Source of the DNA: an uncultured Acidimicrobiia bacterium
Lineage (GTDB): Bacteria > Actinomycetota > Acidimicrobiia > Spongiisociales > JAENVV01
DNA length: 33,438 nucleotides
Assembly: GCA_965366365.1 (NCBI GenBank)
Contig: CBDUEV010000031.1
Location: 1 to 33,438 of the forward strand
Reading direction: 5' to 3'
The notes under the pieces were generated by a model that did no database searches, had not been told where the DNA came from, and saw only the letters and a program-made list of their open reading frames with translations. How positions within the stretch are numbered: the first letter of the stretch is position 1; each line of letters starts with the position of its first letter. Below, piece after piece: positions 1 to 33,438 of the stretch. The position numbers were made by a program, and so were the translations under genes.

Positions 1-242
1 CCCGGGCCAATCTCACCAACGAATCCGTCGAACTCGACGCCGCCTATCTGGCCCAGCTCAGCAACGATGCCATTCCGGCGATCGTGAAGTATCTGGCCAC
101 AGGCGACCTCGACTGCCCCTCGGCACACGAACTGGTCGACGCCACCCTCCTCTCGCCGGCACCGCACGATTGGCGATCGGCGAGCGTCAGTGACGTCCGA
201 GCCGAATCTGCGCTGGCGGGCCTGCCCGACTGCACGGAGTGA
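1..242 (+). CDS. 3' fragment of an unknown protein-coding gene, truncated at the window start. The C-terminus reads ...AIVKYLATGDLDCPSAHELVDATLLSPAPHDWRSASVSDVRAESALAGLPDCTE*.
   Basis: Open frame (codon phase 3) from the window edge to TGA at 240-242. Third-position GC bias is typical of this genome. It is not in the ORF track because there is no start codon. Confidence 0.4.
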   Translation, partial: RANLTNESVELDAAYLAQLSNDAIPAIVKYLATGDLDCPSAHELVDATLLSPAPHDWRSASVSDVRAESALAGLPDCTE

Positions 243-321
243 ACCGCAGAGATGACCCTTCGGCGACCCGCATGAGCCGGTCTCCTTCGATATCGTCTCG
301 GCTGAACGAAAGGAAACCCAC

Positions 322-522
322 ATGCCCGTGATGATCACCGAAGATCCAGACCTCGTTCCTCTCTGCCCACACTGCGATCAGGAACTGCGCGAGATCGTGG
401 GTAGGACACCCAAGACCCGTGGAGCGGCGGCCTTCATGTTCGGCAGGCGCACCGTGTACGCCTGTCCCTCCTGCCGAAAGGTTCTCGGCGTGTCCCATCG
501 CAAAGGCTTCTGGATGGGCTGA
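322..522 (+). CDS. Small zinc-ribbon protein (66 aa) with two CxxC pairs (CPHC...CPSC)
   Basis: ORF with ATG start and an AAAGGAAA Shine-Dalgarno-like sequence 5-7 nt upstream. There are four Cys in two CxxC pairs about 27 aa apart. GC3 is coding-like. Confidence 0.45.
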   Translation: MPVMITEDPDLVPLCPHCDQELREIVGRTPKTRGAAAFMFGRRTVYACPSCRKVLGVSHRKGFWMG

Positions 523-531
523 TCGCCGACG

Positions 532-2388
532 TCAGCCATCCATGGCACGGTGCAAGAACGCTGCCATCTGCCCCCGAGACACGAAATCGTCGGGGCAGAA
601 CATGGTGTTGGCGGGAGGGTTGCATCCCTTGGTGACGCCCGCCGTGCCCAACCGGTCGATGTCGTCCTCGAAGACCGAGTTGTCGTCGTCGACGAACAAG
701 TCCCCACCACCGTCATCGGAAAAGCCAAAGGCGCGGACCAGGAAGGCAGCCATCTGCCCCCTCGTGACGAGCGCGGCCGGACAGTACATGGTGTTGGCGG
801 GAGGGTTGCATCCCTTGGTGACGCCCGCCGTGCCCAACCGGTCGATGTCGTCCTCGAAGACCGAGTTGTCGTCGTCGACGAACAAGTCCCCACCACCGTC
901 ATCGGAAAAGCCAAAGGCGCGGACCAAGAAGGCAGCCATCTGCCCCCTCGTCACGAAATCGGCCGGACAGAACAGGGTGTTGGCGGGAGGATTGCAGCCC
1001 TGGGTGATGCCCTCTGCGGCAAGCCACTCGATGTCGTCCTCGAACACCGATCCATCGTCGTCGCTGAAGGTGCCGACACCGGCGGGCACGGTGGTCGTCG
1101 TGGTCGTCGTGGTCGTCGTGGTCGTCGTGGTGGTGGGCGCCGGGAGGGTGGATATGTCGAACACGTACACGGCACCCGCACTGGCGCCGTTTTCGTTCGA
1201 GTCGCCGGGTGACCCGACCGCCACGGTATATCCCGAGACTGCCACGTCGTGACCGAAGACATCGAACGCTTCGGGCGCAGGTGCCTCCAGCACCTCGCCC
1301 GGCATCCAATCCCCGCTCACGGATCGCTCATAGACGTAGGCAGCCCCGGCATATCCATCGGCGTTCGGAGCCCCCACCACGAGCAGGTCACCGTCTACGG
1401 CGACAGAAGCTCCGAAGGCCGGTGTGGCGCTGCCGCCTGGCCAGAGGGTGTCCTCGAGAGCGTAGACCGCCCCGTCCCAGCGATAGACCCACACAACGCC
1501 GGTGCCGATTCCGTTCGGGTTAATCGCCAGGGCATCACCGATGACGAGGAGGTCTTCGTCCATGGCCACACCACCGTGGTCCACGGAGATCTTCTGGATC
1601 TGGTGCCAGTCACCGAAGTTCTCGAAGACGTATACGGCGCCCTCGGCAGACACTGCCAACCTGTCGCCGTCAACGGCGACGTCCCATCCGAACTGGAGGT
1701 CGTCGCGCGGGTCTTCGGGGAAGACCCAGTCGCCGTCGACTTCGACCCGTCCCAGGAGATCAGCCCACTCTTCGCCCGGTGGGCAGCCCTCGATGTCGTC
1801 GCAGTACACGCTGGCGAAGGGGCCGCCTGCCGCCATGCTGCCGTTCAGGTCGACTGAGTCGCCAAAGAACTCGCTGCGGTAGAAGCCGTACTCCCATGCC
1901 GCGGATGCCACATCTCCATCCACCCACTCGAGCACGATCGCCACCCCCTGCATATAGAGCGACCCACCGTCGACCACCGGATGCAGCGGCGCTCCGACCA
2001 CGGTGGTCGTTCCCTCGATGGCCACGTCATTGCCGGCCATCCAGGGGGCTGTCTCGACCAGGGGGTCGTCCGTGTAGAAGTTGATCTTGTTCTTGTTGTC
2101 CCACCCCGTGGTCGTCTCACGCACGTAGGTGATCGAACCCCGGCTGTCAGCGCCGTCGTAGTCGTCGAACGGTGCACCGACGATCATGCCCGACCCGTCC
2201 AGGTCAACCGCGTATCCGAACTGGTCACCTGGCTCGCCAAAGCCGTCCAGAACGACCTCCTCGAGGCTGGCCGCATCGACCGAGCGAGCGGGAAGGAGCC
2301 CCAGCGATGCCACCACGACGGCCACCACCCCGGCTGCAACCCATCGAAGTCGTCGGTATGGAACCGGCGTCTGGTGGTGGAAACCCAT
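532..2388 (-). CDS. Secreted FG-GAP (integrin-alpha-like) repeat protein with a poly-Thr linker and three C-terminal SLH-like repeats
   Basis: AGGAGG Shine-Dalgarno precedes ATG at 2386-2388; the ORF-track GTG at 2406 is less likely. The N-terminus is signal-peptide-like (PYRRLRWVAAGVVAVVVASLG, possibly Tat). There are multiple FG..VA..GD-LLVGAP...G.AYVF motifs. A T15 linker is followed by 3 x ~62-aa repeats F.DD....F.DDI..L...G.T.GCNPPANT.YCP...VTRGQMAAFLVRA, matching the SLH pattern. Confidence 0.75.
   Translation of the reverse strand: MGFHHQTPVPYRRLRWVAAGVVAVVVASLGLLPARSVDAASLEEVVLDGFGEPGDQFGYAVDLDGSGMIVGAPFDDYDGADSRGSITYVRETTTGWDNKNKINFYTDDPLVETAPWMAGNDVAIEGTTTVVGAPLHPVVDGGSLYMQGVAIVLEWVDGDVASAAWEYGFYRSEFFGDSVDLNGSMAAGGPFASVYCDDIEGCPPGEEWADLLGRVEVDGDWVFPEDPRDDLQFGWDVAVDGDRLAVSAEGAVYVFENFGDWHQIQKISVDHGGVAMDEDLLVIGDALAINPNGIGTGVVWVYRWDGAVYALEDTLWPGGSATPAFGASVAVDGDLLVVGAPNADGYAGAAYVYERSVSGDWMPGEVLEAPAPEAFDVFGHDVAVSGYTVAVGSPGDSNENGASAGAVYVFDISTLPAPTTTTTTTTTTTTTTTVPAGVGTFSDDDGSVFEDDIEWLAAEGITQGCNPPANTLFCPADFVTRGQMAAFLVRAFGFSDDGGGDLFVDDDNSVFEDDIDRLGTAGVTKGCNPPANTMYCPAALVTRGQMAAFLVRAFGFSDDGGGDLFVDDDNSVFEDDIDRLGTAGVTKGCNPPANTMFCPDDFVSRGQMAAFLHRAMDG
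601..1100. repeat. Three tandem ~186-bp repeats (copies at 601, 787, 973). The first two are near-identical and encode the SLH-like modules.
   Basis: Direct DNA repeats with a 186-bp period were seen (catggtgttggcgggagggttgcatccc... recurs at 601 and 787, with a diverged copy at 973). The period of 62 codons keeps the reading frame. Confidence 0.85.
1091..1135. repeat. 9-bp microsatellite (gtggtcgtc) x4 plus a variant, encoding the poly-Thr linker
   Basis: Perfect 9-bp tandem copies at 1091, 1100, 1109 and 1118, and a variant at 1127. The unit length is a multiple of 3. Confidence 0.8.
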
Positions 2389-2598
2389 GGCGTCCTCCTG
2401 TCTCACGGAGGAGCGTTCAGGCTGACCGTACCGAGAGAGGGGATCCGACCCGCCGCCGGCTCCGGGCCACGATCGGCCCTTCGCCTGCCCGCATCCTCAC
2501 TGAACTCCCATACCCAGGGTGCACACAGTGAGGCGAAGCGGACTAGAGCCTTAGGTCAGAGTCGCCGGGGCCCGCCGTGCGTCGGCCCGGCCGGGTCC

Positions 2599-3954
2599 CT
2601 ACCTGTCCACGTCTCCGAGGACCGGGTCGAGGCTCGCCAAGGAGGCGATGGTGTCAGAGATGATCGAGTCGGCCAAGAGGATCGGCAGCGCCTGGAGATT
2701 GGCGAAGGAGGGTGCCCTGGTGTGCATTCTGAGCGGCTTGGCGCCGCCATCCGAGACGATGTAGCACCCGAGTTCGCCACGGGGTGACTCGATGGCGACA
2801 TACGCTTCGCCTTCGGGGACCTTGAACCCCTCCGTATAGATCTTGAAATGATGGATGAGGGCTTCCATCGACTCGTCGATCCTCTTGCGAGGCGGCGGCG
2901 TGATCTTGCGGTCCTCGGTCTTGTAATCGCCGAGGGGCATGGACTCGGCAGCCTGCCGGACGATCTTCAACGACTCTTCGATCTCGTGCACCTTGACCCG
3001 GTACCGATCGTAGGAGTCGCCCCGCTCTCCAACCACGACATCGAAGTCGTATTGCTCGATGCCCGAATACGGGGCCATCTTGCGCAAATCGTGGGCGAAT
3101 CCGGTGGAGCGGAGCGTTGGTCCCGTAATGGAGTGCGCCAGGCATTCCTCGGCGGTGATGATGCCGACATCTCGGGTCCGACGCAGCCAGATGGGGTTGG
3201 CCTTGAGGAGATCCTCGTATTCGGCCAGCATCGGCGGGAGAGCCTCGAGGATATCCTCGACGTCGGCTTCCCATCCGTCGGGCAGATCGGCCGCCACCCC
3301 GCCCGGTCGAATGAAGTTGTGGTTCATCCGCAGGCCGGTTGTCTTCTCGAAGAACGCCAGGATGCGCTCGCGGTCACGGAAGCCGTACAACATCATCGAG
3401 AGGGCTCCCACGTCCATCCCGTTGGTGGCGAGCGCCACCAGGTGGCTGGCCACCCGGTTCAGCTCCGACAGCATGATCCGAATCGCCTGAGCGCGCGGGG
3501 GGACCTCGATACCGAGCAACTGCTCGACCGCCAAGGAGAAACACAGCTCGTTGTGCATCGGGGCGAGGTAGTCCATGCGAGTCACGTTGGTCGGCCCCTG
3601 CATGAAGGTGAGCTCCTCGGCGGTCTTCTCCATGCCGGTGTGGAGGTAGCCGATGATCGGCTTGACCCGTCGAACGACTTCGCCCTCGAGTTCGATGTTG
3701 AGCCGCAAGACCCCGTGCGTCGAGGGATGCTGAGGACCCATGTTGATGATCATGCGTTCGTCGGAGTCGATCTGCTCGTCGTAGAGAACGTCGTCGACGA
3801 CTCGGGTGCCCAACTGTTCGATGAGCCGGCCACCGGTGTCGTCCGGCTTGAGTTTCTGAGCACCCTCGTCGGTGCCACCCACGAGCCAGTCGGGCTCCTC
3901 CGTTCCGGAGACCCAGACTTCCTTGGTGCGTCGCTCGCCGCGTGTGTCAGTCAT
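2599..3954 (-). CDS. nuoD: NADH-quinone oxidoreductase subunit D (49-kDa subunit)
   Basis: Hallmark NuoD sequence (MIINMGPQHPSTHGVLRL..., ...RMHTRAPSFANLQALP...). The ATG at 3952-3954 overlaps the nuoC stop (TGATG). The ORF-track start at 4035 over-extends into nuoC. Confidence 0.93.
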   Translation of the reverse strand: MTDTRGERRTKEVWVSGTEEPDWLVGGTDEGAQKLKPDDTGGRLIEQLGTRVVDDVLYDEQIDSDERMIINMGPQHPSTHGVLRLNIELEGEVVRRVKPIIGYLHTGMEKTAEELTFMQGPTNVTRMDYLAPMHNELCFSLAVEQLLGIEVPPRAQAIRIMLSELNRVASHLVALATNGMDVGALSMMLYGFRDRERILAFFEKTTGLRMNHNFIRPGGVAADLPDGWEADVEDILEALPPMLAEYEDLLKANPIWLRRTRDVGIITAEECLAHSITGPTLRSTGFAHDLRKMAPYSGIEQYDFDVVVGERGDSYDRYRVKVHEIEESLKIVRQAAESMPLGDYKTEDRKITPPPRKRIDESMEALIHHFKIYTEGFKVPEGEAYVAIESPRGELGCYIVSDGGAKPLRMHTRAPSFANLQALPILLADSIISDTIASLASLDPVLGDVDR

Positions 3955-4511
3955 CAGGTCACCCGGTTCGCTTCTTTGAACTGCACCGGCACGGACCCGA
4001 CGGCGTAGTCCTTGCGGAGAGGATGACCCACCCACTCATCGGGCATGAGGATCCGAGTCATGTCGGGATGGTCATCGAAGCTGATCCCGAAAAGGTCGTA
4101 GATCTCTCGCTCGAAGAAGTTGGCTCCGGGGTAGACAGGCACGAGGGATGGACAGGTCGGGTCGTCGGCATCGACGGGGATCCGCGCTCGCAGGCGCAGG
4201 CCGTGCTGGACGGAGAGCAAATTGGCCACGACCTCGAACCGCGTTCGCTTCTTGCCCAGGTAGTCGACGGCCGTGACGTCGGCGGCCATTTCGAAACCCG
4301 CCTCGTGTGCGGCCGTCGCGAAGGCTCGCCAGGTCTCCTTGGGAACCATCACCACGTCTTGTCGAGACGAGAGCATCCACTCGACATCGCCGAAGGGCTC
4401 GATGAGGTTCTTCAGAACGTCGTGGTCAGGAAGTGCTCGTTCCGGTTCGACAGGCGATTCGGTTTGGGTCTCTTCTGTTGCAGTCTCGTCAGTCACGGGC
4501 CAGCTCCCCAC
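3954..4511 (-). CDS. nuoC: NADH-quinone oxidoreductase subunit C (30-kDa subunit)
   Basis: NuoC motifs (FEVVANLLS..., [33 protein letters not shown]). GTG start at 4511, or alternatively GTG at 4496. It overlaps the nuoB 3' end. Confidence 0.92.
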
Positions 4512-4962
4512 TCGTGATCTTGTCCTGCAGCGTCAGAATGCCGTGGATGAGCGACTGAGGCCCGGGCGGGCAACCGGGGACGTAGACATCGACTGGCACG
4601 ACCTGGTCCACTCCCTGCACGAGCGCGTAGTTGTTGAACATGCCGCCCGTCGACGCGCAGGCACCCATCGAGATGACCCACTTGGGCTCGGGCATCTGGT
4701 CGTAGACCTGACGCAGCACCGGAGCCATCTTCTGAGACACCCGGCCCGCCACGATCATCAGGTCTGCCTGGCGCGGGGAGGCCCGAAAGACCTCCATGCC
4801 GAAACGGGCCAGGTCGTAGTGCGCCGTGCCCGTCGCCATCATCTCGATGGCGCAGCATGCCAGGCCGAACGTAGCGGGAAACATCGAGCGGGTGCGGGCC
4901 CACCGAGAAACCTTGTTGAGGTTCGTGAGCAGGAAGCCGGGAGGAGTGGTGGCCTGTGCCAT
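4489..4962 (-). CDS. nuoB: NADH-quinone oxidoreductase subunit B (20-kDa, [4Fe-4S] N2 subunit)
   Basis: [10 protein letters not shown]...[12 protein letters not shown]....[42 protein letters not shown]...VPGCPP. The ATG is directly adjacent to the nuoA stop. Confidence 0.95.
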
Positions 4963-5394
4963 CTAGGCGGCCCCGATCTTGGCCTGCTCCGGAGAGATGT
5001 CGCGCTGGATGCGACGCTCGCGCAGTGGCTGATTCCAATCCAAACCCCCGCGACCCCACACATACCCCAAGGTCTCCAGGACCAACACGGTGAAGATCCC
5101 GATCTCCAGAACGCCTAGCCATCCGAACTCGGGGTTGGGGAAGAGGACGGCCCACGCGAAGAGGAAGATCATCTCAACGTCGAAGATGACGAAGAGCATC
5201 GCCACGAGATAGAACTGGACCGGGAAGCGGTTCCGTGCCTCCGTCTCGGGAACGATGCCACACTCGTAGGGGGCGAGTTTCTCGGCGGTCGGTTTCTTCG
5301 GCGATACGAGGTATGCCAGCGACAGCGCTGCCACGACGAAGCCCACAGCCAACAGGAACATGATTGCAATCGGCAGATATGCCGGAAGGTCCAA
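4963..5394 (-). CDS. nuoA: NADH-quinone oxidoreductase subunit A
   Basis: YECGIVPETEARNRFPVQFYLVAMLFVIFDVEMIFLFAWAV. TTG start at 5394 with an AAGGAG Shine-Dalgarno 7 nt upstream. The N-terminal length matches actinobacterial NuoA. Confidence 0.9.
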   Translation of the reverse strand: MDLPAYLPIAIMFLLAVGFVVAALSLAYLVSPKKPTAEKLAPYECGIVPETEARNRFPVQFYLVAMLFVIFDVEMIFLFAWAVLFPNPEFGWLGVLEIGIFTVLVLETLGYVWGRGGLDWNQPLRERRIQRDISPEQAKIGAA

Positions 5395-5501
5395 GCCCAG
5401 ACTCCTTGTGGATGTGGTTAGAGAATAGAAACCCCACCATCAAACACCAAAACCATTGGCGGCGCTCGGAATGCGGTACGACAACCTTGCTCGACCGGGT
5501 C

Positions 5502-5831
5502 CTACCCCACCCGCTCGCCACAGATGCACTGGTACTCGACGCCTTCAGGACCCGGCTCGGCCTGGTTGTACCGGAAGAAGACGAGAGCCTCGAGGGTGTC
5601 GCAGTGCGCCGCCAAGGCGACCTCTTCCAGCTCACGGGCCATGGGATTGAGCGCCTGGCGCAAACGGTGGGCTTGGTTGCGTATCTCGTCGAGCTGGTGT
5701 CGGGAGGTGGCCAGCTCGAACAGCGAGCCGCCGGTTCGGCGTAGTTCGTCGTGGCGACGCCACCGCGCCAGGAGCTCTTCGAATGTCGCTTCGAGAACCG
5801 GATGCAAAGACAGCCGCACGCCTTTCCTCAT
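5502..5831 (-). CDS. Hypothetical small protein (109 aa)
   Basis: The ORF exactly fills the gap between nuoA and the reductase gene. No clear Shine-Dalgarno and no recognisable domain. GC3 is moderately coding-like. Confidence 0.3.
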   Translation of the reverse strand: MRKGVRLSLHPVLEATFEELLARWRRHDELRRTGGSLFELATSRHQLDEIRNQAHRLRQALNPMARELEEVALAAHCDTLEALVFFRYNQAEPGPEGVEYQCICGERVG

Positions 5832-5897
5832 TGAGGTGAGCGTACCCGAACGGGTTCTCGGTCTGCGCCAGAATCCAGCTCCGGAACGGCCGCGTCT

Positions 5898-7148
5898 TCA
5901 GCCTGTCAGAGAGCGCGGGGCCAACCGAATCATGCCTTCGAGCATGTGGTAGGCCCGATCTCCGATATGGCGGTCTTCTTCCTCGAGGAGGTTGGCCATC
6001 ACCTTGAGCACCCATTCCATGAGCGGCTTCGAGTGGAGCCCGGTGTGTGCCAGCGTCCGCATGACCGACGGGTAACCGATCAGTTTCACGAAGAGACGGG
6101 CCATCCGGTAGTAATCGCCATACGTCTCATCGAGTTCGGCCGGGTAGCGCTGAAGGAGGCCCAGATCATCGGCGACGAGCGCCTCGTGAATGTGCTCGGC
6201 GGCGAGACGCCCGGTCTCGTATCCGTAGGCGATGCCCTCTCCGTTCCACGGATTGATCGCCCCCATGGCGTCGCCCACCACCACCCAGTTGGCACCGGCG
6301 CGCGGGCCCTTGGAGAAGGACATCAGCAGCTTGCCGCCTTTGGGTTCGGAGAGTTGCGCCTCCTCGGACAGTTCCCAATGCTTCGGCGCAGCCTCGACAT
6401 AGTTCGCCATCATCGTGGTGGTGTTGACGTCCTTCCAATGCCGGAAGGTGGACAACAGGCCAACCCCGACATTGACGGTGCCGTCCCCCAGTGGAAACAC
6501 CCACCCATAGCCGGGCATGGAGTTCCCTGACTTGTCGCGAATATCGAGCTGGCTCTCCATGAACCCGTCTTGGGACATGGGTGAGGAGAAATAGCCGCGA
6601 GCCGCCAGACCCAACGGGTAATCCTTGTTTCTGACCGTCCCGAGCAGGCGACCGAAACGAGACGTCGACCCGTCGGCCACGACAACGACCTTGGCGCTCA
6701 TGATCTCGGTCTCGTCACCCGACGAGAGCGTGACGCCGGCCAGGCGGCCGTCGATCACGTGCGGCTTGGCTGTGGTCTTTGCTCTGATGACCGCCCCCTC
6801 CTTCTCGGCGAGGCGCGCCACCTGATCATCGAGGTCCATGCGCCGGATCACGCCGCCCCAGTTCGGGTACTTCGAATGCTGTGGCCACTCGAGTTCGAGA
6901 TGCAGCGAATCGCCCGCATAGGAGCGCAAGCCGACGATCTTGTGGAACTCCTGGCTGGCGAAATCGAACCCCATTTTCTGCAGCTCATAGATCGACCGGG
7001 GGGTGAGTCCGTCGCCGCAGGTCTTCTCGCGGGGGTACTCGCTCTTCTCGACCAGGACGACCGAATGTCCCGATCGCGCCAACCAATAGGCTGCCGCCGA
7101 GCCGGCCGGCCCACCACCCACCACCACAACATCAGGAGTGTTCGTCAT
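5898..7148 (-). CDS. Geranylgeranyl reductase family FAD-dependent oxidoreductase (MenJ-like menaquinone reductase candidate)
   Basis: N-terminal DVVVVGGGPAGSAAAYWLARSGHSVVLVEK...PREKTCGDGLTPRS is the GGR-family FAD fold. ATG start at 7146-7148. Confidence 0.85.
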   Translation of the reverse strand: MTNTPDVVVVGGGPAGSAAAYWLARSGHSVVLVEKSEYPREKTCGDGLTPRSIYELQKMGFDFASQEFHKIVGLRSYAGDSLHLELEWPQHSKYPNWGGVIRRMDLDDQVARLAEKEGAVIRAKTTAKPHVIDGRLAGVTLSSGDETEIMSAKVVVVADGSTSRFGRLLGTVRNKDYPLGLAARGYFSSPMSQDGFMESQLDIRDKSGNSMPGYGWVFPLGDGTVNVGVGLLSTFRHWKDVNTTTMMANYVEAAPKHWELSEEAQLSEPKGGKLLMSFSKGPRAGANWVVVGDAMGAINPWNGEGIAYGYETGRLAAEHIHEALVADDLGLLQRYPAELDETYGDYYRMARLFVKLIGYPSVMRTLAHTGLHSKPLMEWVLKVMANLLEEEDRHIGDRAYHMLEGMIRLAPRSLTG

Positions 7149-7242
7149 GGCGACAGGCTACCGGCGCCACCGCGCTCTCGTGAATCGTCGGCAGCCGGGT
7201 CGGACGATTTCTCGCGCGTATCCAAGCCTGTCTATATTCGCT

Positions 7243-7260
7243 TTGTGAAACCAGTCACAA
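7243..7260 (+). promoter_or_regulatory. Rex operator (ROP-like) TTGTGAAACCAGTCACAA, overlapping the rex start codon, with a TATATT -10-like hexamer at 7233-7238
   Basis: 17 of 18 positions match the actinobacterial Rex consensus TTGTGAA-N4-TTCACAA (by direct comparison). The GTG start of rex at 7245 lies inside the site, and TATATT lies 7 nt upstream of GTG. Confidence 0.6.
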
Positions 7261-7868
7261 TCCCGAGAGCCACCGTGGCCCGATTGCCTCTGTACCTCCA
7301 GTGCCTGGAAGGACTCGGCACCGAAACGCCCACCGTCTCTTCACAAGAGCTGGCGGTTATCGCCAACGTCAACTCGGCCCAGGTCCGCAAGGACCTGTCC
7401 TACCTCGGCTCGCACGGCGTCCGTGGCGTCGGCTACCAGCGGGCGGCCTTGGTCGACCTGATCCGACAGGAACTGGGACTCACCCACGAGTGGCCGATCG
7501 TCATCATCGGGGCCGGGAACCTCGGTTCCGCCCTCGCCAACTACGGCGGTTTTGCTGCAGCTGGATTCACCCTGGTCAGCGTCTACGACGTGGATCACAC
7601 CAAGATCGGGTCGGCCGTCGGTGGCATCACCGTGCGGAGCCTCGATCAGCTCGAAGCGGATGTCGCCGCACGGGACGTGGCGATGGGCGTGGTCACGACC
7701 CCCGCGGCGGCCGCCCAGGAAAGCGTCAACCGCCTCGTGGCGGCAGGGGTTCGTTCGATCCTCAACTTCGCCCCGTTCGTGGTGCAGGTCCCGAAGGGTG
7801 TCGACGTCCGGCATGTCGATCTTTCGACCGAACTTCAGATTCTCAGCTTCTATCGGGCTCGTCGCTGA
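7245..7868 (+). CDS. rex: Redox-sensing transcriptional repressor Rex
   Basis: IPRATVARLPLYLQCL... is the Rex N-terminal wHTH signature, and the Rossmann fold follows (VIIGAGNLGSALANY). GTG is the only in-frame start upstream of the conserved IP.ATV motif. There is no room for a leader or Shine-Dalgarno, so the mRNA is probably leaderless. Confidence 0.9.
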   Translation: MKPVTIPRATVARLPLYLQCLEGLGTETPTVSSQELAVIANVNSAQVRKDLSYLGSHGVRGVGYQRAALVDLIRQELGLTHEWPIVIIGAGNLGSALANYGGFAAAGFTLVSVYDVDHTKIGSAVGGITVRSLDQLEADVAARDVAMGVVTTPAAAAQESVNRLVAAGVRSILNFAPFVVQVPKGVDVRHVDLSTELQILSFYRARR

Positions 7869-7882
7869 CGACCCGTAGGGAG

Positions 7883-8242
7883 CTATTCGATCTGGCGGTT
7901 CTGTTCCTGTTCGAAACGGCTCAGCGCCACCATGAACATGACGAACAGAATCGCTGCGCCGAACATGAACGTCAGCGGCAGGATGCGGATCTCGAAGGCG
8001 TTCAAGCCTTCGAAGTTGGTCGGGCGCGGGCCGCGCGGGGCGTACAGCACAAACAACAAGGAGTTGAGCGCGCTCCATCCGAAGATTCCCGCCCCGGAGA
8101 CCAGAAACGCCAGCCTCTTACCGAGGTTCGTCGCCAGGATGAGGTAAGCCGTGCCGAAGAACACCAGGAAGCTGACGATGGTGAGCAGAATGCCGGTGAA
8201 CATCAGGTTGGCAGAGAGAATCTCTCTCATGAGTTCGCGCAT
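7883..8242 (-). CDS. Small hydrophobic membrane protein (119 aa, about 3 TM), last gene of the bc-type operon
   Basis: The ATG lies 4 nt after the diheme cytochrome c stop. The protein is strongly hydrophobic. No recognisable family. Confidence 0.55.
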   Translation of the reverse strand: MRELMREILSANLMFTGILLTIVSFLVFFGTAYLILATNLGKRLAFLVSGAGIFGWSALNSLLFVLYAPRGPRPTNFEGLNAFEIRILPLTFMFGAAILFVMFMVALSRFEQEQNRQIE

Positions 8243-8245
8243 GGC

Positions 8246-9673
8246 CTACCTCAACCTCTCGCCGCGTAGGTATTGAATGAGCAAATCGAGATCGGCTTCC
8301 GAGAGCACTTGCCCGAACGCCGGCATGTAGCCTCGCCCGATCCCGTTGACGCCATAACCCACGCCCTCCTCGGAACCCTTACCCAAGAAATCCTTCATGT
8401 CGTCGGCCGTGAGGAACTGAACGTTGGCTCGGCCATCCCACAGGGCCGGTCCAAAGGCGCCGGAGCCGATAGGGGCGGTGTAGGCGGGACCTGACGAGTA
8501 GCCGGCCGTGTGGCAGCGTGCGCAATACGACTGATACAAGCCCACCGCCCGCTCGGCCTCGGCCAGGTTGCCGTCGAAGGTGGCGTCGGCGACAGCCTGG
8601 AGGTCGACGGCATAGTCCCGGTTCTCTTGGGCGGCGAGAAGGAACTCCAACCCGGCTTCCGCTTGCTCGCGCAGCACGTCGGCGCGTTCGACGGTCAGGG
8701 TGAGGCCGTTGACCTCCTCCTCGAGCTTGGCGACGGCGCCGCTGACCAGGACCAGGTCTCCTTCGCCGGTGCCGAGTGTGTCGGGGTTCTCGACGTCGGC
8801 CAAGATGGCTGCCAGCCCCGGGTAGCCCGTGGCGGCAGCCTCGGTGGTGATGGCGGTGATGGCGGCCTCGGCCGTGTCAGAAACACCGTCTTCGTCGGTG
8901 TCGATACCTTCTCCGGCGGCATCGAGCGCACTTCGACCGGATGCGGCCAGAGGTTCCAGGACGGCCAGGAAGCCTGGAGCGTCGTCGATCTCCTGCAGCA
9001 GAGCCATCTGCGCTTCGATCGAGCCTTCCACCCGTGCGTCGGCCTCGGCGAGCTCGCCGAGCGCAGCGCTCACCCGCCCGTCCACCTGGGCGAGGGCCTC
9101 CTCCTGCGAAATCTGAATCGACTTCAGATACTCGAGCACTTCGTCGATCTGCTGCTCGTTCATGGGGCCGCCGCCGTCGGTCCCCCAGGCGGGCATCGGC
9201 GAATTGGGGCGGCCGTAGACGAGCCAGAATGTGATCTCCTCGTCGTCGTACCGGTAGGTGATGTCATTGAGGGCGGGAGCCGTCCACGCGACGGTGACGC
9301 CGCTGCGCTTGTCCACATAGCCGGCGGCGCCTCCGACGAGATCCGGACCGTGACACGAAGCGCACGCGAACTCTTCCACGTGCTCCAAGCCGCGCTCCAA
9401 GCCCTCTTCCTCGAACTGATGGACGAATCCTTCCTGGCGATCGATCTCCCCGAGCCAGTACACGGGGATCGAGATGGCGAGGACAGCCGAGAGGATCACC
9501 GACACCGACAGCACTCGATCGAGGCGACGGTTCTCGAGTTCGTCGTCGGTCTTGTACGGGTCGAGGTTGGGAGCGATCTCGTTGGAGCTCCGGCCGCGCA
9601 TCCCGGAGGCGACCAGGAAGGCCAACCAGCCCAACGCGCCCAGGGCTACAACGACGATGACGATACTGCTCAT
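8246..9673 (-). CDS. Membrane-anchored diheme cytochrome c (QcrC-like) with a long acidic insertion
   Basis: N-terminal TM, two CxxCH motifs (CASCH, CARCH), and MPAWG/MPAFG Met-ligand motifs. The ATG lies 3 nt after the Rieske stop. Confidence 0.85.
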   Translation of the reverse strand: MSSIVIVVVALGALGWLAFLVASGMRGRSSNEIAPNLDPYKTDDELENRRLDRVLSVSVILSAVLAISIPVYWLGEIDRQEGFVHQFEEEGLERGLEHVEEFACASCHGPDLVGGAAGYVDKRSGVTVAWTAPALNDITYRYDDEEITFWLVYGRPNSPMPAWGTDGGGPMNEQQIDEVLEYLKSIQISQEEALAQVDGRVSAALGELAEADARVEGSIEAQMALLQEIDDAPGFLAVLEPLAASGRSALDAAGEGIDTDEDGVSDTAEAAITAITTEAAATGYPGLAAILADVENPDTLGTGEGDLVLVSGAVAKLEEEVNGLTLTVERADVLREQAEAGLEFLLAAQENRDYAVDLQAVADATFDGNLAEAERAVGLYQSYCARCHTAGYSSGPAYTAPIGSGAFGPALWDGRANVQFLTADDMKDFLGKGSEEGVGYGVNGIGRGYMPAFGQVLSEADLDLLIQYLRGERLR

Positions 9674-9676
9674 GCG

Positions 9677-10552
9677 TTATCCACCGATACAGCTCGGACC
9701 TTGGGGGTACTTCGCAGATTTCACGACGGCACGCTCTGACTCGATGACCTGGCCGGTCTTGATGATGAAACGGCCATCCCTGTCTTCAACCACGAAGCGA
9801 TCGAGATTCCGAGGGGCCGGGCCGGCTTCGTACTCTCCCGAGACGTTGTATTTGGACCCGTGGCAGGGGCACTCGAACCCCTGCGAGGCATCGCACCAGG
9901 GAACACGGCAGCCCAGGTGAACGCATTTCTGGAAGAGCGCCATCAAACCGCCCACGGCCACATTGGCTTCGCTGAATTGCGACCCGGAGAGAGCGTCATC
10001 GCCGATGGGCACGATCCAGGATTTCGCTTCCGGCCAGAACACCGGGGTGATCGATCCGTCGGCCTGGAAAATCTGATTCCGGATCTCGGTCACGTCCCCC
10101 GCATCCACGTCCGACCCGAATCCACCCTTCACGCGTGGCCAGGCAAAGGAGAAAGAAGCCAAACCGACCAGACCGAGGAAGCCGAAGAAGCTTCCGGCCA
10201 GAGCACGGGTGAAGAACATCCGGCGAGTCACGCCGGCCTCCATCGGCGACAGTTCGACGACCTGGCGCACCACCTCCGACCGGACCGCCGGGGCCGAAGG
10301 CTCACTCGGGGTTTCGGTATCCGGGGCCACCGTCTCCGCCGGCGCGACCGTGTCGGCCGATGCTTCGGTCGCCGCCCGGGCAGCGACGATCCCGGCTGGG
10401 ACTCCCTTGTCGGCCTTGCGGGCATCGCGATCGAGCGCGTCTTTCCAAGCGGCATCGCGGGTGCTTTGCCGGTAGGCGATTCCGAAGGCCGCCAAGGCGG
10501 CGAATACCGCCACGGCCCCTACGAGAAGGAAGATCAGGTTCTGCGTCGTCAT
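9677..10552 (-). CDS. Rieske [2Fe-2S] iron-sulfur subunit of the bc-type complex
   Basis: CVHLGC...CPCHGS boxes and N-terminal TM helices. ATG at 10550-10552 overlaps the upstream stop (ATGA). The ORF-track start at 10849 over-extends. Confidence 0.9.
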   Translation of the reverse strand: MTTQNLIFLLVGAVAVFAALAAFGIAYRQSTRDAAWKDALDRDARKADKGVPAGIVAARAATEASADTVAPAETVAPDTETPSEPSAPAVRSEVVRQVVELSPMEAGVTRRMFFTRALAGSFFGFLGLVGLASFSFAWPRVKGGFGSDVDAGDVTEIRNQIFQADGSITPVFWPEAKSWIVPIGDDALSGSQFSEANVAVGGLMALFQKCVHLGCRVPWCDASQGFECPCHGSKYNVSGEYEAGPAPRNLDRFVVEDRDGRFIIKTGQVIESERAVVKSAKYPQGPSCIGG

Positions 10553-11778
10553 TCGAGGTTCACCCAGTCCTTGATGTCGTCGAAGTAGATGCCGTCCGAC
10601 CATGGGTAGGTGAAGTTGAAGCCAGGACCTCGGAACAACACACCCAGGATGGTGAGCATGGCGGCCCCCATGATGAAGTACGTGTACATGAAGATGGCGA
10701 ACTTCCTGTCCGAGGGCTTGTTGGACGGATTCCGGTCGACGTAGGGAATCGCCATGAATCCGACGAGCCCCACGATGGTGGGAACCGTCACACCGGCGAT
10801 CTGCGGGTCGAAGTAGGAGAGAAGTTCCTGAAGTCCGAGGAAGTACCACGGCGCCTTGGAGGGGTTGGGGGTGGCGTTGAAATTGGCGGCTTCCAGCAGC
10901 GGCGCCTGCAGACTGACCGACATCACGATCAGAACGGCGGTCACGGCGAGGAGCACGGCGAACTCGGCGATCATGAGATGCGGCCAGGTGTTCACCTTGT
11001 CGGTGGGCTCAGCCTTGACCTGTTGAATCGCTTTCGCTTTGACGACCGTCAGCAAGCGCTGGGTGCGGACACCCTCTGGCGCGGTTTCGGCTGGAGCGGT
11101 TGGCCGGACTGCCGTGGCGACCGCCGCCCCCGCTCCACCCGCCGCCGGGGTTTCGACCGCGGAGGCCGCGGGCGCATCCTCTTGCGGGATCGGCAGGTCG
11201 ACCACCTCGGCCTCAGGTGCCGGTGGGGCCTCAGGTGCCGATGGGGCGGCCGGTTCAGGGGTTGCCGGTTCAGCATCTGCCGGTTCAGCATCTGCCGGTT
11301 CAGGGGTTGCCGGGGTTGGGGCCGCAGCGGGAGTCTCGGGTGCCTCGTCTCCGAGCATCTCTGCCAGTACTGCGGCTTCTGAGGCGCCTGTGGCTTTCGC
11401 CTTGGCCTCGACCGACCGTTGCAGCAGCGAAGCCGGCATTCCGGCGCGCTCGGCTGCGGCGGCATAGTCCACGGGACCGCCGGCCGGCGCCGGGGCAGGG
11501 GCGGCTGGCGCTGCCGGCTCCGGTGCCGGGGCCTCGGGTTCGGGAGCCTTCGGTGCCGGCGCCTCGGGTTCTGGCGCCTCGGGTTCTGGCGCGGTCGGCT
11601 CGGCGGGCGGCGCAGCTTCGGTCGATGCAGGAGTCGTCGCCTCGGTGGCCGCAGGGGCCACATCGATCGGAGGACCTTCGCCCTTCATCTCGGCGAGCAC
11701 CTGCTCGACCGGAATGCCGAGGGCTTTCGCCTTCGCTTCGGCAGACCGTCGGAGGAGATGCTCTGGGATGTCAGCCAT
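10549..11778 (-). CDS. Cytochrome b C-terminal (subunit IV / PetD-like) protein with a long N-terminal extension. The extension is two copies of a ~35-aa helical module plus Pro/Ala/Glu-rich linkers.
   Basis: C-terminal WPHLMIAEF...SKAPWYFLGLQELL...P (PEWY-type Qo motif, variant APWY). AAGGAG Shine-Dalgarno 10 nt upstream of ATG 11776-11778. Low-complexity PEPEAP repeats were seen. Confidence 0.8.
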   Translation of the reverse strand: MADIPEHLLRRSAEAKAKALGIPVEQVLAEMKGEGPPIDVAPAATEATTPASTEAAPPAEPTAPEPEAPEPEAPAPKAPEPEAPAPEPAAPAAPAPAPAGGPVDYAAAAERAGMPASLLQRSVEAKAKATGASEAAVLAEMLGDEAPETPAAAPTPATPEPADAEPADAEPATPEPAAPSAPEAPPAPEAEVVDLPIPQEDAPAASAVETPAAGGAGAAVATAVRPTAPAETAPEGVRTQRLLTVVKAKAIQQVKAEPTDKVNTWPHLMIAEFAVLLAVTAVLIVMSVSLQAPLLEAANFNATPNPSKAPWYFLGLQELLSYFDPQIAGVTVPTIVGLVGFMAIPYVDRNPSNKPSDRKFAIFMYTYFIMGAAMLTILGVLFRGPGFNFTYPWSDGIYFDDIKDWVNLE

Positions 11779-11790
11779 CGATGGTGCTCC

Positions 11791-12579
11791 TTACAGCGGC
11801 CCTGAGATGCCGCCGTCCTTGCGGACTCGCCAGAAGTGTACGGCCATGAATATGACGATGATGAACGGGAAGAAGAGGACGTGGAGGACATACCAGCGGA
11901 GGATGGTGTCGGCCGACACTTCCACCGCGCCCAGCAGCAAGAACTTCACCTGGCCGCCGAACACCGGCACGAAGCCCGCCATGTTGGTCCCCACTGTCAC
12001 GGCCCACAGGGCGAGTTGATCCCACGGGAGCAGATATCCGGTGAACGAAAGCAAGAGGGTGAGCAGGAGGAGGATCACACCCACGACCCAGTTGAACTCG
12101 CGGGGAGGCTTGTAGGCGCCGTGATAGAAGACCCGGGACATGTGCAGGAACACCGACAAGACCATGAGGTGGGCGCCCCATCGGTGCATGTTGCGCACCA
12201 GAGAACCGAAAGCCACGGCCGTGGACAGCTCTGCGGTGTCTGCGTAGGCCGCTTCCGCCGTCGGGGCGTAATAGAACATCAAGAAGATGCCGGTGATGGT
12301 CAGCAGGATGAACAAGAAGAAACTGATCCCACCCAGGCACAATGTATAGGAGAGGCGCACCCCATGTCGCTTCACCTTCACCGGATGAAGGTGATAGAGG
12401 ACGTTGTTCATGACGACATAGCTCCGGTTGCGCGGAGAGTCCGAATAGCCCTTCTTGAAAGGGGATCCTGGACGGAGAACCGACTCCATCACCTGTGAAC
12501 CATGGAGCCGACTCCACAGGTCGCTGCCGGCGGTCTTCGCCTTCTCGAGGAGGCCGGTATTTCCGTTTTCGTTCGCCAA
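11791..12579 (-). CDS. Cytochrome b6-type (split cytochrome b, N-terminal four-helix part)
   Basis: His pairs in helices B and D ([17 protein letters not shown]; [22 protein letters not shown]). TTG start with GGAG upstream; the exact start is uncertain. Confidence 0.88.
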
Positions 12580-12599
12580 GTTCTGCTCCGTCTTCCTGA

Positions 12600-13049
12600 T
12601 TACATTCGCAGACCGTAGACGTAACCGTTCTTGTGGTCACGTTGGCCTGTGTCGATTTCCCAGGGCGCAAGGCCGGAGGCGGCCGCCTCATCGGACAAGG
12701 AACCCTCGAACTTCCCCAGAGTGATGACACCCGTCGGGCACCGATCGATGCAGAGAGCGCACCTCGTGCACTCATCCTCGTCCACGAGAAAGAACCCTTT
12801 GGCGTCGGGATCTGCCGACGGGTTCGCCACCCCGTGGGCTTCCGCGATGGCGTCGAGAGAGAGGTAGTGGATACATTTCCAGGGACAGATGTCGACGCAG
12901 CCCTCACAGAGGATGCACTCGGCCTGGTCGATGTGCAGGAACTGCTTGGGTTTCACGGCCGCCGTCAGGAAGGATCCGTCAACCACCGCCAACTGATAGT
13001 CGTCACGGATGGGCGGTATCTCGAACCAGACGTCACGGGGGGCAGCCAT
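12600..13049 (-). CDS. 2x[4Fe-4S] dicluster ferredoxin-like protein
   Basis: Two CxxCxxCxxxCP motifs ([24 protein letters not shown]). The ATG abuts the stop of the upstream membrane protein. Confidence 0.85.
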
Positions 13050-13688
13050 CTACTGCTCCGGCTCCGACTTGACGACCCTGGTCAAGGGTCGGCCATACGG
13101 CGAAACCTTGGCCACCTCGGTGACCGGACCACCCTTACCGAAATCCTGAATCTTGTAGGCGAACACGATGGCGGCCCCGAGCATGACCATGTGGTATCCG
13201 CCCGAGATGGCGTCTTTGACCACGGCCAAGCTGATGCTCACTTCATTGTTGAGGACGAGCCATCGCGGCAAGGTGAAGGCTTTTTGGGGAGTCCACCCGA
13301 GCGGGCCTTGGGCCAGGTTGAGCCATTCCGACGGAATGATCCCGAAGAAGACCACCAACTCGAACCAAGCGATGAGAGACACGAAAGAGGCACGGGCCCA
13401 CGTCATCGGTTTCCCGATCACCCACAACAACAGACACGCCACCACGATGAGCTGTGAGCCGCCGATGGCCACGATCTGCCCGAGTGTCACAACCGCGAAA
13501 TGGCGAGGGATCCAGCCGAGGTAGTCTACGTCGACAGGGACATCGACCCCATCGATGAATACCGTTTCCGGGAAATTGGCGTAGTGGGCGACGACGACGC
13601 CGAGGGCAATCGCCACGAAACCAGCCAAGAACAAGGTCGCGCCGGCAACCCGTCGCTGCGATTCGGTCATGTTTGCCAGTCGGTTCAT
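13050..13688 (-). CDS. Polytopic membrane protein of unknown family, first gene of the bc-type operon
   Basis: 4-5 predicted TM segments. Start chosen at ATG 13686-13688 (MNRLANM...); the ORF track gives TTG at 13727. No recognisable motif. Confidence 0.5.
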   Translation of the reverse strand: MNRLANMTESQRRVAGATLFLAGFVAIALGVVVAHYANFPETVFIDGVDVPVDVDYLGWIPRHFAVVTLGQIVAIGGSQLIVVACLLLWVIGKPMTWARASFVSLIAWFELVVFFGIIPSEWLNLAQGPLGWTPQKAFTLPRWLVLNNEVSISLAVVKDAISGGYHMVMLGAAIVFAYKIQDFGKGGPVTEVAKVSPYGRPLTRVVKSEPEQ

Positions 13689-14062
13689 GTGCGTTCCAAC
13701 AATCCACCGTGCATGGTCGAAGGGCAACTAGCCCACTCTCAGTCCCGAGACCCGACCAGCCTGGCTGTCAGCGTGAGCCGATCGTGTTGCCCAGATTACT
13801 AGCAGATATCCTCTTCGGCTCTCAATCCCGACGCCCGCATTCAGGCTGCTTTGACGGACCGCCCGGCGCACGGCAAAAATGAGCCGACGCCATTCGATGG
13901 GTGTCCGGGGCGAGTCCGTTATGATTCGGGCGCTTCCGCGCATGGCATGTTGAGGCGGCGCCGGCCAATCGGCGAAGCAGCAAGCGGCTATGGTCCGCCG
14001 ATCGGGCGGCTCGCCGGGAGCCGTGTATGTGATCGAGGCACACGAAACCGAGGAGCGCTGGT

Positions 14063-15502
14063 TTGGCAGTGAGTGCAACAGGGACCCGGACAAGGGGGAA
14101 TGTCTCTGGCGGCGATTCTGCCGCGCGCAGCGCCATGGTCATCTCCCTGGTTTTTCTCGTCCTGGCGGCGCTTCTCTCCTTCGTCGCCTCCCTCAAGTTT
14201 GCCTTTCCCTCGTTCGCCGACGGGAGCGCCCTGCTCTCGTACGGTCGTCTCCGCCCCATGGCCATCAACGCGTCCGTCTATGGCTTCCTCACCTTCAGCA
14301 ACCTCGCCGCCGTCTACTACCTGCTGCCGAGGCTGACCGGCACCCGGCTCTGGCAGGAACGACTGGCGGGTTTGAGCGTGGCCGTCACGGCCGCAGTCAC
14401 CGCATTGGCGATCTTCTCGGTCGGCTTCGGATTCAACGAGGGACAACTCCTCACCGAGTTCCCCCTCGTCATCGACATCATCCTGCTGGTCCTGTACCTG
14501 CTCCCCCTCCTGATCACCGTGCAGACGATCCGGGCGAGAACCGAGCAAAACATGTACATCAGTCTTTGGTACGTCCTCGCCGGACTCGTCTGGCTCGTCG
14601 GTTTGACGGTGGTGGGCAACATCCCGGGATCGGGCGGCGTGGCGTCCGCGCTCCAGAACCGCTTCTTCGTTTCGGGCCTCCTCGGAGTGTGGGTCATCGG
14701 CGTCGGAGTGGGAGCCGTGTACTACGTCCTCCCCAAGGCCACCGGCAACCCCCTGTACAGTCGCAACCTCGCCATGGCAGGTTTCTGGTCGCTGGTCTTT
14801 GCTCAGCTCTGGACGGGCGGCGCGTCGTTCGTCTTCGGTCCCGCCGGTGATTGGATCGAGACCGTGTCGGTGGTCTTCGCTCTCGCCATGGTGGTCCCAG
14901 CCCTCGCCGTGCTCGCCAACTTCATCGGCACTCTCGACGGGTCGTGGGATCTCATCCGCGACCGGTCGGAACTCCGGTTCGGCATCGTGGCCGCCATCAT
15001 GAGCGTGTTCCTGGCCGGCGTCACCGGCCTCCAAGGCTTCCGCTCGATCTCGGCGGTGGTGGGATTCACGACCTTCGAAGACGGGACTCGCTACGGACTC
15101 ATCTTCGGCGTCGGATATCTGTTGGCGGCCTCCTTCCTCTATCACGCCGTGCCGCGCTCCATGGGACGGGCACTGTTCTCGGAAGGCCTCGGTCGACTTC
15201 ACCTGCGACTCACGCTGTGGGGTGTGGGCGGGGTTGTCATCCTCACCTGGCTGGCCGGTCTCGCCTCGGGTTACACCTGGCTCGGCGGCGTGACGACCGG
15301 ATCCTTCGACAGCGTCGGCACCGGTTTCATCGAAACGCTGGACAACGTGCGCTCTCTGTACGTTCTGGCGGCAATCGCCGCGGCGGTGGCACTGGCCGGG
15401 CAGCTCGCTTTCGCCACCAACGTGTACCGAACGATCACCTCCGGAGAGCCGGTGGATCGGGAGATCCTCGTGGAAGTCCAGGACGAGGAGGTGGGAGCGT
15501 GA
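14063..15502 (+). CDS. CcoN-like (cbb3-type heme-copper oxidase subunit I fold) membrane protein lacking all canonical His metal ligands
   Basis: 12-TM protein with blocks alignable to CcoN (GRLRPMAINASVYGF; YYVLPKATGNPLYSRNLAMAGFW; TLDGSWDLIRDR). Only 2 His in 479 aa. TTG start with AGGAG 7 nt upstream. Confidence 0.8.
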   Translation: MAVSATGTRTRGNVSGGDSAARSAMVISLVFLVLAALLSFVASLKFAFPSFADGSALLSYGRLRPMAINASVYGFLTFSNLAAVYYLLPRLTGTRLWQERLAGLSVAVTAAVTALAIFSVGFGFNEGQLLTEFPLVIDIILLVLYLLPLLITVQTIRARTEQNMYISLWYVLAGLVWLVGLTVVGNIPGSGGVASALQNRFFVSGLLGVWVIGVGVGAVYYVLPKATGNPLYSRNLAMAGFWSLVFAQLWTGGASFVFGPAGDWIETVSVVFALAMVVPALAVLANFIGTLDGSWDLIRDRSELRFGIVAAIMSVFLAGVTGLQGFRSISAVVGFTTFEDGTRYGLIFGVGYLLAASFLYHAVPRSMGRALFSEGLGRLHLRLTLWGVGGVVILTWLAGLASGYTWLGGVTTGSFDSVGTGFIETLDNVRSLYVLAAIAAAVALAGQLAFATNVYRTITSGEPVDREILVEVQDEEVGA

Positions 15503-16338
15503 GCGAACATTCGGCAGCCGTGGCCGCCGCGCTCGGCGTCCCCGAGGACCTCGTCATCAAGTCGGCCACGGCGCGGGCCCAGGCTTCAGGAAGCACAACG
15601 GAGGAAGTCCTGGCGGCCTGGAGCGGCGGCGGAGAGGTCCCGGCGGCCGCTCCGAGCGCCACGCCCCCCGCCACCGACGAGGCCCAGGCGGCGACCCCAC
15701 CGGCTACCGATCCCGCTCCGGCCGACATGTCCCCGGAACCCGGGGAAGCCGGCGCCGAATCACCGCTTCCTGTGGAGGGCGCCCCTGTCTCGTCACCTGG
15801 CGGATCTGGCCCGGTCACCGTCATCGATCGCCGGGCGAAGGCCGCCCCGATACTGACCGGCCGCCGCGATCGACCCCTCCTGGTACTCGCCGGCCTCGTG
15901 GCATTGTTCGTCCTCGGCGCCGTCTTTGCCGTCAGCCTGCCCGGGGCTGAGGCTCGGAACCTGGCGGCCGATCAGCTGCCCGGAACCACTCCTCAGCTCA
16001 GCGAATTGGCCCAGGAAGGTAGAGAGATCTATCTCACGGAAGGTTGCTTCTACTGCCACACCCAACTCGTACGATCGGTGGTGACCGACGTCGGGCTGGG
16101 CACGGTGACCGAACCCGGGACCGCACCCAGCCTGTCACCCGAGACGTATGGCTTCCAGCGGGTCGGACCCGATCTCACCCACGTTGGATCGCGTGAGCCG
16201 ACCAACGATGCGGCCTGGCTGCGTAGCTACCTGGAAGACCCCACGGCCGAGCGACCGGGGACGCTCCAGCCCAGCTACGCGTACCTGTCGGACAATGAGA
16301 TGGACGCACTCGTGCAGTTCCTCCTGGAATCGGAGTAG
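15499..16338 (+). CDS. CcoO-like membrane-anchored monoheme cytochrome c with an N-terminal helical module
   Basis: GTG start overlaps the CcoN-like stop (GTGA) and is preceded by GGAGG. One TM helix, then REIYLTEGCFYCHTQLVR...GPDLTHVGSR...YLSD (CcoO-like). The ORF-track entry 14851..16338 is the same frame, over-extended. Confidence 0.8.
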   Translation: MSEHSAAVAAALGVPEDLVIKSATARAQASGSTTEEVLAAWSGGGEVPAAAPSATPPATDEAQAATPPATDPAPADMSPEPGEAGAESPLPVEGAPVSSPGGSGPVTVIDRRAKAAPILTGRRDRPLLVLAGLVALFVLGAVFAVSLPGAEARNLAADQLPGTTPQLSELAQEGREIYLTEGCFYCHTQLVRSVVTDVGLGTVTEPGTAPSLSPETYGFQRVGPDLTHVGSREPTNDAAWLRSYLEDPTAERPGTLQPSYAYLSDNEMDALVQFLLESE

Positions 16339-16343
16339 GTCGA

Positions 16344-17372
16344 ATGAGCGATTTTCTCGCCGCCGCCGCTGCCGCCGTAGGTGGGCCGGAAGAGCTCGTC
16401 GAGCGATCGGCCCGCGCCCGCGCCGCAGCCACGGGTGCGGACTACGAAGCGATACTCCAGGCTTGGGCCGGCGGCGGTGAAGCGCCTGCCCCGTCGACAG
16501 TGTCCGGTTCAGCACCTGCCGCCGCGGAGGAGCCATCGGCGCCGGAAACGCAGCCACCAGCCGAGGCACCTTCCGAAGCTCCGGCAGAGGCGCCGGACCC
16601 GCCCGCACCGTCGGGCGTGGAAGCCGCCGCGGACGAGGGTCGGGATGCTCCCCGCGTCGTCGAGGGCCCTCCCCCACCCGCAACGGTGAGCGTCGAGGAA
16701 GCCGCCGATTGGGAGGTGGTGACCACCGTCCCGGCTGCCGGCCTCAAGGAACGAACCGCTTCGCTCATTCCTGCCTGGCTGATGGGTTTCTTCGTTCTCA
16801 TTCCGCTCTTTGCGGTCGCCTACATCGCCGTGTACTCGAACGGACCTGAGTGCGGGTCGGGCGGCCAGCTCAGGGTCGATTTCCGCAATCAACTCGTCAA
16901 CTGCGACGGATCCGCCTACGAGGGCGCGGGCGGGCCTGGCGGTGGCGGGATCAACTACGTGGCGATCGGTGCGGACGTCTACACCAATGTGGCTCAGTGC
17001 GCAGGATGTCACGGTTCCGACGGTGGCGGTGGCAGTGCCGGCCCCACCCTCTTGGGGGTCAACGGGACCTTCGGTTCCTGCGCCGACCACCAACAGTGGA
17101 TCACTCTGGGCAGCCAAGGATGGATCGACACGATCGGCCCGAACTATGGGGATGCCAACAAGCCGGCCGGGGGCTTCGGAGCCAAGATGCCCGGTTTCGC
17201 CTCACTCACAGCCGAGCAACTCGCGGCCGTGACCGTGTACGAGCGGGTGGTGTTCGGCGGAGCAGGCATCGATGAAACACTCGAGAATTGTGGCCTCGTA
17301 GAGACCGAAGAGGCACCAGATGAGGCACCGACCGATGCCGAAACGACCCCAACCACAGAGCCCGCTTCCTGA
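16344..17372 (+). CDS. Membrane-anchored monoheme class-I cytochrome c (CcoP-like C-domain) with an N-terminal helical module
   Basis: GGAGTAGG Shine-Dalgarno. The N-terminal module and a Pro/Ala/Glu linker are followed by one TM helix, a single CAGCH, and an MPGF Met ligand. Confidence 0.8.
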   Translation: MSDFLAAAAAAVGGPEELVERSARARAAATGADYEAILQAWAGGGEAPAPSTVSGSAPAAAEEPSAPETQPPAEAPSEAPAEAPDPPAPSGVEAAADEGRDAPRVVEGPPPPATVSVEEAADWEVVTTVPAAGLKERTASLIPAWLMGFFVLIPLFAVAYIAVYSNGPECGSGGQLRVDFRNQLVNCDGSAYEGAGGPGGGGINYVAIGADVYTNVAQCAGCHGSDGGGGSAGPTLLGVNGTFGSCADHQQWITLGSQGWIDTIGPNYGDANKPAGGFGAKMPGFASLTAEQLAAVTVYERVVFGGAGIDETLENCGLVETEEAPDEAPTDAETTPTTEPAS

Positions 17373-17650
17373 TTTGGCGGCCCGGGTGGGCCACCAATCG
17401 ACCCCAAAACCCCTCCCACAGCGCATATTCTCGGGAATTTCCTGTATTTGGAGTGACTAATCACAAAATGACTAAAGATTTTGGTCACCACTTCCGATAC
17501 TATGCAGGTGCGGCTTCCCGCCTCAGGGCAGGGAGTCGCTGAAGACAACTGAGGTCGCCACGTTTATGCCTTGGGCACGTTCAGTGACCAAAGGTGTATC
17601 GGAAGCCTCCCAGCCCGCCCCGATGGCGGCTCTCAGTTGGATTCGAGGAA

Positions 17651-17680
17651 GGGCGAGGCTTCGGCCTCGCCCTTCTGTTT
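17651..17680 (+). terminator. Rho-independent terminator (GGGCGAGGC-TTCG-GCCTCGCCC followed by TTCTGTTT)
   Basis: Perfect 9-bp GC-rich stem, tetraloop and T-rich tail, seen directly. Confidence 0.6.
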
Positions 17681-17744
17681 GCCCAGCGCCTCGGTAGCCC
17701 GGCGCCTCGGTAGCCCAGCGCCCCGGTGGCCCAGCGCCTCGATT
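17681..17744. repeat. 4 x 16-bp tandem repeat (GCCCAGCGCCTCGGTA and variants)
   Basis: Direct reading gives units at 17681, 17697, 17713 and 17729. Confidence 0.8.
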
Positions 17745-17785
17745 GGACCGCTTCCGTCCAGCTCCGATGACTAACGTGACCCTCC

Positions 17786-18601
17786 ATGCCGGGAGTCATC
17801 AGCTTTCTGTCCGATTTCGGCCACGGAGACGAATTCGTGGGGGTGGTTCACGGCGTCATCGCCAAAGTGGCTCCTGATGTGCGAGTCATCGACGTGAACC
17901 ACGGAGTCGACCGAGGATCGATCCGCGCTGGAGCTCTGTCCCTCCTGCGAGCAATCCAATACCTCCCGGAAGGGGTCGCCCTAGCCGTGGTGGACCCGGG
18001 CGTCGGCACTGCGCGCGCTGCGATCGCCGTCCAGACCTCGTGGGGCTTCTTCGTGGGCCCAGACAACGGCCTCCTCTCGCCGGCGGTCGCCATGGTGGGC
18101 GGCGCCCACCGCGTGCACGCCATCGAGAATCCCGAGCTGATCATTCCGAGCCAGGGAGCCACGTTCGACGGACGGGATCGGTTCGCGCCCGCCGCCGCGG
18201 TGCTCGCCGACGGGCAGGCCGGCATCGAGGACATGGGACCGACCCTCGACCCCAACGAGTTGGTCCCCACCCTGCTGCCGCTGCCTGACGTCGACGGAGA
18301 TCATGTCCGAGGGGCAGCTTGGTGGATCGACCATTTCGGGAACGTGCAGACCAACGTCGCTCCCGCAGACCTCGCCGGGCTCGGAGCGGACGTCGGCTCC
18401 AACCTGGCTGTGCAGCTCGGGGCGGCGAGTCACGATCTCCCCTACGTGCGGGCGTACGGCGACGTGGCGTCCGGCGAGCCCATGGTCCTGATCGACTCCC
18501 AGGGCCTCGCAGCCATTTGCGTTCGCGATGGCAGGGCAGACGAGACGTTCGGCCTTGACGTGGACCGGCCCGTGACGTTCCGCTATCCGCCGGCCAGCTG
18601 A
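17786..18601 (+). CDS. SAM hydroxide adenosyltransferase (DUF62; fluorinase/chlorinase superfamily)
   Basis: N-terminal ISFLSDFG.GDEFVG..HGVI, VVDPGVGT and GPDNGLL motifs of the family. Confidence 0.8.
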   Translation: MPGVISFLSDFGHGDEFVGVVHGVIAKVAPDVRVIDVNHGVDRGSIRAGALSLLRAIQYLPEGVALAVVDPGVGTARAAIAVQTSWGFFVGPDNGLLSPAVAMVGGAHRVHAIENPELIIPSQGATFDGRDRFAPAAAVLADGQAGIEDMGPTLDPNELVPTLLPLPDVDGDHVRGAAWWIDHFGNVQTNVAPADLAGLGADVGSNLAVQLGAASHDLPYVRAYGDVASGEPMVLIDSQGLAAICVRDGRADETFGLDVDRPVTFRYPPAS

Positions 18602-18767
18602 ACCGTGAACACGACCCCGGCGATGGCGAGGGCGAGAAGGAGGGCAACGATCACGAAGGTGGTGGCGGGACGCATGAGGCGCGCAGGATAGCGGCCTGCT
18701 CTTCGGCCCAGGTGAAGAGGACTCCACGGTGGGTTGGGCCGACCCGGGTGCGGGTTAGCATTGACTC

Positions 18768-19658
18768 ATGACCGCCACTGACCACGAGCACCTCGCCACG
18801 AAGCTGGCCCGTCAGGGGGGCGTGGTCATGTTGGCCGGCTCGCACGACACGGGGAAGACGACGCTCGCCCGCCAAGTGCTCGCCGCCGCCCTGGCCGAGG
18901 GCAAGACCGCCGCCTACGTAGACGCCGATGTGGCCCAATCCACGGTGGGGCCACCCACCTGCGTCGGCCTGCGTTGGGTTCGTGGCCGTGCGGATCTCGA
19001 CGATTTGAGTCGCGCCGATGAGCTTCGTTTCGTCGGTTCGACGAATCCTTCCCGGCTGGTTCTGCAGATGGTGATCGCCTCGGCCACCCTGGTCGACGTG
19101 GCCCGGCCCGAGGTCGACCTCGTCGTGATCGACACCACGGGATCGATCTCGGGTGTGACAGGCCAGACTCTGAAATACCACAAGGTGGAGCTGACCCGCC
19201 CCGACACGGTCGTGGCCCTGCAGCGGGGCGCGGAGATGGAGCCCATCATCGGCATGCTCCGCCGGTTCTTCTCGATCGAGGTTCTGACCGCGGCGGTTCA
19301 CCCGGATCTGGTCCCGGCGTCGGCCGATATCCGGTCCGCGACTCGGATCGAGAAGATTGCCCGCGCCTTGGCTCCGCCGCTGGAGGCGTGGCGAGTGAGG
19401 CCGACGGTCTTCGCTCCAACCCTCCCCGCCGGCCTCGACCTCCGACGGCTCCAAGACATGCTGGTTGGCATCCAGGACGGGTTTGGTCGCTGCCTGGGAC
19501 TTGGGGTGCTCACGTATGAAGAGGACGTCCTGCGGGTGCTCACCAACGTCGGTGAGGGCATGCAGGGACTCCGCCTCGGGTCGACGAGGGTCGACCCAAC
19601 CACCTTCACCACCAGCCCGGTCAACCTGCGCGAGGTGATGTTCGGGATCGAGACCTGA
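18768..19658 (+). CDS. Clp1/polynucleotide-kinase-like P-loop NTPase
   Basis: Walker A GSHDTGKTT followed by YVDADVAQSTVGPP (Clp1-type DxDxGQ-like); Walker B-like VVIDTTG. Confidence 0.55.
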   Translation: MTATDHEHLATKLARQGGVVMLAGSHDTGKTTLARQVLAAALAEGKTAAYVDADVAQSTVGPPTCVGLRWVRGRADLDDLSRADELRFVGSTNPSRLVLQMVIASATLVDVARPEVDLVVIDTTGSISGVTGQTLKYHKVELTRPDTVVALQRGAEMEPIIGMLRRFFSIEVLTAAVHPDLVPASADIRSATRIEKIARALAPPLEAWRVRPTVFAPTLPAGLDLRRLQDMLVGIQDGFGRCLGLGVLTYEEDVLRVLTNVGEGMQGLRLGSTRVDPTTFTTSPVNLREVMFGIET

Positions 19659-19693
19659 TCAAGAGCTGATCGTGAAAACCCGATACCTGAAGG

Positions 19694-20296
19694 ATGGCGC
19701 GCCTCGACAACCTCATCCTCAGCGTCGCCTTGGTTCTCGTCGGATTCAGCACCGCGTCGGCATCCTACGAGGTGTCGGCAACCGGCCCGCCTCAGGGAGT
19801 GCCCTCTGAGTTCGCGCTCCCCTCCGTCGCAGCGCCCGACGCCAACCTCGTTCAACTTGACGACGTGGAAGAGGAGTTCCTGAGCCTTCTCAACGTCGAG
19901 CGAGCCGCCGTGGGGCTCCCCGCTCTGAGCAGGTATTTCGACCTCGAGGACGACGCAGCCGCCCACACGGCCGCGATGATCGAAACGGGGGACATCTACC
20001 ACTCCGCCGACCTGACCCTGGTCACGACCGGTTGGGAGGCCCTCGGCGAGAACGTCGGCTACGGACCCACGGTCGACAAGCTGCATACCGCCTTCATGAA
20101 TTCACCGCACCACCGCGACAACGTCGTCGGCGAGTACGACCGTGTCGGGATCAGCGCGGACCGCAACCCGTCCGGCGTGATCTTCGTCACGTTCATCTTC
20201 ATGAGGACGGCCGTCCCATCACCCGTCACACTGATTCCGGAGACCGCAGGGCCGGCCGCCGGGATCGCCGGGGCTCTCTGGCTGGGAGAGCAATAG
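19694..20296 (+). CDS. Secreted CAP/SCP/PR-1-like domain protein
   Basis: Signal peptide (LILSVALVLVGFSTASA), LN.ER...GLP.L, GENVGYG and HHRDNVVG.Y..VG motifs. Confidence 0.6.
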   Translation: MARLDNLILSVALVLVGFSTASASYEVSATGPPQGVPSEFALPSVAAPDANLVQLDDVEEEFLSLLNVERAAVGLPALSRYFDLEDDAAAHTAAMIETGDIYHSADLTLVTTGWEALGENVGYGPTVDKLHTAFMNSPHHRDNVVGEYDRVGISADRNPSGVIFVTFIFMRTAVPSPVTLIPETAGPAAGIAGALWLGEQ

Positions 20297-20308
20297 CTGC
20301 AAACCGGT

Positions 20309-20809
20309 TCACACCCTCCGGGTCATCACCGCCACCCGTCCAGTCGAGAGGATCTTCCTGCCTTTCTGGACGGCATCATGCGGCCCGCGCACATCGAGGC
20401 CCGATGCCTGCCAACGGGCGGCCACCTCTTCGAGTGGTTCGTCGGTCTCGAAGGCCACACCGGCCAGTGCGTCGCGCGGGGCGTCGATGACCTCGACGAG
20501 CAGTCCGGCGAGGACGAAGCCGGCACGTTGCCCGCGGCGCGTCTCTCCGATGCGGCGGACGTCTCCTCCTGCCTCGGCGAGTAGATCGAGCGTTCCTTCG
20601 AAGTTCGAGGCAGTGATGGCGACGTGGTCCACCCCCCACCCCGGAACCTCGACGGCGTCGGTCGGAACGTCGACCACCGTCACGGCGAGGGCGGGTTGCC
20701 GTCCCTCCCATCTCCAACCGGCCGGTCCGTCGATGATGGTCACGTTGTCGAGCCGCGCCACGGACGGGAATCCGAGCCGGTCGAGGGGAAACGAGAGCAC
20801 CGTGATCAC
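20309..20809 (-). CDS. Glyoxalase/bleomycin-resistance/dioxygenase (VOC) family protein (tentative)
   Basis: VDHVAI... pattern and size fit VOC-fold proteins, but motif support is weak. Confidence 0.4.
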   Translation of the reverse strand: MITVLSFPLDRLGFPSVARLDNVTIIDGPAGWRWEGRQPALAVTVVDVPTDAVEVPGWGVDHVAITASNFEGTLDLLAEAGGDVRRIGETRRGQRAGFVLAGLLVEVIDAPRDALAGVAFETDEPLEEVAARWQASGLDVRGPHDAVQKGRKILSTGRVAVMTRRV

Positions 20810-20876
20810 CCGCTCAGGCTACCCGCCCAACCGGACCCTCCCTCTCGCAGAAGGCGGCCGAGAATCGCGGCTCCCA

Positions 20877-21020
20877 GCGCAGAACGCCTACGGCGTTCTG
20901 CAACGCGTCCCCGACGCCCTACGTCCGGGAAATCGCGCCTCACAGCGCAGAACGCCGAAGGCGTCCTGCAACGCGTCCCCGACGCTCTGCGTCGGGGACG
21001 CGCAGCGTCGGGGACGCGCA
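20877..21020. repeat. Two tandem copies (~67-bp period) of a REP-like GC-rich palindromic element
   Basis: Unit: GCGCAGAACGCC-N3-GGCGTYCTGCAACGCGTCCCCGACGC.CT.CGTC.GGGA. Copy 2 contains a perfect 13-bp hairpin GCGTCCCCGACGC-TCT-GCGTCGGGGACGC plus an extra half-site. Confidence 0.7.
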
Positions 21021-21270
21021 AAGACCCAAGGAACCGAGATCGAACGCACCCCGCACTTCCCCGAACGGTTTACGGTCTCGCTTCGGCACCTTGGGCCTTG
21101 CTGATCTGAATGTACGAAGCCTGGTTAGCGGCGTCAACCCGGTCAATTTGGCCATATTTCGCGACTTCACTGCGGTTACCTGGCTATATTCGGTGCTAAC
21201 CAGCCATGGTTTTTCGCGACTTTTCCTGGTTATCCCCAGAATCCACAGCTTTCCACAGGCGGTTGTACAC

Positions 21271-21304
21271 AACCCTTGTAGACAAGTATCTCAAGGGTTT
21301 TTTT
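21271..21304 (+). terminator. Terminator-like hairpin AACCCTTG-(13 nt)-CAAGGGTT followed by T7, inside a lower-GC intergenic island (about 21090-21325)
   Basis: 8-bp stem with T7 tract on the plus strand, seen directly. The loop is long (13 nt). No plus-strand protein gene ends nearby. Confidence 0.4.
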
Positions 21305-21325
21305 GACACTCTCCGCGTGCCGCGT

Positions 21326-21754
21326 TCAGCGTCCGAATCCCGACCTGAGGAGGGGTCGGAACGAGACTTCGACAGCTTCGTAGACCTCACCGAGGATGGC
21401 GTCGAGTTCGTCGGCTGTCACGTGTTCGATGGCGGTCCTCCCCTGCAGGTGAATGCCGCCTTCTCGGTCGATCGTGTAGTGCACCCTCCAGGCGCTCTGG
21501 TTTCTGAAGAGAAGCTGTCGGTACACCTCGACGAGGTTGTCGGGCGGTCCAGGCAGCAGGTACGCCTCGTACCGCAAGGTCCGGTCGCCTACTTCGAACC
21601 AGACCGTCGTGTAGTCACGTGTCTCCTGAGACATCCTGACGGCCCACCGGCCATCTACCTGCTCGCGGTATTCGACCGCCGAATCGGGGTCTGCCACCCA
21701 AGCTTCGAGGGTTCGGGCGAGGATCGCCTCTGTCTCAGCTCGTGATGCCGGCAT
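21326..21754 (-). CDS. YbjN-domain protein (putative sensory-transduction-regulator / chaperone-like fold)
   Basis: ATG at 21752-21754 overlaps the mshA 3' end by 20 nt. Size and hydrophobic/acidic pattern are typical of YbjN/DUF proteins. The ORF-track start at 21919 over-extends. Confidence 0.5.
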   Translation of the reverse strand: MPASRAETEAILARTLEAWVADPDSAVEYREQVDGRWAVRMSQETRDYTTVWFEVGDRTLRYEAYLLPGPPDNLVEVYRQLLFRNQSAWRVHYTIDREGGIHLQGRTAIEHVTADELDAILGEVYEAVEVSFRPLLRSGFGR

Positions 21755-22955
21755 AGAGTTCGAGCAGTCGGTCTGCGGTTGCTTGCCAGGAGAACTGATC
21801 GGCGTAATCCAACGCTCCTTTGGAGAGCCGCTCGGCGAGTTCATCGTCGGTGAAGATCTCCAGAATGCGGGTGGCGAAGTTCTCAGGGGAGCCGGGGTTG
21901 ACCAGGAAGCCCGACTCATCGTCGGCCACCGCGTAGGAGAGGCCGCCTGCTTGGGCAGCCACCACGGGCACTCCGCACGCTTGGGCCTCGACCGCCACCA
22001 GCCCGAATGTCTCGCTCCGGGAGGGGAGGATCACCGCGTCTGCGGCGCGGTAGAACGTGACCAGATCGTCGTGTGGTTGCGGCTCGAAGAAGACGACGGC
22101 GTCACGCAGGCCAAGGCCGTCGACCATGGCGTGGAGGCGTGCCAGCTCTGCGCGCCCTCCCGGACCGCTGGCTCCGCCCACGATGACGAGGCGCGCATCG
22201 TCCAGTTTCTCGCGGACCAGAGCAAACGCCTCGACGGCCACATCCGGGGCTTTGAGGGCCTGGATTCGCCCAACGAAGAGCAGCAGCGGACCGTTCTCAC
22301 CCAAACCGAGTTCAGCACGTGCCCGAGGCCGGTCTCCGGGACGGAAGGTGTCGTGGTCGATTCCCGGTGGCGACACACAGAGCCGGGCAGGATCGGCACC
22401 GTAGTGATCGAGCAGGTCTTCTGCTTCGTAGGGAGTGGACCCGATCACGCAATCGGATCCGGCGATGACTTCGTGTTCAGCGGCGATCCGAACCACCGCC
22501 GAGGCGGGTTCGTCGTCCCGTCGGGTGGCGTCCTTCACCCGGCCAAGCGTGTGAAACGAGTTGGCGAGCGGCAAGTCGAGAATCCGCTTGACCATGAGAC
22601 CCGCCCAGCCGGACAGCCAGTAGTGACTGTGCACGAGGTCGTAGTTGCGGTGATTGGCCTTGGACCAGTCGATGACCGCCTCGGCGAATTCGAACACACA
22701 GTCCGTCAGCCCGGCGATCGGCACGGGGTGCAGAGGGCCGGCCGGGATGTGGATCACCCTGTAGTTGGGGGTGACCTGGACGATCGGTTCGAGGTCCGCG
22801 GAGGTGGCTCGTGTGAACACATCGACTTCGATGCCCCGGTCCGCCATGGTCTGAGCGAGCTCATGGATGTAGACGTTCATTCCCCCGGCGTCGCCCTGTC
22901 CAGGCTGCAGGAGGGGTGAGGTATGGAGGGAGAGGTAGGCAACCTGCTTGATCAT
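21735..22955 (-). CDS. mshA: D-inositol-3-phosphate glycosyltransferase MshA (mycothiol biosynthesis)
   Basis: N-terminal signature LSLHTSPLLQPGQGDAGGMNVYIHELAQTMADRGIEVDVFTR, and a GT4 fold with E..G..VVEA.ACG.PV. Confidence 0.9.
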   Translation of the reverse strand: MIKQVAYLSLHTSPLLQPGQGDAGGMNVYIHELAQTMADRGIEVDVFTRATSADLEPIVQVTPNYRVIHIPAGPLHPVPIAGLTDCVFEFAEAVIDWSKANHRNYDLVHSHYWLSGWAGLMVKRILDLPLANSFHTLGRVKDATRRDDEPASAVVRIAAEHEVIAGSDCVIGSTPYEAEDLLDHYGADPARLCVSPPGIDHDTFRPGDRPRARAELGLGENGPLLLFVGRIQALKAPDVAVEAFALVREKLDDARLVIVGGASGPGGRAELARLHAMVDGLGLRDAVVFFEPQPHDDLVTFYRAADAVILPSRSETFGLVAVEAQACGVPVVAAQAGGLSYAVADDESGFLVNPGSPENFATRILEIFTDDELAERLSKGALDYADQFSWQATADRLLELYAGITS

Positions 22956-23860
22956 GCGGAGCCCGCTACCTGATAGAGCGGTCGAGGCTGAGCGCCCAAC
23001 CGGTACTTGTAGTGCTCGTCGCCCTTCAGGAAATCGAAGACGGGCTTACCGCGTTCGATGGTGAGTTCGATCAACCTCCCCAACAGCACCACCCCCGGCG
23101 ACGAGTCCCTGAACTGGGGGTTGTACGAGGAGTTGTAGAGGTAGTAACCGTCAGAATCCTGGTATCCGAAACCGGCCGCCGTGACGTGCCCGTCCTCACC
23201 CACCAACGCATCGAGCCCCCATCCAGGCAGCTCAGCCAGGGCGGCGAACCAGGCCTCCATCTCCGCCGTCATGAACTCGCCTTTCTCCCCGGCGGCCATG
23301 CGGTGGAACCTCACGAAGTCATCGAACAGCGGGCCTGTCCCGGTGGCATGAACAAACCGGGCCGGACCCAGTGCGGCTTCGTAGCGCCGGCGTTTCCTCC
23401 GAAGTTCGTGGCGCTCCTTTTTGCCGATCAGGGTGAGGTATTCGTCGAACGTGTCGGGGAGGTCGAGCACCGCGGCACTGGCATGTTCGGCCGTCTCGCA
23501 GCCGAAGCCTGCGGCGATGGCCCCTTTGGCGAGGACCTCCGCCGCCTCGAGGGGCAAGGAGTCGAGCTCGAACCGCGTCCCGGACGGCAGGGACTCCAAT
23601 GTCGTGGCGAGTAGGCGCTCGATCCCGGACCCGACCGGGCTTCGGTAGTCGATGAGATCCGGGGATCCGACGAACTGCAAGACCCCATCGACGATGGAAA
23701 GCGGCAGCGCTCCCTCCTCATGCGCCACCAGATGGAGCTCCGCGCCGTCGGGTCGATGGTGCTCCCACACCGCCGACAGGAACCGAGGGCCGGCGAAGGG
23801 GCCGATCGACTTGGCCAACGGAGGGAGATCAAAGCTCGGGTTGTCCCACATGACTGTCAC
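22952..23860 (-). CDS. GNAT-fold acyltransferase (FemAB/CelD-BioF2-like family)
   Basis: ATGA overlap with the mshA start. The family call rests only on a judged pattern similarity to CelD-like Acetyltransf_6; no motif was verified. Confidence 0.5.
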   Translation of the reverse strand: MTVMWDNPSFDLPPLAKSIGPFAGPRFLSAVWEHHRPDGAELHLVAHEEGALPLSIVDGVLQFVGSPDLIDYRSPVGSGIERLLATTLESLPSGTRFELDSLPLEAAEVLAKGAIAAGFGCETAEHASAAVLDLPDTFDEYLTLIGKKERHELRRKRRRYEAALGPARFVHATGTGPLFDDFVRFHRMAAGEKGEFMTAEMEAWFAALAELPGWGLDALVGEDGHVTAAGFGYQDSDGYYLYNSSYNPQFRDSSPGVVLLGRLIELTIERGKPVFDFLKGDEHYKYRLGAQPRPLYQVAGSA

Positions 23861-24792
23861 CTGAAGTCCACCATCGACTCGACTGTTCCGACCGAGCGGC
23901 CGCCTCCGAGCACCTTTCGGTCACGAAGCTGATCACCAGACCCAACCGAGATGCCCAACGTTCTGATGGCGCCGATGATTCCCGCTTCGGCGCCTCGTTC
24001 GTCGCCGTCCCACGCTTTGGCGGCGAGGCCGATCCCGTTTCGGACCGAGACCCCGACACACCCTTCGGCACCCACTTTCGCAGCCGCGTTCAGACAGGTG
24101 GCGATACGCTGGTCGATTCTGCCGTTCTCCGAGGCGAGCGCCGGGAAGCGGTGCATGGCGGTCCAGGCCCGTTTGAAACGGCGGTCGACGCCCAACCGAG
24201 CGAAGGCGGTGGCCAGGCCGCGGGTCGACACCTCGAAAACGGGAGCTCCGCACCCATCCACGCCCGGGTCGCCGAGGTCCTCCCCGGTGACCTCTTGCAG
24301 CAGCGCGGCCACCCGCACCTGAAGCGGGTGCTCGGGTTCGAGATAGGTATCGGTGGGCCAACCGGCGGCCACGCACGCCGCCAACCAACCGGCGTGCTTG
24401 CCCGAGCAGTTGTGAAAGAGAGGACGTGGACCGCCGGCCCCGCCACGCACCGCCACGTCGCGAGCCGTGGCCGAAAGCGGGAAGTCCGGCGGCGTCTGCA
24501 GAGCAGACTCGTCGAGTCCGGCATTGGCGAGAATCTGTCGAACCAACGCCAGATGGGCTGGGAATCCGCCGTGGCTGGCGCAGGCGACTGCCAGTTCCTC
24601 GTCAACCAGCGCCGCTCCGGCCTCCAGAGTGATGGTTGCCTGGAAGGGCTTGACCGAGGAACGGGAGTAGAAACGACGATCGACGTCCCCCCAGGCGGCA
24701 CGCAGGCCGCCATCCTCGTTGCATACTGCCACTGCTCCGTGGTGTTCGGCTTCTACGACACCCGAGCGAACGACGCGGGCGAGCAGGCTCAA
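23857..24792 (-). CDS. L-asparaginase II family protein
   Basis: HHGAVAV....G......G......F.RSSVKPFQA and NCSGKHAGWLAAC motifs of asparaginase_2. ATGA overlap with the downstream GNAT gene. Confidence 0.8.
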   Translation of the reverse strand: MSLLARVVRSGVVEAEHHGAVAVCNEDGGLRAAWGDVDRRFYSRSSVKPFQATITLEAGAALVDEELAVACASHGGFPAHLALVRQILANAGLDESALQTPPDFPLSATARDVAVRGGAGGPRPLFHNCSGKHAGWLAACVAAGWPTDTYLEPEHPLQVRVAALLQEVTGEDLGDPGVDGCGAPVFEVSTRGLATAFARLGVDRRFKRAWTAMHRFPALASENGRIDQRIATCLNAAAKVGAEGCVGVSVRNGIGLAAKAWDGDERGAEAGIIGAIRTLGISVGSGDQLRDRKVLGGGRSVGTVESMVDFR

Positions 24793-25319
24793 CTGTCCGT
24801 CGACAGCTCTTCGGTCACCTGATCTCGGTAGATCCCCGTGATGCGTGCTTGAAGCAGGTCGAAACGCTCCTGAACCGCCCGGCGTTGCTCCGAAACGGCC
24901 GCTTCGGTCTCGGTCAATGTACGTTGGATGAGCAACAGATCCTCGTCGTCGAGATCGGGCATCCGCGTCAGGAAGTCGTCCTCGAGCACATCATCGATCG
25001 GGCGGCGGCGTTCGTCGGGGAGATCAGGTGAGAACTCTCCACGAACCCGACCCACCTGGCCACCGGCCTTTTCTCCGGCTCCGAGGATGTCGGCGAGAGC
25101 CTCGATCAAGGTGCGGGTCTCCTCTCCGCGGCGTTTGGCCAACTCGAAGTTGAGCAGGTCCATGCGGCCGTGCAGCAGGCGCCGATAGAACGAGAGCTCG
25201 GTCTCGACGTCGGCAGCCATGGCGCGACGCTCGCGCATCTCCGACACCTCGATCGTGTCGAGATCGGCTACGAAATCAGGCGACATGATGATGTCGATGC
25301 GTCGTCGTTGTTGTTCCAC
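24789..25319 (-). CDS. RsiG-like coiled-coil protein carrying two E(x)3S(x)2R(x)3Q(x)3D c-di-GMP-binding-type motifs (putative anti-sigma factor)
   Basis: Motif 1 ETELSFYRRLLHGRMD (Q replaced by H). Motif 2 EAAVSEQRRAVQERFD (perfect). GTG start with an AAGGAG Shine-Dalgarno 6 nt upstream. ATGA overlap with the asparaginase gene. Confidence 0.5.
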   Translation of the reverse strand: MEQQRRRIDIIMSPDFVADLDTIEVSEMRERRAMAADVETELSFYRRLLHGRMDLLNFELAKRRGEETRTLIEALADILGAGEKAGGQVGRVRGEFSPDLPDERRRPIDDVLEDDFLTRMPDLDDEDLLLIQRTLTETEAAVSEQRRAVQERFDLLQARITGIYRDQVTEELSTDS

Positions 25320-25328
25320 GGTTCTCCT

Positions 25329-26423
25329 TCAGCAGTTCCGAGCCAGGGTCGGATAGGGGTTGACCCATCCGCCCTGGACCGGGCGTATCCCAAAATGCAG
25401 GTGCGGCGCGCCACCCCGAGCATTCCCGGAATCGCCGGTGTAGCCGATGACCTGGCCGATCGTGACCTGTTGTCCGTTCTTCAATCCTGAAGCGTATCCG
25501 CTCAGATGGGCGTAATAGTACTGGACTCCGTAGTCGGATTTCACCCAGAGGGCCGTGCCGCCGAGTCCGCCGCTCCGCAGTTCGACGATTCCGTTCGCCA
25601 CGGCGACCTGGGGATGGCCGTACGGCGAGAAGATGTCGGTTCCCTGGTGGGTGCGACCACCTGTGCGAGGGAACCCCCAGTCGTTGATGAAGGAGATGGG
25701 CTCCCCCATCGGGCAGATGAACCCAGGAGTCGCCTCGGCAGGAAGGCCGCCGGCGGCGCCTTTGGCGGCCGCGGCACGAGCGGCCGCCTCGCGCGCCAGT
25801 TGTTGTTCGTACTCGGCCAGCAATCGCGTGCACTCTCCCGAGAGCTCCTGATAGGAATTCTGGCCCTCGATGAGAGCGGCGGCCATCTCTTTCTGAAAAG
25901 CCTCTGCGGAGGCCCGCAGATCAGCGAGTTCCTCCTGGGCTGCCTTCAGCCCTGTACGCAGTTCCTCGGCTTCGGCGGCGAGCACATCGAGGCGAGCCAC
26001 GGCGGCAATGTCTTCATCGGTTGCCGACTCGAGGAAGGTGCGGCCTGTGAGGAACGTCTCGACATTGTCGGAGAGCAGCAGGATATCCGTGGAGCGCGCC
26101 CCGCCGGCCATGTAGAGCTGAACCGCCCGCTCGATGACGGCGTGGCGGGTGGTGGCGAGTTCGTCCTCGTGGACTTCGATTTCGGCCCTCATGCCCAGCT
26201 CTTGAAAGGAGACGGCCTCGAGTCGGCTGTTCGACTCGTTGTAGGCGGCCGCGGCGGCATCGAAGGTGGCCTGAGCCGCTTCGAACGTGGCGAGGGCTCG
26301 GGCGCTCTCTTCGCAGGCGGCGTCGACCTCGTCTTTGGTCACCGAGATCGCCGGGACGGCCAATCCCAGCACGACGCCGACAACGAGGAGAGTGAAGAGG
26401 ATGCGGACAACGCGGTTGCGCAT
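25329..26423 (-). CDS. M23-family metallopeptidase with an N-terminal signal anchor and coiled-coil region (EnvC-like)
   Basis: C-terminal HQGTDIF...G.PV.A.ANG.V......GG.G....V.H..G..YYYAHLS...GQ.VG.TGDSGNA...PHLHF, an M23 LytM domain. Start at ATG 26421-26423 (MRNRVVRILFTLLVVG...). Confidence 0.8.
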   Translation of the reverse strand: MRNRVVRILFTLLVVGVVLGLAVPAISVTKDEVDAACEESARALATFEAAQATFDAAAAAYNESNSRLEAVSFQELGMRAEIEVHEDELATTRHAVIERAVQLYMAGGARSTDILLLSDNVETFLTGRTFLESATDEDIAAVARLDVLAAEAEELRTGLKAAQEELADLRASAEAFQKEMAAALIEGQNSYQELSGECTRLLAEYEQQLAREAAARAAAAKGAAGGLPAEATPGFICPMGEPISFINDWGFPRTGGRTHQGTDIFSPYGHPQVAVANGIVELRSGGLGGTALWVKSDYGVQYYYAHLSGYASGLKNGQQVTIGQVIGYTGDSGNARGGAPHLHFGIRPVQGGWVNPYPTLARNC

Positions 26424-26560
26424 TGAGGGAAGGGTAATCCAGAAGGGTCCCGGTCTCTGGTCTTTCGCCCTGACCGGCGTGCGGGCAACGGACCCGAGAA
26501 ACCCAAGCTCCGCAAGGCAGAACGAGGTCCGGCGAGTATTCTCACATCGGAGAGGAAACC

Positions 26561-27085
26561 ATGGGATTGCTCGCTCAGCTCGGCTTCGTTGCCGAGCCAC
26601 CGAACGCTCTGCAGGTGGCGGCTCAGAAGCTGGGCTCCAGCCGGCAATGGGCGTGGGTGTTCTCGAAGACGCTCTATCCGATGGACCGGGTCATGTTCCG
26701 GCTCAGTGGTGGGCGCTTGACCCTTCCGAGCCTCCTGGCCGGTGTTCCGGTGATACTCCTCACGACCACCGGGGCACGCACCGGACAGCCGCGCACGATG
26801 CCCTTGCTCGGTATCCCTTTTGGCGACGACCTGGCGATCATCGGCTCGAATTACGGTCAGGAGGCCACGCCAGGCTGGGTCTACAACCTGGAAGCCGACC
26901 CCAACGCCGCCGTCGAGTATCGGGGAAAGAACGTCCGGGTGGTGGCCCGCCTCGCCGACGATGACGAGACGGCGAAGGCGTTCGAGGCGGCAGAGGACGT
27001 GTACCTCGGGTACGCCAAGTATCGGTCGCGCGCCGATCATCGACGCCTCAGGGTCTTCGTGCTCGAATCCCTCACCGCCGCCTGA
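26561..27085 (+). CDS. Deazaflavin (F420)-dependent nitroreductase-family oxidoreductase (FDOR/DUF385)
   Basis: LLTTTGARTGQPRTMPL...IIGSNYGQEATPGWVYNLEADP.A.VEY.G motifs. GGAGAGGAAA Shine-Dalgarno. Confidence 0.75.
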   Translation: MGLLAQLGFVAEPPNALQVAAQKLGSSRQWAWVFSKTLYPMDRVMFRLSGGRLTLPSLLAGVPVILLTTTGARTGQPRTMPLLGIPFGDDLAIIGSNYGQEATPGWVYNLEADPNAAVEYRGKNVRVVARLADDDETAKAFEAAEDVYLGYAKYRSRADHRRLRVFVLESLTAA

Positions 27086-27157
27086 CGACGAGTCCGCAGC
27101 GCGCTGCCCGGGTCGCGCACACCGAGCTCCGCTGCCGCGCAGCTATCCTCGCCGACG

Positions 27158-27526
27158 ATGAGAACTCTCCTCTTCGTTGCCGCCGGCGGCGCCGTCGGTA
27201 CGGCGGCACGCTATCTGGTCGGAACCTGGATGAAGAACGTCGGCACCCTCCCATGGGGCACCACGACGGTCAACCTCGCCGGGTCTTTTGCCCTGGGGAT
27301 GCTGGCGGGAGTCCTCGCCGAGGGAAGCAGGATCGACGCCGATCTCCGCACAGGCGTCACGGTCGGCATCCTAGGAGGGTTCACCACGTTCAGCACCTGG
27401 ACCGTGGAGTCTGTCGAGTTGATCGGATCGGGCAAATGGTCGCTGGCCGCTCTGAACATCTTCGGTGCCCTGGCGGCCGGCCTCGTGGCGGCCGGACTTG
27501 GGCTGGCGCTCGGCCGGGCCGTGTAA
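27158..27526 (+). CDS. crcB: Fluoride ion channel CrcB/FluC
   Basis: 122-aa, 4-TM protein with GGAVGTAARY...LPWGT...GSFALG...GILGGFTTFSTW motifs. Confidence 0.9.
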   Translation: MRTLLFVAAGGAVGTAARYLVGTWMKNVGTLPWGTTTVNLAGSFALGMLAGVLAEGSRIDADLRTGVTVGILGGFTTFSTWTVESVELIGSGKWSLAALNIFGALAAGLVAAGLGLALGRAV

Positions 27527-27530
27527 ACCG

Positions 27531-28538
27531 TCAGGAGACCATCCGCAGGATCGGCAGAAAGACGGCGGCGGCGAGCAGAGGACCATCCAGCTCCGAGAGA
27601 ATCCCCGGTGGGCGGTCCACGAGGTAGACCTCCCCGATCCGACACAGCGCCCCGAAGCCGCGCCCGGCTATCAACGCCATGGCAACCACGGCGCCTTCGA
27701 GCAGGAAATAGACCAGCTCGCTCTGCTCCCACCTCCAAGCCGCCAGGAGACCCGCCACAATGGCGCCGATCGCGCCGAGCACGTACGGATCGAGGAAGGG
27801 GACGGCGAATCGAGTGGCGAGCCATGTGGCCAGCCCGGCGACCGCCACCTGAACCAAGAAGATGCCGATGAGACGTTCCCCCGAGGCGCCGATCCTGACG
27901 AGAAGCAGCGAGGCGACACCCAGTCCCGCCACCAGCTGCACGATCAGGCTCGTAGAGAGAATGGTGAGGTGACGGGCGTCCTCCAAGATCACCGCCCATA
28001 CGAGGCTGGCGACGATGGCAAAAATGACGACGATGCCGTAGCCGGCGAACCCCTTGCCGAGTGACGCCATGCCTGCCACGGCGATGACGGCAGCCACGAC
28101 GGTGGCGAAGATCGGGCCGAGCTGGAGGTTCAGGCCGCCGTCATTGGTTTCCCGCCACAAGTCGAGCACCCACAGGCTCACCACACCTACGAGTGCTGCG
28201 CCAAACCAAGCGGGAGAGCCGAGGATGTTGGCGAGTGCCAGCACCACGAGGCTTCCGACAATGCCCGCCACATTGGTGATCGGGGTCTCTTCGACGTTGA
28301 TAGCGCCGCCGGAGACCGGGGGGATGAGCGCCACCTCGTCGCTGGGGGCGACGGCGTCCTCGGCCTGAGCCGGATCGCCGTTGAGCCAGACGCCGGCGTG
28401 CGAGACCCCGGCCCCGAAGGCAGGGCCGTATTTCTCAACGACTGCGGCAACCACGGAACCGACGGTTTCGCCGTCGACCTCGATTCGTGAGGTCCCCGCA
28501 ATCTCCCGCAAGTTGGCGAACAGTCTGACTCGAGCCAT
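27531..28538 (-). CDS. MoaD/ThiS-like sulfur-carrier domain (ending ...PPVSGG) fused in frame to a ~250-aa polytopic membrane domain
   Basis: N-terminal MARVRLFANLREIAG...VWLNG...DEVALIPPVSGG is a MoaD signature, and the ORF continues into about 8 hydrophobic segments with no stop. ATG at 28536-28538 is preferred over the ORF-track start at 28577. Confidence 0.55.
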   Translation of the reverse strand: MARVRLFANLREIAGTSRIEVDGETVGSVVAAVVEKYGPAFGAGVSHAGVWLNGDPAQAEDAVAPSDEVALIPPVSGGAINVEETPITNVAGIVGSLVVLALANILGSPAWFGAALVGVVSLWVLDLWRETNDGGLNLQLGPIFATVVAAVIAVAGMASLGKGFAGYGIVVIFAIVASLVWAVILEDARHLTILSTSLIVQLVAGLGVASLLLVRIGASGERLIGIFLVQVAVAGLATWLATRFAVPFLDPYVLGAIGAIVAGLLAAWRWEQSELVYFLLEGAVVAMALIAGRGFGALCRIGEVYLVDRPPGILSELDGPLLAAAVFLPILRMVS

Positions 28539-28594
28539 GCGTAGCAGCCTACCTGCCCCTGGCCGCGCGACGGCCATTCCGACGAGGACGCGAC

Positions 28595-28624
28595 GAACCC
28601 CCGGAACGTCGGTTCCGGGGGTTC
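28595..28624 (-). terminator. Perfect 13-bp stem hairpin (GAACCCCCGGAAC-GTCG-GTTCCGGGGGTTC) immediately 3' of the flotillin gene; a U-tract-less terminator candidate
   Basis: Perfect inverted repeat seen directly, starting 7 nt past the flotillin stop. Confidence 0.45.
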
Positions 28625-28630
28625 ATCAGG

Positions 28631-29932
28631 TCAGTCGGCCTGCGGAGGCGTGGGCGGGTTGGGCCGCTCCTCGGTGGCCGCCACTTCGACGACATCCTTG
28701 TTCAGGTGACTGAGGATGTTGACGCCGGTGGCATTCTCGATCTGCTCGGTGATCTTGATCACGGAGGCAGGCAACTGGCTCATGAGACCGGGGATCGAAT
28801 CTCCGCCGCCGCCGCCCGAGTCGATGACGGACACCTTGTCGATGTTCACGCCCTTGACCGTGTCGACGATCTGACCGACCAGGTCCGGCAGCATGTTGAG
28901 GACGAAGATCTTCTCGGCGTCTGCTCCAGCGGCCTTGTACTGCTGGGTCAAGCGGTTAAAAACCTCGATCTGGGCGGACCCATCCTCGATGATCTTGGCT
29001 GCGTTTCCCTTCGCCTCCAGCTCGGCGGCTTCTTTCTGAGCGCGCGCCGGGGTCACCACGTCGGCTTCGAGTCGGCGCTTCTGCAGTTCGATGCGAGCCG
29101 TTTCCACCTCTTGCTGGGCAATCGCACGAGCCTTTTCGCCGGCCACCTTGGCGACCTCCTCCTTGACGATCGCCTCTGCTTCCAGATCGGCGGTGCGCAT
29201 GCGGAGATCATTCTGTTGGGTCACGATGGCGAGATCGGCCTGCACGCGAGCCACCTCGGCCCTACGACGGGCCTCCGCCTCGTTCTCTTCGGCCTCGGCC
29301 TTGCGCTCGGCCTCGGTGACGCGGGCGTCCTTGATGACGGTGGCAGTGCGCCGCCGACCGACCGACTCGAGGTACCCGACCTCGTCGGTGACGTTCTGGA
29401 TCTTGAGCACGTCGAGTTCCAGCCCCAGGGTGCGAATGTCGTCATCAGCCTCGTCGATGAGCGTGGTGGCGAACTTGAGCCGGTCCTCGTTGACTTCCTC
29501 CGGGGTGAGGGTTGCCAAGACACCACGGAGGTTGGCCTCGAGGGTTTCTTTGGCGATCTGGCTCACGGTTTCGGTAGGACGCCCGAGGAACCGCTCGATG
29601 GCATTGTCGAGCACGCCTGGCTTGGACGAGATCTTCACGTTGGCGATGCCTTGCACATTGAGGGGGATGGTGCCCTTGGAATAGGCGTTGTGGACCGACA
29701 CATCGATGGCCTGAGTGGACAAGTCCATCCACTCCACCCGGGTGAAGATCGGAACGCGATAGCCCCGATTGCCCTGGATGACCTTGTAGCCCTTGCGGCC
29801 CTCGGATCCGGGACCGCCAGAGATGACCGCCACCTGGTTGGGTGGGACCACCACGACCAGCTGACTGGCGATCACGACGATCGCAATCAGCAGCGCCACC
29901 ACCAGACCGGCGATGATCAAGAAGCCTTCCAT
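28631..29932 (-). CDS. Flotillin-like SPFH/band-7 protein (YqiK/FloA-FloT type)
   Basis: N-terminal TM, SPFH domain, a long Ala/Glu/Arg-rich coiled-coil and C-terminal region. Confidence 0.88.
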   Translation of the reverse strand: MEGFLIIAGLVVALLIAIVVIASQLVVVVPPNQVAVISGGPGSEGRKGYKVIQGNRGYRVPIFTRVEWMDLSTQAIDVSVHNAYSKGTIPLNVQGIANVKISSKPGVLDNAIERFLGRPTETVSQIAKETLEANLRGVLATLTPEEVNEDRLKFATTLIDEADDDIRTLGLELDVLKIQNVTDEVGYLESVGRRRTATVIKDARVTEAERKAEAEENEAEARRRAEVARVQADLAIVTQQNDLRMRTADLEAEAIVKEEVAKVAGEKARAIAQQEVETARIELQKRRLEADVVTPARAQKEAAELEAKGNAAKIIEDGSAQIEVFNRLTQQYKAAGADAEKIFVLNMLPDLVGQIVDTVKGVNIDKVSVIDSGGGGGDSIPGLMSQLPASVIKITEQIENATGVNILSHLNKDVVEVAATEERPNPPTPPQAD

Positions 29933-29962
29933 GTTTTTTTGCCTTTCGTTCGTGAGCTTTCC

Positions 29963-30628
29963 TCAGTCACCATGACTGAGTTCGTCGAGCCGAGCGATGA
30001 GGGCGGTGCCCCCTTCGTCCATATCGACGATGACGATTTCGTCTCCAACGGTGAGTTGGGAAGCGGTGCGGTCGTTGTAGTGGCGAGCCACGATGTACAC
30101 AGGCTGACCGTCCACCTCGATGGCTACCTTGCCACGGGCTCCGGGTTCGACGGGAATCACGACCCGCCCGGGCGAGCCCGTCATCTCGGCTCGGGTGATG
30201 GCGCTGGAGCCGCCTCCGCTCTTGATCCAGCGCATGAGCCAGGAGTTGAAGTACGCGCCGAGGAATCCGACTCCGATTGCCCAAGGCAGCGCAGCAAGGG
30301 ACGTCCAGACCGCTCCCAGAGCCAGTCCGGTCGCACCGAACCCGGCGAGGAAGAACAGCACCGAGCGGAACGACAGAACGCCGAGCAGCGTCTCGCCGAG
30401 TGCGCTCCCCCAGCCGCCCTCGACATCGAGGTCCAGGTCCCCGGCGTCGACGTCCAGATCCATGTCGGCGTCGATATCGAGGTCCACGTCGGCGTCGAAA
30501 TCGAGGTCCATGTCCATGTCGGCGTCGAGGTCGAAGTCGCTCTGACTCCCGAAGACCAGCATGAGTGTGACCATCGCCCACCCCACGACGGCACAAAACG
30601 CGTAGAGCCCTACCAGTGTGAACTCCAT
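29963..30628 (-). CDS. NfeD-like membrane protein (YqiJ-type flotillin partner) with an acidic (D-x)n low-complexity segment
   Basis: Located upstream of flotillin. N-terminal TMs and a C-terminal OB-fold-like soluble domain (GRVVIPVEPGARGKVAIEVDGQPVYIVAR). Segment DFDLDADMDMDLDFDADVDLDIDADMDLDVDAGDLDLDVE. Confidence 0.75.
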   Translation of the reverse strand: MEFTLVGLYAFCAVVGWAMVTLMLVFGSQSDFDLDADMDMDLDFDADVDLDIDADMDLDVDAGDLDLDVEGGWGSALGETLLGVLSFRSVLFFLAGFGATGLALGAVWTSLAALPWAIGVGFLGAYFNSWLMRWIKSGGGSSAITRAEMTGSPGRVVIPVEPGARGKVAIEVDGQPVYIVARHYNDRTASQLTVGDEIVIVDMDEGGTALIARLDELSHGD

Positions 30629-30656
30629 CTCCGTCGCGCCCTTCGTCCGTCTTTCG

Positions 30657-31340
30657 CTACTTAACTACGGTACCTGCTGGCGGGTTCCCATTTTCCGCTT
30701 TTCGGCGCGCCGACAGGCTCGACGCCACCGCCCCCCAACCGGCGTCGGCGAGCCACACCCAGACCGCTGCCAGCAGGGGCGACACGATCAAGACCAGGAC
30801 CAGCTGCCAGACGCCGAGGTCGGCGATCCGACCCCAGGTCGAGGCGGTGGCCGCCACGGCAACGAAGAGCATGGGGAGACCTCTCACGGCGATGCGGCCC
30901 GCCTTGTCGGCAGGGATCGCCACCGACCACCCGAGCGCCAGGGCCGCCAGGGCAAACCCCGAGGCGCCCAATGCCAGCAGCGAGCCTCCCACTGCAATCG
31001 CCGCCCCGGTCCCAAGTGCTGTGCGGGGCAGCGATCGGCGGCGCGTCGACGCGAAGGCGGCCGCCCCGACTGCCGCGCCCGACGCCAGGGGGCCGACGAT
31101 CCACACCGCTACCCCTACCGCCTCCCCCACCGAACCGCCGATCGAAAGGTTCCGCTTGAACACCCACACTGCAGCCGCCACCACCAACGTGAGCAGCGCC
31201 ACAACACCCACCACGACGGCCGCGGCAACCGCCGCCACATAGGCCCAGAGCAGCGCCAGAGGCAGAGCCTTGGCGACGGCGCGGGTTGTGATGGGCTGGA
31301 GGAACCCCTCCGGTGCCTCCAAGGGACTCTGCTCGGTCAT
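30657..31340 (-). CDS. Hypothetical membrane protein (about 6 TM, Ala/Val/Gly-rich)
   Basis: ATG 31338-31340 overlaps the dienelactone hydrolase stop (ATGA). The hydrophobic profile fits. A competing overlapping frame (30661..31608) is Arg/Pro-rich and judged spurious. Confidence 0.5.
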   Translation of the reverse strand: MTEQSPLEAPEGFLQPITTRAVAKALPLALLWAYVAAVAAAVVVGVVALLTLVVAAAVWVFKRNLSIGGSVGEAVGVAVWIVGPLASGAAVGAAAFASTRRRSLPRTALGTGAAIAVGGSLLALGASGFALAALALGWSVAIPADKAGRIAVRGLPMLFVAVAATASTWGRIADLGVWQLVLVLIVSPLLAAVWVWLADAGWGAVASSLSARRKAENGNPPAGTVVK

Positions 31341-32028
31341 AGCTTCGATCTGAGGAACTCGACCGTGCGCTCCCAGGCGAGGGCCGACGCAGCCTCGTCG
31401 TACACCTCCGGGCGATCGTCGTTGAAGAAGGCGTGATCGGTGCCCGGGTAGGTGTGGAAGGTGACCTCCTTGCCCAGCTCCTCGAGGTGGGCCTCGAGAC
31501 GCTGCGCCCCGTCGAGGGTCGCCCACCCGTCGTTCTCGGCGTAGTGCCCGAGGAAACTGGCGTGGGATGCGGAGTAATCCGGCTGAACCGAGTCCCAGGG
31601 AATGGCACCGTAGAAGGGAACGGCGGCTTTCACCTCGGCCTTGAGAGTGGAGAGCCACAGTACGAGTCCCCCACCCATGCAGAACCCGACCGCTCCCACC
31701 CCGCTACCGGTGGAGGAATCGAGCTCCAGCAGATAGTCCACCGCGCCGGCCATGTCCTCGGCCGCCGTTCCCATCTCCATGTTCATCATGATCTTGCCGG
31801 CGTCGTCTGGCTCGGAGGTGGTCTCGCCGTGATAGAGGTCGGGAGCGAGCGCCACGAACCCCGCCGCGGCGAATCGATCTGCGACGTCCTTGATGTGGTC
31901 GACGAGCCCCCACCACTCCTGGATCACGATCACGCCGGGGCCGGATCCCGAAGCGGGCACGGCCAGATAACCCAGTGCCGACTTGCCGTTCGAAGCGAAT
32001 TCGACCATCTCGCCCATGCGTGCCTCCT
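31337..32028 (-). CDS. Dienelactone hydrolase family protein
   Basis: AAGGAGG Shine-Dalgarno 5 nt upstream of ATG at 32026-32028. GVIVIQEWWGL...VGFCMGG...GTDHAF motifs. The 630-aa ORF-track entry over-extends upstream. Confidence 0.8.
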
Positions 32029-32104
32029 TCGGTTGGATTCTGACCCGATGATACGAGCCTTTCCCCGTCCCGGTAACTGCCCGGAGGCAGTATCGGCGCC
32101 ACAC

Positions 32105-33118
32105 ATGGCCCGTACCCCCATCGATCGGGCCGTTACATTGGGCGTCGTGCCCATCGACACCACCTTCTCGATCCAACCGCTCCGCATGAACCGCCACCTC
32201 CCCGACGTGGTGGAGATCATGAACCTGCGCGCCGAGCACTTCGATGAGCCGGCGAGGAGAACGTTGGAAGCGGTGACCGTCTACTGGGAGACCCAAGCCA
32301 ACTTCAACCCGTCTCGAGACGCGGTGGTGGCGCTGGCGGACGGCCGGATCGTCGCCTTCGCCCGTGTCCATTGGTACGACGAGAACAACGGCCCCCGGGT
32401 GTACTTCCACGACGCCCACGTACACCCCGGATGGTTTCGAAGGGGCATCGGGACCGCGCTCCTGGACTGGTTGAGCCGCCGCATCGACGAGATGGCGTCC
32501 GCCCACGCCGTCCGGCCGGCGGAGCGGCGGACGATGACCAACGACTTCGACGAAGCCCCTTCCACGATGCTGCCGGTTGCGGGATACCACCGAACGGGCT
32601 CCGACGCCACGCTCATCAGACCGAAACTCACGGACGTTCCCGAGGCCGAGCTGCCCATGGGCTTGGAGATCCGGCCGGTTACGGAGCACGACTACCGCGC
32701 CATCTATCGAGCCGACGTGGAAGCTTTTCGCAACCACCGAGGAGTCGGTGACCAGGGCGAGGCGGGTTGGCAGCGTTTTCGATTCGATCCGCGCTTCGAT
32801 CCCACCCTCTGGAAGGTGGCGTGGCATGGCGATAGCGTGGTCGGGCAGGTCCGCACTTTCGTCGACCAGGAAGAGAACCAGGCCACAGGCCGGCGTAGAG
32901 CATGGACCGAAGACATCTCCGTTCAGCGCGACTGGAGAAACCAAGGGGTCGCCCGGGCCTTGATCTGTGCCAGTCTGCGCGACCTCCACGATCGGGGATT
33001 CGAGGAGGCCGCTCTGTCGGTGCACACCGAGAATCCCACCGGAGCGTTCCACCTCTACACCGACATGGGCTATCAGGTGGTCTCGACCTTCACGGAGTGG
33101 TCGCGCCGTGTCGAGTGA
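32105..33118 (+). CDS. Tandem-GNAT N-acetyltransferase (MshD-like mycothiol synthase candidate)
   Basis: Two GNAT cores (RRGIGTALL; RNQGVARALI). The ORF-track entry 31433..33118 over-extends 5' across the convergent hydrolase gene. ATG start at 32105. Confidence 0.7.
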   Translation: MARTPIDRAVTLGVVPIDTTFSIQPLRMNRHLPDVVEIMNLRAEHFDEPARRTLEAVTVYWETQANFNPSRDAVVALADGRIVAFARVHWYDENNGPRVYFHDAHVHPGWFRRGIGTALLDWLSRRIDEMASAHAVRPAERRTMTNDFDEAPSTMLPVAGYHRTGSDATLIRPKLTDVPEAELPMGLEIRPVTEHDYRAIYRADVEAFRNHRGVGDQGEAGWQRFRFDPRFDPTLWKVAWHGDSVVGQVRTFVDQEENQATGRRRAWTEDISVQRDWRNQGVARALICASLRDLHDRGFEEAALSVHTENPTGAFHLYTDMGYQVVSTFTEWSRRVE

Positions 33119-33253
33119 CGTCGCCATTTCGTCACTCGCCCGAAAGTGCCGAGCCAACCCTCGTGGATGAGATTCAGCCCGGATTAAGGTCAGGCTGCGA
33201 AGCTGACGCTGCTTGACAAGGTTGGGCACTCCTCCGCCTCAGCCAGGGAGAGT

Positions 33254-33284
33254 ACGAACAAGCCCGCTTCACGTGGGCTTGTTC
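33254..33284 (+). other. Perfect 11-bp stem hairpin CGAACAAGCCC-(9 nt)-GGGCTTGTTCG downstream of the GNAT gene
   Basis: Inverted repeat seen directly; no T-tract follows. Confidence 0.45.
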
Positions 33285-33396
33285 GCTGTCCGGCCCAATC
33301 GCTGTCCGGCCCAGTTGCTGTCCGGCCCAGTTGCTGTCCGGCCCAGTTGCTGTCCGGCCCAGTTGCTGACCGGCCCAGTTGCTGACCGGCCCAGTT
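33285..33396. repeat. 7 x 16-bp tandem repeat (GCTGTCCGGCCCAGTT; last copies GCTGACCGGCCCAGTT), continuing toward the window end
   Basis: Direct reading of the sequence. The ORFs spanning it (33174..33422 minus, 33213..33401 plus) merely translate the repeat. Confidence 0.85.
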
Positions 33397-33438
33397 GCTG
33401 ACGTGCCGGCGTGGCGTCGCATCGGCGGTGCGCCCGCG

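Follow-up and report, generated by a model that had tools for sequence, protein, structure and literature searches.

A complex I gene cluster probably interrupted between nuoD and nuoE in an uncultured Acidimicrobiia bacterium

Complex I of the canonical Nuo/Nqo type, as in Mycolicibacterium smegmatis (8E9G) and Thermus thermophilus (4HEA, 2FUG), has 14 core genes in a canonical order. Both split and single-cluster arrangements of these genes are reported across prokaryotes, the split arrangement being common, while single clusters dominate in the Actinomycetota subclade (PMC12361115). In "Candidatus Actinomarinales," members of the Acidimicrobiia, a heliorhodopsin gene always lies between separate 14- and 11-subunit nuo operons, as part of a conserved unit that also includes an iron transporter (PMC7771536; bioRxiv 10.1101/2021.02.01.429150). 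Small blocks of A, B, and C (and sometimes D) genes set apart from the rest also characterize the cyanobacterial and plastid ndhC-K-J arrangement and other 11-subunit complexes; NDH-1, Fpo, and the second "Ca. Actinomarinales" cluster are without NuoE, NuoF, and NuoG and use other electron donors. The locus described here resembles canonical complex I in having all 14 core genes in canonical order but differs in that they form two blocks with 12.3 kb of unrelated genes between them; like the split clusters of other prokaryotes, it encodes a full Nuo set that is not all clustered together. We assign a probability of about 0.9 to the reading that its nuoABCD genes are the first block of an ordinary 14-subunit Nuo complex I, whose ancestral nuoA-N operon was interrupted at the nuoD-nuoE junction.

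The sequence analyzed (here, the window) comprises 33,438 nucleotides (nt) from an uncultured member of the Acidimicrobiia with a G+C content of about 64%. It contains nuoA, nuoB, nuoC, and nuoD, all on the minus strand and recognized by Pfam with E-values from 1e-30 to 1e-112. The first gene, nuoA (positions 4963 to 5394; 143 amino acids [aa]; PF00507, E = 2.5e-32), starts with TTG, has an AAGGAG Shine-Dalgarno sequence 8 nt upstream, and is called identically in public assemblies. The ATG of nuoB (4489 to 4962; 157 aa; PF01058) abuts the nuoA stop with a gap of 0 nt, nuoC (3954 to 4496; PF00329, E = 2.4e-41) overlaps nuoB by 8 nt in the public gene call, and the nuoC stop shares 1 base with the ATG of nuoD (2599 to 3954; 451 aa; PF00346, E = 7e-112). 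The public call gives nuoC 180 aa, and an alternative GTG start at 4511 would give 185. These junctions confirm the tight coupling of the four genes noted in the preliminary description. Pfam scans of 30 large open reading frames (ORFs) spread across the window identified no further nuo genes, and searches with relatives' NuoE-N proteins yielded no tblastn match across all 33,438 bases.

Curated NCBIfam cutoffs assign three of the four proteins to the Nuo type. NuoD exceeds the cutoffs of TIGR01962 (540.3 bits; cutoff, 459.35) and NF004739 (535.4; cutoff, 360), NuoB those of NF005012 (248.7; cutoff, 116) and TIGR01957 (237.2; cutoff, 142.7), and NuoC that of TIGR01961 (127.5; cutoff, 122.45); NuoA falls short of its equivalog cutoffs (113 versus 155) yet passes PF00507. 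Neither the NdhH model NF005649 (359.1 bits; cutoff, 583) nor the FpoD model NF040602 (339.2 bits; cutoff, 600) is satisfied by NuoD. The top matches among solved structures are likewise to canonical complex I: for NuoD, the M. smegmatis (8e9g_D) and T. thermophilus (2fug_4) chains, at 454 bits, and for NuoB, the same two complexes, at 233 to 236 bits, with cyanobacterial NdhH and NdhK scoring far lower than Nuo.

Residues expected at the functional sites are also in place. Cysteines C36, C37, C102, and C131 of NuoB align with the cluster-N2 columns of T. thermophilus Nqo6 (2fug_6), whose ligands are Cys45, Cys46, Cys111, and Cys140, and these columns are also conserved relative to M. smegmatis NuoB (8e9g_B). 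In NuoD, H80 (within QHPSTHG) and Y129 (within RMDYL) align with the quinone-site residues His38 and Tyr87 of Nqo4 (2fug_4). The N- and C-terminal CxxC nickel-binding motifs that mark the large subunit of group 4 [NiFe] hydrogenases (Ech, Mbh, and Hyc) are missing from NuoD, there being no cysteines at QHPSTHG or in the C-terminal LDPVLGDVDR. An Mbh-type chain (6u8y_L) is the weakest of the listed PDB matches to NuoD, at 209.8 bits.

The remaining genes were located by walking contigs of the same population, on which nuoE-F-G-H-I-J-K-L-M-N occur on the same strand as nuoABCD. Contig L102 (ERZ25043460 NODE_162), which differs from window positions 1 to 4878 by 3 mismatches in 4,878 overlapping bases, has the end of nuoD at 2280 and the start of nuoE at 14597, followed by F, G, H, I, J, K, and L; a second single contig (L103) spans nuoB to part of nuoG; and nuoL, nuoM, and nuoN occur on three others (L110, L111, and L112). 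Positions 14597 to 18986 of L102 encode PF01257, PF01512 plus PF10589, and PF13510 plus PF10588, PF22117, and PF00384, corresponding to NuoE, NuoF, and NuoG. The distance from the nuoD stop to the nuoE start is 12,316 bp, placing nuoE about 9.7 kb beyond the left edge of the window. The complete nuoA-N set (14 of 14 core genes) is thus present on contigs of one population, the source being a metagenomic population and not a closed genome. Of the alternatives that the preliminary description offered for a cluster stopping after nuoD, a split operon is the one that proved correct: with nuoE-N 12.3 kb downstream on the same strand, what looked like a special, self-sufficient module is one half of a divided operon. 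A window ending 10 kb before the second block can make an ordinary complex I resemble a truncated or exotic one.

A chimera of assembly or binning, in which the true nuoE directly follows nuoD, could also produce an apparent stop after nuoD. The DNA is of metagenomic origin, and in the nearest relative by NuoD (P0004, 86% identity) the two genes overlap. However, the exact NuoD protein occurs on 17 metagenome contigs, and the junction between nuoD and the next gene is identical in all six contigs shown, which come from independent assemblies of six different samples (ERZ25043435-62). The junction at the other end, between a serpin gene and nuoE, is present in five assemblies, being the same in L102 as in two contigs from other samples (L104 and L105). 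L102 and L103, from independent assemblies, each link nuoD to nuoE on one contig; the longest of the contigs listed for NuoD, for Kup (encoded between the two blocks), and for NuoJ is the same one, NODE_171 (87.9 kb); and G+C content is even across the joins, at 62 to 67%. An artifact can therefore be set aside almost entirely. The preliminary description had also allowed for a complete nuoA-N operon elsewhere, with an assembly break at this site. A complete set does exist, but it takes the form of two blocks sharing a single locus rather than of a second full operon, and it does not span an assembly break.

The genes upstream of nuoA point to the origin of the nuoABCD block. Directly upstream is an ORF of 105 aa and unknown function (5502 to 5819, minus strand, public gene call), which occupies the same position in L106 (57% identity) and L069 (47%) by tblastn; the gene tables list no Pfam family for this ORF, and its 109-aa version gave no hit in NCBIfam. 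It is preceded by a gene for a MenJ-like flavoprotein of the geranylgeranyl reductase family (5898 to 7148, minus strand), which scores 241 bits on TIGR02032 (cutoff, 158.8) and 311.8 bits on the MenJ model NF045655, under that model's cutoff of 700. A geranylgeranyl reductase-like gene is a conserved upstream neighbor of nuoA across the Acidimicrobiia. Next is rex, for a redox-sensing repressor (7275 to 7868, plus strand; 197 aa; PF06971 and PF02629), divergent from the reductase-nuoABCD strand. The neighborhood ahead of nuoA comprises, in sequence, genes for a Fer4 protein, cytochrome b6, a cytochrome b C-terminal protein, a Rieske protein, cytochrome c, and a 119-aa ORF, followed by rex and the reductase gene, and much or all of it precedes nuoA in many Acidimicrobiia with a contiguous nuoA-N (L028, L070, L093, and others). 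Because these neighbors (the bc-type complex, rex, and the reductase) are those of unbroken nuoA-N clusters in the class, nuoABCD is the positional ortholog of the first part of such clusters.

Sequence identities agree for the two blocks. NuoA-D are 76 to 91% identical to their counterparts in relatives, and NuoE, F, G, H, and I are 65 to 84% identical; for NuoE, NuoF, and NuoG, the range is 68 to 77%, and NuoF is 77 to 79% identical to the relatives' NuoF proteins used as queries (L010 among them). By these comparisons, the two halves diverge from relatives in parallel, and both are orthologous to the relatives' single operon.

These observations bear on a further suggestion in the preliminary description, that NuoA-D form a paralogous, Q-module-only copy that could pair with, for example, an F420- or ferredoxin-dependent module; a hydrogenase-type input is considered here as well, with the copy working apart from the real complex I. 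Seen in the window alone, the cluster does end at nuoD, and a second, 11-subunit nuo cluster without EFG is known in "Ca. Actinomarinales" (PMC7771536). This suggestion is not supported, on several grounds: nuoE-N lie 12.3 kb away on the same contig and strand, the neighbors are the conserved ancestral ones of a single nuoA-N operon, NuoD passes Nuo equivalog cutoffs and fails those of NdhH and FpoD, its closest homologs (76 to 86% identity) head complete operons, and no second NuoD-like sequence from the population was present among the homologs found. We consider such a paralog extremely improbable. Because nuoE, nuoF, and nuoG separate the insert from nuoH, the locus does not belong to the 11-subunit class of enzymes. 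The likeness to ndhCKJ raised in the preliminary description holds insofar as a small block is set apart, but it is superficial, given the NADH-oxidizing NuoE, NuoF, and NuoG here and the failure of NuoD on the NdhH and FpoD models. A 2x[4Fe-4S] protein encoded at 12600 to 13049 was considered as a stray NuoI, but it reaches 36 bits on TIGR01971 (cutoff, 113) and belongs instead to the conserved cytochrome b6/Rieske cluster, so this reading was rejected.

With nuoABCD read as the first block of a divided operon, the break falls between the quinone-reducing module (NuoB, NuoC, and NuoD) and the NADH-oxidizing module (NuoE, NuoF, and NuoG). The 12,316-bp interruption carries eleven unrelated genes in both orientations, six of them on the strand opposite to nuo. 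After nuoD, at the proximal edge of this interruption, there is a noncoding gap (2389 to 2598, minus strand) of 210 nt to an ATG at 2388, which is the start in public gene calls and has an AGGAGG Shine-Dalgarno sequence, or of 192 nt to a GTG at 2406, in keeping with the roughly 190 bp reported earlier. The first intervening gene, immediately downstream of nuoD, encodes a secreted 618-aa protein with FG-GAP_2 and SLH repeats (532 to 2388; PF14312, E = 3e-33; PF00395); it had been described as convergent but is on the minus strand, codirectional with nuoABCD. The second encodes a 66-aa ORF of unknown function (322 to 522, plus strand), called in all public assemblies of the population, and the third is a DUF4153 gene (488 aa) that the left end of the window truncates, leaving its 3' end at positions 1 to 242 (plus strand). 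The gene tables of L001 and L102 continue past this point with genes for heliorhodopsin, a 167-aa ORF product, a beta-lactamase-family protein, ORF products of 153 and 57 aa, Kup (K_trans), LPG_synthase_TM, and the serpin, after which nuoE-N begin.

A recently acquired mobile genomic island inserted into the operon would explain why the block is lineage specific: in about 85 other Acidimicrobiia loci, none of the eleven genes occurs next to nuo, barring a DUF4153 gene upstream of nuoA in L106, which is 39% identical to that in the block. The mixed gene directions would also fit an island. Other features argue against it, in that no tRNA gene was found at the block, no direct or inverted repeats flank it, no integrase or transposase domains are among its Pfam hits, its G+C content is indistinguishable from that of the flanks, and other, smaller inserts occur at the same junction in relatives. 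An island is accordingly unlikely, and the interruption looks more like something built up gradually, by accretion and rearrangement at a permissive site, than like a single mobile element.

Breaks at this seam recur in the class. From a GTDB contig search with a combined NuoD and NuoF query, in which the window's own species was absent and the top NuoD match was 82% identical (84% in a contig found separately), 65 Acidimicrobiia loci were resolvable; at least 16 of them are broken between nuoD and nuoE. The two genes are contiguous in 49 loci, are separated by a 633-bp gap in 3 and by 1.0 to 5.0 kb in 7, and have no nuoE within 10 kb in the remaining 6. These six, on OY762464.1, OZ242000.1, OZ244034.1, OZ253443.1, CBDCBK010000010.1, and CBDFJY010000002.1, carry nuoABCD but lack nuoE-N over that distance. 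Here and in those 16 or more loci, the departure from the single clusters that dominate the Actinomycetota subclade (PMC12361115) is specifically at this junction. The closest relatives by NuoD, P0004 and L106 (82%), both have contiguous nuoD and nuoE, and the filler between these genes in relatives (a 191-aa ORF, an OmdA-like ORF, a cyclase, and a PMI gene) has no homology to the intervening genes here. That breaks recur at this seam, with different filler each time, is a modest but usable observation on operon evolution and does not change what is known of how complex I works.

The heliorhodopsin gene gives the locus a further likeness to "Ca. Actinomarinales," in that it lies between two nuo blocks in a member of the Acidimicrobiia; here, however, it belongs to a set of eleven assorted genes inside the split of a single operon, and it is absent from every other nuo locus examined. 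It is improbable that its position is other than accidental, reflecting a recurrent link to complex I in this class, or, more modestly, that the nuoD-nuoE junction is a selectively tolerated breakpoint. Were the former true, a light sensor of unknown role would be tied to the expression or activity of complex I; were the latter, a dedicated leaderless promoter would allow independent dosage of the Q-module genes and those of the N-module and membrane arm.

The two halves would now constitute separate transcription units, with nuoE-N driven by a promoter of their own within the 279 bp that separate the serpin gene from nuoE. In this region, a GATTC(n18)GATCTTGTATCGT element, conserved with L010, L011, L016, and L026, places a TANNNT -10-like box 8 nt ahead of the nuoE ATG, which has no Shine-Dalgarno sequence before it. 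A box this close to an ATG lacking a Shine-Dalgarno sequence is a signature of leaderless actinobacterial mRNA, suggesting a separate leaderless nuoE-N transcript. Among split or contig-start loci, 13 of the 16 distinct sequences upstream of nuoE carry a TANNNT 5 to 12 nt before its start, as opposed to 1 of 45 where the nuoD-nuoE gap is 202 bp or less. No terminator-like site or hairpin was found after nuoD, and the gap downstream is predicted to fold no more stably than shuffled sequence does (z = +1.76). Sigma-70 consensus promoters upstream of nuoA and nuoE did not exceed shuffled expectation in an E. coli-type scan, which is ill-suited to high-G+C Actinobacteria. Subunits from the two blocks would join posttranslationally into one normal L-shaped complex; gene order is reported to be dispensable for complex I assembly in E. 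coli (Oppermann et al. 2022, as cited in PMC12361115). The recurrent breaks and the -10-like box fit a modular (Q-module/N-module) history of complex I, and they also fit a gene order that is dispensable for assembly.

Transcription of the nuoABCD block would start upstream; the reductase gene and the 105-aa ORF may share the transcript, and Rex may control it. A Rex-operator-like palindrome, TTGTGAAACCAGTCACAA (7243 to 7260), with 1 mismatch to TTGTGAAnnnnTTCACAA, lies within the 126 bp that separate the divergently oriented reductase gene and rex. No Rex operator was found upstream of nuoE at 2 or fewer mismatches. The palindrome is the sole match in the window at 3 or fewer mismatches, and similar boxes adjoin rex or nuoA in relatives.

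The window, with a G+C content of ~64%, holds four nuo genes on the minus strand, nuoA (4963-5394), nuoB (4489-4962), nuoC (3954-4496/4511), and nuoD (2599-3954), all recognized by Pfam matches with E-values of 1e-30 to 1e-112. The preliminary description of this DNA regarded the four genes as tightly coupled, and they are: there is zero gap between the nuoA stop and the nuoB ATG, nuoB and nuoC overlap by 8 nt, and the nuoC stop and nuoD ATG have one base in common. Also as described there, the cluster ends at nuoD: a Pfam scan of 30 large ORFs spread over the window detected no further nuo genes, and tblastn with the NuoE-N proteins of relatives as queries found no nuoE-N anywhere in it. The other ORFs include a Rieske/cytochrome b6-type complex, rex, a geranylgeranyl reductase-family gene (the reductase gene), haem-copper oxidase subunit I, and assorted unrelated genes. 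After a gap of 192-210 nt 3' of nuoD comes the gene for a 618-amino-acid (aa) FG-GAP_2 and SLH protein, which was originally called convergent but lies on the nuo (minus) strand and is thus co-directional. An identical NuoD protein occurs on 17 public metagenome contigs, and the nuoABCD-to-FG-GAP junction is the same in all six of those shown, each from a different sample; because one junction recurs in the contigs of six samples, we rejected an assembly artefact as the cause of the stop after nuoD. Apart from the orientation of the FG-GAP gene, the observation is real.

The FG-GAP protein gene (532-2388) specifies a signal-peptide-like N-terminus and 15 consecutive threonines, with three tandem 186-nt (62-aa) SLH-like repeats (~511-1068), the later copies being 86% and 69% identical to the first; protein length is 599-621 aa among assemblies of one population. 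Directly upstream of nuoA is a minus-strand 105-aa ORF (5502-5819) with no family match. Its position is also filled in two relatives, L106 (57% identity) and L069 (47%), and it may serve the nuo unit as an accessory or leader gene particular to the lineage.

All NuoD homologs are from Acidimicrobiia. A relative with a 76%-identical NuoD has an unbroken nuoA-N on a closed 3.67-Mb chromosome; in another, with an 80%-identical NuoD, nuoABCD is followed by a cyclase gene, a PMI gene, and then, 4.6 kb downstream, nuoE onward. A homology search with a relative's NuoF did not recover the window organism's own nuoE-N, which was reached by a contig walk through the gene for a Kup transporter, 8 kb beyond nuoD, and then NuoJ. 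The Kup look-up led to NODE_162, a contig of sample ERZ25043460 (L102), and to three further assemblies. L102 has three mismatches in its overlap with window positions 1-4878, indicating that the two derive from one population. On L102, nuoD ends at 2280 and a full-length nuoE starts from an ATG at 14597 on the same strand, a distance of 12,316 bp, followed by nuoF, G, H, I, J, K, and L; the step via NuoJ yielded nuoL, M, and N, then an unrelated ORF and putA. The nuoD-nuoE linkage is seen directly on two contigs, NODE_162 and NODE_931 (L102 and L103), and on NODE_171 (87.9 kb), also listed as the longest contig for NuoD, Kup through nuoN is visible. The earlier suggestion of a split operon is borne out, and the genes belong to an ordinary complex I with an interrupted operon. 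On L110, a contig with the nuoL/M/N end, the nuoE-N unit appears to finish with a 392-aa ORF (15773-16951) that has a faint bactofilin match and shares 11 nt with the end of nuoN; putA beyond it is convergent.

Whether the genes group with Nuo or with Fpo/Ndh/Ech-like complexes had been posed as a check, and the scores favor the former. NuoD exceeds the NCBIfam cut-offs of TIGR01962 (540 bits; cut-off, 459) and NF004739 (535 bits; cut-off, 360), as do NuoB for NF005012 and TIGR01957 and NuoC for TIGR01961, and NuoD falls below those of the NdhH (359 versus 583 bits) and FpoD (339 versus 600 bits) models. Comparison with solved structures places Mycolicibacterium smegmatis complex I (8e9g) and Thermus thermophilus Nqo4/Nqo6 at the top, with cyanobacterial and plastid NdhH/NdhK much lower and, for NuoD, an Mbh-type subunit last among the matches listed. 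In the structure alignments, NuoB keeps its four cluster-N2 cysteines (C36, C37, C102, and C131) and NuoD its quinone-site His (H80) and Tyr (Y129); NuoD contains no hydrogenase-type cysteine motifs. Judged from sequence, the window nuo genes belong with canonical Nuo.

The alternative proposed at the outset, a Q-module-only paralog served by another donor module, is unsupported, since the ancestral neighbourhood is kept and the two halves diverged in parallel. Upstream of nuoA lie genes for a 212-aa ORF, a 2x[4Fe-4S] protein, cytochrome b6, a cytochrome b C-terminal protein, Rieske, cytochrome c, and a 119-aa ORF, then, toward nuoA, rex and the reductase gene; many Acidimicrobiia with contiguous nuoA-N have much or all of this neighbourhood upstream of nuoA. 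Identities to the same relatives are 65-84% for NuoE-I and 76-91% for NuoA-D, indicating parallel divergence. These comparisons argue that nuoABCD here is an ortholog of single-operon nuo genes, not a paralog. Most or all of the conserved seven-gene cluster (7883-13727, minus strand) sits beside rex and nuo in many Acidimicrobiia loci examined. Its members, a 212-225-aa ORF of unknown function, a 149-aa 2x[4Fe-4S] protein, a 262-aa cytochrome b6, a 409-aa cytochrome b C-terminal/subunit IV domain protein, Rieske, a 475-aa multi-domain cytochrome c, and the 119-aa ORF, make up an unusual complex of the bc/b6 type to which a ferredoxin-like subunit has been added.

Eleven genes separate nuoD from nuoE. 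In order from nuoD they are FG-GAP/SLH, a 66-aa ORF, DUF4153, heliorhodopsin, a 167-aa ORF, a gene of the beta-lactamase family, ORFs of 153 and 57 aa, Kup, LPG_synthase_TM, and a serpin; FG-GAP/SLH, heliorhodopsin, and Kup share the nuo strand, and the other eight are on the opposite strand. A mobile element was considered and seems unlikely: the 12.3-kb block has no tRNA gene, flanking repeats, integrase or transposase domain, or compositional shift. It looks like the product of accretion and rearrangement at a break-tolerant junction. The heliorhodopsin gene (PF18761; L102 6285-7052) is ~1.4-2.2 kb beyond the left edge of the window. In "Ca. Actinomarinales," another Acidimicrobiia order, heliorhodopsin is always between two nuo operons (PMC7771536; bioRxiv 10.1101/2021.02.01.429150), whereas here it is between two halves of one. 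Because no heliorhodopsin homolog occurs near nuo in ~85 other Acidimicrobiia loci examined, its position is probably coincidental.

The order of nuo genes is reportedly, in work cited by a 2025 survey, not essential for assembly in E. coli. The survey itself finds that most complex I clades contain both "split" and single-cluster arrangements and that single clusters dominate in Actinomycetota (PMC12361115). A feature of this kind is therefore already known. A scan of GTDB species representatives with a chimeric NuoD+NuoF query returned 80 Acidimicrobiia-type loci, classified by tblastn. The nuoE gene is ≤300 bp from nuoD in 49 loci, 633 bp away in 3, and 1.0-5.0 kb away in 7, and in 6 loci, four of them on closed chromosomes, nuoE-N is missing from the 10 kb to each side (9 were too short to classify); query patterns bias the sampling, so these counts are descriptive only. 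The genes filling the gap vary by lineage. The two relatives nearest in NuoD identity both keep nuoD and nuoE contiguous: in P0004 (86%) the genes overlap by 4 nt, and in L106 (82%) they are 181 bp apart, with a Shine-Dalgarno sequence in between, and DUF4153 lies upstream of nuoA, not downstream of nuoD. The 6 loci that have nuoABCD but lack a nearby nuoE-N represent a second Acidimicrobiia clade, with 71-72% identical NuoD, and are on closed or near-closed chromosomes (L051, OY762464.1; L056, OZ242000.1; L059, CBDCBK010000010.1; L066, OZ244034.1; L067, OZ253443.1; L068, CBDFJY010000002.1). "Ca. Spongiisocius"-type relatives (L007-L009, 11366-13381) carry a 671-aa nuoE-nuoF fusion (PF01257, PF01512, and PF10589).

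The window organism and four other split lineages (L010, L011, L016, and L026) share a conserved stretch of 60 nt ahead of nuoE. The shared element, GATTC(A/G)G..., ~18 nt, (G/C)ATCTTGTA(A/T/G)(T/C)(C/G)T, 8 nt, ATGAGCTGG, sets a TANNNT hexamer 8 nt before the nuoE start codon, and no Shine-Dalgarno sequence precedes nuoE. TANNNT occurs 5-12 nt before the nuoE start in 13 of 16 distinct upstream sequences from split or contig-start loci and in 1 of 45 from loci whose nuoD and nuoE are ≤202 bp apart, where nuoE instead overlaps nuoD or has a Shine-Dalgarno sequence. In actinobacterial promoters, TANNNT at such spacing without a Shine-Dalgarno sequence is the geometry of a leaderless transcript, suggesting that nuoE-N would be read from its own promoter. 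No terminator-like structure follows nuoD, and transcription may read through from nuoD into the FG-GAP gene. Upstream of the nuoABCD block, a Rex-operator-like palindrome with one mismatch, TTGTGAAACCAGTCACAA (7243-7260), occupies the interval that separates rex from the divergently oriented reductase gene, at 15 bp upstream of the former and 95 bp upstream of the latter; no such box precedes nuoE of the window organism. Rex-operator-like boxes occur 33-45 bp before nuoA in three relatives (L077, L054, and L070) and 133 bp before nuoE in a split genome (L049).

What the first reader, a model, noticed from the sequence alone, without database searches (positions are those of the whole stretch)
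7149..7262. Near-consensus Rex operator overlapping the GTG start of rex itself, with a TATATT -10 seven nucleotides upstream: autoregulated, probably leaderless rex
TTGTGAAACCAGTCACAA (7243-7260) matches TTGTGAA-N4-TTCACAA at 17 of 18 positions. The only in-frame start upstream of the conserved Rex N-terminal IP.ATV.RLPLY motif is GTG 7245, which lies inside the operator. TATATT at 7233-7238 is placed correctly for a transcript starting at or near the GTG. The same 96-bp region also heads the divergent MenJ-like reductase gene, and rex lies beside the nuoABCD cluster. Rex classically controls nuo and quinone-related genes, yet no comparable site is visible upstream of nuoA.
Basis: partly seen in the sequence, partly recalled or inferred. 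Interest (0 to 1): 0.5.

Follow-up and report, generated by a model that had tools for sequence, protein, structure and literature searches.

The report
Rex operator inside leaderless rex start
The redox-sensing repressor gene rex of this uncultured Acidimicrobiia bacterium carries its own binding site across its GTG start codon and first five codons, directly after a -10 promoter box; this is a conserved but unsurprising rearrangement of the known Rex self-repression circuit.

Summary
TTGTGAAACCAGTCACAA (7243-7260) matches the Rex operator at 17 of 18 positions. It is the only Rex-type site in the 33-kb window (21.9 bits; next best 9.3). It overlaps GTG 7245, the only usable start of a bona fide rex gene.

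Ten other lineages (60-77% protein identity) carry the palindrome in exactly the same register. The half-sites are conserved and the 4-nt spacer is free. Two non-coding T's lie upstream. Wobble bases are frozen in rare codons (Thr ACA, Lys AAA), so the constraint acts on DNA as well as protein.

A TANNNT box lies 6-8 nt upstream of the GTG in all 11 lineages, and there is no Shine-Dalgarno sequence. That is the actinobacterial leaderless signature.

In 54 of 81 more distant relatives the site instead sits just upstream of the -10 box, as footprinted in Streptomyces avermitilis.

Best reading: NADH-responsive negative autoregulation, with the operator at about -2 to +16 of a leaderless promoter. 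Binding and the transcription start are inferred, not shown.

No Rex site precedes nuoA or any other gene in the window. The circuit is known; only the architecture is new. Interest is modest.

The parts
7243..7260 (.). Rex operator (ROP-type 18-bp inverted repeat TTGTGAA-ACCA-GTCACAA). It spans about -2 to +16 of the predicted transcript and covers the GTG start plus codons 2-5 and the first base of codon 6.
   Evidence: The same register is found in 10 other lineages. Wobble bases are frozen.
7233..7238 (+). -10 promoter hexamer TATATT (TANNNT), at -12 to -7 relative to G7245.
   Evidence: A TANNNT box lies 6-8 nt upstream of the GTG in all 11 lineages. The geometry matches.
7245..7247 (+). 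GTG start codon of rex and predicted transcription start (leaderless). The codon is fixed as GTG by the operator half-site TTGTGAA.
   Evidence: All sequenced clade members have GTG here. A 5' GTG suffices for leaderless translation in mycobacteria.
7245..7868 (+). rex coding sequence (207 aa, stop included). It is monocistronic and convergent with the 119-aa gene at 7883-8242.
7206..7211 (+). Conserved GATTTC block at about -39 to -34 of the rex start. It may be a -35-like element; its role is unknown.
7155..7160 (-). TAGCCT -10 box of the divergent reductase gene, at -12 to -7 of its ATG (7148). That gene also has leaderless geometry.
   Evidence: 7 of 7 loci.
7180..7187 (-). CGATTCAC block at about -39 to -32 of the divergent gene's ATG. 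It mirrors the block upstream of rex.
5898..7148 (-). Divergent FAD-dependent geranylgeranyl-reductase-family gene (MenJ-like, below the MenJ equivalog cut-off).

Best explanation
The 18-bp palindrome at 7243-7260 is the operator through which Rex represses its own gene.

Proposed mechanism:
- RNA polymerase uses the -10 box TATATT (7233-7238) and starts at or within 1-2 nt of G7245. The transcript therefore begins with the GUG start codon and is leaderless.
- A Rex dimer bound at about -2 to +16 occludes the start site. This blocks open-complex formation or promoter escape when NADH/NAD+ is low. A rise in NADH releases Rex and derepresses rex.

Consequences of the operator lying inside the coding sequence:
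- It fixes the start codon as GTG.
- It fixes the N-terminus as V/M-K-x-(V/I)-T-I.

This is a relocated version of the usual actinobacterial arrangement, in which the rex operator sits just upstream of the -10 box.

Shown here: the site, its statistical singularity, the identity of the gene, register-exact conservation with DNA-level constraint, and the promoter geometry.
Inferred: Rex binding, NADH response, the exact transcription start and leaderless translation.
For: - Site significance: 17 of 18 match, unique in the window, expectation 6e-4. It scores 21.9 bits on a matrix trained on other loci, equal to the training median of 22.0.
- Gene identity: Rex by NCBIfam equivalog, Pfam and solved structures. 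The recognition-helix segment VRKDLSY is identical to Thermus Rex.
- Conservation: 10 further lineages at 60-77% protein identity have the palindrome at -17 from the Ile codon. Seven have 1 mismatch, three have 2 and one has 3.
- Pattern: the half-sites are conserved while the N4 spacer and the surrounding upstream DNA are diverged.
- DNA-level constraint, among the 9 lineages aligned (window included):
  - The third base of codon 4 is C in 9 of 9.
  - Thr5 is ACA in 8 of 9, although ACA is only 9% of Thr codons locally.
  - Lys2 is AAA in 7 of 9, although AAA is only 12% of Lys codons locally.
  - The wobble bases of the equally conserved Thr10 and Val11 are free.
- The TT upstream of the GTG is non-coding and kept in 10 of 11 lineages.
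- Promoter geometry: TANNNT lies 6-8 nt upstream of the GTG in all 11 lineages. No Shine-Dalgarno sequence is present, whereas nuoA has AAGGAG.
- Published parallels for the leaderless reading.
- Link to rex itself: 54 of 81 more distant relatives have a Rex-type site upstream of rex, and in 53 of 54 a TANNNT follows 5-8 nt later. This matches the footprinted S. avermitilis rex ROP at -39 to -17.
- Rex also acts at -3 to +25 on S. avermitilis cydA1.
Against: - There are no experimental data for this organism. The transcription start, Rex binding and NADH response are all inferred.
- Position 12 of the operator is never the consensus T in this clade (it is G or A).
- The core TGTGA-N6-TCACA is also the CRP/GlxR consensus.
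- The 11 lineages are phylogenetically related, so the counts are not independent events.
- Three lineages place the TANNNT box 7 nt from the GTG and one places it 8 nt away, so a 1-2 nt leader is possible.
- The nearest genome-resolved relatives (L001-L006, Ilumatobacteraceae-type MAGs) lack a good site.
Confidence: 0.75

Rival explanations
1. The palindrome is a binding site for a CRP/FNR-family regulator (GlxR/Crp type, TGTGA-N6-TCACA) rather than for Rex. In that case rex is controlled by cAMP or another signal.
For: The site reads TGTGA-AACCAG-TCACA, a perfect CRP-type core. Rex and CRP consensus sequences overlap, so sequence alone cannot separate them. This rests on established knowledge of both motifs.
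Against: - The flanking positions typical of Rex sites (T1, A7, A18) are conserved in the clade.
- Rex-type sites accompany rex in 54 of 81 distant relatives despite a different position.
- The site upstream of rex is experimentally Rex-bound in Streptomyces.
- No CRP-family gene was seen among the window ORFs scanned against Pfam. That scan was not exhaustive.
Confidence: 0.06
2. The operator is real and Rex-bound, but rex is not leaderless. Either transcription starts further upstream, or translation starts at GTG 7275 as gene callers predicted. The operator would then lie in a 5' UTR and act as a roadblock.
For: - Gene callers started P0001 (99% identical), P0003 and P0012 at the internal GTG.
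- Spacing between the TANNNT box and the GTG is 7-8 nt in four lineages.
- The sigma-70 consensus scan found no full promoter.
Against: - A start at 7275 would delete IPRATV. That segment aligns to residues 2-5 onward of the solved Rex chains and to the start of PF06971.
- Neither GTG has a Shine-Dalgarno sequence, while nuoA has AAGGAG.
- TANNNT lies at a near-fixed distance from GTG 7245 in 11 of 11 lineages, while the surrounding DNA is diverged.
- In L098 an in-frame TAA lies five codons upstream of the GTG.
Confidence: 0.12
3. The palindrome is a by-product of protein-coding constraint on the Rex N-terminus and has no regulatory role.
For: 16 of the 18 bases lie in coding sequence, and Thr5 and Ile6 are invariant in the clade.
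Against: - The synonymous third positions are frozen in locally rare codons, while neighbouring conserved codons vary.
- The non-coding TT is conserved.
- Residues before IP are highly variable in all other Rex lineages.
- The sequence equals the motif found upstream of rex elsewhere.
Confidence: 0.03
4. The single operator controls both divergent genes, so Rex also represses the geranylgeranyl-reductase-family (MenJ-like) gene.
For: - Linkage of rex with this reductase gene is conserved: divergent in 7 loci and tandem downstream of rex in L093.
- Quinone and respiration genes are typical Rex targets.
Against: - The operator lies about 95-112 nt upstream of the reductase gene's predicted start (TAGCCT-N6-ATG). 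That is too far for steric repression.
- The TCGTGAA half-site-like sequence at 7178-7184 is present in only 3 of 7 loci.
- In L098 and L099 the operator is kept but the neighbour is an EF-G-like gene.
Confidence: 0.1

Closest known systems
Streptomyces Rex/ROP autoregulation of rex-hemACD (S. coelicolor; S. avermitilis rex-hemAC1DB, PMC5355995)
   Same: Same repressor family and the same 18-bp inverted-repeat operator (TTGTGAA-N4-TTCACAA). The operator sits at rex's own promoter, giving NADH-relieved negative autoregulation.
   Different: - In S. avermitilis the ROP is footprinted at -39 to -17, over the -35 region and spacer. Here it lies downstream of the -10 box, at about -2 to +16.
- Here it is inside the coding sequence of an apparently leaderless gene.
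- Here rex is monocistronic, not fused to hem genes.
S. avermitilis cydA1 ROP (footprint -3 to +25)
   Same: A Rex operator covers the transcription start and early transcribed region, implying the same steric mechanism.
   Different: The target is a respiratory oxidase operon, not rex. The operator does not overlap a start codon or coding sequence.
Rex-type sites upstream of rex in 54 of 81 metagenomic actinobacterial relatives
   Same: Same motif family (consensus TTGTGAAcgcgTGCACGA/AA), same gene, and TANNNT-driven short-leader or leaderless promoters.
   Different: The operator ends 5-8 nt upstream of the -10 box, at least 55 nt before the Ile codon. Their N-termini are Arg-rich (for example MxxRxRRR-IPEATV) and unconstrained by the operator.
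Actinobacterial leaderless genes (Cortes 2013, PMC3898074; Zheng 2011, PMC3160421; Shell 2015, PMC4633059)
   Same: TANNNT lies about 12 nt upstream of the start codon, there is no Shine-Dalgarno sequence, and the transcript has a 5' RTG codon.
   Different: The start site is not mapped here. The start codon is additionally part of a repressor operator.
CRP/GlxR binding sites (TGTGA-N6-TCACA)
   Same: The core palindrome is identical.
   Different: The conserved flanks and the phylogenetic association with rex point to Rex. No CRP-type regulator or CRP-type target context was seen.

Membership tests
Rex repressor (protein) | N-terminal winged-helix DNA-binding domain (PF06971) followed by a Rossmann NAD(H)-binding domain (PF02629) | tested here: met
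   PF06971 at residues 6-52 (E 1e-17) and PF02629 at residues 82-177 (E 3e-22).
Rex repressor (protein) | Scores above the curated equivalog cut-off and is similar to solved Rex structures | tested here: met
   NF003992 scores 286.3 bits against a cut-off of 226; 5zz5, 3ikt, 1xcb and 2vt2 at E 1e-44 to 1e-41. VRKDLSY and the GxGxxG motif are conserved.
Rex repressor (protein) | DNA binding relieved by NADH | not testable with these tools
   Needs EMSA or ITC with purified protein.
Rex operator (ROP) | 18-bp inverted repeat TTGTGAA-N4-TTCACAA | tested here: met
   17 of 18 positions; 21.9 bits on an independently trained matrix.
Rex operator (ROP) | Located within or next to a promoter so that binding interferes with RNA polymerase | tested here: met
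   the site starts 4 nt after the TANNNT box and covers the predicted +1. The promoter itself is predicted, not mapped.
Rex operator (ROP) | Conserved in orthologous loci beyond the neutral or coding expectation | tested here: met
   11 lineages share the register. Wobble bases and the non-coding TT are fixed, while the spacer and flanks are free.
Rex operator (ROP) | Physically bound by Rex | not testable with these tools
   Needs EMSA, footprinting or ChIP.
Leaderless gene | TANNNT -10 box about 7-12 nt upstream of the start codon | tested here: met
   the box lies at -12 to -7 in 7 lineages, -13 to -8 in 3 and -14 to -9 in 1. Criterion.
Leaderless gene | No Shine-Dalgarno sequence, and ATG or GTG as the first codon of the transcript | tested here: met
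   no Shine-Dalgarno motif upstream of 7245, whereas nuoA has AAGGAG. GTG is present in all lineages. Criterion.
Leaderless gene | Mapped 5' end of the mRNA coincides with the start codon | not testable with these tools
   Needs 5'-RACE, dRNA-seq or a metatranscriptome.
CRP/GlxR site | TGTGA-N6-TCACA palindrome | tested here: met
   The feature is shared with Rex sites, so it does not discriminate.
CRP/GlxR site | A cognate CRP-family regulator and association with CRP-type targets | tested here: inconclusive
   No CRP-family gene was found among the window ORFs scanned, but the rest of the genome is unseen. The site tracks rex across lineages.
MenJ (menaquinone reductase), divergent gene | Scores above the NCBIfam MenJ equivalog cut-off | tested here: not met
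   NF045655 scores 311.8 bits against a cut-off of 700. TIGR02032, the geranylgeranyl reductase family, is met (241 against 158.8).

The most novel reading that the evidence does not exclude
The palindrome may do double duty. As DNA it is the Rex operator. As the first 14 nt of a leaderless mRNA it forms a 5'-terminal hairpin (GUGA/UCAC, -3.3 kcal/mol, z = -2.8). That hairpin buries the GUG start codon and would add a translational brake to the same sequence. The element would then be a three-way overlap of operator, start-codon hairpin and N-terminal coding sequence, maintained across an Acidimicrobiia clade.
Probability: 0.1. Interest if true: 0.5.

Novelty: new variant of a known kind. Interest (0 to 1): 0.33.

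Why it matters
Rex autoregulation is textbook for Streptomyces, so the circuit itself is not new. Three points are new:

- **Operator relocation.** The comparison documents a clade-wide move of the operator from the upstream side of the -10 box to the downstream side. There it overlaps the first codons of a leaderless gene. It therefore dictates a GTG start and the N-terminal peptide V/M-K-x-(V/I)-T-I.
- **Annotation.** Gene callers mis-start rex in this clade. They either truncate into the DNA-binding domain or extend upstream. The operator plus the -10 box gives the correct start.
- **Regulon seed.** The site provides a starting motif for reconstructing the Rex regulon in uncultured Acidimicrobiia. 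Unlike Streptomyces, the nuo operon next door shows no Rex site.

Tried and rejected
- **Genome-collection relatives.** The seven loci have no consensus-type site within 3 mismatches. L001-L006 keep only a degenerate TCGTGAAC(T/t)(C/T)GGGAA sequence at the usual upstream position, so closer relatives had to be fetched by protein look-up.
- **Promoter and terminator scan.** It found nothing. The promoter lacks a consensus -35 element, as is common in Actinobacteria.
- **Second Rex site or half-site for the divergent gene.** TCGTGAA at 7178-7184 is present in only 3 of 7 loci. The conserved part there is GAATCG/CGATTC, not a Rex half-site.
- **Rex site upstream of nuoA.** TTGTGGA at 5406 has 5 mismatches overall, overlaps the AAGGAG Shine-Dalgarno sequence on the other strand, and is not conserved in L088.
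- **Other window positions.** The 4-mismatch hits at 20297 and 21848 are within chance (2.7 expected) and score low on the matrix.
- **Extra sites in clade loci.** None reached 14 bits or more apart from the rex sites.
- **Unavailable data.** The comparative Rex regulon paper PMC3294762 is not held.
- **Literature searches.** A search combining Rex with leaderless found nothing relevant. A search for Rex sites overlapping a start codon listed six papers, none opened and none by title or abstract about rex's own start codon.

Full report
**1. The observation**

Reading the window confirms every coordinate.
- TTGTGAAACCAGTCACAA occupies 7243-7260. It differs from TTGTGAA-N4-TTCACAA only at position 12 (G for T).
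- GTG 7245-7247 is in frame with the downstream ORF.
- TATATT is at 7233-7238, leaving 6 nt before the GTG.
- The intergenic region between the divergent genes is 7149-7244, or 96 bp.

The site is not a chance match.
- It is the only match with up to 3 mismatches in 33,438 bp.
- From base composition, a match with 1 mismatch or fewer is expected 6e-4 times per window.
- I trained a position weight matrix only on Rex-type sites from 44 other loci. It scores this site at 21.9 bits, equal to the training median of 22.0.
- The next best position in the window scores 9.3 bits. That is below the mean maximum of shuffled windows, 10.2.

**2. The gene**

ORF 7245-7868 is Rex.
- It has Pfam PF06971 plus PF02629.
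- It scores 286 bits on NCBIfam equivalog NF003992, against a cut-off of 226.
- Solved Rex structures match at E 1e-44 to 1e-41. The alignment begins at query residue 5-6, opposite residues 2-5 of the crystallised proteins. The recognition-helix segment VRKDLSY is identical to Thermus Rex.

The start codon follows from this.
- Translation must begin upstream of Ile6.
- The only canonical in-frame start in the intergenic region is GTG 7245.
- GTG 7275 and TTG 7284 would delete part of the DNA-binding domain.
- Neither GTG is preceded by a Shine-Dalgarno sequence, whereas nuoA in the same window has AAGGAG.

The window's closest genome relatives are Acidimicrobiia MAGs.

**3. Comparative evidence for the operator**

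The genome-collection relatives (58-59% identity) lack the site. A protein search found closer relatives. Their N-termini read V/M-K-x-x-T-I-P, or had been truncated or extended by gene callers. I fetched their DNA.

All ten further lineages carry the palindrome in exactly the same register, 17 nt before the Ile (or Met) codon. These are L088, L089, L090/91, L092, L093, L094/95, L096, L097, L098/99 and L100, at 60-77% protein identity.
- Seven have 1 mismatch, three have 2 and one has 3, counting the window.
- The half-sites are conserved.
- The 4-nt spacer (ACCA, ACGA, ACGG, TCAC, AAGC, AAGG, AAGA, GAAG, ACAG and others) is variable.
- The DNA upstream is essentially unconserved.

The constraint acts on DNA as well as protein. 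The counts below come from the 9 lineages aligned, window included.
- The third base of codon 4 is C in 9 of 9.
- Thr5 is ACA in 8 of 9, although ACA makes up only 9% of Thr codons in the window's genes.
- Lys2 is AAA in 7 of 9, although AAA makes up only 12% of Lys codons.
- The wobble bases of the equally conserved Thr10 and Val11 vary freely.
- The two non-coding T's before the GTG are kept in 10 of 11 lineages.
- All lineages use GTG, which the half-site TTGTGAA requires.

**4. Evidence for a leaderless promoter**

- A TANNNT hexamer lies 6 nt upstream of the GTG in 7 lineages, 7 nt in 3 and 8 nt in 1. The variants are TATATT, TATCGT, TACTGT, TAACGT, TAAGAT and TAAGGT.
- The chance of TANNNT at one fixed position in this composition is about 0.5% (my own arithmetic from the base composition).
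- In M. tuberculosis, TANNNT sits 7-12 bp upstream of 73% of primary transcription start sites, and no -35 consensus is found (PMC3898074).
- TANNNT about 12 bp upstream of the start codon is the computational signature of leaderless genes. These make up roughly 19% of genes in Actinobacteria (PMC3160421).
- A 5' ATG or GTG is necessary and sufficient for leaderless translation in mycobacteria (PMC4633059).
- In L098 an in-frame TAA lies five codons upstream of the GTG, which excludes longer N-termini there.
- The divergent reductase gene has the same geometry: TA(G/C)(C/G)CT-N6-ATG in 7 of 7 loci.

**5. How this relates to other rex promoters**

I examined 81 more distant relatives (55-62% identity) with enough upstream sequence.
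- 54 have a Rex-type site (3 mismatches or fewer) upstream of rex. Its consensus is TTGTGAAcgcgTGCACGA/AA.
- In every case the site is at least 55 nt before the Ile codon.
- In 53 of 54 a TANNNT follows 5-8 nt after the end of the site.

This is the arrangement footprinted in S. avermitilis. There the rex ROP TTGTGCACGCGTTCACAA is protected from -39 to -17. The cydA1 ROP is protected from -3 to +25 (PMC5355995).

The window's clade has therefore moved the operator from the upstream side of the -10 box to the downstream side. Other Rex targets already use that position.

**6. Mechanism**

Most likely, Rex bound at about -2 to +16 blocks initiation or promoter escape at its own leaderless promoter when NADH/NAD+ is low, and NADH releases it.
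- I put the confidence that this is a functional Rex autoregulatory operator at about 0.85.
- I put the confidence that the transcript is leaderless (a leader of 0-2 nt) at about 0.7.
- The combined statement is about 0.75.

Here rex is monocistronic and convergent with the 119-aa gene at 7883-8242. In the window, the loop therefore controls only Rex abundance.

**7. Rivals**

- **CRP/GlxR-type site.** It cannot be excluded from sequence, because the core is identical. It is disfavoured by the persistent association of the motif with rex, by the Rex-type flanks, and by the Streptomyces experiments.
- **Coding constraint alone.** Rejected by the wobble and non-coding positions.
- **A leadered transcript.** This remains possible (about 0.12) and would not change the autoregulation reading.
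- **Control of the divergent reductase gene.** Unlikely, because the operator is about 95-112 nt from that gene's predicted start. In addition, L098 and L099 keep the operator next to an unrelated neighbour.

**8.

- No Rex site lies upstream of nuoA or anywhere else in the window.
- The 'MenJ-like' gene is a geranylgeranyl-reductase-family protein that scores below the MenJ equivalog cut-off.

**9. Verdict**

The feature is real and conserved. It is a positional variant of the known Rex autoregulatory circuit, with a tidy operator, start-codon and coding overlap. It is useful for annotation and regulon reconstruction, and only modestly surprising.

Noticed in passing
window 7245-7290; proteins P0001, P0003, P0012, P0036, P0048, P0117, P0002, P0015, P0037: Automatic gene calls for rex in this clade are inconsistent. 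Many start at the internal GTG (MARLPLY...), which deletes the conserved IPxATV segment. Others are extended 20-30 residues upstream into the promoter. The GTG inside the operator is the consistent start.
   Followed up: yes
window 7155-7160 and 7180-7187 (minus strand), 7206-7211 (plus strand): Both divergent promoters share the same layout: a cGATT(T/C)C block at about -39 to -34, TANNNT at -12 to -7, and the start codon at +1. The GAATCG...CGATTC pair is an inverted repeat with variable spacing (2 to 27 nt) across relatives. Whether it is a lineage-specific -35-like element or a site for another factor is unknown.
   Followed up: partly
L092 93-1128; L093 1-4431; window 5898-10849: rex is always next to a conserved 119-121-aa gene with no family hit, plus cytochrome c and Rieske (bc1-type) genes. 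In L092 and L093 the order is inverted. There rex follows the 120-aa gene on the same strand, and in L093 the reductase gene lies 41 nt downstream of rex. The -10 box and operator module travels with rex.
   Followed up: partly
L098/L099 2484-2503: In this lineage the Ile codon after the operator is ATG (TTGTGAAACGAATCACG|ATG), so gene callers start at Met-Pro. The upstream neighbour is an EF-G-like GTPase instead of the reductase gene.
   Followed up: partly
L001-L006, about 60-75 nt upstream of the Ile codon: Ilumatobacteraceae-type relatives conserve GACTTCGTGAACTCGGGAA at the place where other lineages have the full operator. The left half-site is kept and the right half is degenerate. This may be a decayed or variant Rex site.
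   Followed up: no
window about 5440-5460 (minus strand), upstream of nuoA; L088 about 830-850: A T-rich block ATGGTTTTGGTGTTT is conserved between the window and L088 upstream of nuoA. nuoA itself has a canonical AAGGAG Shine-Dalgarno sequence and a TTG start. The function of the block is unknown.
   Followed up: no
window 5502-5831 (minus strand): A 109-aa ORF lies between nuoA and the reductase gene. It has no Pfam or NCBIfam hit. A 103-aa gene occupies the same position in L088.
   Followed up: no
window 10549-11778 (minus strand): A 409-aa ORF lies next to the cytochrome b-like ORF (11791-12579). It begins with two copies of a motif (LLRRSAEAKAKALG...VLAEM and LLQRSVEAKAKATG...VLAEM) separated by Pro/Ala/Glu-rich low-complexity sequence, followed by a membrane domain.
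   Followed up: no
window 7245-7258 (as RNA): If the transcript starts at G7245, its first 14 nt fold into a GUGA/UCAC hairpin (-3.3 kcal/mol, z = -2.8) that includes the start codon.
   Followed up: partly

Follow-up and report, generated by a model that had tools for sequence, protein, structure and literature searches.

The window analysed here is a stretch of 33,438 nt from an uncultured Acidimicrobiia bacterium. Between positions 7883 and 13688 its minus strand carries seven close-packed genes, encoding a membrane protein (memA), a ferredoxin, a cytochrome b6, a subunit-IV-like protein (SUIV), a Rieske protein, a diheme cytochrome c and a small membrane protein (memB). As read from the sequence, the TAG stop of memA abuts the ATG of the ferredoxin gene (0 nt), followed by gaps of 20 nt (ferredoxin to cytochrome b6) and 12 nt (cytochrome b6 to SUIV), an ATGA overlap between SUIV and Rieske, and 3 nt on either side of the cytochrome c gene. 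Shine-Dalgarno-like GGAG and AGGAG stretches lie upstream of starts, and terminator-like sites inside the cluster are not above chance (three found, 4.1 expected). All seven genes were present in the order and with the tight packing, 0-20 nt or overlapping, described by a first-pass annotation. Its span of 7883-13727 holds for the gene set, but not for the upper end, because the first gene most likely begins at ATG 13688. The seven genes form one real operon.

This arrangement is the norm in all Acidimicrobiia genomes sampled. The collinear, same-strand order was found in 80 of 80 species-level genomes, and the seven-gene order is identical in relatives wherever contigs permit. The initial description of the operon as unusual for an actinobacterium is therefore right only against the qcrCAB of Actinomycetes; within Acidimicrobiia, every sampled genome has it. 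The ferredoxin and memA/memB are strictly linked with the cytochrome genes, without a single separation across 160 related loci that cover 49-91% identity, which speaks against unrelated neighbourhoods of these genes elsewhere. With the ferredoxin as query (80 loci), cytochrome b6 was immediately downstream in 67/68 cases and memA immediately upstream in 77/77. Profile searches of each subunit recovered the core domains, and neither membrane protein matched a family.

The cytochrome b6-type subunit (11791..12579, minus strand; 262 aa, four helices; Pfam Cytochrome_B, 156 bits) has histidine pairs spaced by 13 and 14 residues, with the helix-D spacing being 14, a conserved N-terminal extension of ~55 aa, and the heme-cn motif CLGG, which is kept in 80/80 genomes. 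It scores above the cutoff of the NCBIfam model ExtP (298.6 bits, cutoff 290), and only 116 bits with the actinobacterial model bc1_QcrB_actin (cutoff 500). The best PDB match is chloroplast cytochrome b6 (164 bits), aligned end-to-end to residue 215, as compared with ~80 bits for mycobacterial QcrB; the identity to Brevibacillus QcrB is 41%. By these sequence criteria the cytochrome is of the b6 type, and the complex may contain haem cn.

The division of cytochrome b into two genes is real. A frameshift from sequencing or assembly between 11778 and 11793 in an unsplit gene, for which only the narrow spacing (12 nt) of the two open reading frames could be cited, is already refuted and has a negligible probability: the b6 frame closes with the canonical GISGPL, a TAA and the Shine-Dalgarno sequence AGGAG, the exact 262-aa protein occurs with identical gene boundaries on 23 public contigs from several samples, a separate b6 (about 250-262 aa) is followed by SUIV in 80/80 related genomes, and over 260 unrelated residues lie between the end of b6 and the core of SUIV.

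SUIV (10549..11778, minus strand; 409 aa; Cytochrom_B_C, 30.8 bits) combines a C-terminal part with three transmembrane helices and a long N-terminal extension of ~260 residues, which is cytoplasmic and rich in Pro, Ala and Glu, and in which a 40-aa module occurs twice. The C-terminal part carries APWY as its Qo motif, as in 76/77 orthologues, so that both the motif variant and the extension noticed initially are borne out. SUIV matches PetD of 1q90, and its score with the NCBIfam model ExtQ (51.8 bits) is under the cutoff of 150. Its Glu272, within WPHLMIAEF, aligns with the Glu in WPNFLLKEW of Brevibacillus QcrC, and an equivalent was present in 106 of the 122 regex matches to WP-x5.

The Rieske [2Fe-2S] protein (9677..10552, minus strand; Pfam Rieske, 31.5 bits) starts at the ATGA overlap, and its length of 291 aa is also found in independent gene calls. 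It has an extra N-terminal transmembrane helix and a basic cytoplasmic loop of 92 aa, and a twin-arginine motif (TRRMFF) precedes the second helix. The cluster boxes are CVHLGC and CPCHGSKY, the second being CPCHGS. in nearly all orthologues. This S-Y signature predicts a potential above 260 mV (PMC4122944), and hence a Rieske protein of the high-potential type, a prediction from a signature of two residues. The best PDB matches are b6f-type proteins and those of the anammox bacterium Kuenenia, with 9rk4 second and 9rk3 fourth; the Kuenenia Rieske proteins were measured at +303 and +335 mV (PMC12954380). The membrane-anchored diheme cytochrome c (8246..9673, minus strand; 475 aa) is predicted to have two N-terminal transmembrane helices, followed by two CxxCH domains (Cytochrome_CBB3 and Cytochrom_C) with an acidic, Ala-rich insert of ~200 aa between them. 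Both CxxCH motifs are present in 67/72 orthologues. No solved cytochrome in the PDB matched its sequence at E<=0.01. The earlier characterisation of the complex as heliobacterial/Bacillus-like thus applies to the b6/SUIV core, but not to the c subunit.

The remaining three genes encode the ferredoxin, memA and memB. The 2x[4Fe-4S] ferredoxin-like protein (12600..13049, minus strand; Fer4 families) is acidic (149 aa, pI 4.5) and carries two CxxCxxCxxxCP motifs, both retained in 76/77 orthologues. It should be cytoplasmic, because neither a signal peptide nor a transmembrane segment was found. PDB searches gave generic ferredoxin-domain matches only, and the domain search gave no flavin or nucleotide domain; an AF2 model reached a pLDDT of only 43.5, too low for docking. 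The family was not found in other gene contexts. It has specific N- and C-terminal extensions with conserved blocks, one of 15 residues (letters not shown) and QRD..NGY.YG.R (153 unique sequences). With a median identity of 67% the ferredoxin ranks next after cytochrome b6 in conservation among the operon's proteins, compared with 44% for both Rieske and cytochrome c. This high identity, together with conserved blocks outside the cluster-binding core, fits the multi-surface contacts of a bound subunit.

The orphan protein memA (13050..13688, minus strand; 212 aa, four transmembrane helices) could also be read from a TTG at 13727, to which its open reading frame extends; homologue lengths and the genes called independently on public contigs favour the ATG at 13688. 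Two stretches of memA are invariant: the motif PSEWLNL, predicted to face outward, and the tail SPYGRPL at the cytoplasmic C-terminus. Domain searches assigned it to no family, no relatives were found among known respiratory subunits, and memA is confined to this gene context. For memB (7883..8242, minus strand; 119 aa), an open reading frame with no Pfam or NCBIfam family, a counterpart at the same position was detected in 54/80 genome loci (E<=1e-5).

Across a divergent intergenic region, the plus strand encodes a distant cbb3-type (C-family) haem-copper oxidase, a divergent neighbour of the operon in 39/80 genome loci. It consists of a CcoN-like catalytic subunit (14063..15502; COX1, 141 bits; TIGR00780 ccoN, 172 bits, under the cutoff of 583), a CcoO-like monohaem subunit called as a gene of 279 aa (15499..16338; FixO, 67.5 bits), and, in the CcoP position, a third cytochrome c with a membrane anchor (16344..17372; 342 aa; Cytochrom_C, 33.3 bits).

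A split/APWY cytochrome b was already reported in 2014 for Ilumatobacter (Acidimicrobidae) and Rubrobacteridae (Kao and Hunte, PMC4122944), and the APWY clade corresponds to groups A1/A2 of Baymann et al. 2012 (PMC3509893). The papers on this clade cover cytochrome b and Rieske only, whereas for the dicluster ferredoxin, memA and memB as partners we found no description in the literature. The clade and our operon share the split into four and three helices, the APWY motif, the CxGG haem-cn motif and a Rieske protein of the mid-plus to high signature class. They differ in that WCMGG is typical of the clade, as opposed to CLGG, and in the gene order, with Rieske first in the clade and b6-SUIV-Rieske here. 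The clade is presumably also subfamily G of Dibrova et al., and we know of no member that has been biochemically characterised.

Acidimicrobiia proteins carry the PGAP label "selenite/tellurite reduction operon cytochrome ExtP", after NCBIfam models that come from Geobacter ExtOPQ in the extHIJKLMNOPQS cluster (PMC5877670). Both systems encode a b6 above the ExtP equivalog cutoff, followed by an ExtQ-like protein with three transmembrane helices, and a Rieske protein. The name is nevertheless misleading, because SUIV is far under the ExtQ cutoff, the rhodanese, porin, selenocysteine cytochrome, and 10- and 12-haem cytochromes of the ext cluster are missing in the window, and the ext cluster has no ferredoxin or memA.

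The highest b6 similarity is to cyanobacterial/chloroplast b6f and Firmicute/heliobacterial b6c complexes, with which the helix-D spacing of 14 and CxGG are shared, as is the SUIV Glu with Firmicute QcrC. In contrast, cytochrome f, PetG, PetL, PetM and PetN are missing here, the Qo motif is APWY instead of PEWY or PDWY, and the diheme c is a separate protein, while in Bacillus the c domain is fused to SUIV. Ferredoxin is a soluble partner of b6f, but is encoded within the Acidimicrobiia operon. With the QcrCAB (bcc) of Mycobacterium and Corynebacterium, members of the same phylum, it shares the menaquinol substrate, a diheme c subunit, a Rieske protein with extra N-terminal transmembrane helices and an internal Tat motif, and a complex likely wired directly to an oxidase. 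However, actinobacterial QcrB is unsplit (535-573 aa), both NCBIfam models score far under cutoff (QcrB 116 against 500, QcrA 27 against 275), QcrCAB lacks the haem cn motif and a ferredoxin, and its oxidase is aa3 rather than cbb3-like.

The comparison with anammox bacteria drawn in the first-pass annotation was apt, as indicated by the Kuenenia Rieske proteins among the closest PDB matches. The complexes Kuste4569-4574 and Kustd1480-1485 (PMC12954380; Kartal et al. 2013) also have a split b6-type core with the CxGG motif, a high-potential Rieske with menaquinone, and an iron-sulfur protein predicted at the cytoplasmic side beside haem cn. The place of the 149-aa, two-cluster protein is taken there by a large NAD(P)-oxidoreductase, which contains FAD and four Fe-S clusters; the anammox complexes bear multihaem or HAO subunits, whereas the p-side acceptor in Acidimicrobiia is a diheme c encoded beside an oxidase.

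We propose, at a probability of roughly 0.55, that the operon encodes the menaquinol:cytochrome c reductase (complex III) of Acidimicrobiia, a b6-type member of the APWY clade with a bound ferredoxin port. Acidimicrobiia use MK-9(H6/H8) (PMC12263773, PMC11697166). Menaquinol would be oxidised at a Qo site built from cytochrome b6, SUIV and Rieske. One electron would pass through the Rieske cluster and the diheme cytochrome c to the divergently encoded oxidase, the likely acceptor of the complex, and the other would travel across the membrane by way of the two b haems, reaching on the cytoplasmic side a haem cn that is bound covalently. As for the acidic 2x[4Fe-4S] protein, it would most likely be a permanently bound cytoplasmic subunit, perhaps anchored by memA, which has an invariant cytoplasmic tail and may itself be a subunit, or by the extensions at the cytoplasmic N-termini of b6 and SUIV. 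Beside haem cn, its two clusters would serve as an electron port, and it is this likely port that probably joins cytoplasmic ferredoxin chemistry to haem cn on the n-side.

As the first-pass annotation suggested, the ferredoxin may be a subunit that adds a low-potential branch, and electrons may pass through it in either direction. The preferred one is input: reduced ferredoxin from pyruvate/2-oxoglutarate:ferredoxin oxidoreductases would be oxidised at the port, and its electrons would then reduce menaquinone at the Qn site. If so, the ferredoxin:quinone reductase activity that cytochrome b6f has long been proposed to have, with ferredoxin donating to haem cn, would here be built into the complex. 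POR and OGOR are near-universal in Acidimicrobiia (PMC11697166). The reverse, quinol-driven ferredoxin reduction, would also be possible, as proposed for anammox complexes. Several points weigh against the proposal of a bound ferredoxin port with electron input. The b6/APWY core functions without a ferredoxin, since both sequenced relatives inspected, the Geobacter ExtOPQ (PMC5877670) and Aureibacter clusters, have none. Furthermore, no ferredoxin-cytochrome or memA-ferredoxin fusions were seen, which counts against the two as subunits, and reverse operation has been proposed for the whole APWY clade (Kao and Hunte, PMC4122944).

Two alternatives are about equally improbable. The first takes memA and the ferredoxin as assembly or maturation factors, which for example attach the single-thioether haem cn or keep it reduced, in a role analogous to that of the CCB (System IV) pathway in chloroplasts and cyanobacteria. 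The two genes are a translationally abutted pair at the 5' end of the operon and always occur together with a CLGG-bearing b6, memA is unlike known respiratory subunits, and APWY-type clusters elsewhere work without either gene (PMC5877670; Aureibacter cluster). However, the CxGG enzymes of Geobacter and Firmicutes manage without such genes, similarity of the ferredoxin or memA to CCB proteins or haem lyase families was not detected, and conservation of the ferredoxin over its whole length, second in the operon, would sooner be expected of a structural partner present in stoichiometric amounts. To our knowledge, no route of haem cn maturation is known outside phototrophs, which favours dedicated factors, and other non-phototrophs with a CxGG motif appear to lack the CCB pathway.

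In the second, an unlikely reading as well, quinol-based electron bifurcation makes low-potential electrons. The high-potential branch from Rieske through cytochrome c to the oxidase would push the second electron onto b haems of very low potential and on through haem cn to the [4Fe-4S] clusters, yielding reduced ferredoxin for POR/OGOR-dependent CO2 fixation (roTCA). Such bifurcation was proposed to make NAD(P)H in anammox Rieske/cytochrome b complexes, where the mismatch between Rieske and menaquinone underlies the argument that the bP haem of Kuenenia may lie at potentials down to -475 mV (PMC12954380). The same mismatch is predicted here, with an S-Y high-potential Rieske joined to low-potential menaquinone (PMC4122944; PMC12263773), and argues for output over the preferred input, as does the resemblance of the Rieske domain to the Kuenenia proteins. 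Autotrophy by roTCA, with POR and OGOR highly expressed, was shown in an Acidimicrobiia isolate (PMC11697166). Against bifurcation, only a signature of two residues underlies the predicted potentials, Glu272 as putative ligand of haem cn points to a potential near -50 mV for that haem and thus to an uphill barrier toward ferredoxin (a problem discussed in PMC12954380), and electron flow to the negative side opposes the membrane potential. Moreover, most Acidimicrobiia are heterotrophs, whose ferredoxin needs oxidising, not reducing.

Still less probable is an ordinary Q-cycle complex III, with the ferredoxin merely co-expressed as a soluble carrier or redox sensor, for example for another enzyme, and memA and memB as unrelated small membrane proteins retained through operon inertia. 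Four core subunits suffice for a Rieske/cytochrome b complex, no fusion ties the extra genes to it, and the complex is known here from its genes. Yet linkage holds strictly, whichever gene is taken as the starting point, in the 160 loci with their span of 49-91% identity, memA and the ferredoxin family are absent from any other gene context found, and the memA stop codon abuts the ferredoxin start codon. In addition, 149 aa with conserved extensions are unlike diffusible ferredoxins of 55-80 aa.

The cytoplasmic N-termini of the CcoO-like subunit and of the cytochrome c in the CcoP position bear the same 40-aa module as SUIV. The intergenic region between the two gene sets (13689..14062, 374 nt) gave no Rfam family, no Rex-type operator and one weak sigma-70-like match, within chance expectation; it contains an imperfect inverted repeat of 20 nt at 13960-14010.

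Seven consecutive open reading frames on the minus strand, between 7883 and 13727, make up the operon. In operon order, they encode a membrane protein (memA, 225 aa as read to 13727), a ferredoxin (149 aa, two CxxCxxCxxxCP motifs), a cytochrome b6 (262 aa, 11791-12579, Pfam Cytochrome_B), a subunit-IV-like protein (SUIV, 409 aa) whose C-terminal third matches the cytochrome b C-terminal/PetD domain (Pfam Cytochrom_B_C), a Rieske protein (291 aa, 9677-10552), a diheme cytochrome c (475 aa, 8246-9673, two CxxCH motifs) and a second membrane protein (memB, 119 aa). The genes follow each other after 0, 20 and 12 nt, then through an ATGA overlap, and finally after 3 and 3 nt. Their starts are preceded by Shine-Dalgarno-like sequences. 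Both Pfam and NCBIfam agree with the domain assignments of the operon genes, and place memA and memB in no family. On public contigs that contain an identical cytochrome b, independent gene calling yields proteins of 212, 149, 262, 409, 291, 475 and 119 aa. The coordinates of the first-pass annotation need a single correction, as the 212-aa call indicates that translation of memA probably begins at ATG 13688. Within the cluster, neither terminator-like or promoter-like signals above chance, nor Rfam families were found.

The operon is conserved throughout the Acidimicrobiia genomes examined. A genome scan seeded with the cytochrome b, using one genome per species, gave 80 Acidimicrobiia loci, among them Microthrix, Ilumatobacter, Iamiaceae and sponge symbionts, with cytochrome b identities of 72-91%. 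Searches by tblastn with the seven window proteins found the genes collinear and on the same strand at all 80 loci, and missing genes could be attributed to contig ends, with the exception of locus L053. Here, in an Ilumatobacteraceae MAG (CAVUUX010000008.1, 8001-8714), a solitary cytochrome b6, 78% identical, lies without the other six genes nearby, between an ORF for a large kinase-like membrane protein and a gene for a sigma factor. It could be a paralogue that stands alone, or a product of faulty assembly. Separate b6 and SUIV genes are present in all 80 genomes, and the exact 262-aa protein occurs on 23 contigs from several samples, which excludes a frameshift or artefact as the origin of the split. 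Close homologues of the same length number in the thousands, and the named ones all come from Acidimicrobiia.

Because the scan was seeded with the cytochrome b, a reciprocal test was run, in which a ferredoxin profile served as the query and recovered 80 metagenome loci. The cytochrome b6 gene lies immediately downstream of the ferredoxin gene in 67 of the 68 loci with sequence available, and 226 nt away in the remaining one, while memA is found immediately upstream wherever the sequence extends far enough (77/77). In these loci, the dicluster protein and the orphan membrane protein never turned up apart from the b6-type operon. Of the two findings that would have refuted the first-pass annotation, unlinked neighbourhoods and a frameshift, neither was observed, and its observation is confirmed. 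No gene fusions were found among the memA or ferredoxin homologues; in the long members of these families the N-terminus was called wrongly, and one of them appears to be a permease chimera.

The conserved operon encodes a Rieske/cytochrome b complex of the b6 type, which has the APWY and CxGG motifs and a membrane-anchored diheme cytochrome c. The split falls between helices D and E, as in b6-type enzymes, leaving a four-helix b6 (262 aa, ending in GISGPL) and a three-helix SUIV (409 aa, with three hydrophobic segments in its core) as separate ORFs, with Cytochrome_B and Cytochrom_B_C on different proteins. The haem-ligand histidine pairs of b6 are separated by 13 residues in helix B and by 14 in helix D, again the b6-type arrangement. 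The b6-type CxGG motif (CLGG in the window) is present in 80 of 80 orthologues and would supply the cysteine for a covalent haem cn (ci) on the cytoplasmic side (motif definition in PMC5600118 and PMC4122944), a haem experimentally verified only in b6f, Bacillus and heliobacteria (PMC4122944). Among solved structures, the best matches of b6 are the chloroplast and cyanobacterial b6 (~164 bits, aligned to the last residue), compared to ~80 bits for mycobacterial and corynebacterial QcrB, whose PDB chains have 535-573 aa. In SUIV, the Qo motif reads KAPWYF, and APWY is found in 76 of 77 orthologues. SUIV Glu272 (WPHLMIAEF) aligns with the Glu of WPNFLLKEW in a Firmicute QcrC, and 106 of 122 matches to the regular expression WP-x5 have a Glu at this position, close to which low-potential enzymes have been cited to use a Glu as axial ligand of haem cn (PMC12954380). 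In the HMMER alignment, Glu272 falls one residue before Phe40 of Chlamydomonas PetD, and the equivalence is for this reason probable and not proven.

By these motifs and the Rieske signature, the core would belong to the APWY clade, described yet biochemically uncharacterised, which was defined by Kao and Hunte in 2014 by split genes, CxGG and mid-plus to high-potential Rieske partners (PMC4122944). The same study noted that Ilumatobacter (Acidimicrobidae) and Rubrobacteridae depart from other Actinobacteria in having a split cytochrome b, placed Ilumatobacter in the APWY clade, and stated that no APWY complex had been characterised (PMC4122944). For the position of the window b6 in this clade, the published placement of Ilumatobacter and the match of b6 to the ExtP equivalog model give indirect support. 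The same diverse "green-clade" relatives were described by Baymann et al. (PMC3509893) and Dibrova et al. (PMC5600118), who also brought up the idea that cytoplasmic Fe-S oxidoreductases are anchored to the membrane by small cytochromes b. A plasmid collection searched with the cytochrome b6 gave only distant matches (≤51% identity), and a cluster of Aureibacter in this collection has an unsplit b, a Rieske protein and a multihaem cytochrome c, without a ferredoxin.

The Rieske protein carries CPCHGSKY, the S-Y signature, which predicts a potential above 260 mV (PMC4122944), and CPCHGS. recurs in nearly all Rieske orthologues, in agreement with the mid-plus to high-potential partners of the APWY clade. 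Two Rieske proteins of Kuenenia, 9rk4 and 9rk3, are its second and fourth best PDB matches, with measured potentials of +303 and +335 mV (PMC12954380). The protein has an additional N-terminal transmembrane helix, followed by a basic cytoplasmic loop of 92 aa, and a twin-arginine motif (TRRMFF) just ahead of the second transmembrane helix. A similar layout is known for actinobacterial Rieske proteins inserted by the dual Sec/Tat route (PMC5449189), but the window Rieske has two helices, not three. The diheme cytochrome c has no sequence match in the PDB. An acidic, alanine-rich and probably helical insert of ~200 aa (residues ~190-370) separates its two haem c domains, and the lengths of its orthologues differ widely among loci.

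The ferredoxin is acidic (pI 4.5), and as it has no signal or transmembrane segment, it should be cytoplasmic, that is, on the same side as haem cn. Diffusible dicluster ferredoxins have only a third to half of its 149 aa. It has a long insert between the cluster motifs, and conserved blocks are seen in its N- and C-terminal extensions over 153 unique sequences. Its median identity across genomes (67%) is second to that of b6 (78%), and ahead of the Rieske protein and the cytochrome c (44% each). A profile search against PDB sequences returned only generic ferredoxin-domain matches (polyferredoxin, NuoI, PsaC-type), and the AF2 model, built from an alignment of 29 close homologues, was unusable (pLDDT 43.5). 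The memA family is tiny and lineage-restricted, with 61 clusters among 1.84 billion representatives, all labelled hypothetical. Its structure was modelled confidently as four helices, for which the fold search found no relative, and a Pfam search with 31 family members at E≤1 gave only sub-threshold noise. By the positive-inside rule, the invariant PSEWLNL of memA faces outward and the invariant C-terminal tail SPYGRPL is cytoplasmic. The memB gene stands at the 3' end of the operon in most loci. In the literature searched on Acidimicrobiia cytochrome b6, Rieske and ferredoxin, no description of the ferredoxin, memA and memB as partners was found; an earlier mention is possible, yet as obligatory partners they appear to be undescribed.

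The composition was compared with that of several known systems. The actinobacterial QcrCAB complex has an unsplit QcrB of ~540 aa, and the window proteins stay far below its models, with 116 bits for b6 against NF050120 (cutoff 500) and 27.3 bits for the Rieske protein against NF050121 (cutoff 275). The NCBI pipeline labels the Acidimicrobiia b6 "selenite/tellurite reduction operon b-type cytochrome ExtP" (public proteins P0033, P0064, P0077, P0086, P0095 and P0103), and the window b6 does narrowly exceed the ExtP equivalog cutoff of NCBIfam (298.6 vs 290), whereas ExtQ falls below its own (51.8 vs 150). However, the extHIJKLMNOPQS cluster of Geobacter is without a ferredoxin, and its ExtH rhodanese, ExtI porin and ExtKL, ExtM, ExtN and ExtS multihaem cytochromes are not in the 33-kb window, where the neighbours are instead a cbb3-like oxidase, rex, a geranylgeranyl-reductase-like gene and nuoABCD. 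With the rest of the Ext cluster absent, the name ExtP is misleading. Anammox-type complexes have in common with this one an operon-encoded cytoplasmic Fe-S subunit. There it comes with an FAD/NAD(P)-binding domain and multihaem/HAO partners, whereas here it is a b6-linked 2x[4Fe-4S] protein of 149 aa with only Fer4-type domains and no export signal, and the c subunit has two haems. A periplasmic ferredoxin/NrfD module was also considered. In ACIII ActB/C, DsrOP and Qrc, this consists of a Tat-exported polyferredoxin and an NrfD-family subunit with 8-10 transmembrane helices; neither was found here, the ferredoxin being without a Tat signal and memA having four helices and no NrfD fold or family, and this candidate was rejected.

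There is good support for the complex working as a forward menaquinol:cytochrome c reductase, which would feed the neighbouring oxidase. With moderate support, the ferredoxin can be seen as a bound subunit on the n-side, near haem cn. On the boldest reading, the complex III of Acidimicrobiia would have a dedicated two-cluster ferredoxin subunit wired to haem cn, and would thereby join three partners, namely the menaquinone pool, the cytochrome c-oxidase chain and the cytoplasmic ferredoxin pool, in a three-way junction. It would act either as a Q-cycle-integrated ferredoxin:menaquinone reductase, or, by quinol bifurcation, reduce ferredoxin for carbon fixation through the roTCA. We give this reading a probability of about 35%, and consider the interpretation in the first-pass annotation as partly supported. 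Of the two possible directions, we favour an input, in which electrons from the ferredoxin would enter the complex and reach menaquinone. Such an input is downhill, it would offer aerobic heterotrophs a sink for the reduced ferredoxin derived from pyruvate and 2-oxoglutarate:ferredoxin oxidoreductases (POR and OGOR), and it parallels the ferredoxin:plastoquinone route that has been proposed for b6f. In the opposite direction, quinol bifurcation would send electrons toward a low-potential acceptor and reduce the ferredoxin. This output is a possible alternative: it would suit roTCA autotrophy, and the combination of a high-potential-type Rieske protein with menaquinone is the anomaly behind the bifurcation argument for anammox bacteria (PMC12954380). 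A serious rival is that memA and the ferredoxin act in maturation, in the attachment of haem cn. That the ferredoxin is merely co-expressed with the complex is unlikely, because the linkage is bidirectional.

Both the role of haem cn and the feeding of b6f-type complexes by ferredoxin have been debated since the first b6f structures. If the junction reading is true, this would be the first b6f-type enzyme with the proposed ferredoxin-to-haem-cn route hard-wired as a subunit. With the ferredoxin gene welded to the b6 gene in every genome examined, Acidimicrobiia, some of which are in culture, provide a system outside photosynthesis for addressing the question of electron transfer from ferredoxin to b6f-type complexes. 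They are an abundant aerobic class of Actinomycetota, and figure prominently in marine, freshwater, soil and wastewater communities. The mechanism is testable and potentially important. It would also help to account for the balance of reduced ferredoxin in aerobic Acidimicrobiia, which produce or require it through POR and OGOR, both reported as near-universal in the class (PMC11697166). The current labels "ExtP selenite/tellurite reduction cytochrome", "4Fe-4S binding protein" and "hypothetical protein" mislead metabolic reconstructions, and a joint annotation of the seven genes as one complex-III-type unit is called for.

The surroundings of the operon are respiratory. The divergent genes encode a distant cbb3-type oxidase, with CcoN-like and CcoO-like subunits and a third membrane cytochrome c, which is a neighbour in 39 of the 80 genomes. 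The likeness of this oxidase (14063-17372, plus strand) to cbb3 is only remote, with ccoN at 172 bits (cutoff 583) and ccoO at 64.8 (cutoff 200.65). The convergent rex gene (7275-7868, plus strand) lies 14 nt beyond memB. Fifteen nt upstream of its start codon, at 7243-7260, TTGTGAAACCAGTCACAA differs by one mismatch from the actinobacterial Rex operator consensus, and its position just before rex suggests autoregulation through this candidate site. It is the only Rex-like site in the window, a count not above chance, and the divergent promoter region of the operon held neither a Rex nor a CRP-type operator. Beyond rex follow a geranylgeranyl-reductase-like gene and nuoABCD. The former (5898-7148, minus strand) adjoins rex and other respiratory genes and encodes a flavoprotein of the geranylgeranyl-reductase family. 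This protein may reduce the side chain of menaquinone, in line with the MK-9(H6/H8) that cultured Acidimicrobiia contain (PMC12263773, PMC11697166). The nuoA, nuoB, nuoC and nuoD genes (2599-5394, minus strand) are followed, after ~190 nt, by an FG-GAP/SLH-domain protein (532-2406) instead of nuoE-N. The complex I gene set is partial or split, unless these genes belong to a second copy that is incomplete.

The two cytochrome c subunits of the oxidase have cytoplasmic low-complexity N-terminal extensions, estimated from the sequences at ~125-145 residues, which are unusual for CcoO and CcoP. A module of ~40 aa, AAAxxxGxPxxLVxRSAxA[KR]AxAxGxxxExxLxAWxGG, occurs in four copies in the cytoplasmic N-termini of three membrane-anchored respiratory subunits: twice in SUIV (11662-11766 and 11332-11460, minus strand; aa 5-39 and 107-149), and once each in the CcoO-like protein (15502-15633) and the third cytochrome c (16347-16478). 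After every copy comes a linker rich in Pro, Ala and Glu, and then a transmembrane anchor. The module may tether the complex and the oxidase to each other, or dock a common cytoplasmic partner. It has no match in Pfam, even at E≤10. An HMM made from the four copies matched 115 ORFs across the 80 related loci, namely in 44 SUIV, 29 CcoP-like, 23 CcoO-like and 17 unclassified proteins, and in two orthologues of the diheme cytochrome c.

Follow-up and report, generated by a model that had tools for sequence, protein, structure and literature searches.

The PSBD of 2-oxo-acid dehydrogenase E2 (Pfam E3_binding, PF02817) is a helical mini-domain of 35–45 residues that is joined to Ala/Pro/Glu-rich linkers and acts as the docking element of a swinging arm. 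Rho_N, SAP and HeH domains are small helix-turn-helix-like folds as well, with a conserved Gly at the turn, and are basic and nucleic-acid-binding. Also among the nearest systems are three-helix protein- or RNA-binding mini-domains of a generic kind, such as those of ANTAR proteins (NasR, EutV, Rv1626, AmiR), UBA (HHR23A) and RNA polymerase omega. Tethers are found in respiratory chains too: cytochrome cy and its kin in bc1–cbb3 and bcc–aa3 supercomplexes use a TM anchor and a long Ala/Pro-rich linker to keep a small domain near its partners. Supercomplex wiring is common in bacteria without soluble cytochrome c (bioRxiv 10.1101/2020.06.27.175620).

Here, we describe a helical module that recurs in a 33,438-nucleotide stretch of DNA from an uncultured Acidimicrobiia bacterium (contig CBDUEV010000031.1, assembly GCA_965366365.1; herein referred to as the window). 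It resembles the PSBD in being a small helical domain with flexible Ala/Pro-rich linkers; however, it has three predicted helices where the PSBD has two helices plus a loop, and it lies N-terminal to a TM anchor on membrane respiratory subunits rather than on a soluble acyltransferase core. The PSBD offers the nearest parallel to the way in which the module probably works, the likeness being one of architecture without relationship in sequence: PF02817 is absent among the 25 families listed for 82 module sequences, and 13 further families matched at most one of the 82 each. Whereas cytochrome cy-type tethers are periplasmic and end in a redox domain, the tether of the module is cytoplasmic and ends in a cofactor-less helical domain. 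The module shares size, helix-turn-helix look and the Gly at the turn with Rho_N, SAP and HeH domains, but is acidic and is modeled by AlphaFold2 as a three-helix bundle; none of the three is listed in the Pfam scan of the 82 modules (E ≤ 10), in which HTH-type models match single sequences at most.

Four Copies of the Module in Two Divergent Operons

The window contains exactly four copies, two on a PetD-like protein and one each on a CcoO-like protein and a membrane-anchored cytochrome c (table 1). Profiles built from any three copies and searched against the six-frame translation of the window recovered the omitted copy every time (domain E 1.4e-8 to 1.6e-11; runner-up E > 0.5), in agreement with the four copies in three respiratory subunits named in a preliminary description of this DNA. 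The span given there, 11380–16470, locates the copies but slightly clips those at both ends (copy 2 starts at 11335 and copy 4 ends at 16478). Left-out copies scored 35–47 bits (41.6, 34.9, 46.6 and 43.1 bits for copies 1 to 4), whereas 2,000 composition-preserving shuffles of each had a mean near 0 and maxima of 9.4, 10.9, 12.6 and 7.2 bits, respectively. An improved profile of 82 sequences again found exactly four copies.

Table 1. Coordinates of the module copies, linkers, carrier domains and neighboring genes in the window.
Feature	Coordinates	Strand	Basis
Module copy 1, M-type, without helix 1 (PetD-like aa 1–36)	11671–11778	-	profile match E 3.7e-18
Module copy 2, M-type, full three-helix form (PetD-like aa 103–148)	11335–11472	-	profile match E 3.8e-18
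Module copy 3, W-type (CcoO-like aa 1–45, N-terminus)	15499–15633	+	profile match E 5.2e-18
Module copy 4, W-type (membrane-anchored cytochrome c aa 1–45, N-terminus)	16344–16478	+	profile match E 3.7e-18
Linker 1, acidic Pro/Ala-rich (PetD-like aa 37–102)	11473–11670	-	composition (67-aa stretch 36–102: P 0.34, A 0.33, net charge -10)
Linker 2, acidic Pro/Ala-rich (PetD-like aa 149–236)	11071–11334	-	P 0.24, A 0.33, net charge -14
Linker of CcoO-like protein, acidic Pro/Ala/Thr-rich	15634–15852	+	net charge -9, no K or R (charge computed on aa 46–108, 15634–15822)
Linker of cytochrome c, acidic Pro/Ala/Glu-rich	16479–16757	+	net charge -15 (computed on aa 46–130, 16479–16733)
PetD-like membrane domain (cytochrome b C-terminal/subunit IV-like), including stop codon	10549–11070	-	Pfam PF00032
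CcoO-like TM anchor and mono-haem FixO domain (CFYCH)	15853–16338	+	PF02433, 67.9 bits (cutoff 29.6)
Cytochrome c TM anchor and mono-haem cytochrome c domain (CAGCH)	16758–17372	+	PF00034, 33.3 bits (cutoff 21.3)
CcoN-like protein (haem-copper oxidase subunit I fold)	14063–15502	+	Pfam COX1, 141 bits
b6c-type operon with module copies 1 and 2	7883–13727	-	Pfam assignments
b6c operon membrane protein (first in gene order)	13050–13727	-	
b6c operon 2x[4Fe-4S] protein	12600–13049	-	
b6c operon cytochrome b6	11791–12579	-	
b6c operon PetD-like protein	10549–11778	-	
b6c operon Rieske protein (gene start fixed)	9677–10552	-	
b6c operon dihaem cytochrome c	8246–9673	-	
b6c operon 119-aa membrane protein (last in gene order)	7883–8242	-	

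As first described, the carriers lie in two divergent operons, a layout that is kept in other genomes; the gene order of the b6c-type operon recurs in 42 or more related loci, and a Rex-type regulator adjoins the operon. The PetD-like protein matches PF00032 over aa 298–382 (30.8 bits, cutoff 20.7) but reaches just 19.3 against the cutoff of 127 for the NCBIfam equivalog TIGR01156, so that it counts as a divergent relative rather than as the cyanobacterial/plastid equivalog itself. The CcoO-like protein, whose gene has a GTG start that overlaps the stop codon of the CcoN-like gene, is divergent by the same measure (65 against a cutoff of 200 for TIGR00781), and the cytochrome c has a weak FixP_N match at aa 134–165.

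The CcoN-like gene is the first of the operon with copies 3 and 4. Aligned to Pseudomonas stutzeri CcoN (3mk7_A), its product has A, S, A, S, T and Y at H60, H207, H257, H258, H345 and H347, and so lacks every one of the six invariant His residues that bind haem b, haem b3 and CuB. With all six replaced in this alignment, a catalytic role as an oxidase subunit of the known kind is excluded for the CcoN-like protein. Co-occurrence of the module with the His-less CcoN locus, proposed as a check in the preliminary description, holds across genomes even at 33–41% CcoN identity.

A Predicted Three-Helix Domain on Acidic Cytoplasmic Tethers

A shared helical module of ~35 aa had been proposed; the complete form is ~45 aa long and includes an extra N-terminal helix, which is absent only from the very first PetD copy. 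Its core motif is P-E-x-L-[LV]-x-R-S-A-x-A-[RK]-A-x-A-x-G-x(3)-[ED]-x-[VI]-L-A-x-[MW]-x-G. AlphaFold2 places helices at residues 5–12, 16–30 and 34–41 of the cytochrome c copy (pLDDT 86.6), so that the module is predicted to be a three-helix mini-domain. Natural structural matches of the predicted fold are only weak and generic. The four window copies have net charges of -1, -4, -3 and -3, and the module has no conserved pattern of His, Cys or Met ligands for a cofactor.

Two subtypes follow the carrier: M-type modules occur on PetD and W-type modules on the remaining carriers, with M at the diagnostic position in 99 of 113 PetD copies and W there in all 196 modules carried by CcoO, cytochrome c and a fourth carrier. 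Scanning the 82 module sequences against Pfam-A (2025 copy, E ≤ 10) gave no significant or consistent family match, a Pfam scan of the full carrier proteins gave no match falling on the module, NCBIfam r20 gave no significant match, and PDB sequences searched with the 82-sequence profile gave none (best E 0.67). We found no paper describing the module and no experimental work on any carrier protein in the literature. By these searches, the module is previously undescribed, lying outside the curated families of Pfam and NCBIfam and outside PDB sequences.

Each copy in the window is followed by a linker of 63–88 aa (P+A 0.46–0.67 of residues, net charge -9 to -15) and the linkers by TM anchors, as the preliminary description had observed. 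The module segments are themselves Ala-rich (0.17–0.33) and adjoin these low-complexity linkers. Linker length is highly variable among orthologues, and tethers across the carriers span 60–250 residues. In the AlphaFold2 model of the full fourth carrier, the module is predicted at ~90 pLDDT and residues 48–96 fall below 50, which suggests a disordered tether; this low-confidence linker separates the module from the membrane domain. Subunit IV has its N-terminus on the n-side in known b6f structures. Since the c-type haem domains must be periplasmic and basic residues precede every TM helix, topology read from the sequences makes the carriers N-in and places the module in the cytoplasm.

The Module Is Confined to Respiratory Membrane Proteins

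A profile search of 1.84 billion proteins, as the preliminary description had proposed, returned 438 protein-cluster representatives at E ≤ 1e-3, 187 of them at E ≤ 1e-10, and the carriers are respiratory membrane subunits. The module is conserved throughout the Acidimicrobiia and occurs in at least 260 loci of species-representative genomes, mostly labeled Acidimicrobiia or Actinomycetota, with several records labeled otherwise (e.g., Acidobacteriota or Gammaproteobacteria). All classifiable carriers are PetD-like, CcoO-like, cytochrome c or members of a fourth family, and every membrane protein seen to bear the module is N-in and belongs to the aerobic respiratory chain; among the protein clusters and in an independent metagenome scan, nothing soluble had the module or matched it. 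That scan, seeded with W-type modules, gave 50 cytochromes c, 50 CcoO, 36 PetD and 8 fourth-carrier proteins, the remaining matches being incomplete except for one unclassified protein that resembles a cytochrome c truncated where its contig stops.

The module is borne by membrane subunits of the b6c complex (via the PetD-like protein or, as certain lineages have it, via the small subunit encoded last), by the His-less cbb3-like complex (via the CcoO-like protein and the membrane cytochrome c) and by a membrane protein encoded beside a caa3 oxidase. Its presence on unrelated subunits of two complexes, first noted in this window, extends in other genomes to a third, caa3-linked protein. This uncharacterized fourth carrier has the module in 15 of 15 sequences read and lies beside COX2-cytc/COX1/COX3/COX4 in six of six loci, most of which also have CtaG and/or CtaB. 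Copy number ranges from one to seven: one to four on PetD-like proteins (with a second PetD copy in just ~9–12 of 80 related loci), one to five on cytochrome c and up to seven on the small b6c-operon subunit. The C-terminus of such multicopy proteins (P0024, P0029) is homologous to the 119-aa subunit of the window (44% identity, E 2e-27).

Strong Constraint and Concerted Evolution

Across 61–80 loci, identity at the three codon positions is 0.88/0.94/0.47 (PetD copy), 0.72/0.76/0.39 (CcoO copy) and 0.76/0.80/0.39 (cytochrome c copy). This signature, together with position-specific conservation, is that of constrained coding sequence, and its codon pattern shows that the module is translated and that purifying selection on it is strong. 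Mean pairwise identity of M-type copy 1 across genomes is 0.78–0.86; in loci picked independently of the module sequence, the M-type copy (0.78–0.84) matches cytochrome b6 (0.83) in conservation, equals or exceeds the PetD membrane domain (0.75), surpasses Fer4 (0.74) and stands at roughly double the CcoN value (0.42). The P, R, S, A and G positions are near-invariant across the class, and near-invariance of the M-type extends to surface residues. W-type modules are far less conserved (0.56–0.61 between orthologues). Within one genome, however, the CcoO and cytochrome c modules share a mean identity of 0.71, and in 7 of 62 loci they are at least 95% identical in nucleotide sequence. As these identities indicate, the two modules evolve in concert within genomes, and such gene conversion implies that they are interchangeable.

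Candidate Functions of the Module

The domain is real, constrained and restricted to the carriers listed above. That it arose as a chance resemblance of Ala-rich segments (0.17–0.33) next to low-complexity linkers is scarcely conceivable given copies at 35–47 bits against a shuffle maximum of 12.6, 187 database representatives at E ≤ 1e-10, and position-specific conservation with a codon-position signature. Composition alone, which the preliminary description had named as the explanation that would undo its proposal, is refuted by the shuffles, the database profile matches and the codon-position identities. Its suggestion of a Rho-N/SAP-like nucleic-acid-binding hairpin, which here would mean a Rho-N, SAP, HeH-like or ANTAR-like RNA-binding element anchoring respiratory complexes to DNA or RNA, draws on the helix–Gly-turn–helix look of the region and on scattered sub-threshold HTH-type Pfam matches (1–3 of 82 sequences); modules of net charge -1 to -4, linkers of -9 to -15, a predicted three-helix fold and the lack of a consistent profile match to any such family among the 82 sequences make it highly improbable, the acidity of modules and tethers in particular disfavoring it. 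An entropic bristle or spacer, in which the acidic Pro/Ala-rich tails would control crowding or exclude nucleoid and ribosomes from respiratory patches while the helices form a stabilizing cap without a specific partner, would suit linkers that are long, acidic, of low complexity and greatly variable in length among orthologues. Yet such a cap would be expected neither to hold its sequence at 0.78–0.86 identity across the class, with hardly any change at the P, R, S, A and G positions, nor to be tandemly duplicated together with its own linkers, and we regard this role as very unlikely. Somewhat less remote, though still improbable, is a regulator within one complex, with the module folding back against the n-side of the complex that bears it, on the Fe-S subunit or the surface of cytochrome b6/PetD for instance, and serving there as a lid, gate or assembly clamp. 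Conservation equal to that of cytochrome b6 is consistent with this, as is the first PetD copy without helix 1, which may fold completely only against the surface of a partner; but tethers of 60–250 residues and up to seven tandem copies are excessive for one intramolecular site, the same module sits on unrelated complexes with different cytoplasmic faces, and the predicted model of the fourth carrier keeps the module apart from the membrane domain.

We tentatively hypothesize that the module is an Acidimicrobiia-specific cytoplasmic protein–protein docking domain that organizes respiratory complexes or recruits a shared factor. A folded domain, a long flexible tether, variable tandem copies and strong conservation fit the docking or assembly role first proposed for it, with the nucleic-acid option disfavored; we infer both that the module binds protein and what its partner may be. 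The module would sit at the free N-terminal end of a disordered acidic Pro/Ala-rich tether rooted in an N-in TM anchor, and the tethers could extend it tens of nanometres into the cytoplasm, where modules may bind one another or a conserved site on partner complexes. The M-type quinol oxidase would thereby be kept with its W-type cytochrome c/oxidase partners, during assembly or in a supercomplex, and tandem copy number may tune valency. Against docking between complexes, CcoO and cytochrome c presumably form one complex already and would have no need of mutual tethering. M-type conservation (0.78–0.86) also far exceeds that of the W-type (0.56–0.61), a pattern easier to reconcile with binding to some highly conserved third partner than with an M–W pair in co-evolution. 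A bolder and rather doubtful version holds that M- and W-type modules are a heterotypic cytoplasmic "Velcro" whose M–W binding wires the whole respirasome from the n-side, copy number (1–7) setting valency: the M-type would mark the quinol-oxidizing b6c complex, and the W-type its electron-accepting partners, namely the caa3 oxidase, through the membrane protein encoded next to it, and a cofactor-less cbb3-like scaffold that carries two c-cytochromes. If true, this would be a supercomplex assembly principle that is not known in other respiratory chains. Possible, though not the reading we favor, is that the modules do not link complexes but recruit one conserved soluble cytoplasmic partner by fly-casting on their tethers, be it a chaperone for assembly or insertion, a protease adaptor in quality control, a redox regulator or an electron-transfer protein. 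No soluble protein with or matching the module was found in the protein clusters or the metagenome scan, conserved synteny gave no candidate gene beyond the operon's own subunits, and two carrier-specific subtypes demand two partners or two sites on one. Near-invariance of the M-type down to its surface residues nevertheless fits a highly conserved partner, the anatomy resembles swinging-arm docking domains that bind soluble enzymes, modules on subunits of the same complex (CcoO and cytochrome c) are interchangeable by gene conversion, and among the products of the operon is a cytoplasmic 2x[4Fe-4S] protein, with the Rex-type regulator adjoining.

Four copies of one domain, predicted to fold, in three respiratory subunits

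The four module segments of the window align without gaps and share nine invariant positions. Leave-one-out profiles, searched against a six-frame translation of the whole window, recover the omitted copy at domain E values of 1.4e-8 to 1.6e-11 and find no further match below E 0.5, and a profile built from 82 sequences detects exactly four copies. The omitted copies score 35–47 bits, whereas 2000 residue shuffles of each give a mean near 0 and a maximum of 12.6. Together, these results indicate that the similarity among modules is not a composition effect; they bear out the preliminary description in assigning four copies to three respiratory subunits, and they contradict its reservation that Ala-rich composition alone might account for the likeness with nothing beyond chance. 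The coordinates and residue ranges proposed there are correct to within a few residues. The unit of ~35 aa was correctly located but too short: the complete unit spans about 45 aa, with an added N-terminal helix that is present on internal and W-type copies (the subtype with Trp before the final Gly) and absent from the very first PetD copy.

The module is a translated, constrained domain: across related genome loci, identity at codon positions 1/2/3 is 0.88/0.94/0.47 for the PetD copy (80 loci), 0.72/0.76/0.39 for the CcoO copy (62 loci), and 0.76/0.80/0.39 for the cytochrome c copy (61 loci). Mis-called start codons as a source of the modules are opposed by this codon-position signature and by the conserved positions of the N-terminal Met. 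The helical character suggested earlier finds support in an AlphaFold2 model of the cytochrome c copy (82-sequence alignment), which places helices at residues 5–12, 16–30, and 34–41 with a mean pLDDT of 86.6 and values of at least 90 for 38 of the 50 residues. When another carrier is modeled in full, its module reaches ~90, residues 48–96 stay below 50 and the membrane domain comes next, so that the carrier N-terminus is predicted to be a folded head on a disordered tether. No curated family in Pfam or NCBIfam matches the module by sequence, and a module-profile search of PDB sequences matched no solved structure (best E 0.67); none of the resources searched describes the domain family.

Basic residues immediately precede the first TM helix of each carrier. 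In CcoO and cytochrome c, the CxxCH domain must lie in the periplasm, and both N-termini, with their modules, must on this sequence-based reasoning be cytoplasmic. In b6f structures, the N-terminus of subunit IV lies on the n-side. We also considered a signal or Tat peptide, which is discounted by the lack of a hydrophobic core or twin-arginine motif and by the 60+ acidic residues that come after the module, and a haem or metal site, for which conserved His or Cys is absent.

Distribution and carriers of the module

The module profile was searched exhaustively against 1.84 billion cluster representatives; 438 proteins match at E ≤ 1e-3, of which 187 reach E ≤ 1e-10, and a 6326-aa repeat protein among the matches is a false positive. 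Scanning one genome per species located at least 260 module loci, labeled mostly Acidimicrobiia or Actinomycetota and in some cases otherwise (e.g., Acidobacteriota, Gammaproteobacteria), where we suspect mis-binning. The complete arrangement of the window, with modules on the same three proteins, recurs at no fewer than 42 of 80 loci: cytochrome c, CcoO, and CcoN on one side; membrane protein, Fer4, PetB, PetD, Rieske, and cytochrome c on the other. About one locus in eight has, like the window, a second PetD module copy. Literature searches turned up no account of either the locus or the module, and public names of the carriers are absent, "hypothetical," or wrong (e.g., "energy transducer TonB"), a mislabeling that stems from their Pro-rich linkers.

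Every classifiable carrier falls into one of four classes: PetD-like proteins (1–4 copies), cytochromes c (1–5 copies), CcoO-like proteins (a single copy in 64 of 65), and a fourth family of ~390-aa polytopic membrane proteins without known family. The sole CcoO-like protein with two copies (P0056) appears to be a frameshifted product that runs on into the gene downstream. The highest copy numbers occur in two proteins, P0024 (7) and P0029 (3), that scored as PetD-like in the carrier classification but whose C-termini are in fact homologous to the 119-aa subunit of the window's b6c operon (44% identity, E 2e-27). At one related locus (L172) that is not part of a b6c operon, a multi-module homologue of this subunit neighbors a homologue of the 225-aa membrane protein, and the upstream ORF looks like a frameshifted continuation bearing further module copies. 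Neither Pfam nor NCBIfam gave a match for the fourth carrier or the multi-copy proteins.

All 15 members of the fourth family that were read have an N-terminal W-type module, and the gene stands beside a caa3-type oxidase operon in all six loci with enough flank, its neighbors being COX2–cytochrome c, COX1, COX3, and COX4 and, for most, also CtaG and/or CtaB. One member carries a fused C-terminal segment, annotated at source as cupredoxin-like, with a C...H...M pattern seen by eye only. When metagenomes were scanned independently from W-type seeds, no new carrier class emerged (cytochrome c, 50; CcoO, 50; PetD, 36; fourth carrier, 8; truncated ORFs, 26); one further unclassified match is, by eye, a cytochrome c that the contig end truncates. 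Survey and scan together establish the module as a mark of respiratory-chain membrane proteins, with no other carriers detected.

Conservation and module subtypes

The genome loci were chosen with an alignment of M-type modules only and are hence biased towards M-type conservation, so we repeated the comparison on the W-seeded metagenome loci to counter this bias. There, the mean pairwise identity of the PetD N-terminal module is 0.78–0.84, compared with 0.83 for cytochrome b6, 0.75 for the PetD membrane domain, 0.74 for the Fe–S protein, and 0.42 for CcoN. A 33-residue cytoplasmic appendage as conserved as cytochrome b6 must, on the strength of these alignments, make specific contacts.

On CcoO, cytochrome c, and the fourth carrier, the residue preceding the final Gly is Trp in every one of 196 copies; on PetD-like proteins, it is Met in 99 of 113. 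Within one genome, cytochrome c and CcoO modules share a mean identity of 0.71, compared with 0.61 and 0.56 for orthologues between genomes, and 7 of 62 loci have a pair of copies whose DNA, counted with synonymous sites, is no less than 95% identical. Such likeness indicates recurrent gene conversion between the two modules and their functional interchangeability. The two gene heads lie ~0.8 kb apart; in the window, the copies (15499–15633 and 16344–16478) are only 58% identical in protein. Gene conversion between CcoO-like and cytochrome c module heads is seen at loci L018, L058, L068, L080, and others.

A CcoN-like protein without histidine ligands

The CcoN-like protein of the window has a haem-copper oxidase fold (COX1, 141 bits) in which none of the six His that ligate haem b, haem b3, and CuB survives (H60A, H207S, H257A, H258S, H345T, and H347Y relative to 3mk7_A); its CcoO-like and cytochrome c partners retain their CxxCH sites. 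Relatives down to 33% identity are, by eye, without the canonical His motifs (e.g., RP[LM]H, GHNA, PHH); P0202, also 33% identical, keeps them by eye and appears to be a normal oxidase. The most divergent His-less relatives (33–41% identity) still have module-bearing neighbors, so that the co-occurrence put forward earlier for checking holds across this range. At locus L081 (8001–9911), CcoN and CcoO are fused in a 636-aa protein in which CcoO forms the C-terminus and its module is lost; PetD (232 aa, one copy) and cytochrome c retain theirs.

Possible function of the module

The module combines a compact folded head with a flexible, extended, acidic Pro/Ala tether; its tandem valency varies, its conservation is extreme, and it is confined to one functional network. 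Such an anatomy is that of a docking domain. In function, the closest counterpart is the peripheral subunit-binding domain of E2 chains; the two are not homologous. We tentatively favor a role in which the modules would hold respiratory complexes together, or co-assemble them, through a binding mechanism that is proposed only. A close rival, if somewhat unlikely, is that the modules recruit one conserved soluble factor in common; in its favor are the much stronger conservation of the M-type module relative to W-type modules and the expectation that CcoO and cytochrome c need no tethering to each other. That each module docks back onto its own complex seems improbable, and that it is a pure entropic spacer more improbable still.

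Nucleic-acid binding, put forward earlier as a Rho-N/SAP-like function, is very hard to reconcile with charge: the modules carry −1 to −4, and their linkers (63–88 aa, P+A 0.46–0.67, K/R almost absent) carry −9 to −15. Such acidic heads on acidic, extended tethers are poor candidates to bind DNA, RNA, or anionic membrane, which is the chief objection to a Rho-N/SAP-like function. Chance resemblance among the copies is barely conceivable, given their scores against the shuffle maximum.

Tethered docking domains are already known; a cytoplasmic example common to subunits of different respiratory complexes is the new element. If the module is indeed a docking handle, it would be the first dedicated cytoplasmic domain of this kind and a sequence tag for membrane proteins of the respiratory network, including the uncharacterized caa3-linked protein and a cbb3-like complex whose catalytic metals are gone. 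Supercomplex organization in Acidimicrobiia, an abundant and mostly uncultured class, would then be directly testable with 45-residue peptides. The module is a new, easily modeled domain family and a simple experimental handle; with the cofactor-less CcoN, it indicates an unusual respiratory chain, probably one based on supercomplexes, in this widespread class.

Gene layout of the window

The two operons are transcribed divergently, with 335 bp between them.

Genes of the window discussed in the text
Feature	Coordinates	Strand	Remarks
624-aa protein	532–2406	−	FG-GAP repeats and S-layer homology domain
Complex I operon start	2599–5394	−	nuoA, B, C, D homologues
Geranylgeranyl-reductase-like flavoprotein	5898–7148	−	
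Rex-type redox-sensing regulator	7230–7868	+	Put_DNA-bind_N and CoA_binding
119-aa membrane protein	7883–8242	−	end of b6c operon
Dihaem cytochrome c	8246–9673	−	
Rieske protein	9677–10552	−	ATG overlaps PetD stop
PetD-like protein, 409 aa	10549–11778	−	
Cytochrome b6	11791–12579	−	
2x[4Fe-4S] protein	12600–13049	−	cytoplasmic, ferredoxin-like
225-aa membrane protein, without family	13050–13727	−	first gene, b6c-type operon
CcoN-like protein	14063–15502	+	
CcoO-like protein	15499–16338	+	GTG overlaps CcoN stop
Membrane-anchored mono-haem cytochrome c, 342 aa	16344–17372	+	

An operon that opens with a membrane protein and a 2x[4Fe-4S] protein is unusual for Rieske/cytochrome b complexes. Cytochrome b6 has a "CLGG" motif that presumably resembles the haem ci-binding Cys of b6f/b6c complexes. 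The Rieske protein is without a module copy and has an additional N-terminal TM helix and its own Pro/Ala/Glu/Thr-rich stretch, followed by a twin-arginine-like "RRMFF" and a second hydrophobic helix.

The Rex-type regulator adjoins the end of the b6c operon and is similarly placed in two distant loci, L081 and L083; this placement suggests control that responds to NADH/NAD. The complex I operon start and the flavoprotein upstream make the window a respiratory gene island, and L081 has the same neighbors. The 624-aa protein is unrelated to the module.

What the first reader, a model, noticed from the sequence alone, without database searches (positions are those of the whole stretch)
17373..17785. 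413-bp structured intergenic region: palindromic TGACTAA motifs, a TACTAT box, a strong intrinsic terminator and 4 x 16-bp tandem repeats
GTGACTAATCAC (17449-17460) and TGACTAAAGATTTTGGTCAC (17468-17487) are imperfect palindromes sharing TGACTAA, which recurs at 17766-17772 just before the ATG. A TACTAT -10-like box lies at about 17498. About 150 nt later comes the terminator 17651-17680, and then GCCCAGCGCCTCGGTA x4. A promoter followed by a terminator before the gene start is the architecture of a riboswitch, attenuator or independent sRNA. The downstream gene uses SAM.
Basis: partly seen in the sequence, partly recalled or inferred. Interest (0 to 1): 0.5.

Follow-up and report, generated by a model that had tools for sequence, protein, structure and literature searches.

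The report
New conserved small RNA gene
The gap between the oxidase operon and the SAM-hydrolase gene holds a stand-alone gene for a structured small RNA, apparently undescribed, that is conserved across the class Acidimicrobiia; it has a flagellar-type (WhiG/sigma-28) promoter and an invariant C-rich exposed strand, and it is not a SAM riboswitch.

Summary
Together they mark a gene, not a leader.

- **Transcript.** About 17507-17681 (+) encodes a ~175-nt RNA. It starts at a WhiG/sigma-28-type promoter (TAAA 17473-76, N16, TCCGATAC 17493-17500) and ends at the hairpin 17647-17676.
- **Distribution.** Homologues occur once each in 51 of 80 Acidimicrobiia species genomes and in more than 90 metagenome contigs. 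No Rfam 15 family matches.
- **Structure.** The helices have changed sequence completely between lineages but still pair: 31 of 32 pairs carry compensatory changes, and 91% of cells pair against 72% in shuffles. The 18-nt bulge AGCCUCCCAGCCCGCCCC (17604-17621) is invariant.
- **Neighbour.** The RNA gene always lies beside the SAM_HAT/DUF62 gene (29 of 29 unbiased contigs), in any orientation. That rules out a 5' riboswitch or attenuator.
- **Origin.** A second form of the same fold lies inside CAP-domain ORFs, and CAP genes carry the same promoter type. The RNA gene therefore seems to derive from a CAP gene.
- **Mechanism (inferred).** It probably acts in trans through the exposed C-rich strand, like 6C or RsaE. 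No target was found.
- **Lineage-specific parts.** The 16-nt repeats occur only in this lineage. The TGACTAA pair is kept in one close relative (L159).

The parts
17453..17464 (.). Palindrome GTGACTAATCAC upstream of the promoter (first TGACTAA copy)
   Evidence: Read directly; copy counted. GTGACTA is kept at the same place in the close relative L159 but not in other lineages. Function unknown; it may be an operator.
17469..17488 (.). Inverted repeat TGAC-N11-GTCA (second TGACTAA copy) lying over the -35 and spacer
   Evidence: Conserved in L159 as ATGACTAAAGGTATTGGTCAC.
17473..17476 (+). -35 element TAAA of a WhiG/FliA (sigma-28 family) type promoter (extended form CTAAAG)
   Evidence: Matches T(A/C)AA-N16-GCCGATAA (consensus quoted in PMC12871210 and PMC8325347). 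Window match. It aligns with the invariant (C)TCAAG of the homologues.
   Evidence: A match is present in 86 of 88 distinct type-A sequences against 2% of random 200-nt windows.
17507..17681 (+). Predicted small-RNA transcript (~175 nt); the 5' end is inferred from the promoter geometry
   Evidence: Fold of -95.7 kcal/mol, z = -5.1. Covariance-model hit at 17538-17646. G-U pairs fix the strand.
17510..17539 (+). 5' hairpin specific to this lineage
   Evidence: Absent from the majority clade. Other lineages carry different 5' hairpins.
17540..17554 (+). P1 5' strand; pairs with 17631-17645
   Evidence: Mapping of the model alignment. All 14 P1 pairs show compensatory changes.
17555..17561 (+). 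P2 5' strand; pairs with 17623-17629
   Evidence: Cells are 96% paired across 52 sequences.
17565..17598 (+). P3 hairpin (stem 17565-17575/17588-17598) with the near-invariant GGGCACGTTC at 17573-17582 (one deviating sequence per position)
17599..17622 (+). Single-stranded 3'-side bulge; invariant 18-mer AGCCTCCCAGCCCGCCCC at 17604-17621
   Evidence: Exact in the window and in all 51 GTDB homologues. Mean unpaired probability 0.62 (CUCCCA 0.85) against 0.33 for the whole RNA.
17623..17645 (+). P2 and P1 3' strands
17647..17681 (+). Intrinsic terminator: 13-bp GC-rich hairpin followed by GUUUG
   Evidence: An equivalent hairpin (-24 kcal/mol or stronger) follows P1 in 47 of 50 homologues; 35 of the 50 have both such a hairpin (-15 kcal/mol or stronger) and at least 3 U in the next 8 nt.
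17681..17741 (.). 16-nt x 3.8 tandem repeat. Not part of the RNA family; specific to this lineage
   Evidence: Absent from all relatives. No excess structure, z = +1.0.
17768..17774 (+). Third TGACTAA copy, 12 nt before the SAM_HAT ATG
   Evidence: Not explained. The TAACGT at 17773-17778 could serve as a -10 for a leaderless SAM_HAT mRNA; that is inference only.
17786..18601 (+). SAM_HAT/DUF62 gene, the only gene always linked to the RNA
   Evidence: Pfam SAM_HAT_N and SAM_HAT_C. Linked in 18 of 18 type-A and 11 of 11 type-B unbiased contigs.
19659..19686 (+). Second WhiG-type promoter (TCAAG...CCCGATAC), ending 7 nt before the ATG of the CAP-domain gene (19694-20296)
   Evidence: The same arrangement occurs in 29 of 39 loci that have a CAP homologue.

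Best explanation
The gap holds an independent gene (about 17507-17681, + strand) for a structured small RNA. The RNA belongs to a family found across the class Acidimicrobiia, and no matching description turned up.

**Transcription.** It starts about 7 nt after a WhiG/FliA (sigma-28 family) type promoter: TAAA, then 16 nt, then TCCGATAC. It stops at the GC-rich hairpin 17647-17676.

**Fold.** The RNA forms a long rod (P1, P2, P3). The rod sequence is free to change as long as pairing is kept. The rod displays a 24-nt bulge on its 3' side that carries the invariant AGCCUCCCAGCCCGCCCC.

**Most likely mechanism.**
1. The RNA is made when the WhiG regulon is on.
2. It acts in trans. The exposed C-rich strand contains CCUCC, the anti-Shine-Dalgarno sequence.
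3. That strand pairs with G-rich ribosome-binding regions of mRNAs and changes their translation or stability. This is how the C-rich loops of actinobacterial 6C and of RsaE/RoxS work.

**Shown here.** The conserved gene unit, the covarying structure, the strand, the invariant exposed bulge, the promoter motif, the terminator and the linkage to SAM_HAT.

**Inferred.** The transcription start, dependence on WhiG, action in trans, and base pairing as the mode of action.

**Rough confidence in each part.**
- Real, independent, structured RNA gene: 0.9.
- Sigma-28-type promoter: 0.75.
- Base-pairing mechanism: 0.35.
For: **Conservation.** blastn and nhmmer found the core in 51 of 80 Acidimicrobiia species loci fetched through SAM_HAT. 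My covariance model found exactly one hit in the window and in each of those 51 loci, and none in the other 29.

**Covariation.**
- Type A: 90.9% of cells paired, against 72% when shuffled and about 43% when the partner is slid. 31 of 32 pairs have changes on both sides, with 246 such cells against 62 in shuffles.
- Type B sequences from metagenomes fit the same helices: 93.6% paired against 54%, and 32 of 32 pairs have changes on both sides.
- Frequent G-U pairs fix the strand.

**Thermodynamics.** z = -5.1 for 17507-17681.

**Invariant exposed strand.**

**Promoter.**
- The window matches T(A/C)AA-N16-GCCGATAA.
- So do 86 of 88 type-A sequences, against 2% of random windows.
- The consensus and the presence of the WhiG partner RsiG in Acidimicrobiales come from PMC12871210 and PMC8325347.
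- The same promoter type sits before leaderless CAP genes in the same neighbourhoods.

**Terminator.** Conserved.

**Independence from neighbours.** The RNA unit flips orientation relative to SAM_HAT and to the cbb3 operon.

**Precedents.** C-rich seeds in 6C (PMC6486639). Sigma-28-dependent sRNAs in E. coli (PMC10578931).
Against: - There are no expression data, so the ends of the transcript are inferred.
- No target was found. There is no excess complementarity at the SAM_HAT 5' region, along the SAM_HAT mRNA, in CAP mRNAs, or in 1.1 Mb of loaded loci. Only gene neighbourhoods could be searched, not whole genomes.
- Invariance over 18 nt is more than a typical seed needs. It would suit a protein partner or a ligand pocket equally well.
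- The strict linkage to SAM_HAT is not explained by a general trans-acting regulator.
- The covariation counts come from alignments fitted to the model.
- Invariance of the 18-mer in the metagenome set is a result of how those contigs were found.
- The window's -10 matches the consensus at only 6 of 8 positions.
Confidence: 0.5

Rival explanations
1. The RNA works through a protein, not through mRNA pairing. The invariant bulge on a rigid rod would be a protein-binding platform. The most obvious candidate is the product of the ever-adjacent SAM_HAT/DUF62 gene, with the RNA as cofactor, regulator or substrate. Another possibility is a global factor that the RNA sequesters, as 6S, Ms1 or CsrB do.
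For: - SAM_HAT lies within 1.5 kb in 29 of 29 contigs found through the 18-mer alone, although all the other neighbours differ between types A and B.
- The 18 nt are invariant while every helix has turned over.
- No mRNA target was found.
- In type B the apical hairpin is variable, so the bulge alone is the conserved recognition feature.
Against: - Linkage could be old synteny; mshA, ybjN and proC are also nearby.
- Published DUF62 activities act on free SAM (titles found), and no RNA-binding domain is detected in the protein.
- The fold lacks the two-sided central bubble of 6S, and no 6S or other Rfam model matches.
Confidence: 0.25
2. The RNA is a ligand sensor, that is, a riboswitch-like aptamer. 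The bulge and the P3 loop would form a pocket for a metabolite such as SAM, adenosine or c-di-GMP. Ligand binding would tune termination at the hairpin that follows, controlling read-through into the neighbour. In most genomes that read-through would be antisense to SAM_HAT; in this window it would be sense.
For: - The pattern of variable covarying helices plus invariant unpaired nucleotides is typical of aptamers.
- A terminator follows P1 directly.
- The RNA is constantly adjacent to a SAM-using enzyme gene.
Against: - What lies beyond the terminator is inconsistent. It is the antisense of SAM_HAT in 16 of 18 type-A contigs, a cytochrome c gene read antisense in other loci, and the sense strand of SAM_HAT only in this window.
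- I saw no conserved alternative pairing between the aptamer and the terminator.
- The P3 loop is not conserved in type B.
- No known riboswitch model matches.
Confidence: 0.1
3. This is a cis-acting SAM riboswitch or attenuator leader of the downstream SAM_HAT gene.
For: In this window alone the order is promoter, structured RNA, terminator, then 105 nt, then SAM_HAT on the same strand.
Against: - No Rfam SAM class or any other family matches.
- That gene order is unique to this lineage. In relatives the same RNA is convergent with SAM_HAT, divergent from it, or downstream of it.
Confidence: 0.04
4. There is no RNA function. The region would be a decaying remnant of a CAP-domain gene, and the hairpin would simply terminate the upstream cbb3 operon.
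For: - The region around P3 and the bulge aligns with the 3' end of CAP-domain ORFs.
- The hairpin lies 275 nt after the cytochrome c stop codon.
Against: - A pseudogene would not keep 31 of 32 pairs through compensatory changes, an invariant 18-mer, a promoter and a terminator in more than 50 species.
- The unit travels with its hairpin wherever it sits, including places with no operon upstream.
Confidence: 0.03

Closest known systems
6C sRNA of Actinobacteria (Rfam RF01066; Mai et al. 2019, PMC6486639)
   Same: It is a small, independently transcribed RNA of high-GC Gram-positives. Its most conserved feature is an exposed C-rich sequence thought to pair with G-rich mRNA sites without a chaperone.
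   Different: - 6C has two hairpins with C-rich loops. Here there is one long rod with a one-sided bulge of 21-26 nt.
- The 6C model does not match, even at E up to 10.
- The promoter type, taxon and gene neighbourhood all differ.
RsaE/RoxS of Firmicutes (from my own knowledge)
   Same: It uses C-rich motifs that block Shine-Dalgarno sequences, and it is linked to respiration and redox metabolism. In type-A genomes the present RNA lies next to a cbb3 oxidase cluster.
   Different: There is no sequence or structural similarity, its control is different (ResD/Rex), and it has several short C-rich motifs rather than one 18-nt block.
Sigma-28 (FliA)-dependent sRNAs: MotR, FliX, UhpU and FlgO in E. 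coli (PMC10578931); FliA-dependent sRNA in Campylobacter (PMC11187230)
   Same: These are small RNAs made from the flagellar-type sigma-factor promoter class. Several derive from parts of protein-coding transcripts.
   Different: They come from unrelated sequences, depend on Hfq, are UTR-derived, and act within flagellar regulons. Here the sigma factor would be the actinobacterial WhiG, whose regulons vary (pili, c-di-GMP enzymes, sporulation), and no motility genes are nearby.
WhiG/RsiG regulon promoters of Actinomycetota (PMC12871210, PMC8325347)
   Same: The -35 T(A/C)AA, 16-nt spacer and -10 GCCGATAA with a central CGA are the same.
   Different: Published searches required a start codon within 200 bp downstream. 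An sRNA gene would therefore not be reported, and those papers mention no RNA target.
6S RNA and Ms1
   Same: They are rod-like RNAs of 140-200 nt (6S) or about 300 nt (Ms1) with a large unpaired region. They are housekeeping-level conserved and bind protein (RNA polymerase).
   Different: 6S has a two-sided central bubble and paired termini. Here the bulge is on one strand only, a separate terminator hairpin follows, and no Rfam 6S hit is found.
SAM riboswitches (SAM-I, SAM-II, SAM-IV, SAM-V, SAM-VI, SAM/SAH)
   Same: Only the association with a SAM-related gene, and in this window the position upstream of it.
   Different: No model matches, the RNA is not consistently upstream of any gene, and it carries its own promoter and terminator.

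Membership tests
SAM riboswitch classes and any other Rfam 15 family | Score at or above the family's covariance-model threshold | tested here: not met
   There were 0 hits at gathering score in the whole window and in 9 + 16 related loci. In E-value mode only terminator-like noise appeared, at 21 bits or less.
Riboswitch / attenuator (cis-acting 5' leader) | Lies upstream of the regulated gene on the same strand, consistently across species | tested here: not met
   The RNA is convergent with SAM_HAT in 16 of 18 type-A unbiased contigs and in 6 of 11 type-B contigs. It lies downstream on the same strand in 5 of 11 type-B contigs. It is upstream on the same strand only in this window.
Independent small-RNA gene | Own promoter and own terminator conserved together with the RNA body | tested here: met
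   A promoter motif is present in 86 of 88 type-A sequences. A strong hairpin follows P1 in 47 of 50. The unit moves and flips as a whole. An actual transcript cannot be tested with these tools.
Structured RNA (conserved secondary structure) | Base pairs maintained by compensatory changes above the controls | tested here: met
   91-94% of cells paired against 54-72% when shuffled and about 40% when slid; 31 of 32 and 32 of 32 pairs have changes on both sides. Caveat: the alignments were fitted to the model.
WhiG/FliA (sigma-28 family) dependent promoter | -35 T(A/C)AA, 16-nt spacer, -10 GCCGATAA with central CGA | tested here: met
   Window: TAAA-N16-TCCGATAC, two mismatches. Family-wide enrichment is 98% against 2%. 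Consensus taken from PMC12871210 and PMC8325347.
WhiG/FliA (sigma-28 family) dependent promoter | Transcription depends on the sigma factor in vivo or in vitro | not testable with these tools
   This needs a whiG mutant or in vitro transcription. Only RsiG presence in Acidimicrobiales is reported (PMC8325347).
Intrinsic terminator | GC-rich hairpin followed by a U-rich tract | tested here: met
   The hairpin has 13 bp at -27.4 kcal/mol and a GUUUG tail. The simple scan missed it because the U tract is short (3-4 U).
6C sRNA (RF01066) | Two hairpins with C-rich loops; match to the model | tested here: not met
   There is no 6C hit even at E up to 10, and the architecture is a single rod with a bulge.
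Base-pairing trans-acting sRNA | Conserved accessible seed | tested here: met
   The 18-mer is invariant and predicted unpaired (0.62; CUCCCA 0.85) against 0.33 for the RNA as a whole.
Base-pairing trans-acting sRNA | Conserved complementary site in target mRNAs | tested here: inconclusive
   None was found in the neighbouring genes or in 1.1 Mb of loaded loci. Whole genomes were not available.
6S RNA | Two-sided central bubble flanked by long helices; paired termini; model match | tested here: not met
   The bulge has 0-2 nt on the 5' side and 21-26 nt on the 3' side. There is no Rfam hit.

The most novel reading that the evidence does not exclude
The RNA is not a generic riboregulator. It would be the dedicated RNA partner (cofactor, regulator or substrate) of the DUF62/SAM_HAT enzyme, whose gene it never leaves. 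It would also be an RNA gene born from a protein-coding gene. The same fold, with its invariant 18-nt bulge, still sits inside intact WhiG-driven CAP-domain ORFs in some Acidimicrobiia. In other lineages most of the ORF is gone, leaving the promoter fused to the RNA.
Probability: 0.2. Interest if true: 0.85.

Novelty: new variant of a known kind. Interest (0 to 1): 0.7.

Why it matters
Acidimicrobiia are abundant in soils and waters, yet no RNA regulators of theirs appear to have been described: the Rfam and literature searches found none matching this one.

- **A new RNA class.** This would add a class-wide structured RNA to the short list of deeply conserved bacterial RNAs whose function is unknown.
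- **A first RNA in the WhiG regulon.** It would give the c-di-GMP-controlled WhiG regulon of Actinomycetota its first RNA member.
- **A handle on DUF62.** The strict linkage to the SAM_HAT/DUF62 gene offers a way into an enzyme family whose physiological role is still debated.
- **How RNA genes arise.** The intermediate forms, with the fold inside CAP ORFs, with the promoter fused to the fold, and as a fully diverged RNA, are a rare readable trace of such an origin.
- **Ready for experiments.** The covariance model and the 18-mer make the family easy to find.

Tried and rejected
1. **Rfam 15.** Searches at gathering and E-value thresholds on the window, on type-A loci and on type-B loci gave nothing.
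2. **tRNA/tmRNA scan.** Nothing found.
3. **Sigma-70 consensus scan.** It found 0 promoters, and its terminator rule missed the hairpin because the U tract is short.
4. **MAFFT plus RNAalifold on 40 sequences.** This recovered only P3, because P1 and P2 are too diverged to align by sequence. A hand-seeded covariance model was needed.
5. **Protein-coding reading.**
   - An ORF on the opposite strand runs through the RNA in L021.
   - I rejected it because the conserved blocks show no third-position wobble and the indels are not multiples of three.
   - A small ORF after the terminator in L021 was rejected for lack of space in the other loci.
6. **Pseudoknot between the P3 loop (CGUUC) and GAACG in the bulge.** The partner varies (GAUCG, UAUCG, UAAGG) without compensation, and type B lacks the loop altogether.
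7. **Targets of the C-rich strand.**
   - SAM_HAT 5' region: mean -20.6 against a background of -24.1 kcal/mol.
   - Whole SAM_HAT mRNA: a minimum at the GPDNGLL codons, but the synonymous sites there vary freely.
   - CAP mRNAs: same as background.
   - All loaded loci: 8 scattered near-matches.
   - The 9-nt match at window 20280 is therefore probably chance.
8. **Mobile or phage origin.** There were only 2 unrelated 18-mer hits in the viral collection.
9. **Literature search for the 16-mer.** Nothing relevant.
10. **Hairpin just after the cytochrome c stop codon (17375-17400).** Not significant, z = -0.8.
Full report
**1. The observation**

The window comes from an Acidimicrobiia metagenome-assembled genome. 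The SAM_HAT protein is found on ENA and Logan contigs, and its relatives are annotated as Acidimicrobiia.

The 413-bp gap lies between two genes:
- The last gene of a cbb3-type oxidase cluster, a cytochrome c at 16344-17372.
- A SAM_HAT/DUF62 gene at 17786-18601.

- GTGACTAATCAC is at 17453-17464.
- TGACTAAAGATTTTGGTCAC is at 17469-17488.
- A third TGACTAA is at 17768-17774.
- TACTAT is at 17498-17503.
- A 13-bp hairpin lies at 17647-17676, followed by GUUUG.
- A 16-nt repeat with 3.8 copies lies at 17681-17741.

TGACTAA occurs nowhere else in the 33 kb. The expectation is 0.55, and 1 of 100 shuffles reached 3.

**2. What is conserved**

I fetched 80 loci around SAM_HAT homologues from species-representative genomes.
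- blastn and nhmmer with the 413 bp hit 51 of them.
- The conserved stretch corresponds to window positions ~17452-17680. It does not include the tandem repeats or the sequence before 17450.
- All 51 loci carry the exact 18-mer AGCCTCCCAGCCCGCCCC (window 17604-17621), once each.
- GGGCACGTTC (17573-17582) is nearly invariant.
- Rfam 15 has no matching family.
- There is no tRNA or tmRNA.

**3. Structure**

Single-sequence folds of every homologue give the same plan:
- An optional 5' hairpin.
- A closing helix P1, then P2.
- A hairpin P3.
- A long unpaired 3'-side strand that carries the 18-mer.
- The return strands of P2 and P1.
- A GC-rich hairpin.

P1 and P2 differ completely between lineages, so a sequence alignment recovers only P3. 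I built a covariance model from 15 sequences of the majority clade with a hand-drawn structure.
- The model finds one hit in the window (17538-17646, + strand).
- It finds one hit in each of the 51 loci.
- It finds none in the other 29 loci.

On the resulting alignment:
- 90.9% of cells pair, against 72% in shuffles and about 43% with slid partners.
- 31 of 32 pairs show changes on both sides.
- There are 246 compensatory cells against 62 in shuffles.
- Abundant G-U pairs show that the RNA strand is the window's + strand.

The full predicted transcript 17507-17681 folds with z = -5.1. The 18-mer is predicted to be mostly unpaired: 0.62 overall and 0.85 for CUCCCA, against 0.33 for the whole RNA.

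Caveat: these counts come from an alignment fitted to the model.

**4. Promoter and terminator**

Upstream of every homologue lies (C)T(C/A)AAG, a 16-nt spacer, and (G/A)(C/T)CGATAA.
- This is the consensus of the sigma-28 family as used for actinobacterial WhiG: -35 T(A/C)AA, N16, -10 GCCGATAA with an essential central CGA (PMC12871210 section 8; PMC8325347).
- The window has TAAA (17473-76), N16, TCCGATAC (17493-17500).
- 86 of 88 distinct type-A sequences have such a match in the 200 nt upstream, against 2% of random windows.
- RsiG, the anti-sigma factor of WhiG, is reported in Acidimicrobiales (PMC8325347).

A strong hairpin (-24 to -34 kcal/mol) follows P1 in 47 of 50 homologues. 35 of the 50 pass the combined test of a hairpin of -15 kcal/mol or stronger plus at least 3 U in the next 8 nt. 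The terminator therefore belongs to the RNA, not to the cbb3 operon.

**5. Context, and why it is not a leader**

The common type-A order is:
1. cbb3 oxidase.
2. A small CxxC glutaredoxin-like gene, transcribed divergently from the RNA.
3. The RNA.
4. SAM_HAT, convergent with the RNA.
5. A Clp1-like P-loop kinase.
6. A CAP-domain gene.
7. ybjN-like and mshA-like genes.

Other observations on context:
- The RNA unit, with or without the glutaredoxin-like gene, is found in both orientations.
- The window, L011 and L014 lack the glutaredoxin-like gene.
- Only in the window is SAM_HAT inverted, so that the RNA lies upstream of it on the same strand.

To remove the bias of fetching loci through SAM_HAT, I scanned metagenome contigs for the 18-mer alone. 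Among family members with at least 1.2 kb on both sides, SAM_HAT lies within 1.5 kb in 18 of 18 type-A and 11 of 11 type-B contigs. The cytochrome c, Clp1-like and glutaredoxin-like genes accompany type A only.

SAM_HAT is thus the one constant neighbour, usually with the RNA at its 3' side. The orientation varies, which excludes a 5' riboswitch or attenuator.

**6. A second form, and a link to CAP genes**

About 40 of the 120 metagenome contigs carry the 18-mer in a different setting, which I call type B; most have higher GC (about 0.7-0.8).
- They form rods of 22-42 bp, with the 18-mer plus AAG as a 3'-side bulge and a variable apical hairpin.
- When aligned to the type-A model they keep the same helices: 93.6% paired against 54% in shuffles, and all 32 pairs have compensatory changes.
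- Their SAM_HAT proteins are also annotated as Acidimicrobiia.
- Many have the WhiG-type promoter 20-30 nt before P1.

In a subgroup, B1 (L092, L096, L125, L132, L173, L186, L198 and others):
- The fold lies inside an ORF with a Pfam CAP domain (L096: residues 59-159, with the 18-mer starting at codon 168).
- The 5' strands of P1, P2 and P3 encode the CAP C-terminal motif DPGF..GVGV..G..Y.V.EVF.
- The 18-mer encodes ASQPAP.
- The WhiG-type promoter sits about 525 nt upstream, at the start of the CAP gene.

Free-standing type-B RNAs still read DPGFRSVGVG in that frame. Types A and B1 align around P3 and the bulge beyond the 18-mer itself.

Intact CAP genes of type-A genomes, including the window's (19694-20296), have the same promoter type ending 6-8 nt before their ATG. 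They are therefore probably leaderless. This holds for the window at 19659-19686 and for 29 of 39 loci.

The simplest reading (inference) has two steps:
1. The RNA fold arose in, or was captured by, the 3' part of a WhiG-driven CAP gene.
2. In most lineages the ORF was later lost, leaving the promoter, the fold and the terminator.

**7. Mechanism**

The comparative pattern is free helices, an invariant exposed strand, no conserved downstream gene, and the RNA's own promoter and terminator. This points to an RNA that acts in trans through the bulge.

The strand is C-rich and contains CCUCC. The best-precedented mechanism in Gram-positives that lack Hfq is pairing with G-rich ribosome-binding regions, as in 6C (PMC6486639) and RsaE/RoxS (from my own knowledge). 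Sigma-28-dependent sRNAs are known in E. coli (PMC10578931).

I could not find a target:
- None at the SAM_HAT 5' region.
- None along the SAM_HAT mRNA. An apparent site at the GPDNGLL codons has freely varying synonymous positions.
- None in CAP mRNAs.
- None anywhere in 1.1 Mb of loaded loci.

Two facts keep a protein-partner model alive, with SAM_HAT itself as the obvious candidate. The first is the 18-nt invariance, and the second is the absolute linkage to SAM_HAT. A ligand-sensing role is less likely but not excluded.

I put about 0.9 on "real independent structured RNA gene", 0.75 on the sigma-28-type promoter, and 0.35 on base pairing as the mode of action.

**8. What remains of the other features**

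- The TGACTAA/GTGAC elements around the promoter are kept in one close metagenome relative: L159 has GTGACTA-N9-ATGACTAAAGGTATTGGTCAC. They are absent from other lineages. They may be a lineage-specific operator over the -35.
- In other clades the spacer holds a different inverted repeat, CCAC-N5-GTGG. It is shared by the RNA promoter and CAP promoters.
- The 16-nt tandem repeat has no counterpart elsewhere and no excess structure. It lies at the junction created by the inversion of SAM_HAT in this lineage.
- Two perfect complementarities are unexplained: 9 bp (17480-88 with 17584-92) and 10 bp (17491-17500 with 17596-17605). They link the promoter spacer and -10 to the 3' half of P3.

**9. 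Novelty**

- Nothing in Rfam 15 matches.
- The 16-mer appears in no relevant paper.
- A text search for Acidimicrobiia RNA motifs found nothing pertinent.
- The WhiG regulon papers list no RNA target.

The kind is known: a small RNA with an exposed C-rich strand. The family, its promoter class in this phylum, its obligatory neighbour and its apparent origin from a protein-coding gene are new.

Noticed in passing
window 19659-19686 (promoter) and 19694-20296 (CAP gene): A WhiG/sigma-28-type promoter (TCAAG-N..-CCCGATAC) ends 7 nt before the ATG of the CAP/SCP-domain gene, which implies a leaderless mRNA. The same arrangement occurs in 29 of 39 related loci.
   Followed up: yes
L096:1035-1748 (+); also L092, L125, L132, L173, L182, L186, L198: Metagenome contigs in which the same RNA fold and 18-mer lie inside an intact CAP-domain ORF. 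A second strong hairpin follows, also inside the ORF. Whether that stretch is translated is open.
   Followed up: partly
L021 ~4100-4125 (-), and the CAP promoters of L023, L087 and L068: The 16-nt promoter spacer holds the same inverted repeat ACCAC-TCTCC-GTGGT in both RNA and CAP promoters of several genomes. In L068 the loop is inverted. It may be a shared operator, or a trace of common descent of the two promoters.
   Followed up: partly
window 17786-18601: In this lineage the SAM_HAT gene is inverted relative to the usual layout, where it is convergent with the RNA and divergent from the Clp1-like gene. The glutaredoxin-like gene found between the RNA and the oxidase operon in most relatives is also missing here.
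   Followed up: partly
window 17480-17500 and 17584-17605: Two perfect complementarities (9 and 10 bp) link the promoter spacer and -10 to the 3' half of P3. They are arranged A B ... A' B', so they cannot both form as nested helices (pairs I5 and I11). They are seen only in this sequence and are unexplained.
   Followed up: partly
window 33285-33400; 20981-21020; 20863-20998; 553-1050: Other tandem repeats: 16 nt x 7.2 at the end of the window; 16 nt x 2.5 and 68 nt x 2.0 in the gap between ORF 20309-20809 and the ybjN-like gene; and 186 nt x 2.7 inside ORF 532-2406 (-).
   Followed up: no
L011-L090, SAM_HAT motif GPDNG[LV]L(S/A)PAVA: SAM_HAT genes next to the RNA mostly read ...LLSPAVA. Those without the RNA within 3 kb mostly read ...LLAPAVA, which suggests two SAM_HAT lineages.
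   Followed up: no
window 18768-19658: A Clp1-like P-loop protein (Pfam CLP1_P, related to eukaryotic and archaeal RNA 5'-kinases) lies between SAM_HAT and the CAP gene in type-A genomes but not in type B.
   Followed up: no
L021 4148-4369 (+) and equivalents: The small CxxC glutaredoxin-like gene starts only about 15-20 nt beyond the -35 of the RNA promoter, on the other strand. The two promoters must therefore overlap back to back.
   Followed up: no

What the first reader, a model, noticed from the sequence alone, without database searches (positions are those of the whole stretch)
24789..25319. RsiG-like protein with two E(x)3S(x)2R(x)3Q(x)3D motifs heading a translationally coupled operon
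The 176-aa coiled-coil protein carries ETELSFYRRLLHGRMD and EAAVSEQRRAVQERFD. These match the paired c-di-GMP-binding motif of the Streptomyces anti-sigma factor RsiG (established family knowledge), with the first copy degenerate (Q to H). No sigma factor gene is adjacent. Downstream it is chained by ATGA overlaps to asparaginase II, a CelD-like GNAT, mshA and a ybjN-like gene, an unexpected coupling of a second-messenger sensor to thiol and amide metabolism.
Basis: partly seen in the sequence, partly recalled or inferred. Interest (0 to 1): 0.6.

Follow-up and report, generated by a model that had tools for sequence, protein, structure and literature searches.

The report
Ordinary RsiG anti-sigma factor in Acidimicrobiia
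The gene encodes a typical member of the known RsiG family, a small protein that uses the signal molecule c-di-GMP to hold a WhiG-type sigma factor inactive; the one less expected feature is a gene neighbourhood conserved across many Actinobacteria.

Summary
The 176-aa ORF at 24789..25319 (-) and both motifs are real. It is a bona fide twin-motif RsiG:
- Pfam RsiG-like (PF22802) scores 62 bits against a cut-off of 27.
- A family profile matches S. venezuelae RsiG (PDB 6PFJ) at E = 1.6e-22 over the full length.
- An AlphaFold2 model (pLDDT 82) matches only RsiG chains in the PDB.

The "degenerate" Q-to-H in motif 1 is the family norm: 127 of 130 close relatives have it, and the literature reports it as frequent.

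The missing adjacent sigma factor is also normal. In Streptomyces, rsiG lies about 1.5 Mb from whiG.

The gene does not head the operon. An M23 peptidase gene ends 9 nt upstream on the same strand, as in 77 of 78 related loci. Only one of the four downstream junctions is an ATGA overlap.

The block M23–rsiG–asparaginase II–GNAT–mshA–ybjN is conserved across Acidimicrobiia. The rsiG–asparaginase II pairing also occurs in other Actinobacteria, so it is old synteny rather than a local oddity.

I could not find WhiG in this organism's own genome. Acidimicrobiales do encode WhiG orthologues, and conserved sigma-28-type promoters lie 5–7 kb from rsiG.

Verdict: a new member of a known kind, of low to moderate interest.

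The parts
24789..25319 (-). rsiG: a 176-aa twin-motif RsiG homologue, predicted to be a c-di-GMP-armed anti-sigma factor.
   Evidence: Pfam PF22802 at 62.2 bits, E = 3.8e-17. PDB 6pfj_T at E = 2e-7 for the single sequence and 1.6e-22 for the family profile. AF2 model with pLDDT 81.8, and the top four Foldseek hits are RsiG chains. The GTG start is supported by AGGAG 9 nt upstream and by invariant N-terminal residues R5, R6, R7 and D9 in 60 homologues.
25158..25205 (-). c-di-GMP-binding motif 1, ETELSFYRRLLHGRMD (aa 39-54), on helix alpha1. It has His at the Q position.
   Evidence: It aligns in register with EADLSYVRRMLQGRID of S. venezuelae RsiG, residues 64-79 (PMC7005675). E41, S43, R46, H50 and D54 are invariant and E39 nearly so in the 60-sequence alignment. 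His occupies this position in 127 of 130 relatives that have the motif.
24858..24905 (-). c-di-GMP-binding motif 2, EAAVSEQRRAVQERFD (aa 139-154), on helix alpha5.
   Evidence: It aligns in register with EQQISRRRHHLQRTAD of S. venezuelae RsiG, residues 162-177. E139, S143 and R146 are invariant, and Q150 and D154 are at least 90% conserved.
25329..26423 (-). M23 (LytM-type) peptidase gene directly upstream. It is the likely first gene of the transcription unit. The longest ORF extends to 26600.
   Evidence: Pfam PF01551, E = 2e-18. Public gene calls give 364 aa. Its stop lies 9 nt before the rsiG start. It is adjacent on the same strand in 77 of 78 related loci, with a median gap of about 9 nt.
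23857..24792 (-). Asparaginase II family gene. Its TTG start overlaps the rsiG stop (TTGA).
   Evidence: Pfam PF06089, E = 4e-84. It lies immediately downstream of rsiG in 79 of 81 related loci, mostly with a gap of -7 to +6 nt. It also follows rsiG in non-Acidimicrobiia loci.
22952..23860 (-). GNAT acetyltransferase of the Acetyltransf_6 (FemAB/CelD-like) type. An alternative start gives 22952..23851.
   Evidence: Pfam PF13480, E = 3.6e-22. Present in 66 of 74 related loci.
21735..22955 (-). mshA, the D-inositol-3-phosphate glycosyltransferase that carries out the first step of mycothiol synthesis. It has an ATGA overlap with the GNAT gene.
   Evidence: TIGR03449 is the best match at E = 1e-132 and 442.9 bits, slightly below the 462.5-bit cut-off. 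Present in 64 of 70 related loci.
21326..21754 (-). ybjN-like gene overlapping the end of mshA by 20 nt.
   Evidence: Pfam PF10722, E = 1.4e-9. Public gene calls give 142 aa. The mshA/SCO4205 overlap is a known actinobacterial signature (PMC4255298).
19659..19686 (+). Sigma-28/WhiG-type promoter-like site (TCAA-N16-CCCGATAC), ending 7 nt before the ATG of a CAP/SCP-domain gene (19694..20296). It is an inferred WhiG target.
   Evidence: The same motif lies upstream of the CAP homologue in 17 of 22 related loci, with variable spacer sequence. The background rate is 0.04 matches per kb.
17473..17685 (+). Second sigma-28/WhiG-type promoter-like site (TAAA-N16-TCCGATAC, 17473..17500), followed by a candidate small RNA of about 180 nt that ends in a terminator-like hairpin (17647..17677).
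   Evidence: There is an invariant GCACGUUCA loop in a hairpin whose stem changes by compensatory substitutions, and an invariant AAGCCUCCCAGCCCGCCCC. It matches no Rfam family.

Best explanation
The ORF encodes an orthologue of RsiG, the actinobacterial anti-sigma factor armed by c-di-GMP, in an uncultured Acidimicrobiia bacterium.

Shown here:
- Family membership.
- Both c-di-GMP motifs, in register with the crystallised protein.
- The RsiG fold, by prediction.
- Conservation of residues that contact c-di-GMP and sigma domain 4 in the S. venezuelae complex.

Inferred from the S. venezuelae and Rubrobacter structures: helices alpha1 (aa 25-63) and alpha5 (aa 125-175) pack as an antiparallel coiled coil. 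[quoted passage not shown] The loaded protein wraps a WhiG-type (sigma-28 family, WhiG2 clade) sigma factor and keeps it off RNA polymerase. When c-di-GMP falls, WhiG is released and transcribes its regulon.

The gene is probably co-transcribed with an upstream M23 peptidase gene and with the downstream asparaginase II, GNAT, mshA and ybjN genes. This order is an old actinobacterial arrangement. Nothing here shows that RsiG acts on those neighbouring gene products.
For: - Pfam RsiG-like, 62.2 bits against a cut-off of 27, two stretches.
- phmmer to 6pfj_T at E = 2e-7 over aa 18-167, and to Rubrobacter RsiG at E about 3e-3.
- The family profile hits 6pfj_T at E = 1.6e-22 and Rubrobacter RsiG at E = 5e-6, with nothing else in the PDB at E <= 0.01.
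- The AF2 model has pLDDT 81.8 and pTM 0.72. The Foldseek top four hits are 6pfv/6pfj RsiG chains with probability 1.00 and TM 0.57-0.67. The next hit has E > 1.
- Both motifs are present in 123 of 134 relatives.
- The alignment to RsiG-Sv, read against the contacts listed in PMC7005675, keeps R54->R29, R57->R32, I183->I160 and Y187->Y164 (sigma-4 contacts). It also keeps Y69->F44, I80->L55, V95->L71 and L99->L75 (sigma-2 pocket) and R115->R91 (stacks on c-di-GMP). R29, L71 and Y164 are invariant in the 60-sequence family alignment, and L55, L75 and R91 are at least 90% conserved.
- Twin-motif RsiGs are already reported in Acidimicrobiales, 3 of 4 species, and His at the motif-1 Q position is frequent (PMC8325347).
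- RsiG always co-occurs with a WhiG homologue in reference genomes (PMC12871210).
- Acidimicrobiales MAGs encode WhiG-family sigma factors that keep the K/G/R c-di-GMP contacts (PLVKFVSGR), in the xerC-whiG-rpsB-tsf context.
- Sigma-28-type promoters are conserved 5-7 kb from rsiG in this window and in relatives.
Against: - No WhiG gene could be tied to this organism. None lies in the window or in any of about 150 RsiG loci held. The Acidimicrobiales WhiG genes I found come from other samples.
- D142 of RsiG-Sv forms a salt bridge to WhiG R43. It aligns with R119 here, and the alignment of that linker region is weak.
- c-di-GMP binding and sigma binding are untested.
- No diguanylate cyclase or phosphodiesterase gene is in the window.
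- The tight, near-universal linkage to an M23 peptidase and to asparaginase II is not explained by the anti-sigma model.
Confidence: 0.8

Rival explanations
1. It has the RsiG fold and binds c-di-GMP, but in this lineage its main partner is not WhiG. It instead regulates something encoded in its own conserved operon, such as the M23 cell-wall peptidase or the asparaginase II/GNAT/MshA enzymes, and so ties c-di-GMP to envelope or mycothiol physiology.
For: - M23-rsiG adjacency holds in 77 of 78 loci with gaps of about 9 nt. rsiG-asparaginase II adjacency holds in 79 of 81 loci, usually overlapping.
- rsiG-asparaginase II linkage persists in distant actinobacterial RsiG loci.
- No WhiG could be linked to this genome.
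- The residue aligned with D142, a WhiG salt-bridge partner in S. venezuelae, is not conserved.
Against: - The sigma-4 contact residues R29, R32, I160 and Y164 are kept.
- RsiG and WhiG2 co-occur strongly across Actinomycetota, r = 0.88 (PMC12871210).
- Conserved sigma-28-type promoters in the same loci imply an active WhiG-type sigma.
- Gene order alone is weak evidence of physical interaction, and mshA-ybjN is a known core block.
- Streptomyces-like rsiG loci have lost asparaginase II while RsiG function is retained.
Confidence: 0.12
2. It is a decayed or inactive RsiG relic: a coiled-coil protein that no longer binds c-di-GMP because motif 1 carries His instead of Gln.
Against: - His is the norm at this position in the clade, 127 of 130.
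- It is frequent in RsiG homologues generally, and the authors judged it able to make the same stacking contact (PMC8325347).
- All other motif residues are invariant or nearly so, as are 29 invariant columns across 60 homologues of 49-83% identity. That is strong purifying selection.
Confidence: 0.03
3. It is a chance motif match in an unrelated helical protein.
For: None beyond the general abundance of E, R and D in coiled coils.
Against: - Pfam E = 3.8e-17.
- Profile-to-PDB E = 1.6e-22 over the full length, with only RsiG chains hit.
- The fold search hits only RsiG.
- All 120 listed homologues, of 860 found, carry PF22802.
Confidence: 0.01

Closest known systems
Streptomyces venezuelae RsiG (Vnz19430, formerly AmfC; PDB 6PFJ/6PFV)
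   Same: - Twin E(x)3S(x)2R(x)3[Q/H](x)3D motifs at equivalent positions on alpha1 and alpha5.
- The same predicted antiparallel coiled-coil fold with a long linker.
- Several sigma-4 and c-di-GMP contact residues are kept.
- The gene is not next to its sigma factor gene.
   Different: - About 26-27% identity.
- 176 aa, compared with about 24 kDa for the Streptomyces protein.
- His instead of Gln in motif 1.
- The linker region (aa 64-124) is poorly conserved, and the D142 equivalent is Arg.
- The host is a non-sporulating, uncultured Acidimicrobiia bacterium, so the WhiG regulon must differ.
- The Streptomyces-like locus examined lacks the adjacent asparaginase II gene.
Twin-motif RsiG homologues already catalogued in Acidimicrobiia (Acidithrix ferrooxidans AXFE_25810, Ferrithrix thermotolerans SAMN02745225_00312, Ilumatobacter coccineus YM304_37910; Schumacher et al. 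2021)
   Same: The same class of bacteria and the same twin-motif architecture. The paper reports His as a frequent motif-1 variant among RsiG homologues generally. These are the published precedent for exactly this kind of protein.
   Different: - None has been studied biochemically.
- The window's species is not among the GTDB representatives; the best match is 68% identity.
- The conserved M23-rsiG-asparaginase II-GNAT-mshA block was not discussed in the papers I could read.
Rubrobacter radiotolerans RsiG (PDB 7LQ2-7LQ4), the single-motif homodimeric form
   Same: The homologous alpha1 helix and motif (E about 3e-3 for the single sequence, 5e-6 for the profile). It is a c-di-GMP-dependent anti-sigma for WhiG in a unicellular actinobacterium, where the switch controls type IV pili rather than sporulation.
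   Different: The Rubrobacter protein has one motif and works as a homodimer. The window protein has two motifs in one chain and should work as a monomer.
FlgM, the classical anti-sigma-28 factor
   Same: It inhibits a FliA/sigma-28 family sigma factor by binding several of its domains.
   Different: It is unrelated in sequence and fold, needs no nucleotide ligand, and is regulated by secretion. No FlgM family match was returned for this protein.

Membership tests
RsiG (c-di-GMP-armed anti-sigma factor of WhiG; Pfam PF22802) | Significant match to the curated family model. | tested here: met
   PF22802 at 62.2 bits against a gathering cut-off of 27, E = 3.8e-17, two stretches. The identical protein carries PF22802 in the precomputed table.
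RsiG (c-di-GMP-armed anti-sigma factor of WhiG; Pfam PF22802) | Full-length homology to a structurally and functionally characterised RsiG. | tested here: met
   6pfj_T at E = 2e-7 over aa 18-167. The family profile gives E = 1.6e-22 over positions 20-175, and only RsiG chains are hit.
RsiG (c-di-GMP-armed anti-sigma factor of WhiG; Pfam PF22802) | E(x)3S(x)2R(x)3[Q/H](x)3D motif on each of two helices, at equivalent positions. | tested here: met
   The motifs are at aa 39-54 and 139-154. They align in register with RsiG-Sv residues 64-79 and 162-177. The two halves align to each other at the same offset.
RsiG (c-di-GMP-armed anti-sigma factor of WhiG; Pfam PF22802) | Antiparallel coiled-coil fold with the two motifs facing each other. 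| tested here: inconclusive
   The AF2 model has helices at aa 25-63 and 125-175, each with pLDDT above 90. Its only significant PDB matches are RsiG chains, TM 0.57-0.67. The topology therefore matches.
RsiG (c-di-GMP-armed anti-sigma factor of WhiG; Pfam PF22802) | Binds c-di-GMP. | not testable with these tools
   This needs DRaCALA, ITC or fluorescence polarisation on purified protein. All five contact residues of each motif are present (with the accepted His in motif 1), as is the loop Arg equivalent to R115.
RsiG (c-di-GMP-armed anti-sigma factor of WhiG; Pfam PF22802) | A cognate WhiG (WhiG2-clade sigma-28) encoded in the same genome and bound by the protein. | tested here: inconclusive
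   - No sigma factor lies in the window or in any RsiG locus held.
- Acidimicrobiales WhiG-family sigma factors with the K/G/R contacts exist, in the xerC-whiG-rpsB context, but none could be tied to this organism.
- Indirect support comes from conserved sigma-28-type promoters in the window.
- The literature reports that RsiG always co-occurs with WhiG.
RsiG (c-di-GMP-armed anti-sigma factor of WhiG; Pfam PF22802) | Restricted to Actinobacteria/Actinomycetota. | tested here: met
   Most of the 80 best genome matches are labelled Acidimicrobiia or Actinomycetota MAGs; a few bins carry other or no taxon labels. The locus includes the mycothiol gene mshA with the overlapping ybjN-like gene, an actinobacterial signature.
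Single-motif homodimeric RsiG (Rubrobacteria/Thermoleophilia type) | A small protein with only the alpha1 motif and no alpha5 helix. | tested here: not met
   Two motifs and a C-terminal helix at aa 125-175 are present. Rubrobacter RsiG aligns only to aa 18-67 or 18-95.

The most novel reading that the evidence does not exclude
rsiG sits in a deeply conserved actinobacterial block: ThiS-like, M23 peptidase, rsiG, asparaginase II, GNAT, mshA, ybjN. Its genes are nearly always overlapping or within a few bases of each other. The most novel reading has two parts.
1. This coupling is functional. RsiG dosage, or RsiG itself, would link c-di-GMP levels to cell-wall remodelling and mycothiol supply.
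2. In Acidimicrobiia the WhiG regulon includes the neighbouring CAP/SCP-domain secreted protein and a previously undescribed small RNA of about 180 nt, with a C-rich element that resembles an anti-Shine-Dalgarno sequence. Both sit behind conserved sigma-28-type promoters.
Probability: 0.2. Interest if true: 0.5.

Novelty: new member of a known kind. Interest (0 to 1): 0.25.

Why it matters
As an identification it adds little. RsiG is a described family with crystal structures and a Pfam model, and twin-motif members are already reported in Acidimicrobiales. This protein fits the family on every point I could test.

Two by-products have modest value.
- rsiG is locked into an old gene block with an M23 peptidase, asparaginase II and the mycothiol gene mshA across Acidimicrobiia, and partly across other Actinobacteria. 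The papers I could read do not discuss this. It may mark the ancestral position of the gene, or a physiological link worth one RT-PCR and one knockout.
- Conserved sigma-28-type promoters next to the locus give a first handle on what a WhiG/RsiG/c-di-GMP switch controls in uncultured, non-sporulating Acidimicrobiia. The candidates are a secreted CAP-domain protein and a candidate small RNA.

Tried and rejected
- **Sigma factor in the window.** I ran Pfam on about 29 ORFs in all, the roughly 20 outside the operon chosen by GC3. I found nuo, cytochrome bc, cbb3 oxidase, flotillin, a ThiS-like protein, CrcB and others, but no sigma.
- **Sigma-28 genes near rsiG elsewhere.** tblastn of 151 WhiG-like representatives against all loci held (1.8 Mb) found none near any Acidimicrobiia rsiG.
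- **Linking WhiG to this organism.** I went from WhiG-Sv (recovered from a PDB alignment) to a protein search that returned only Streptomyces. I then searched representatives clustered at 50% identity, looked up cluster names, which identified an Acidimicrobiales WhiG, P0273, and ran a final protein search. No WhiG hit shared a contig length with any RsiG contig. Three look-ups gave samples (ERZ27237xxx) different from the window's (ERZ250434xx). The direct link therefore failed.
- **Organism identity.** The window's species is not among the GTDB representatives; the best RsiG match is 68%. The cluster look-up gave no name for the exact protein.
- **Promoters and terminators.** The sigma-70 promoter and intrinsic terminator scan of 20200..27300 gave nothing above shuffled expectation. 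It therefore gives no information on the operon's boundaries.
- **NCBIfam.** It has no model that hits RsiG, asparaginase II or the GNAT here.
- **Small RNA.** Rfam at the gathering threshold on the whole window found nothing, and the E-value mode on 17380..17800 gave only chance-level hits. RNAalifold on the MAFFT alignment of the candidate RNA gave a meaningless 4-pair consensus because the alignment was poor. Folding each sequence separately was more informative.
- **Two-GNAT protein.** I considered that the protein at 32105..33118 is MshD. It scores only 36 bits against a 163-bit cut-off, so I do not call it MshD.
- **Literature.** A search for a link between RsiG and asparaginase found nothing relevant.
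Full report
**The observation.** The minus-strand ORF 24789..25319 exists. It starts with GTG, has AGGAG 9 nt upstream, and encodes 176 aa. ETELSFYRRLLHGRMD occupies aa 39-54 and EAAVSEQRRAVQERFD occupies aa 139-154.

- asparaginase II (PF06089, E = 4e-84);
- an Acetyltransf_6 GNAT (PF13480);
- MshA (TIGR03449 is the best match at 442.9 bits, just under its 462.5-bit cut-off);
- a YbjN-like gene.

Two details are wrong. First, the gene does not head the operon. An M23 peptidase gene on the same strand stops 9 nt before the rsiG start. Second, the junctions are TTGA, GTGA (or a 5-nt gap if the start used in public gene calls is taken), ATGA and a 20-nt overlap, not a chain of ATGA.

**What the protein is.** Pfam's RsiG-like model (PF22802) matches at 62.2 bits against a cut-off of 27, in two stretches, one per half of the protein.

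phmmer against all PDB chains finds S. venezuelae RsiG (6pfj_T, deposited as "AmfC protein") at E = 2e-7 over aa 18-167. It finds the three Rubrobacter radiotolerans RsiG entries at E about 3e-3 over the first helix. A profile built from 60 homologues raises these to E = 1.6e-22 (full length) and 5e-6, and nothing else in the PDB passes E = 0.01.

An AlphaFold2 model from the same alignment has mean pLDDT 81.8. It shows two long helices (aa 25-63 and 125-175, each above pLDDT 90) joined by a partly disordered linker. Foldseek against the PDB returns four RsiG chains of 6PFV/6PFJ (probability 1.00, TM 0.57-0.67) and then nothing below E = 1. I could not read the model's coordinates, so I did not measure whether the motifs face each other. 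The inference rests on the in-register alignment to the crystal structure.

**Residue-level reading.** I used the alignment, an offset of 23 between PDB chain numbering and native numbering, and the contacts listed in PMC7005675.
- All ten motif residues map onto E64/S68/R71/Q75/D79 and E162/S166/R169/Q173/D177, with H50 in place of Q75.
- The loop arginine that stacks on c-di-GMP (R115) maps to R91.
- The sigma-4 contacts R54, R57, I183 and Y187 map to R29, R32, I160 and Y164.
- The sigma-2 pocket residues Y69, I80, V95 and L99 map to F44, L55, L71 and L75.
- R29, L71 and Y164 are invariant in the 60-sequence family alignment. L55, L75 and R91 are at least 90% conserved.
- D142, which forms a salt bridge to WhiG R43, aligns with R119. 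That part of the alignment is weak.

**The "degenerate" first motif.** Among 134 relatives, 123 carry both motifs. The Q position of motif 1 is His in 127 and Gln in 1. In motif 2 it is Gln in 122. Schumacher et al. 2021 already reported that Gln in motif 1 "is frequently replaced by a histidine", and that His can make the same stacking contact (PMC8325347). This is the family norm, not decay.

**Who carries it.**
- The identical protein occurs on 17 metagenome contigs.
- The protein search returned 860 relatives. All 120 listed carry PF22802, and those with names are called "aerial mycelium formation protein" from Acidimicrobiia.
- 339 GTDB species encode a relative. Most of the best 80 are labelled Acidimicrobiia or Actinomycetota MAGs, and the closest is 68% identical.
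- Twin-motif RsiGs were already reported in 3 of 4 Acidimicrobiales reference genomes: Acidithrix, Ferrithrix and Ilumatobacter.

**The missing sigma factor.** None is encoded in the window or near any Acidimicrobiia rsiG locus I held. This is normal for the family. [quoted passage not shown] I tried to find the partner directly. I recovered WhiG-Sv from a PDB alignment and used it to reach an Acidimicrobiales WhiG-family sigma factor. That protein (P0273) is 56% identical to WhiG-Sv and keeps the K/G/R c-di-GMP contacts as PLVKFVSGR.

Many relatives of P0273 exist in Acidimicrobiales MAGs. In three look-ups, whiG lies in the housekeeping context xerC-whiG-rpsB-tsf-pyrH-frr. From memory, whiG has the same neighbours in Streptomyces; I did not check this. 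None of these could be tied to the window's organism, so that test remains open.

**Indirect evidence for an active WhiG-type sigma in this lineage.** I scanned with the published WhiG consensus, T(A/C)AA-N16-GCCGATAA.

The first site is TCAA-N16-CCCGATAC at 19659..19686. It ends 7 nt before the ATG of a CAP/SCP-domain gene. The same motif sits upstream of the CAP homologue in 17 of 22 related loci. The -35 and -10 elements are kept while the spacer sequence and length (15-17 nt) vary. The background rate is 0.04 matches per kb.

The second site, at 17473..17500, is conserved in about 19 loci and precedes a structured, non-coding element (described under "Noticed in passing"). Under the strict pattern there were 38 hits in 1.25 Mb of loci, against about 4 expected from base composition by my estimate. 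Many of those hits are syntenic copies. These are consensus matches and have not been shown to be transcription starts.

**The operon and its history.** I examined 83 non-redundant loci.

| Neighbour of rsiG | Loci where present / loci with enough flank | Typical gap |
|---|---|---|
| M23 peptidase, directly upstream | 77 / 78 | median about 9 nt |
| Asparaginase II, directly downstream | 79 / 81 | mostly -7 to +6 nt |
| GNAT (Acetyltransf_6) | 66 / 74 | not measured |
| MshA | 64 / 70 | not measured |

A scan of JGI metagenomes with RsiG-Sv shows the same linkage outside Acidimicrobiia.
- Loci 75% identical to RsiG-Sv have rsiG followed by asparaginase II (L097, L098, L102, L108).
- Loci at 37-46% identity have rsiG, asparaginase II and MshA, often with YbjN too (L118-L134).
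- One locus also has the M23 gene upstream (L116).
- A Streptomyces-like locus (L090, 93% identical) has lost asparaginase II. It keeps a GNAT of the Eis-like type after rsiG. L108 has rsiG, asparaginase II and then the Eis-like GNAT.

The overlap of mshA with the ybjN-like gene (SCO4205) is a known actinobacterial signature (PMC4255298). The "unexpected coupling" is therefore an ancient gene order. It may or may not be functional, and I found no paper that discusses it.

**How it most likely works.** The steps shown and the steps inferred are set out under Best explanation. In brief, the protein is a twin-motif RsiG with the contact residues in place. By analogy with the solved complexes, it should clamp a c-di-GMP dimer and sequester a WhiG-type sigma factor until c-di-GMP falls. 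The likely outputs in this non-sporulating lineage are unknown. The CAP-domain gene and the candidate small RNA are the first candidates.

The main rival, at about 0.12, is that this lineage's RsiG has another partner connected with its conserved operon.

**Verdict.** This is a new, unstudied member of a well-described family, in a class where the family was already catalogued. It fits on every test I could run. Interest is low to moderate. The conserved gene block and the nearby sigma-28-type promoters are the only parts that go beyond what is published.

Noticed in passing
window 17473..17685 (+); homologous sites in L010, L011, L013, L016-L018, L020-L022, L026, L028, L032, L033, L040, L045, L062, L068, L084: A candidate small RNA of about 180 nt lies behind a sigma-28-type promoter. 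It has a hairpin whose stem changes by compensatory substitutions (CCUUGGG/CCCAAGG, CCUUAGG/CCUAAGG, CCUCAG/CUGAGG) around an invariant GCACGUUCA loop. This is followed by an invariant AAGCCUCCCAGCCCGCCCC, which resembles an anti-Shine-Dalgarno sequence, and a terminator-like hairpin at 17647..17677. Its orientation relative to the neighbouring SAM hydrolase gene flips between lineages, so it is an independent unit. It matches no Rfam family.
   Followed up: partly
window 19659..20296 (+): A CAP/SCP-domain (YkwD-like) gene has a conserved sigma-28/WhiG-type promoter ending 7 nt before its ATG, which would give a leaderless or near-leaderless transcript. The motif is kept in 17 of 22 relatives that have the gene.
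   Followed up: partly
L013, L016-L018, L020, L028, L032, L040 (about 230-290 nt downstream of the site-B promoter): In several relatives a conserved ORF of about 30 aa, encoding a hydrophobic peptide (for example LRPATTIVIVVLLLLIAVAGIILMVQLLFP), follows the candidate RNA. The RNA could therefore be the leader of a small membrane-peptide gene in those lineages. No ORF of at least 25 aa with this pattern was seen in the window.
   Followed up: no
L158-L168 (Acidimicrobiales MAG contigs): The WhiG-family sigma gene of Acidimicrobiales sits between a xerC-like recombinase gene, overlapping it by 1-4 nt, and rpsB-tsf-pyrH-frr. From memory, whiG has the same neighbours in Streptomyces, which would argue for orthology; I did not check this.
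   Followed up: partly
window 32105..33118 (+): A 337-aa protein with two GNAT domains. Its best NCBIfam match is mycothiol synthase MshD, but at only 36 bits against a 163-bit cut-off. It lies about 7 kb from the mshA cluster.
   Followed up: partly
L090 and L108 (metagenome loci with Streptomyces-type RsiG): The acetyltransferase that follows rsiG or asparaginase II is of a different GNAT family in these loci (Eis-like: Acetyltransf_9/17 plus SCP2) than in the window (Acetyltransf_6). A GNAT slot is kept but its occupant changes. A GCV_T/YgfZ-like gene lies upstream instead of the M23 peptidase.
   Followed up: no
window 27531..28577 (-): A 348-aa protein with an N-terminal MoaD/ThiS-like ubiquitin-fold domain, fused to a hydrophobic C-terminal part that looks membrane-spanning by eye. 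It is conserved upstream of the M23-rsiG block in most relatives.
   Followed up: no
window 2599..17372: The rest of the window is dense with respiratory-chain genes: nuoA-D, a Rieske/cytochrome b/c cluster and a cbb3-type oxidase. This is an ordinary chromosomal core region, not an island.
   Followed up: no
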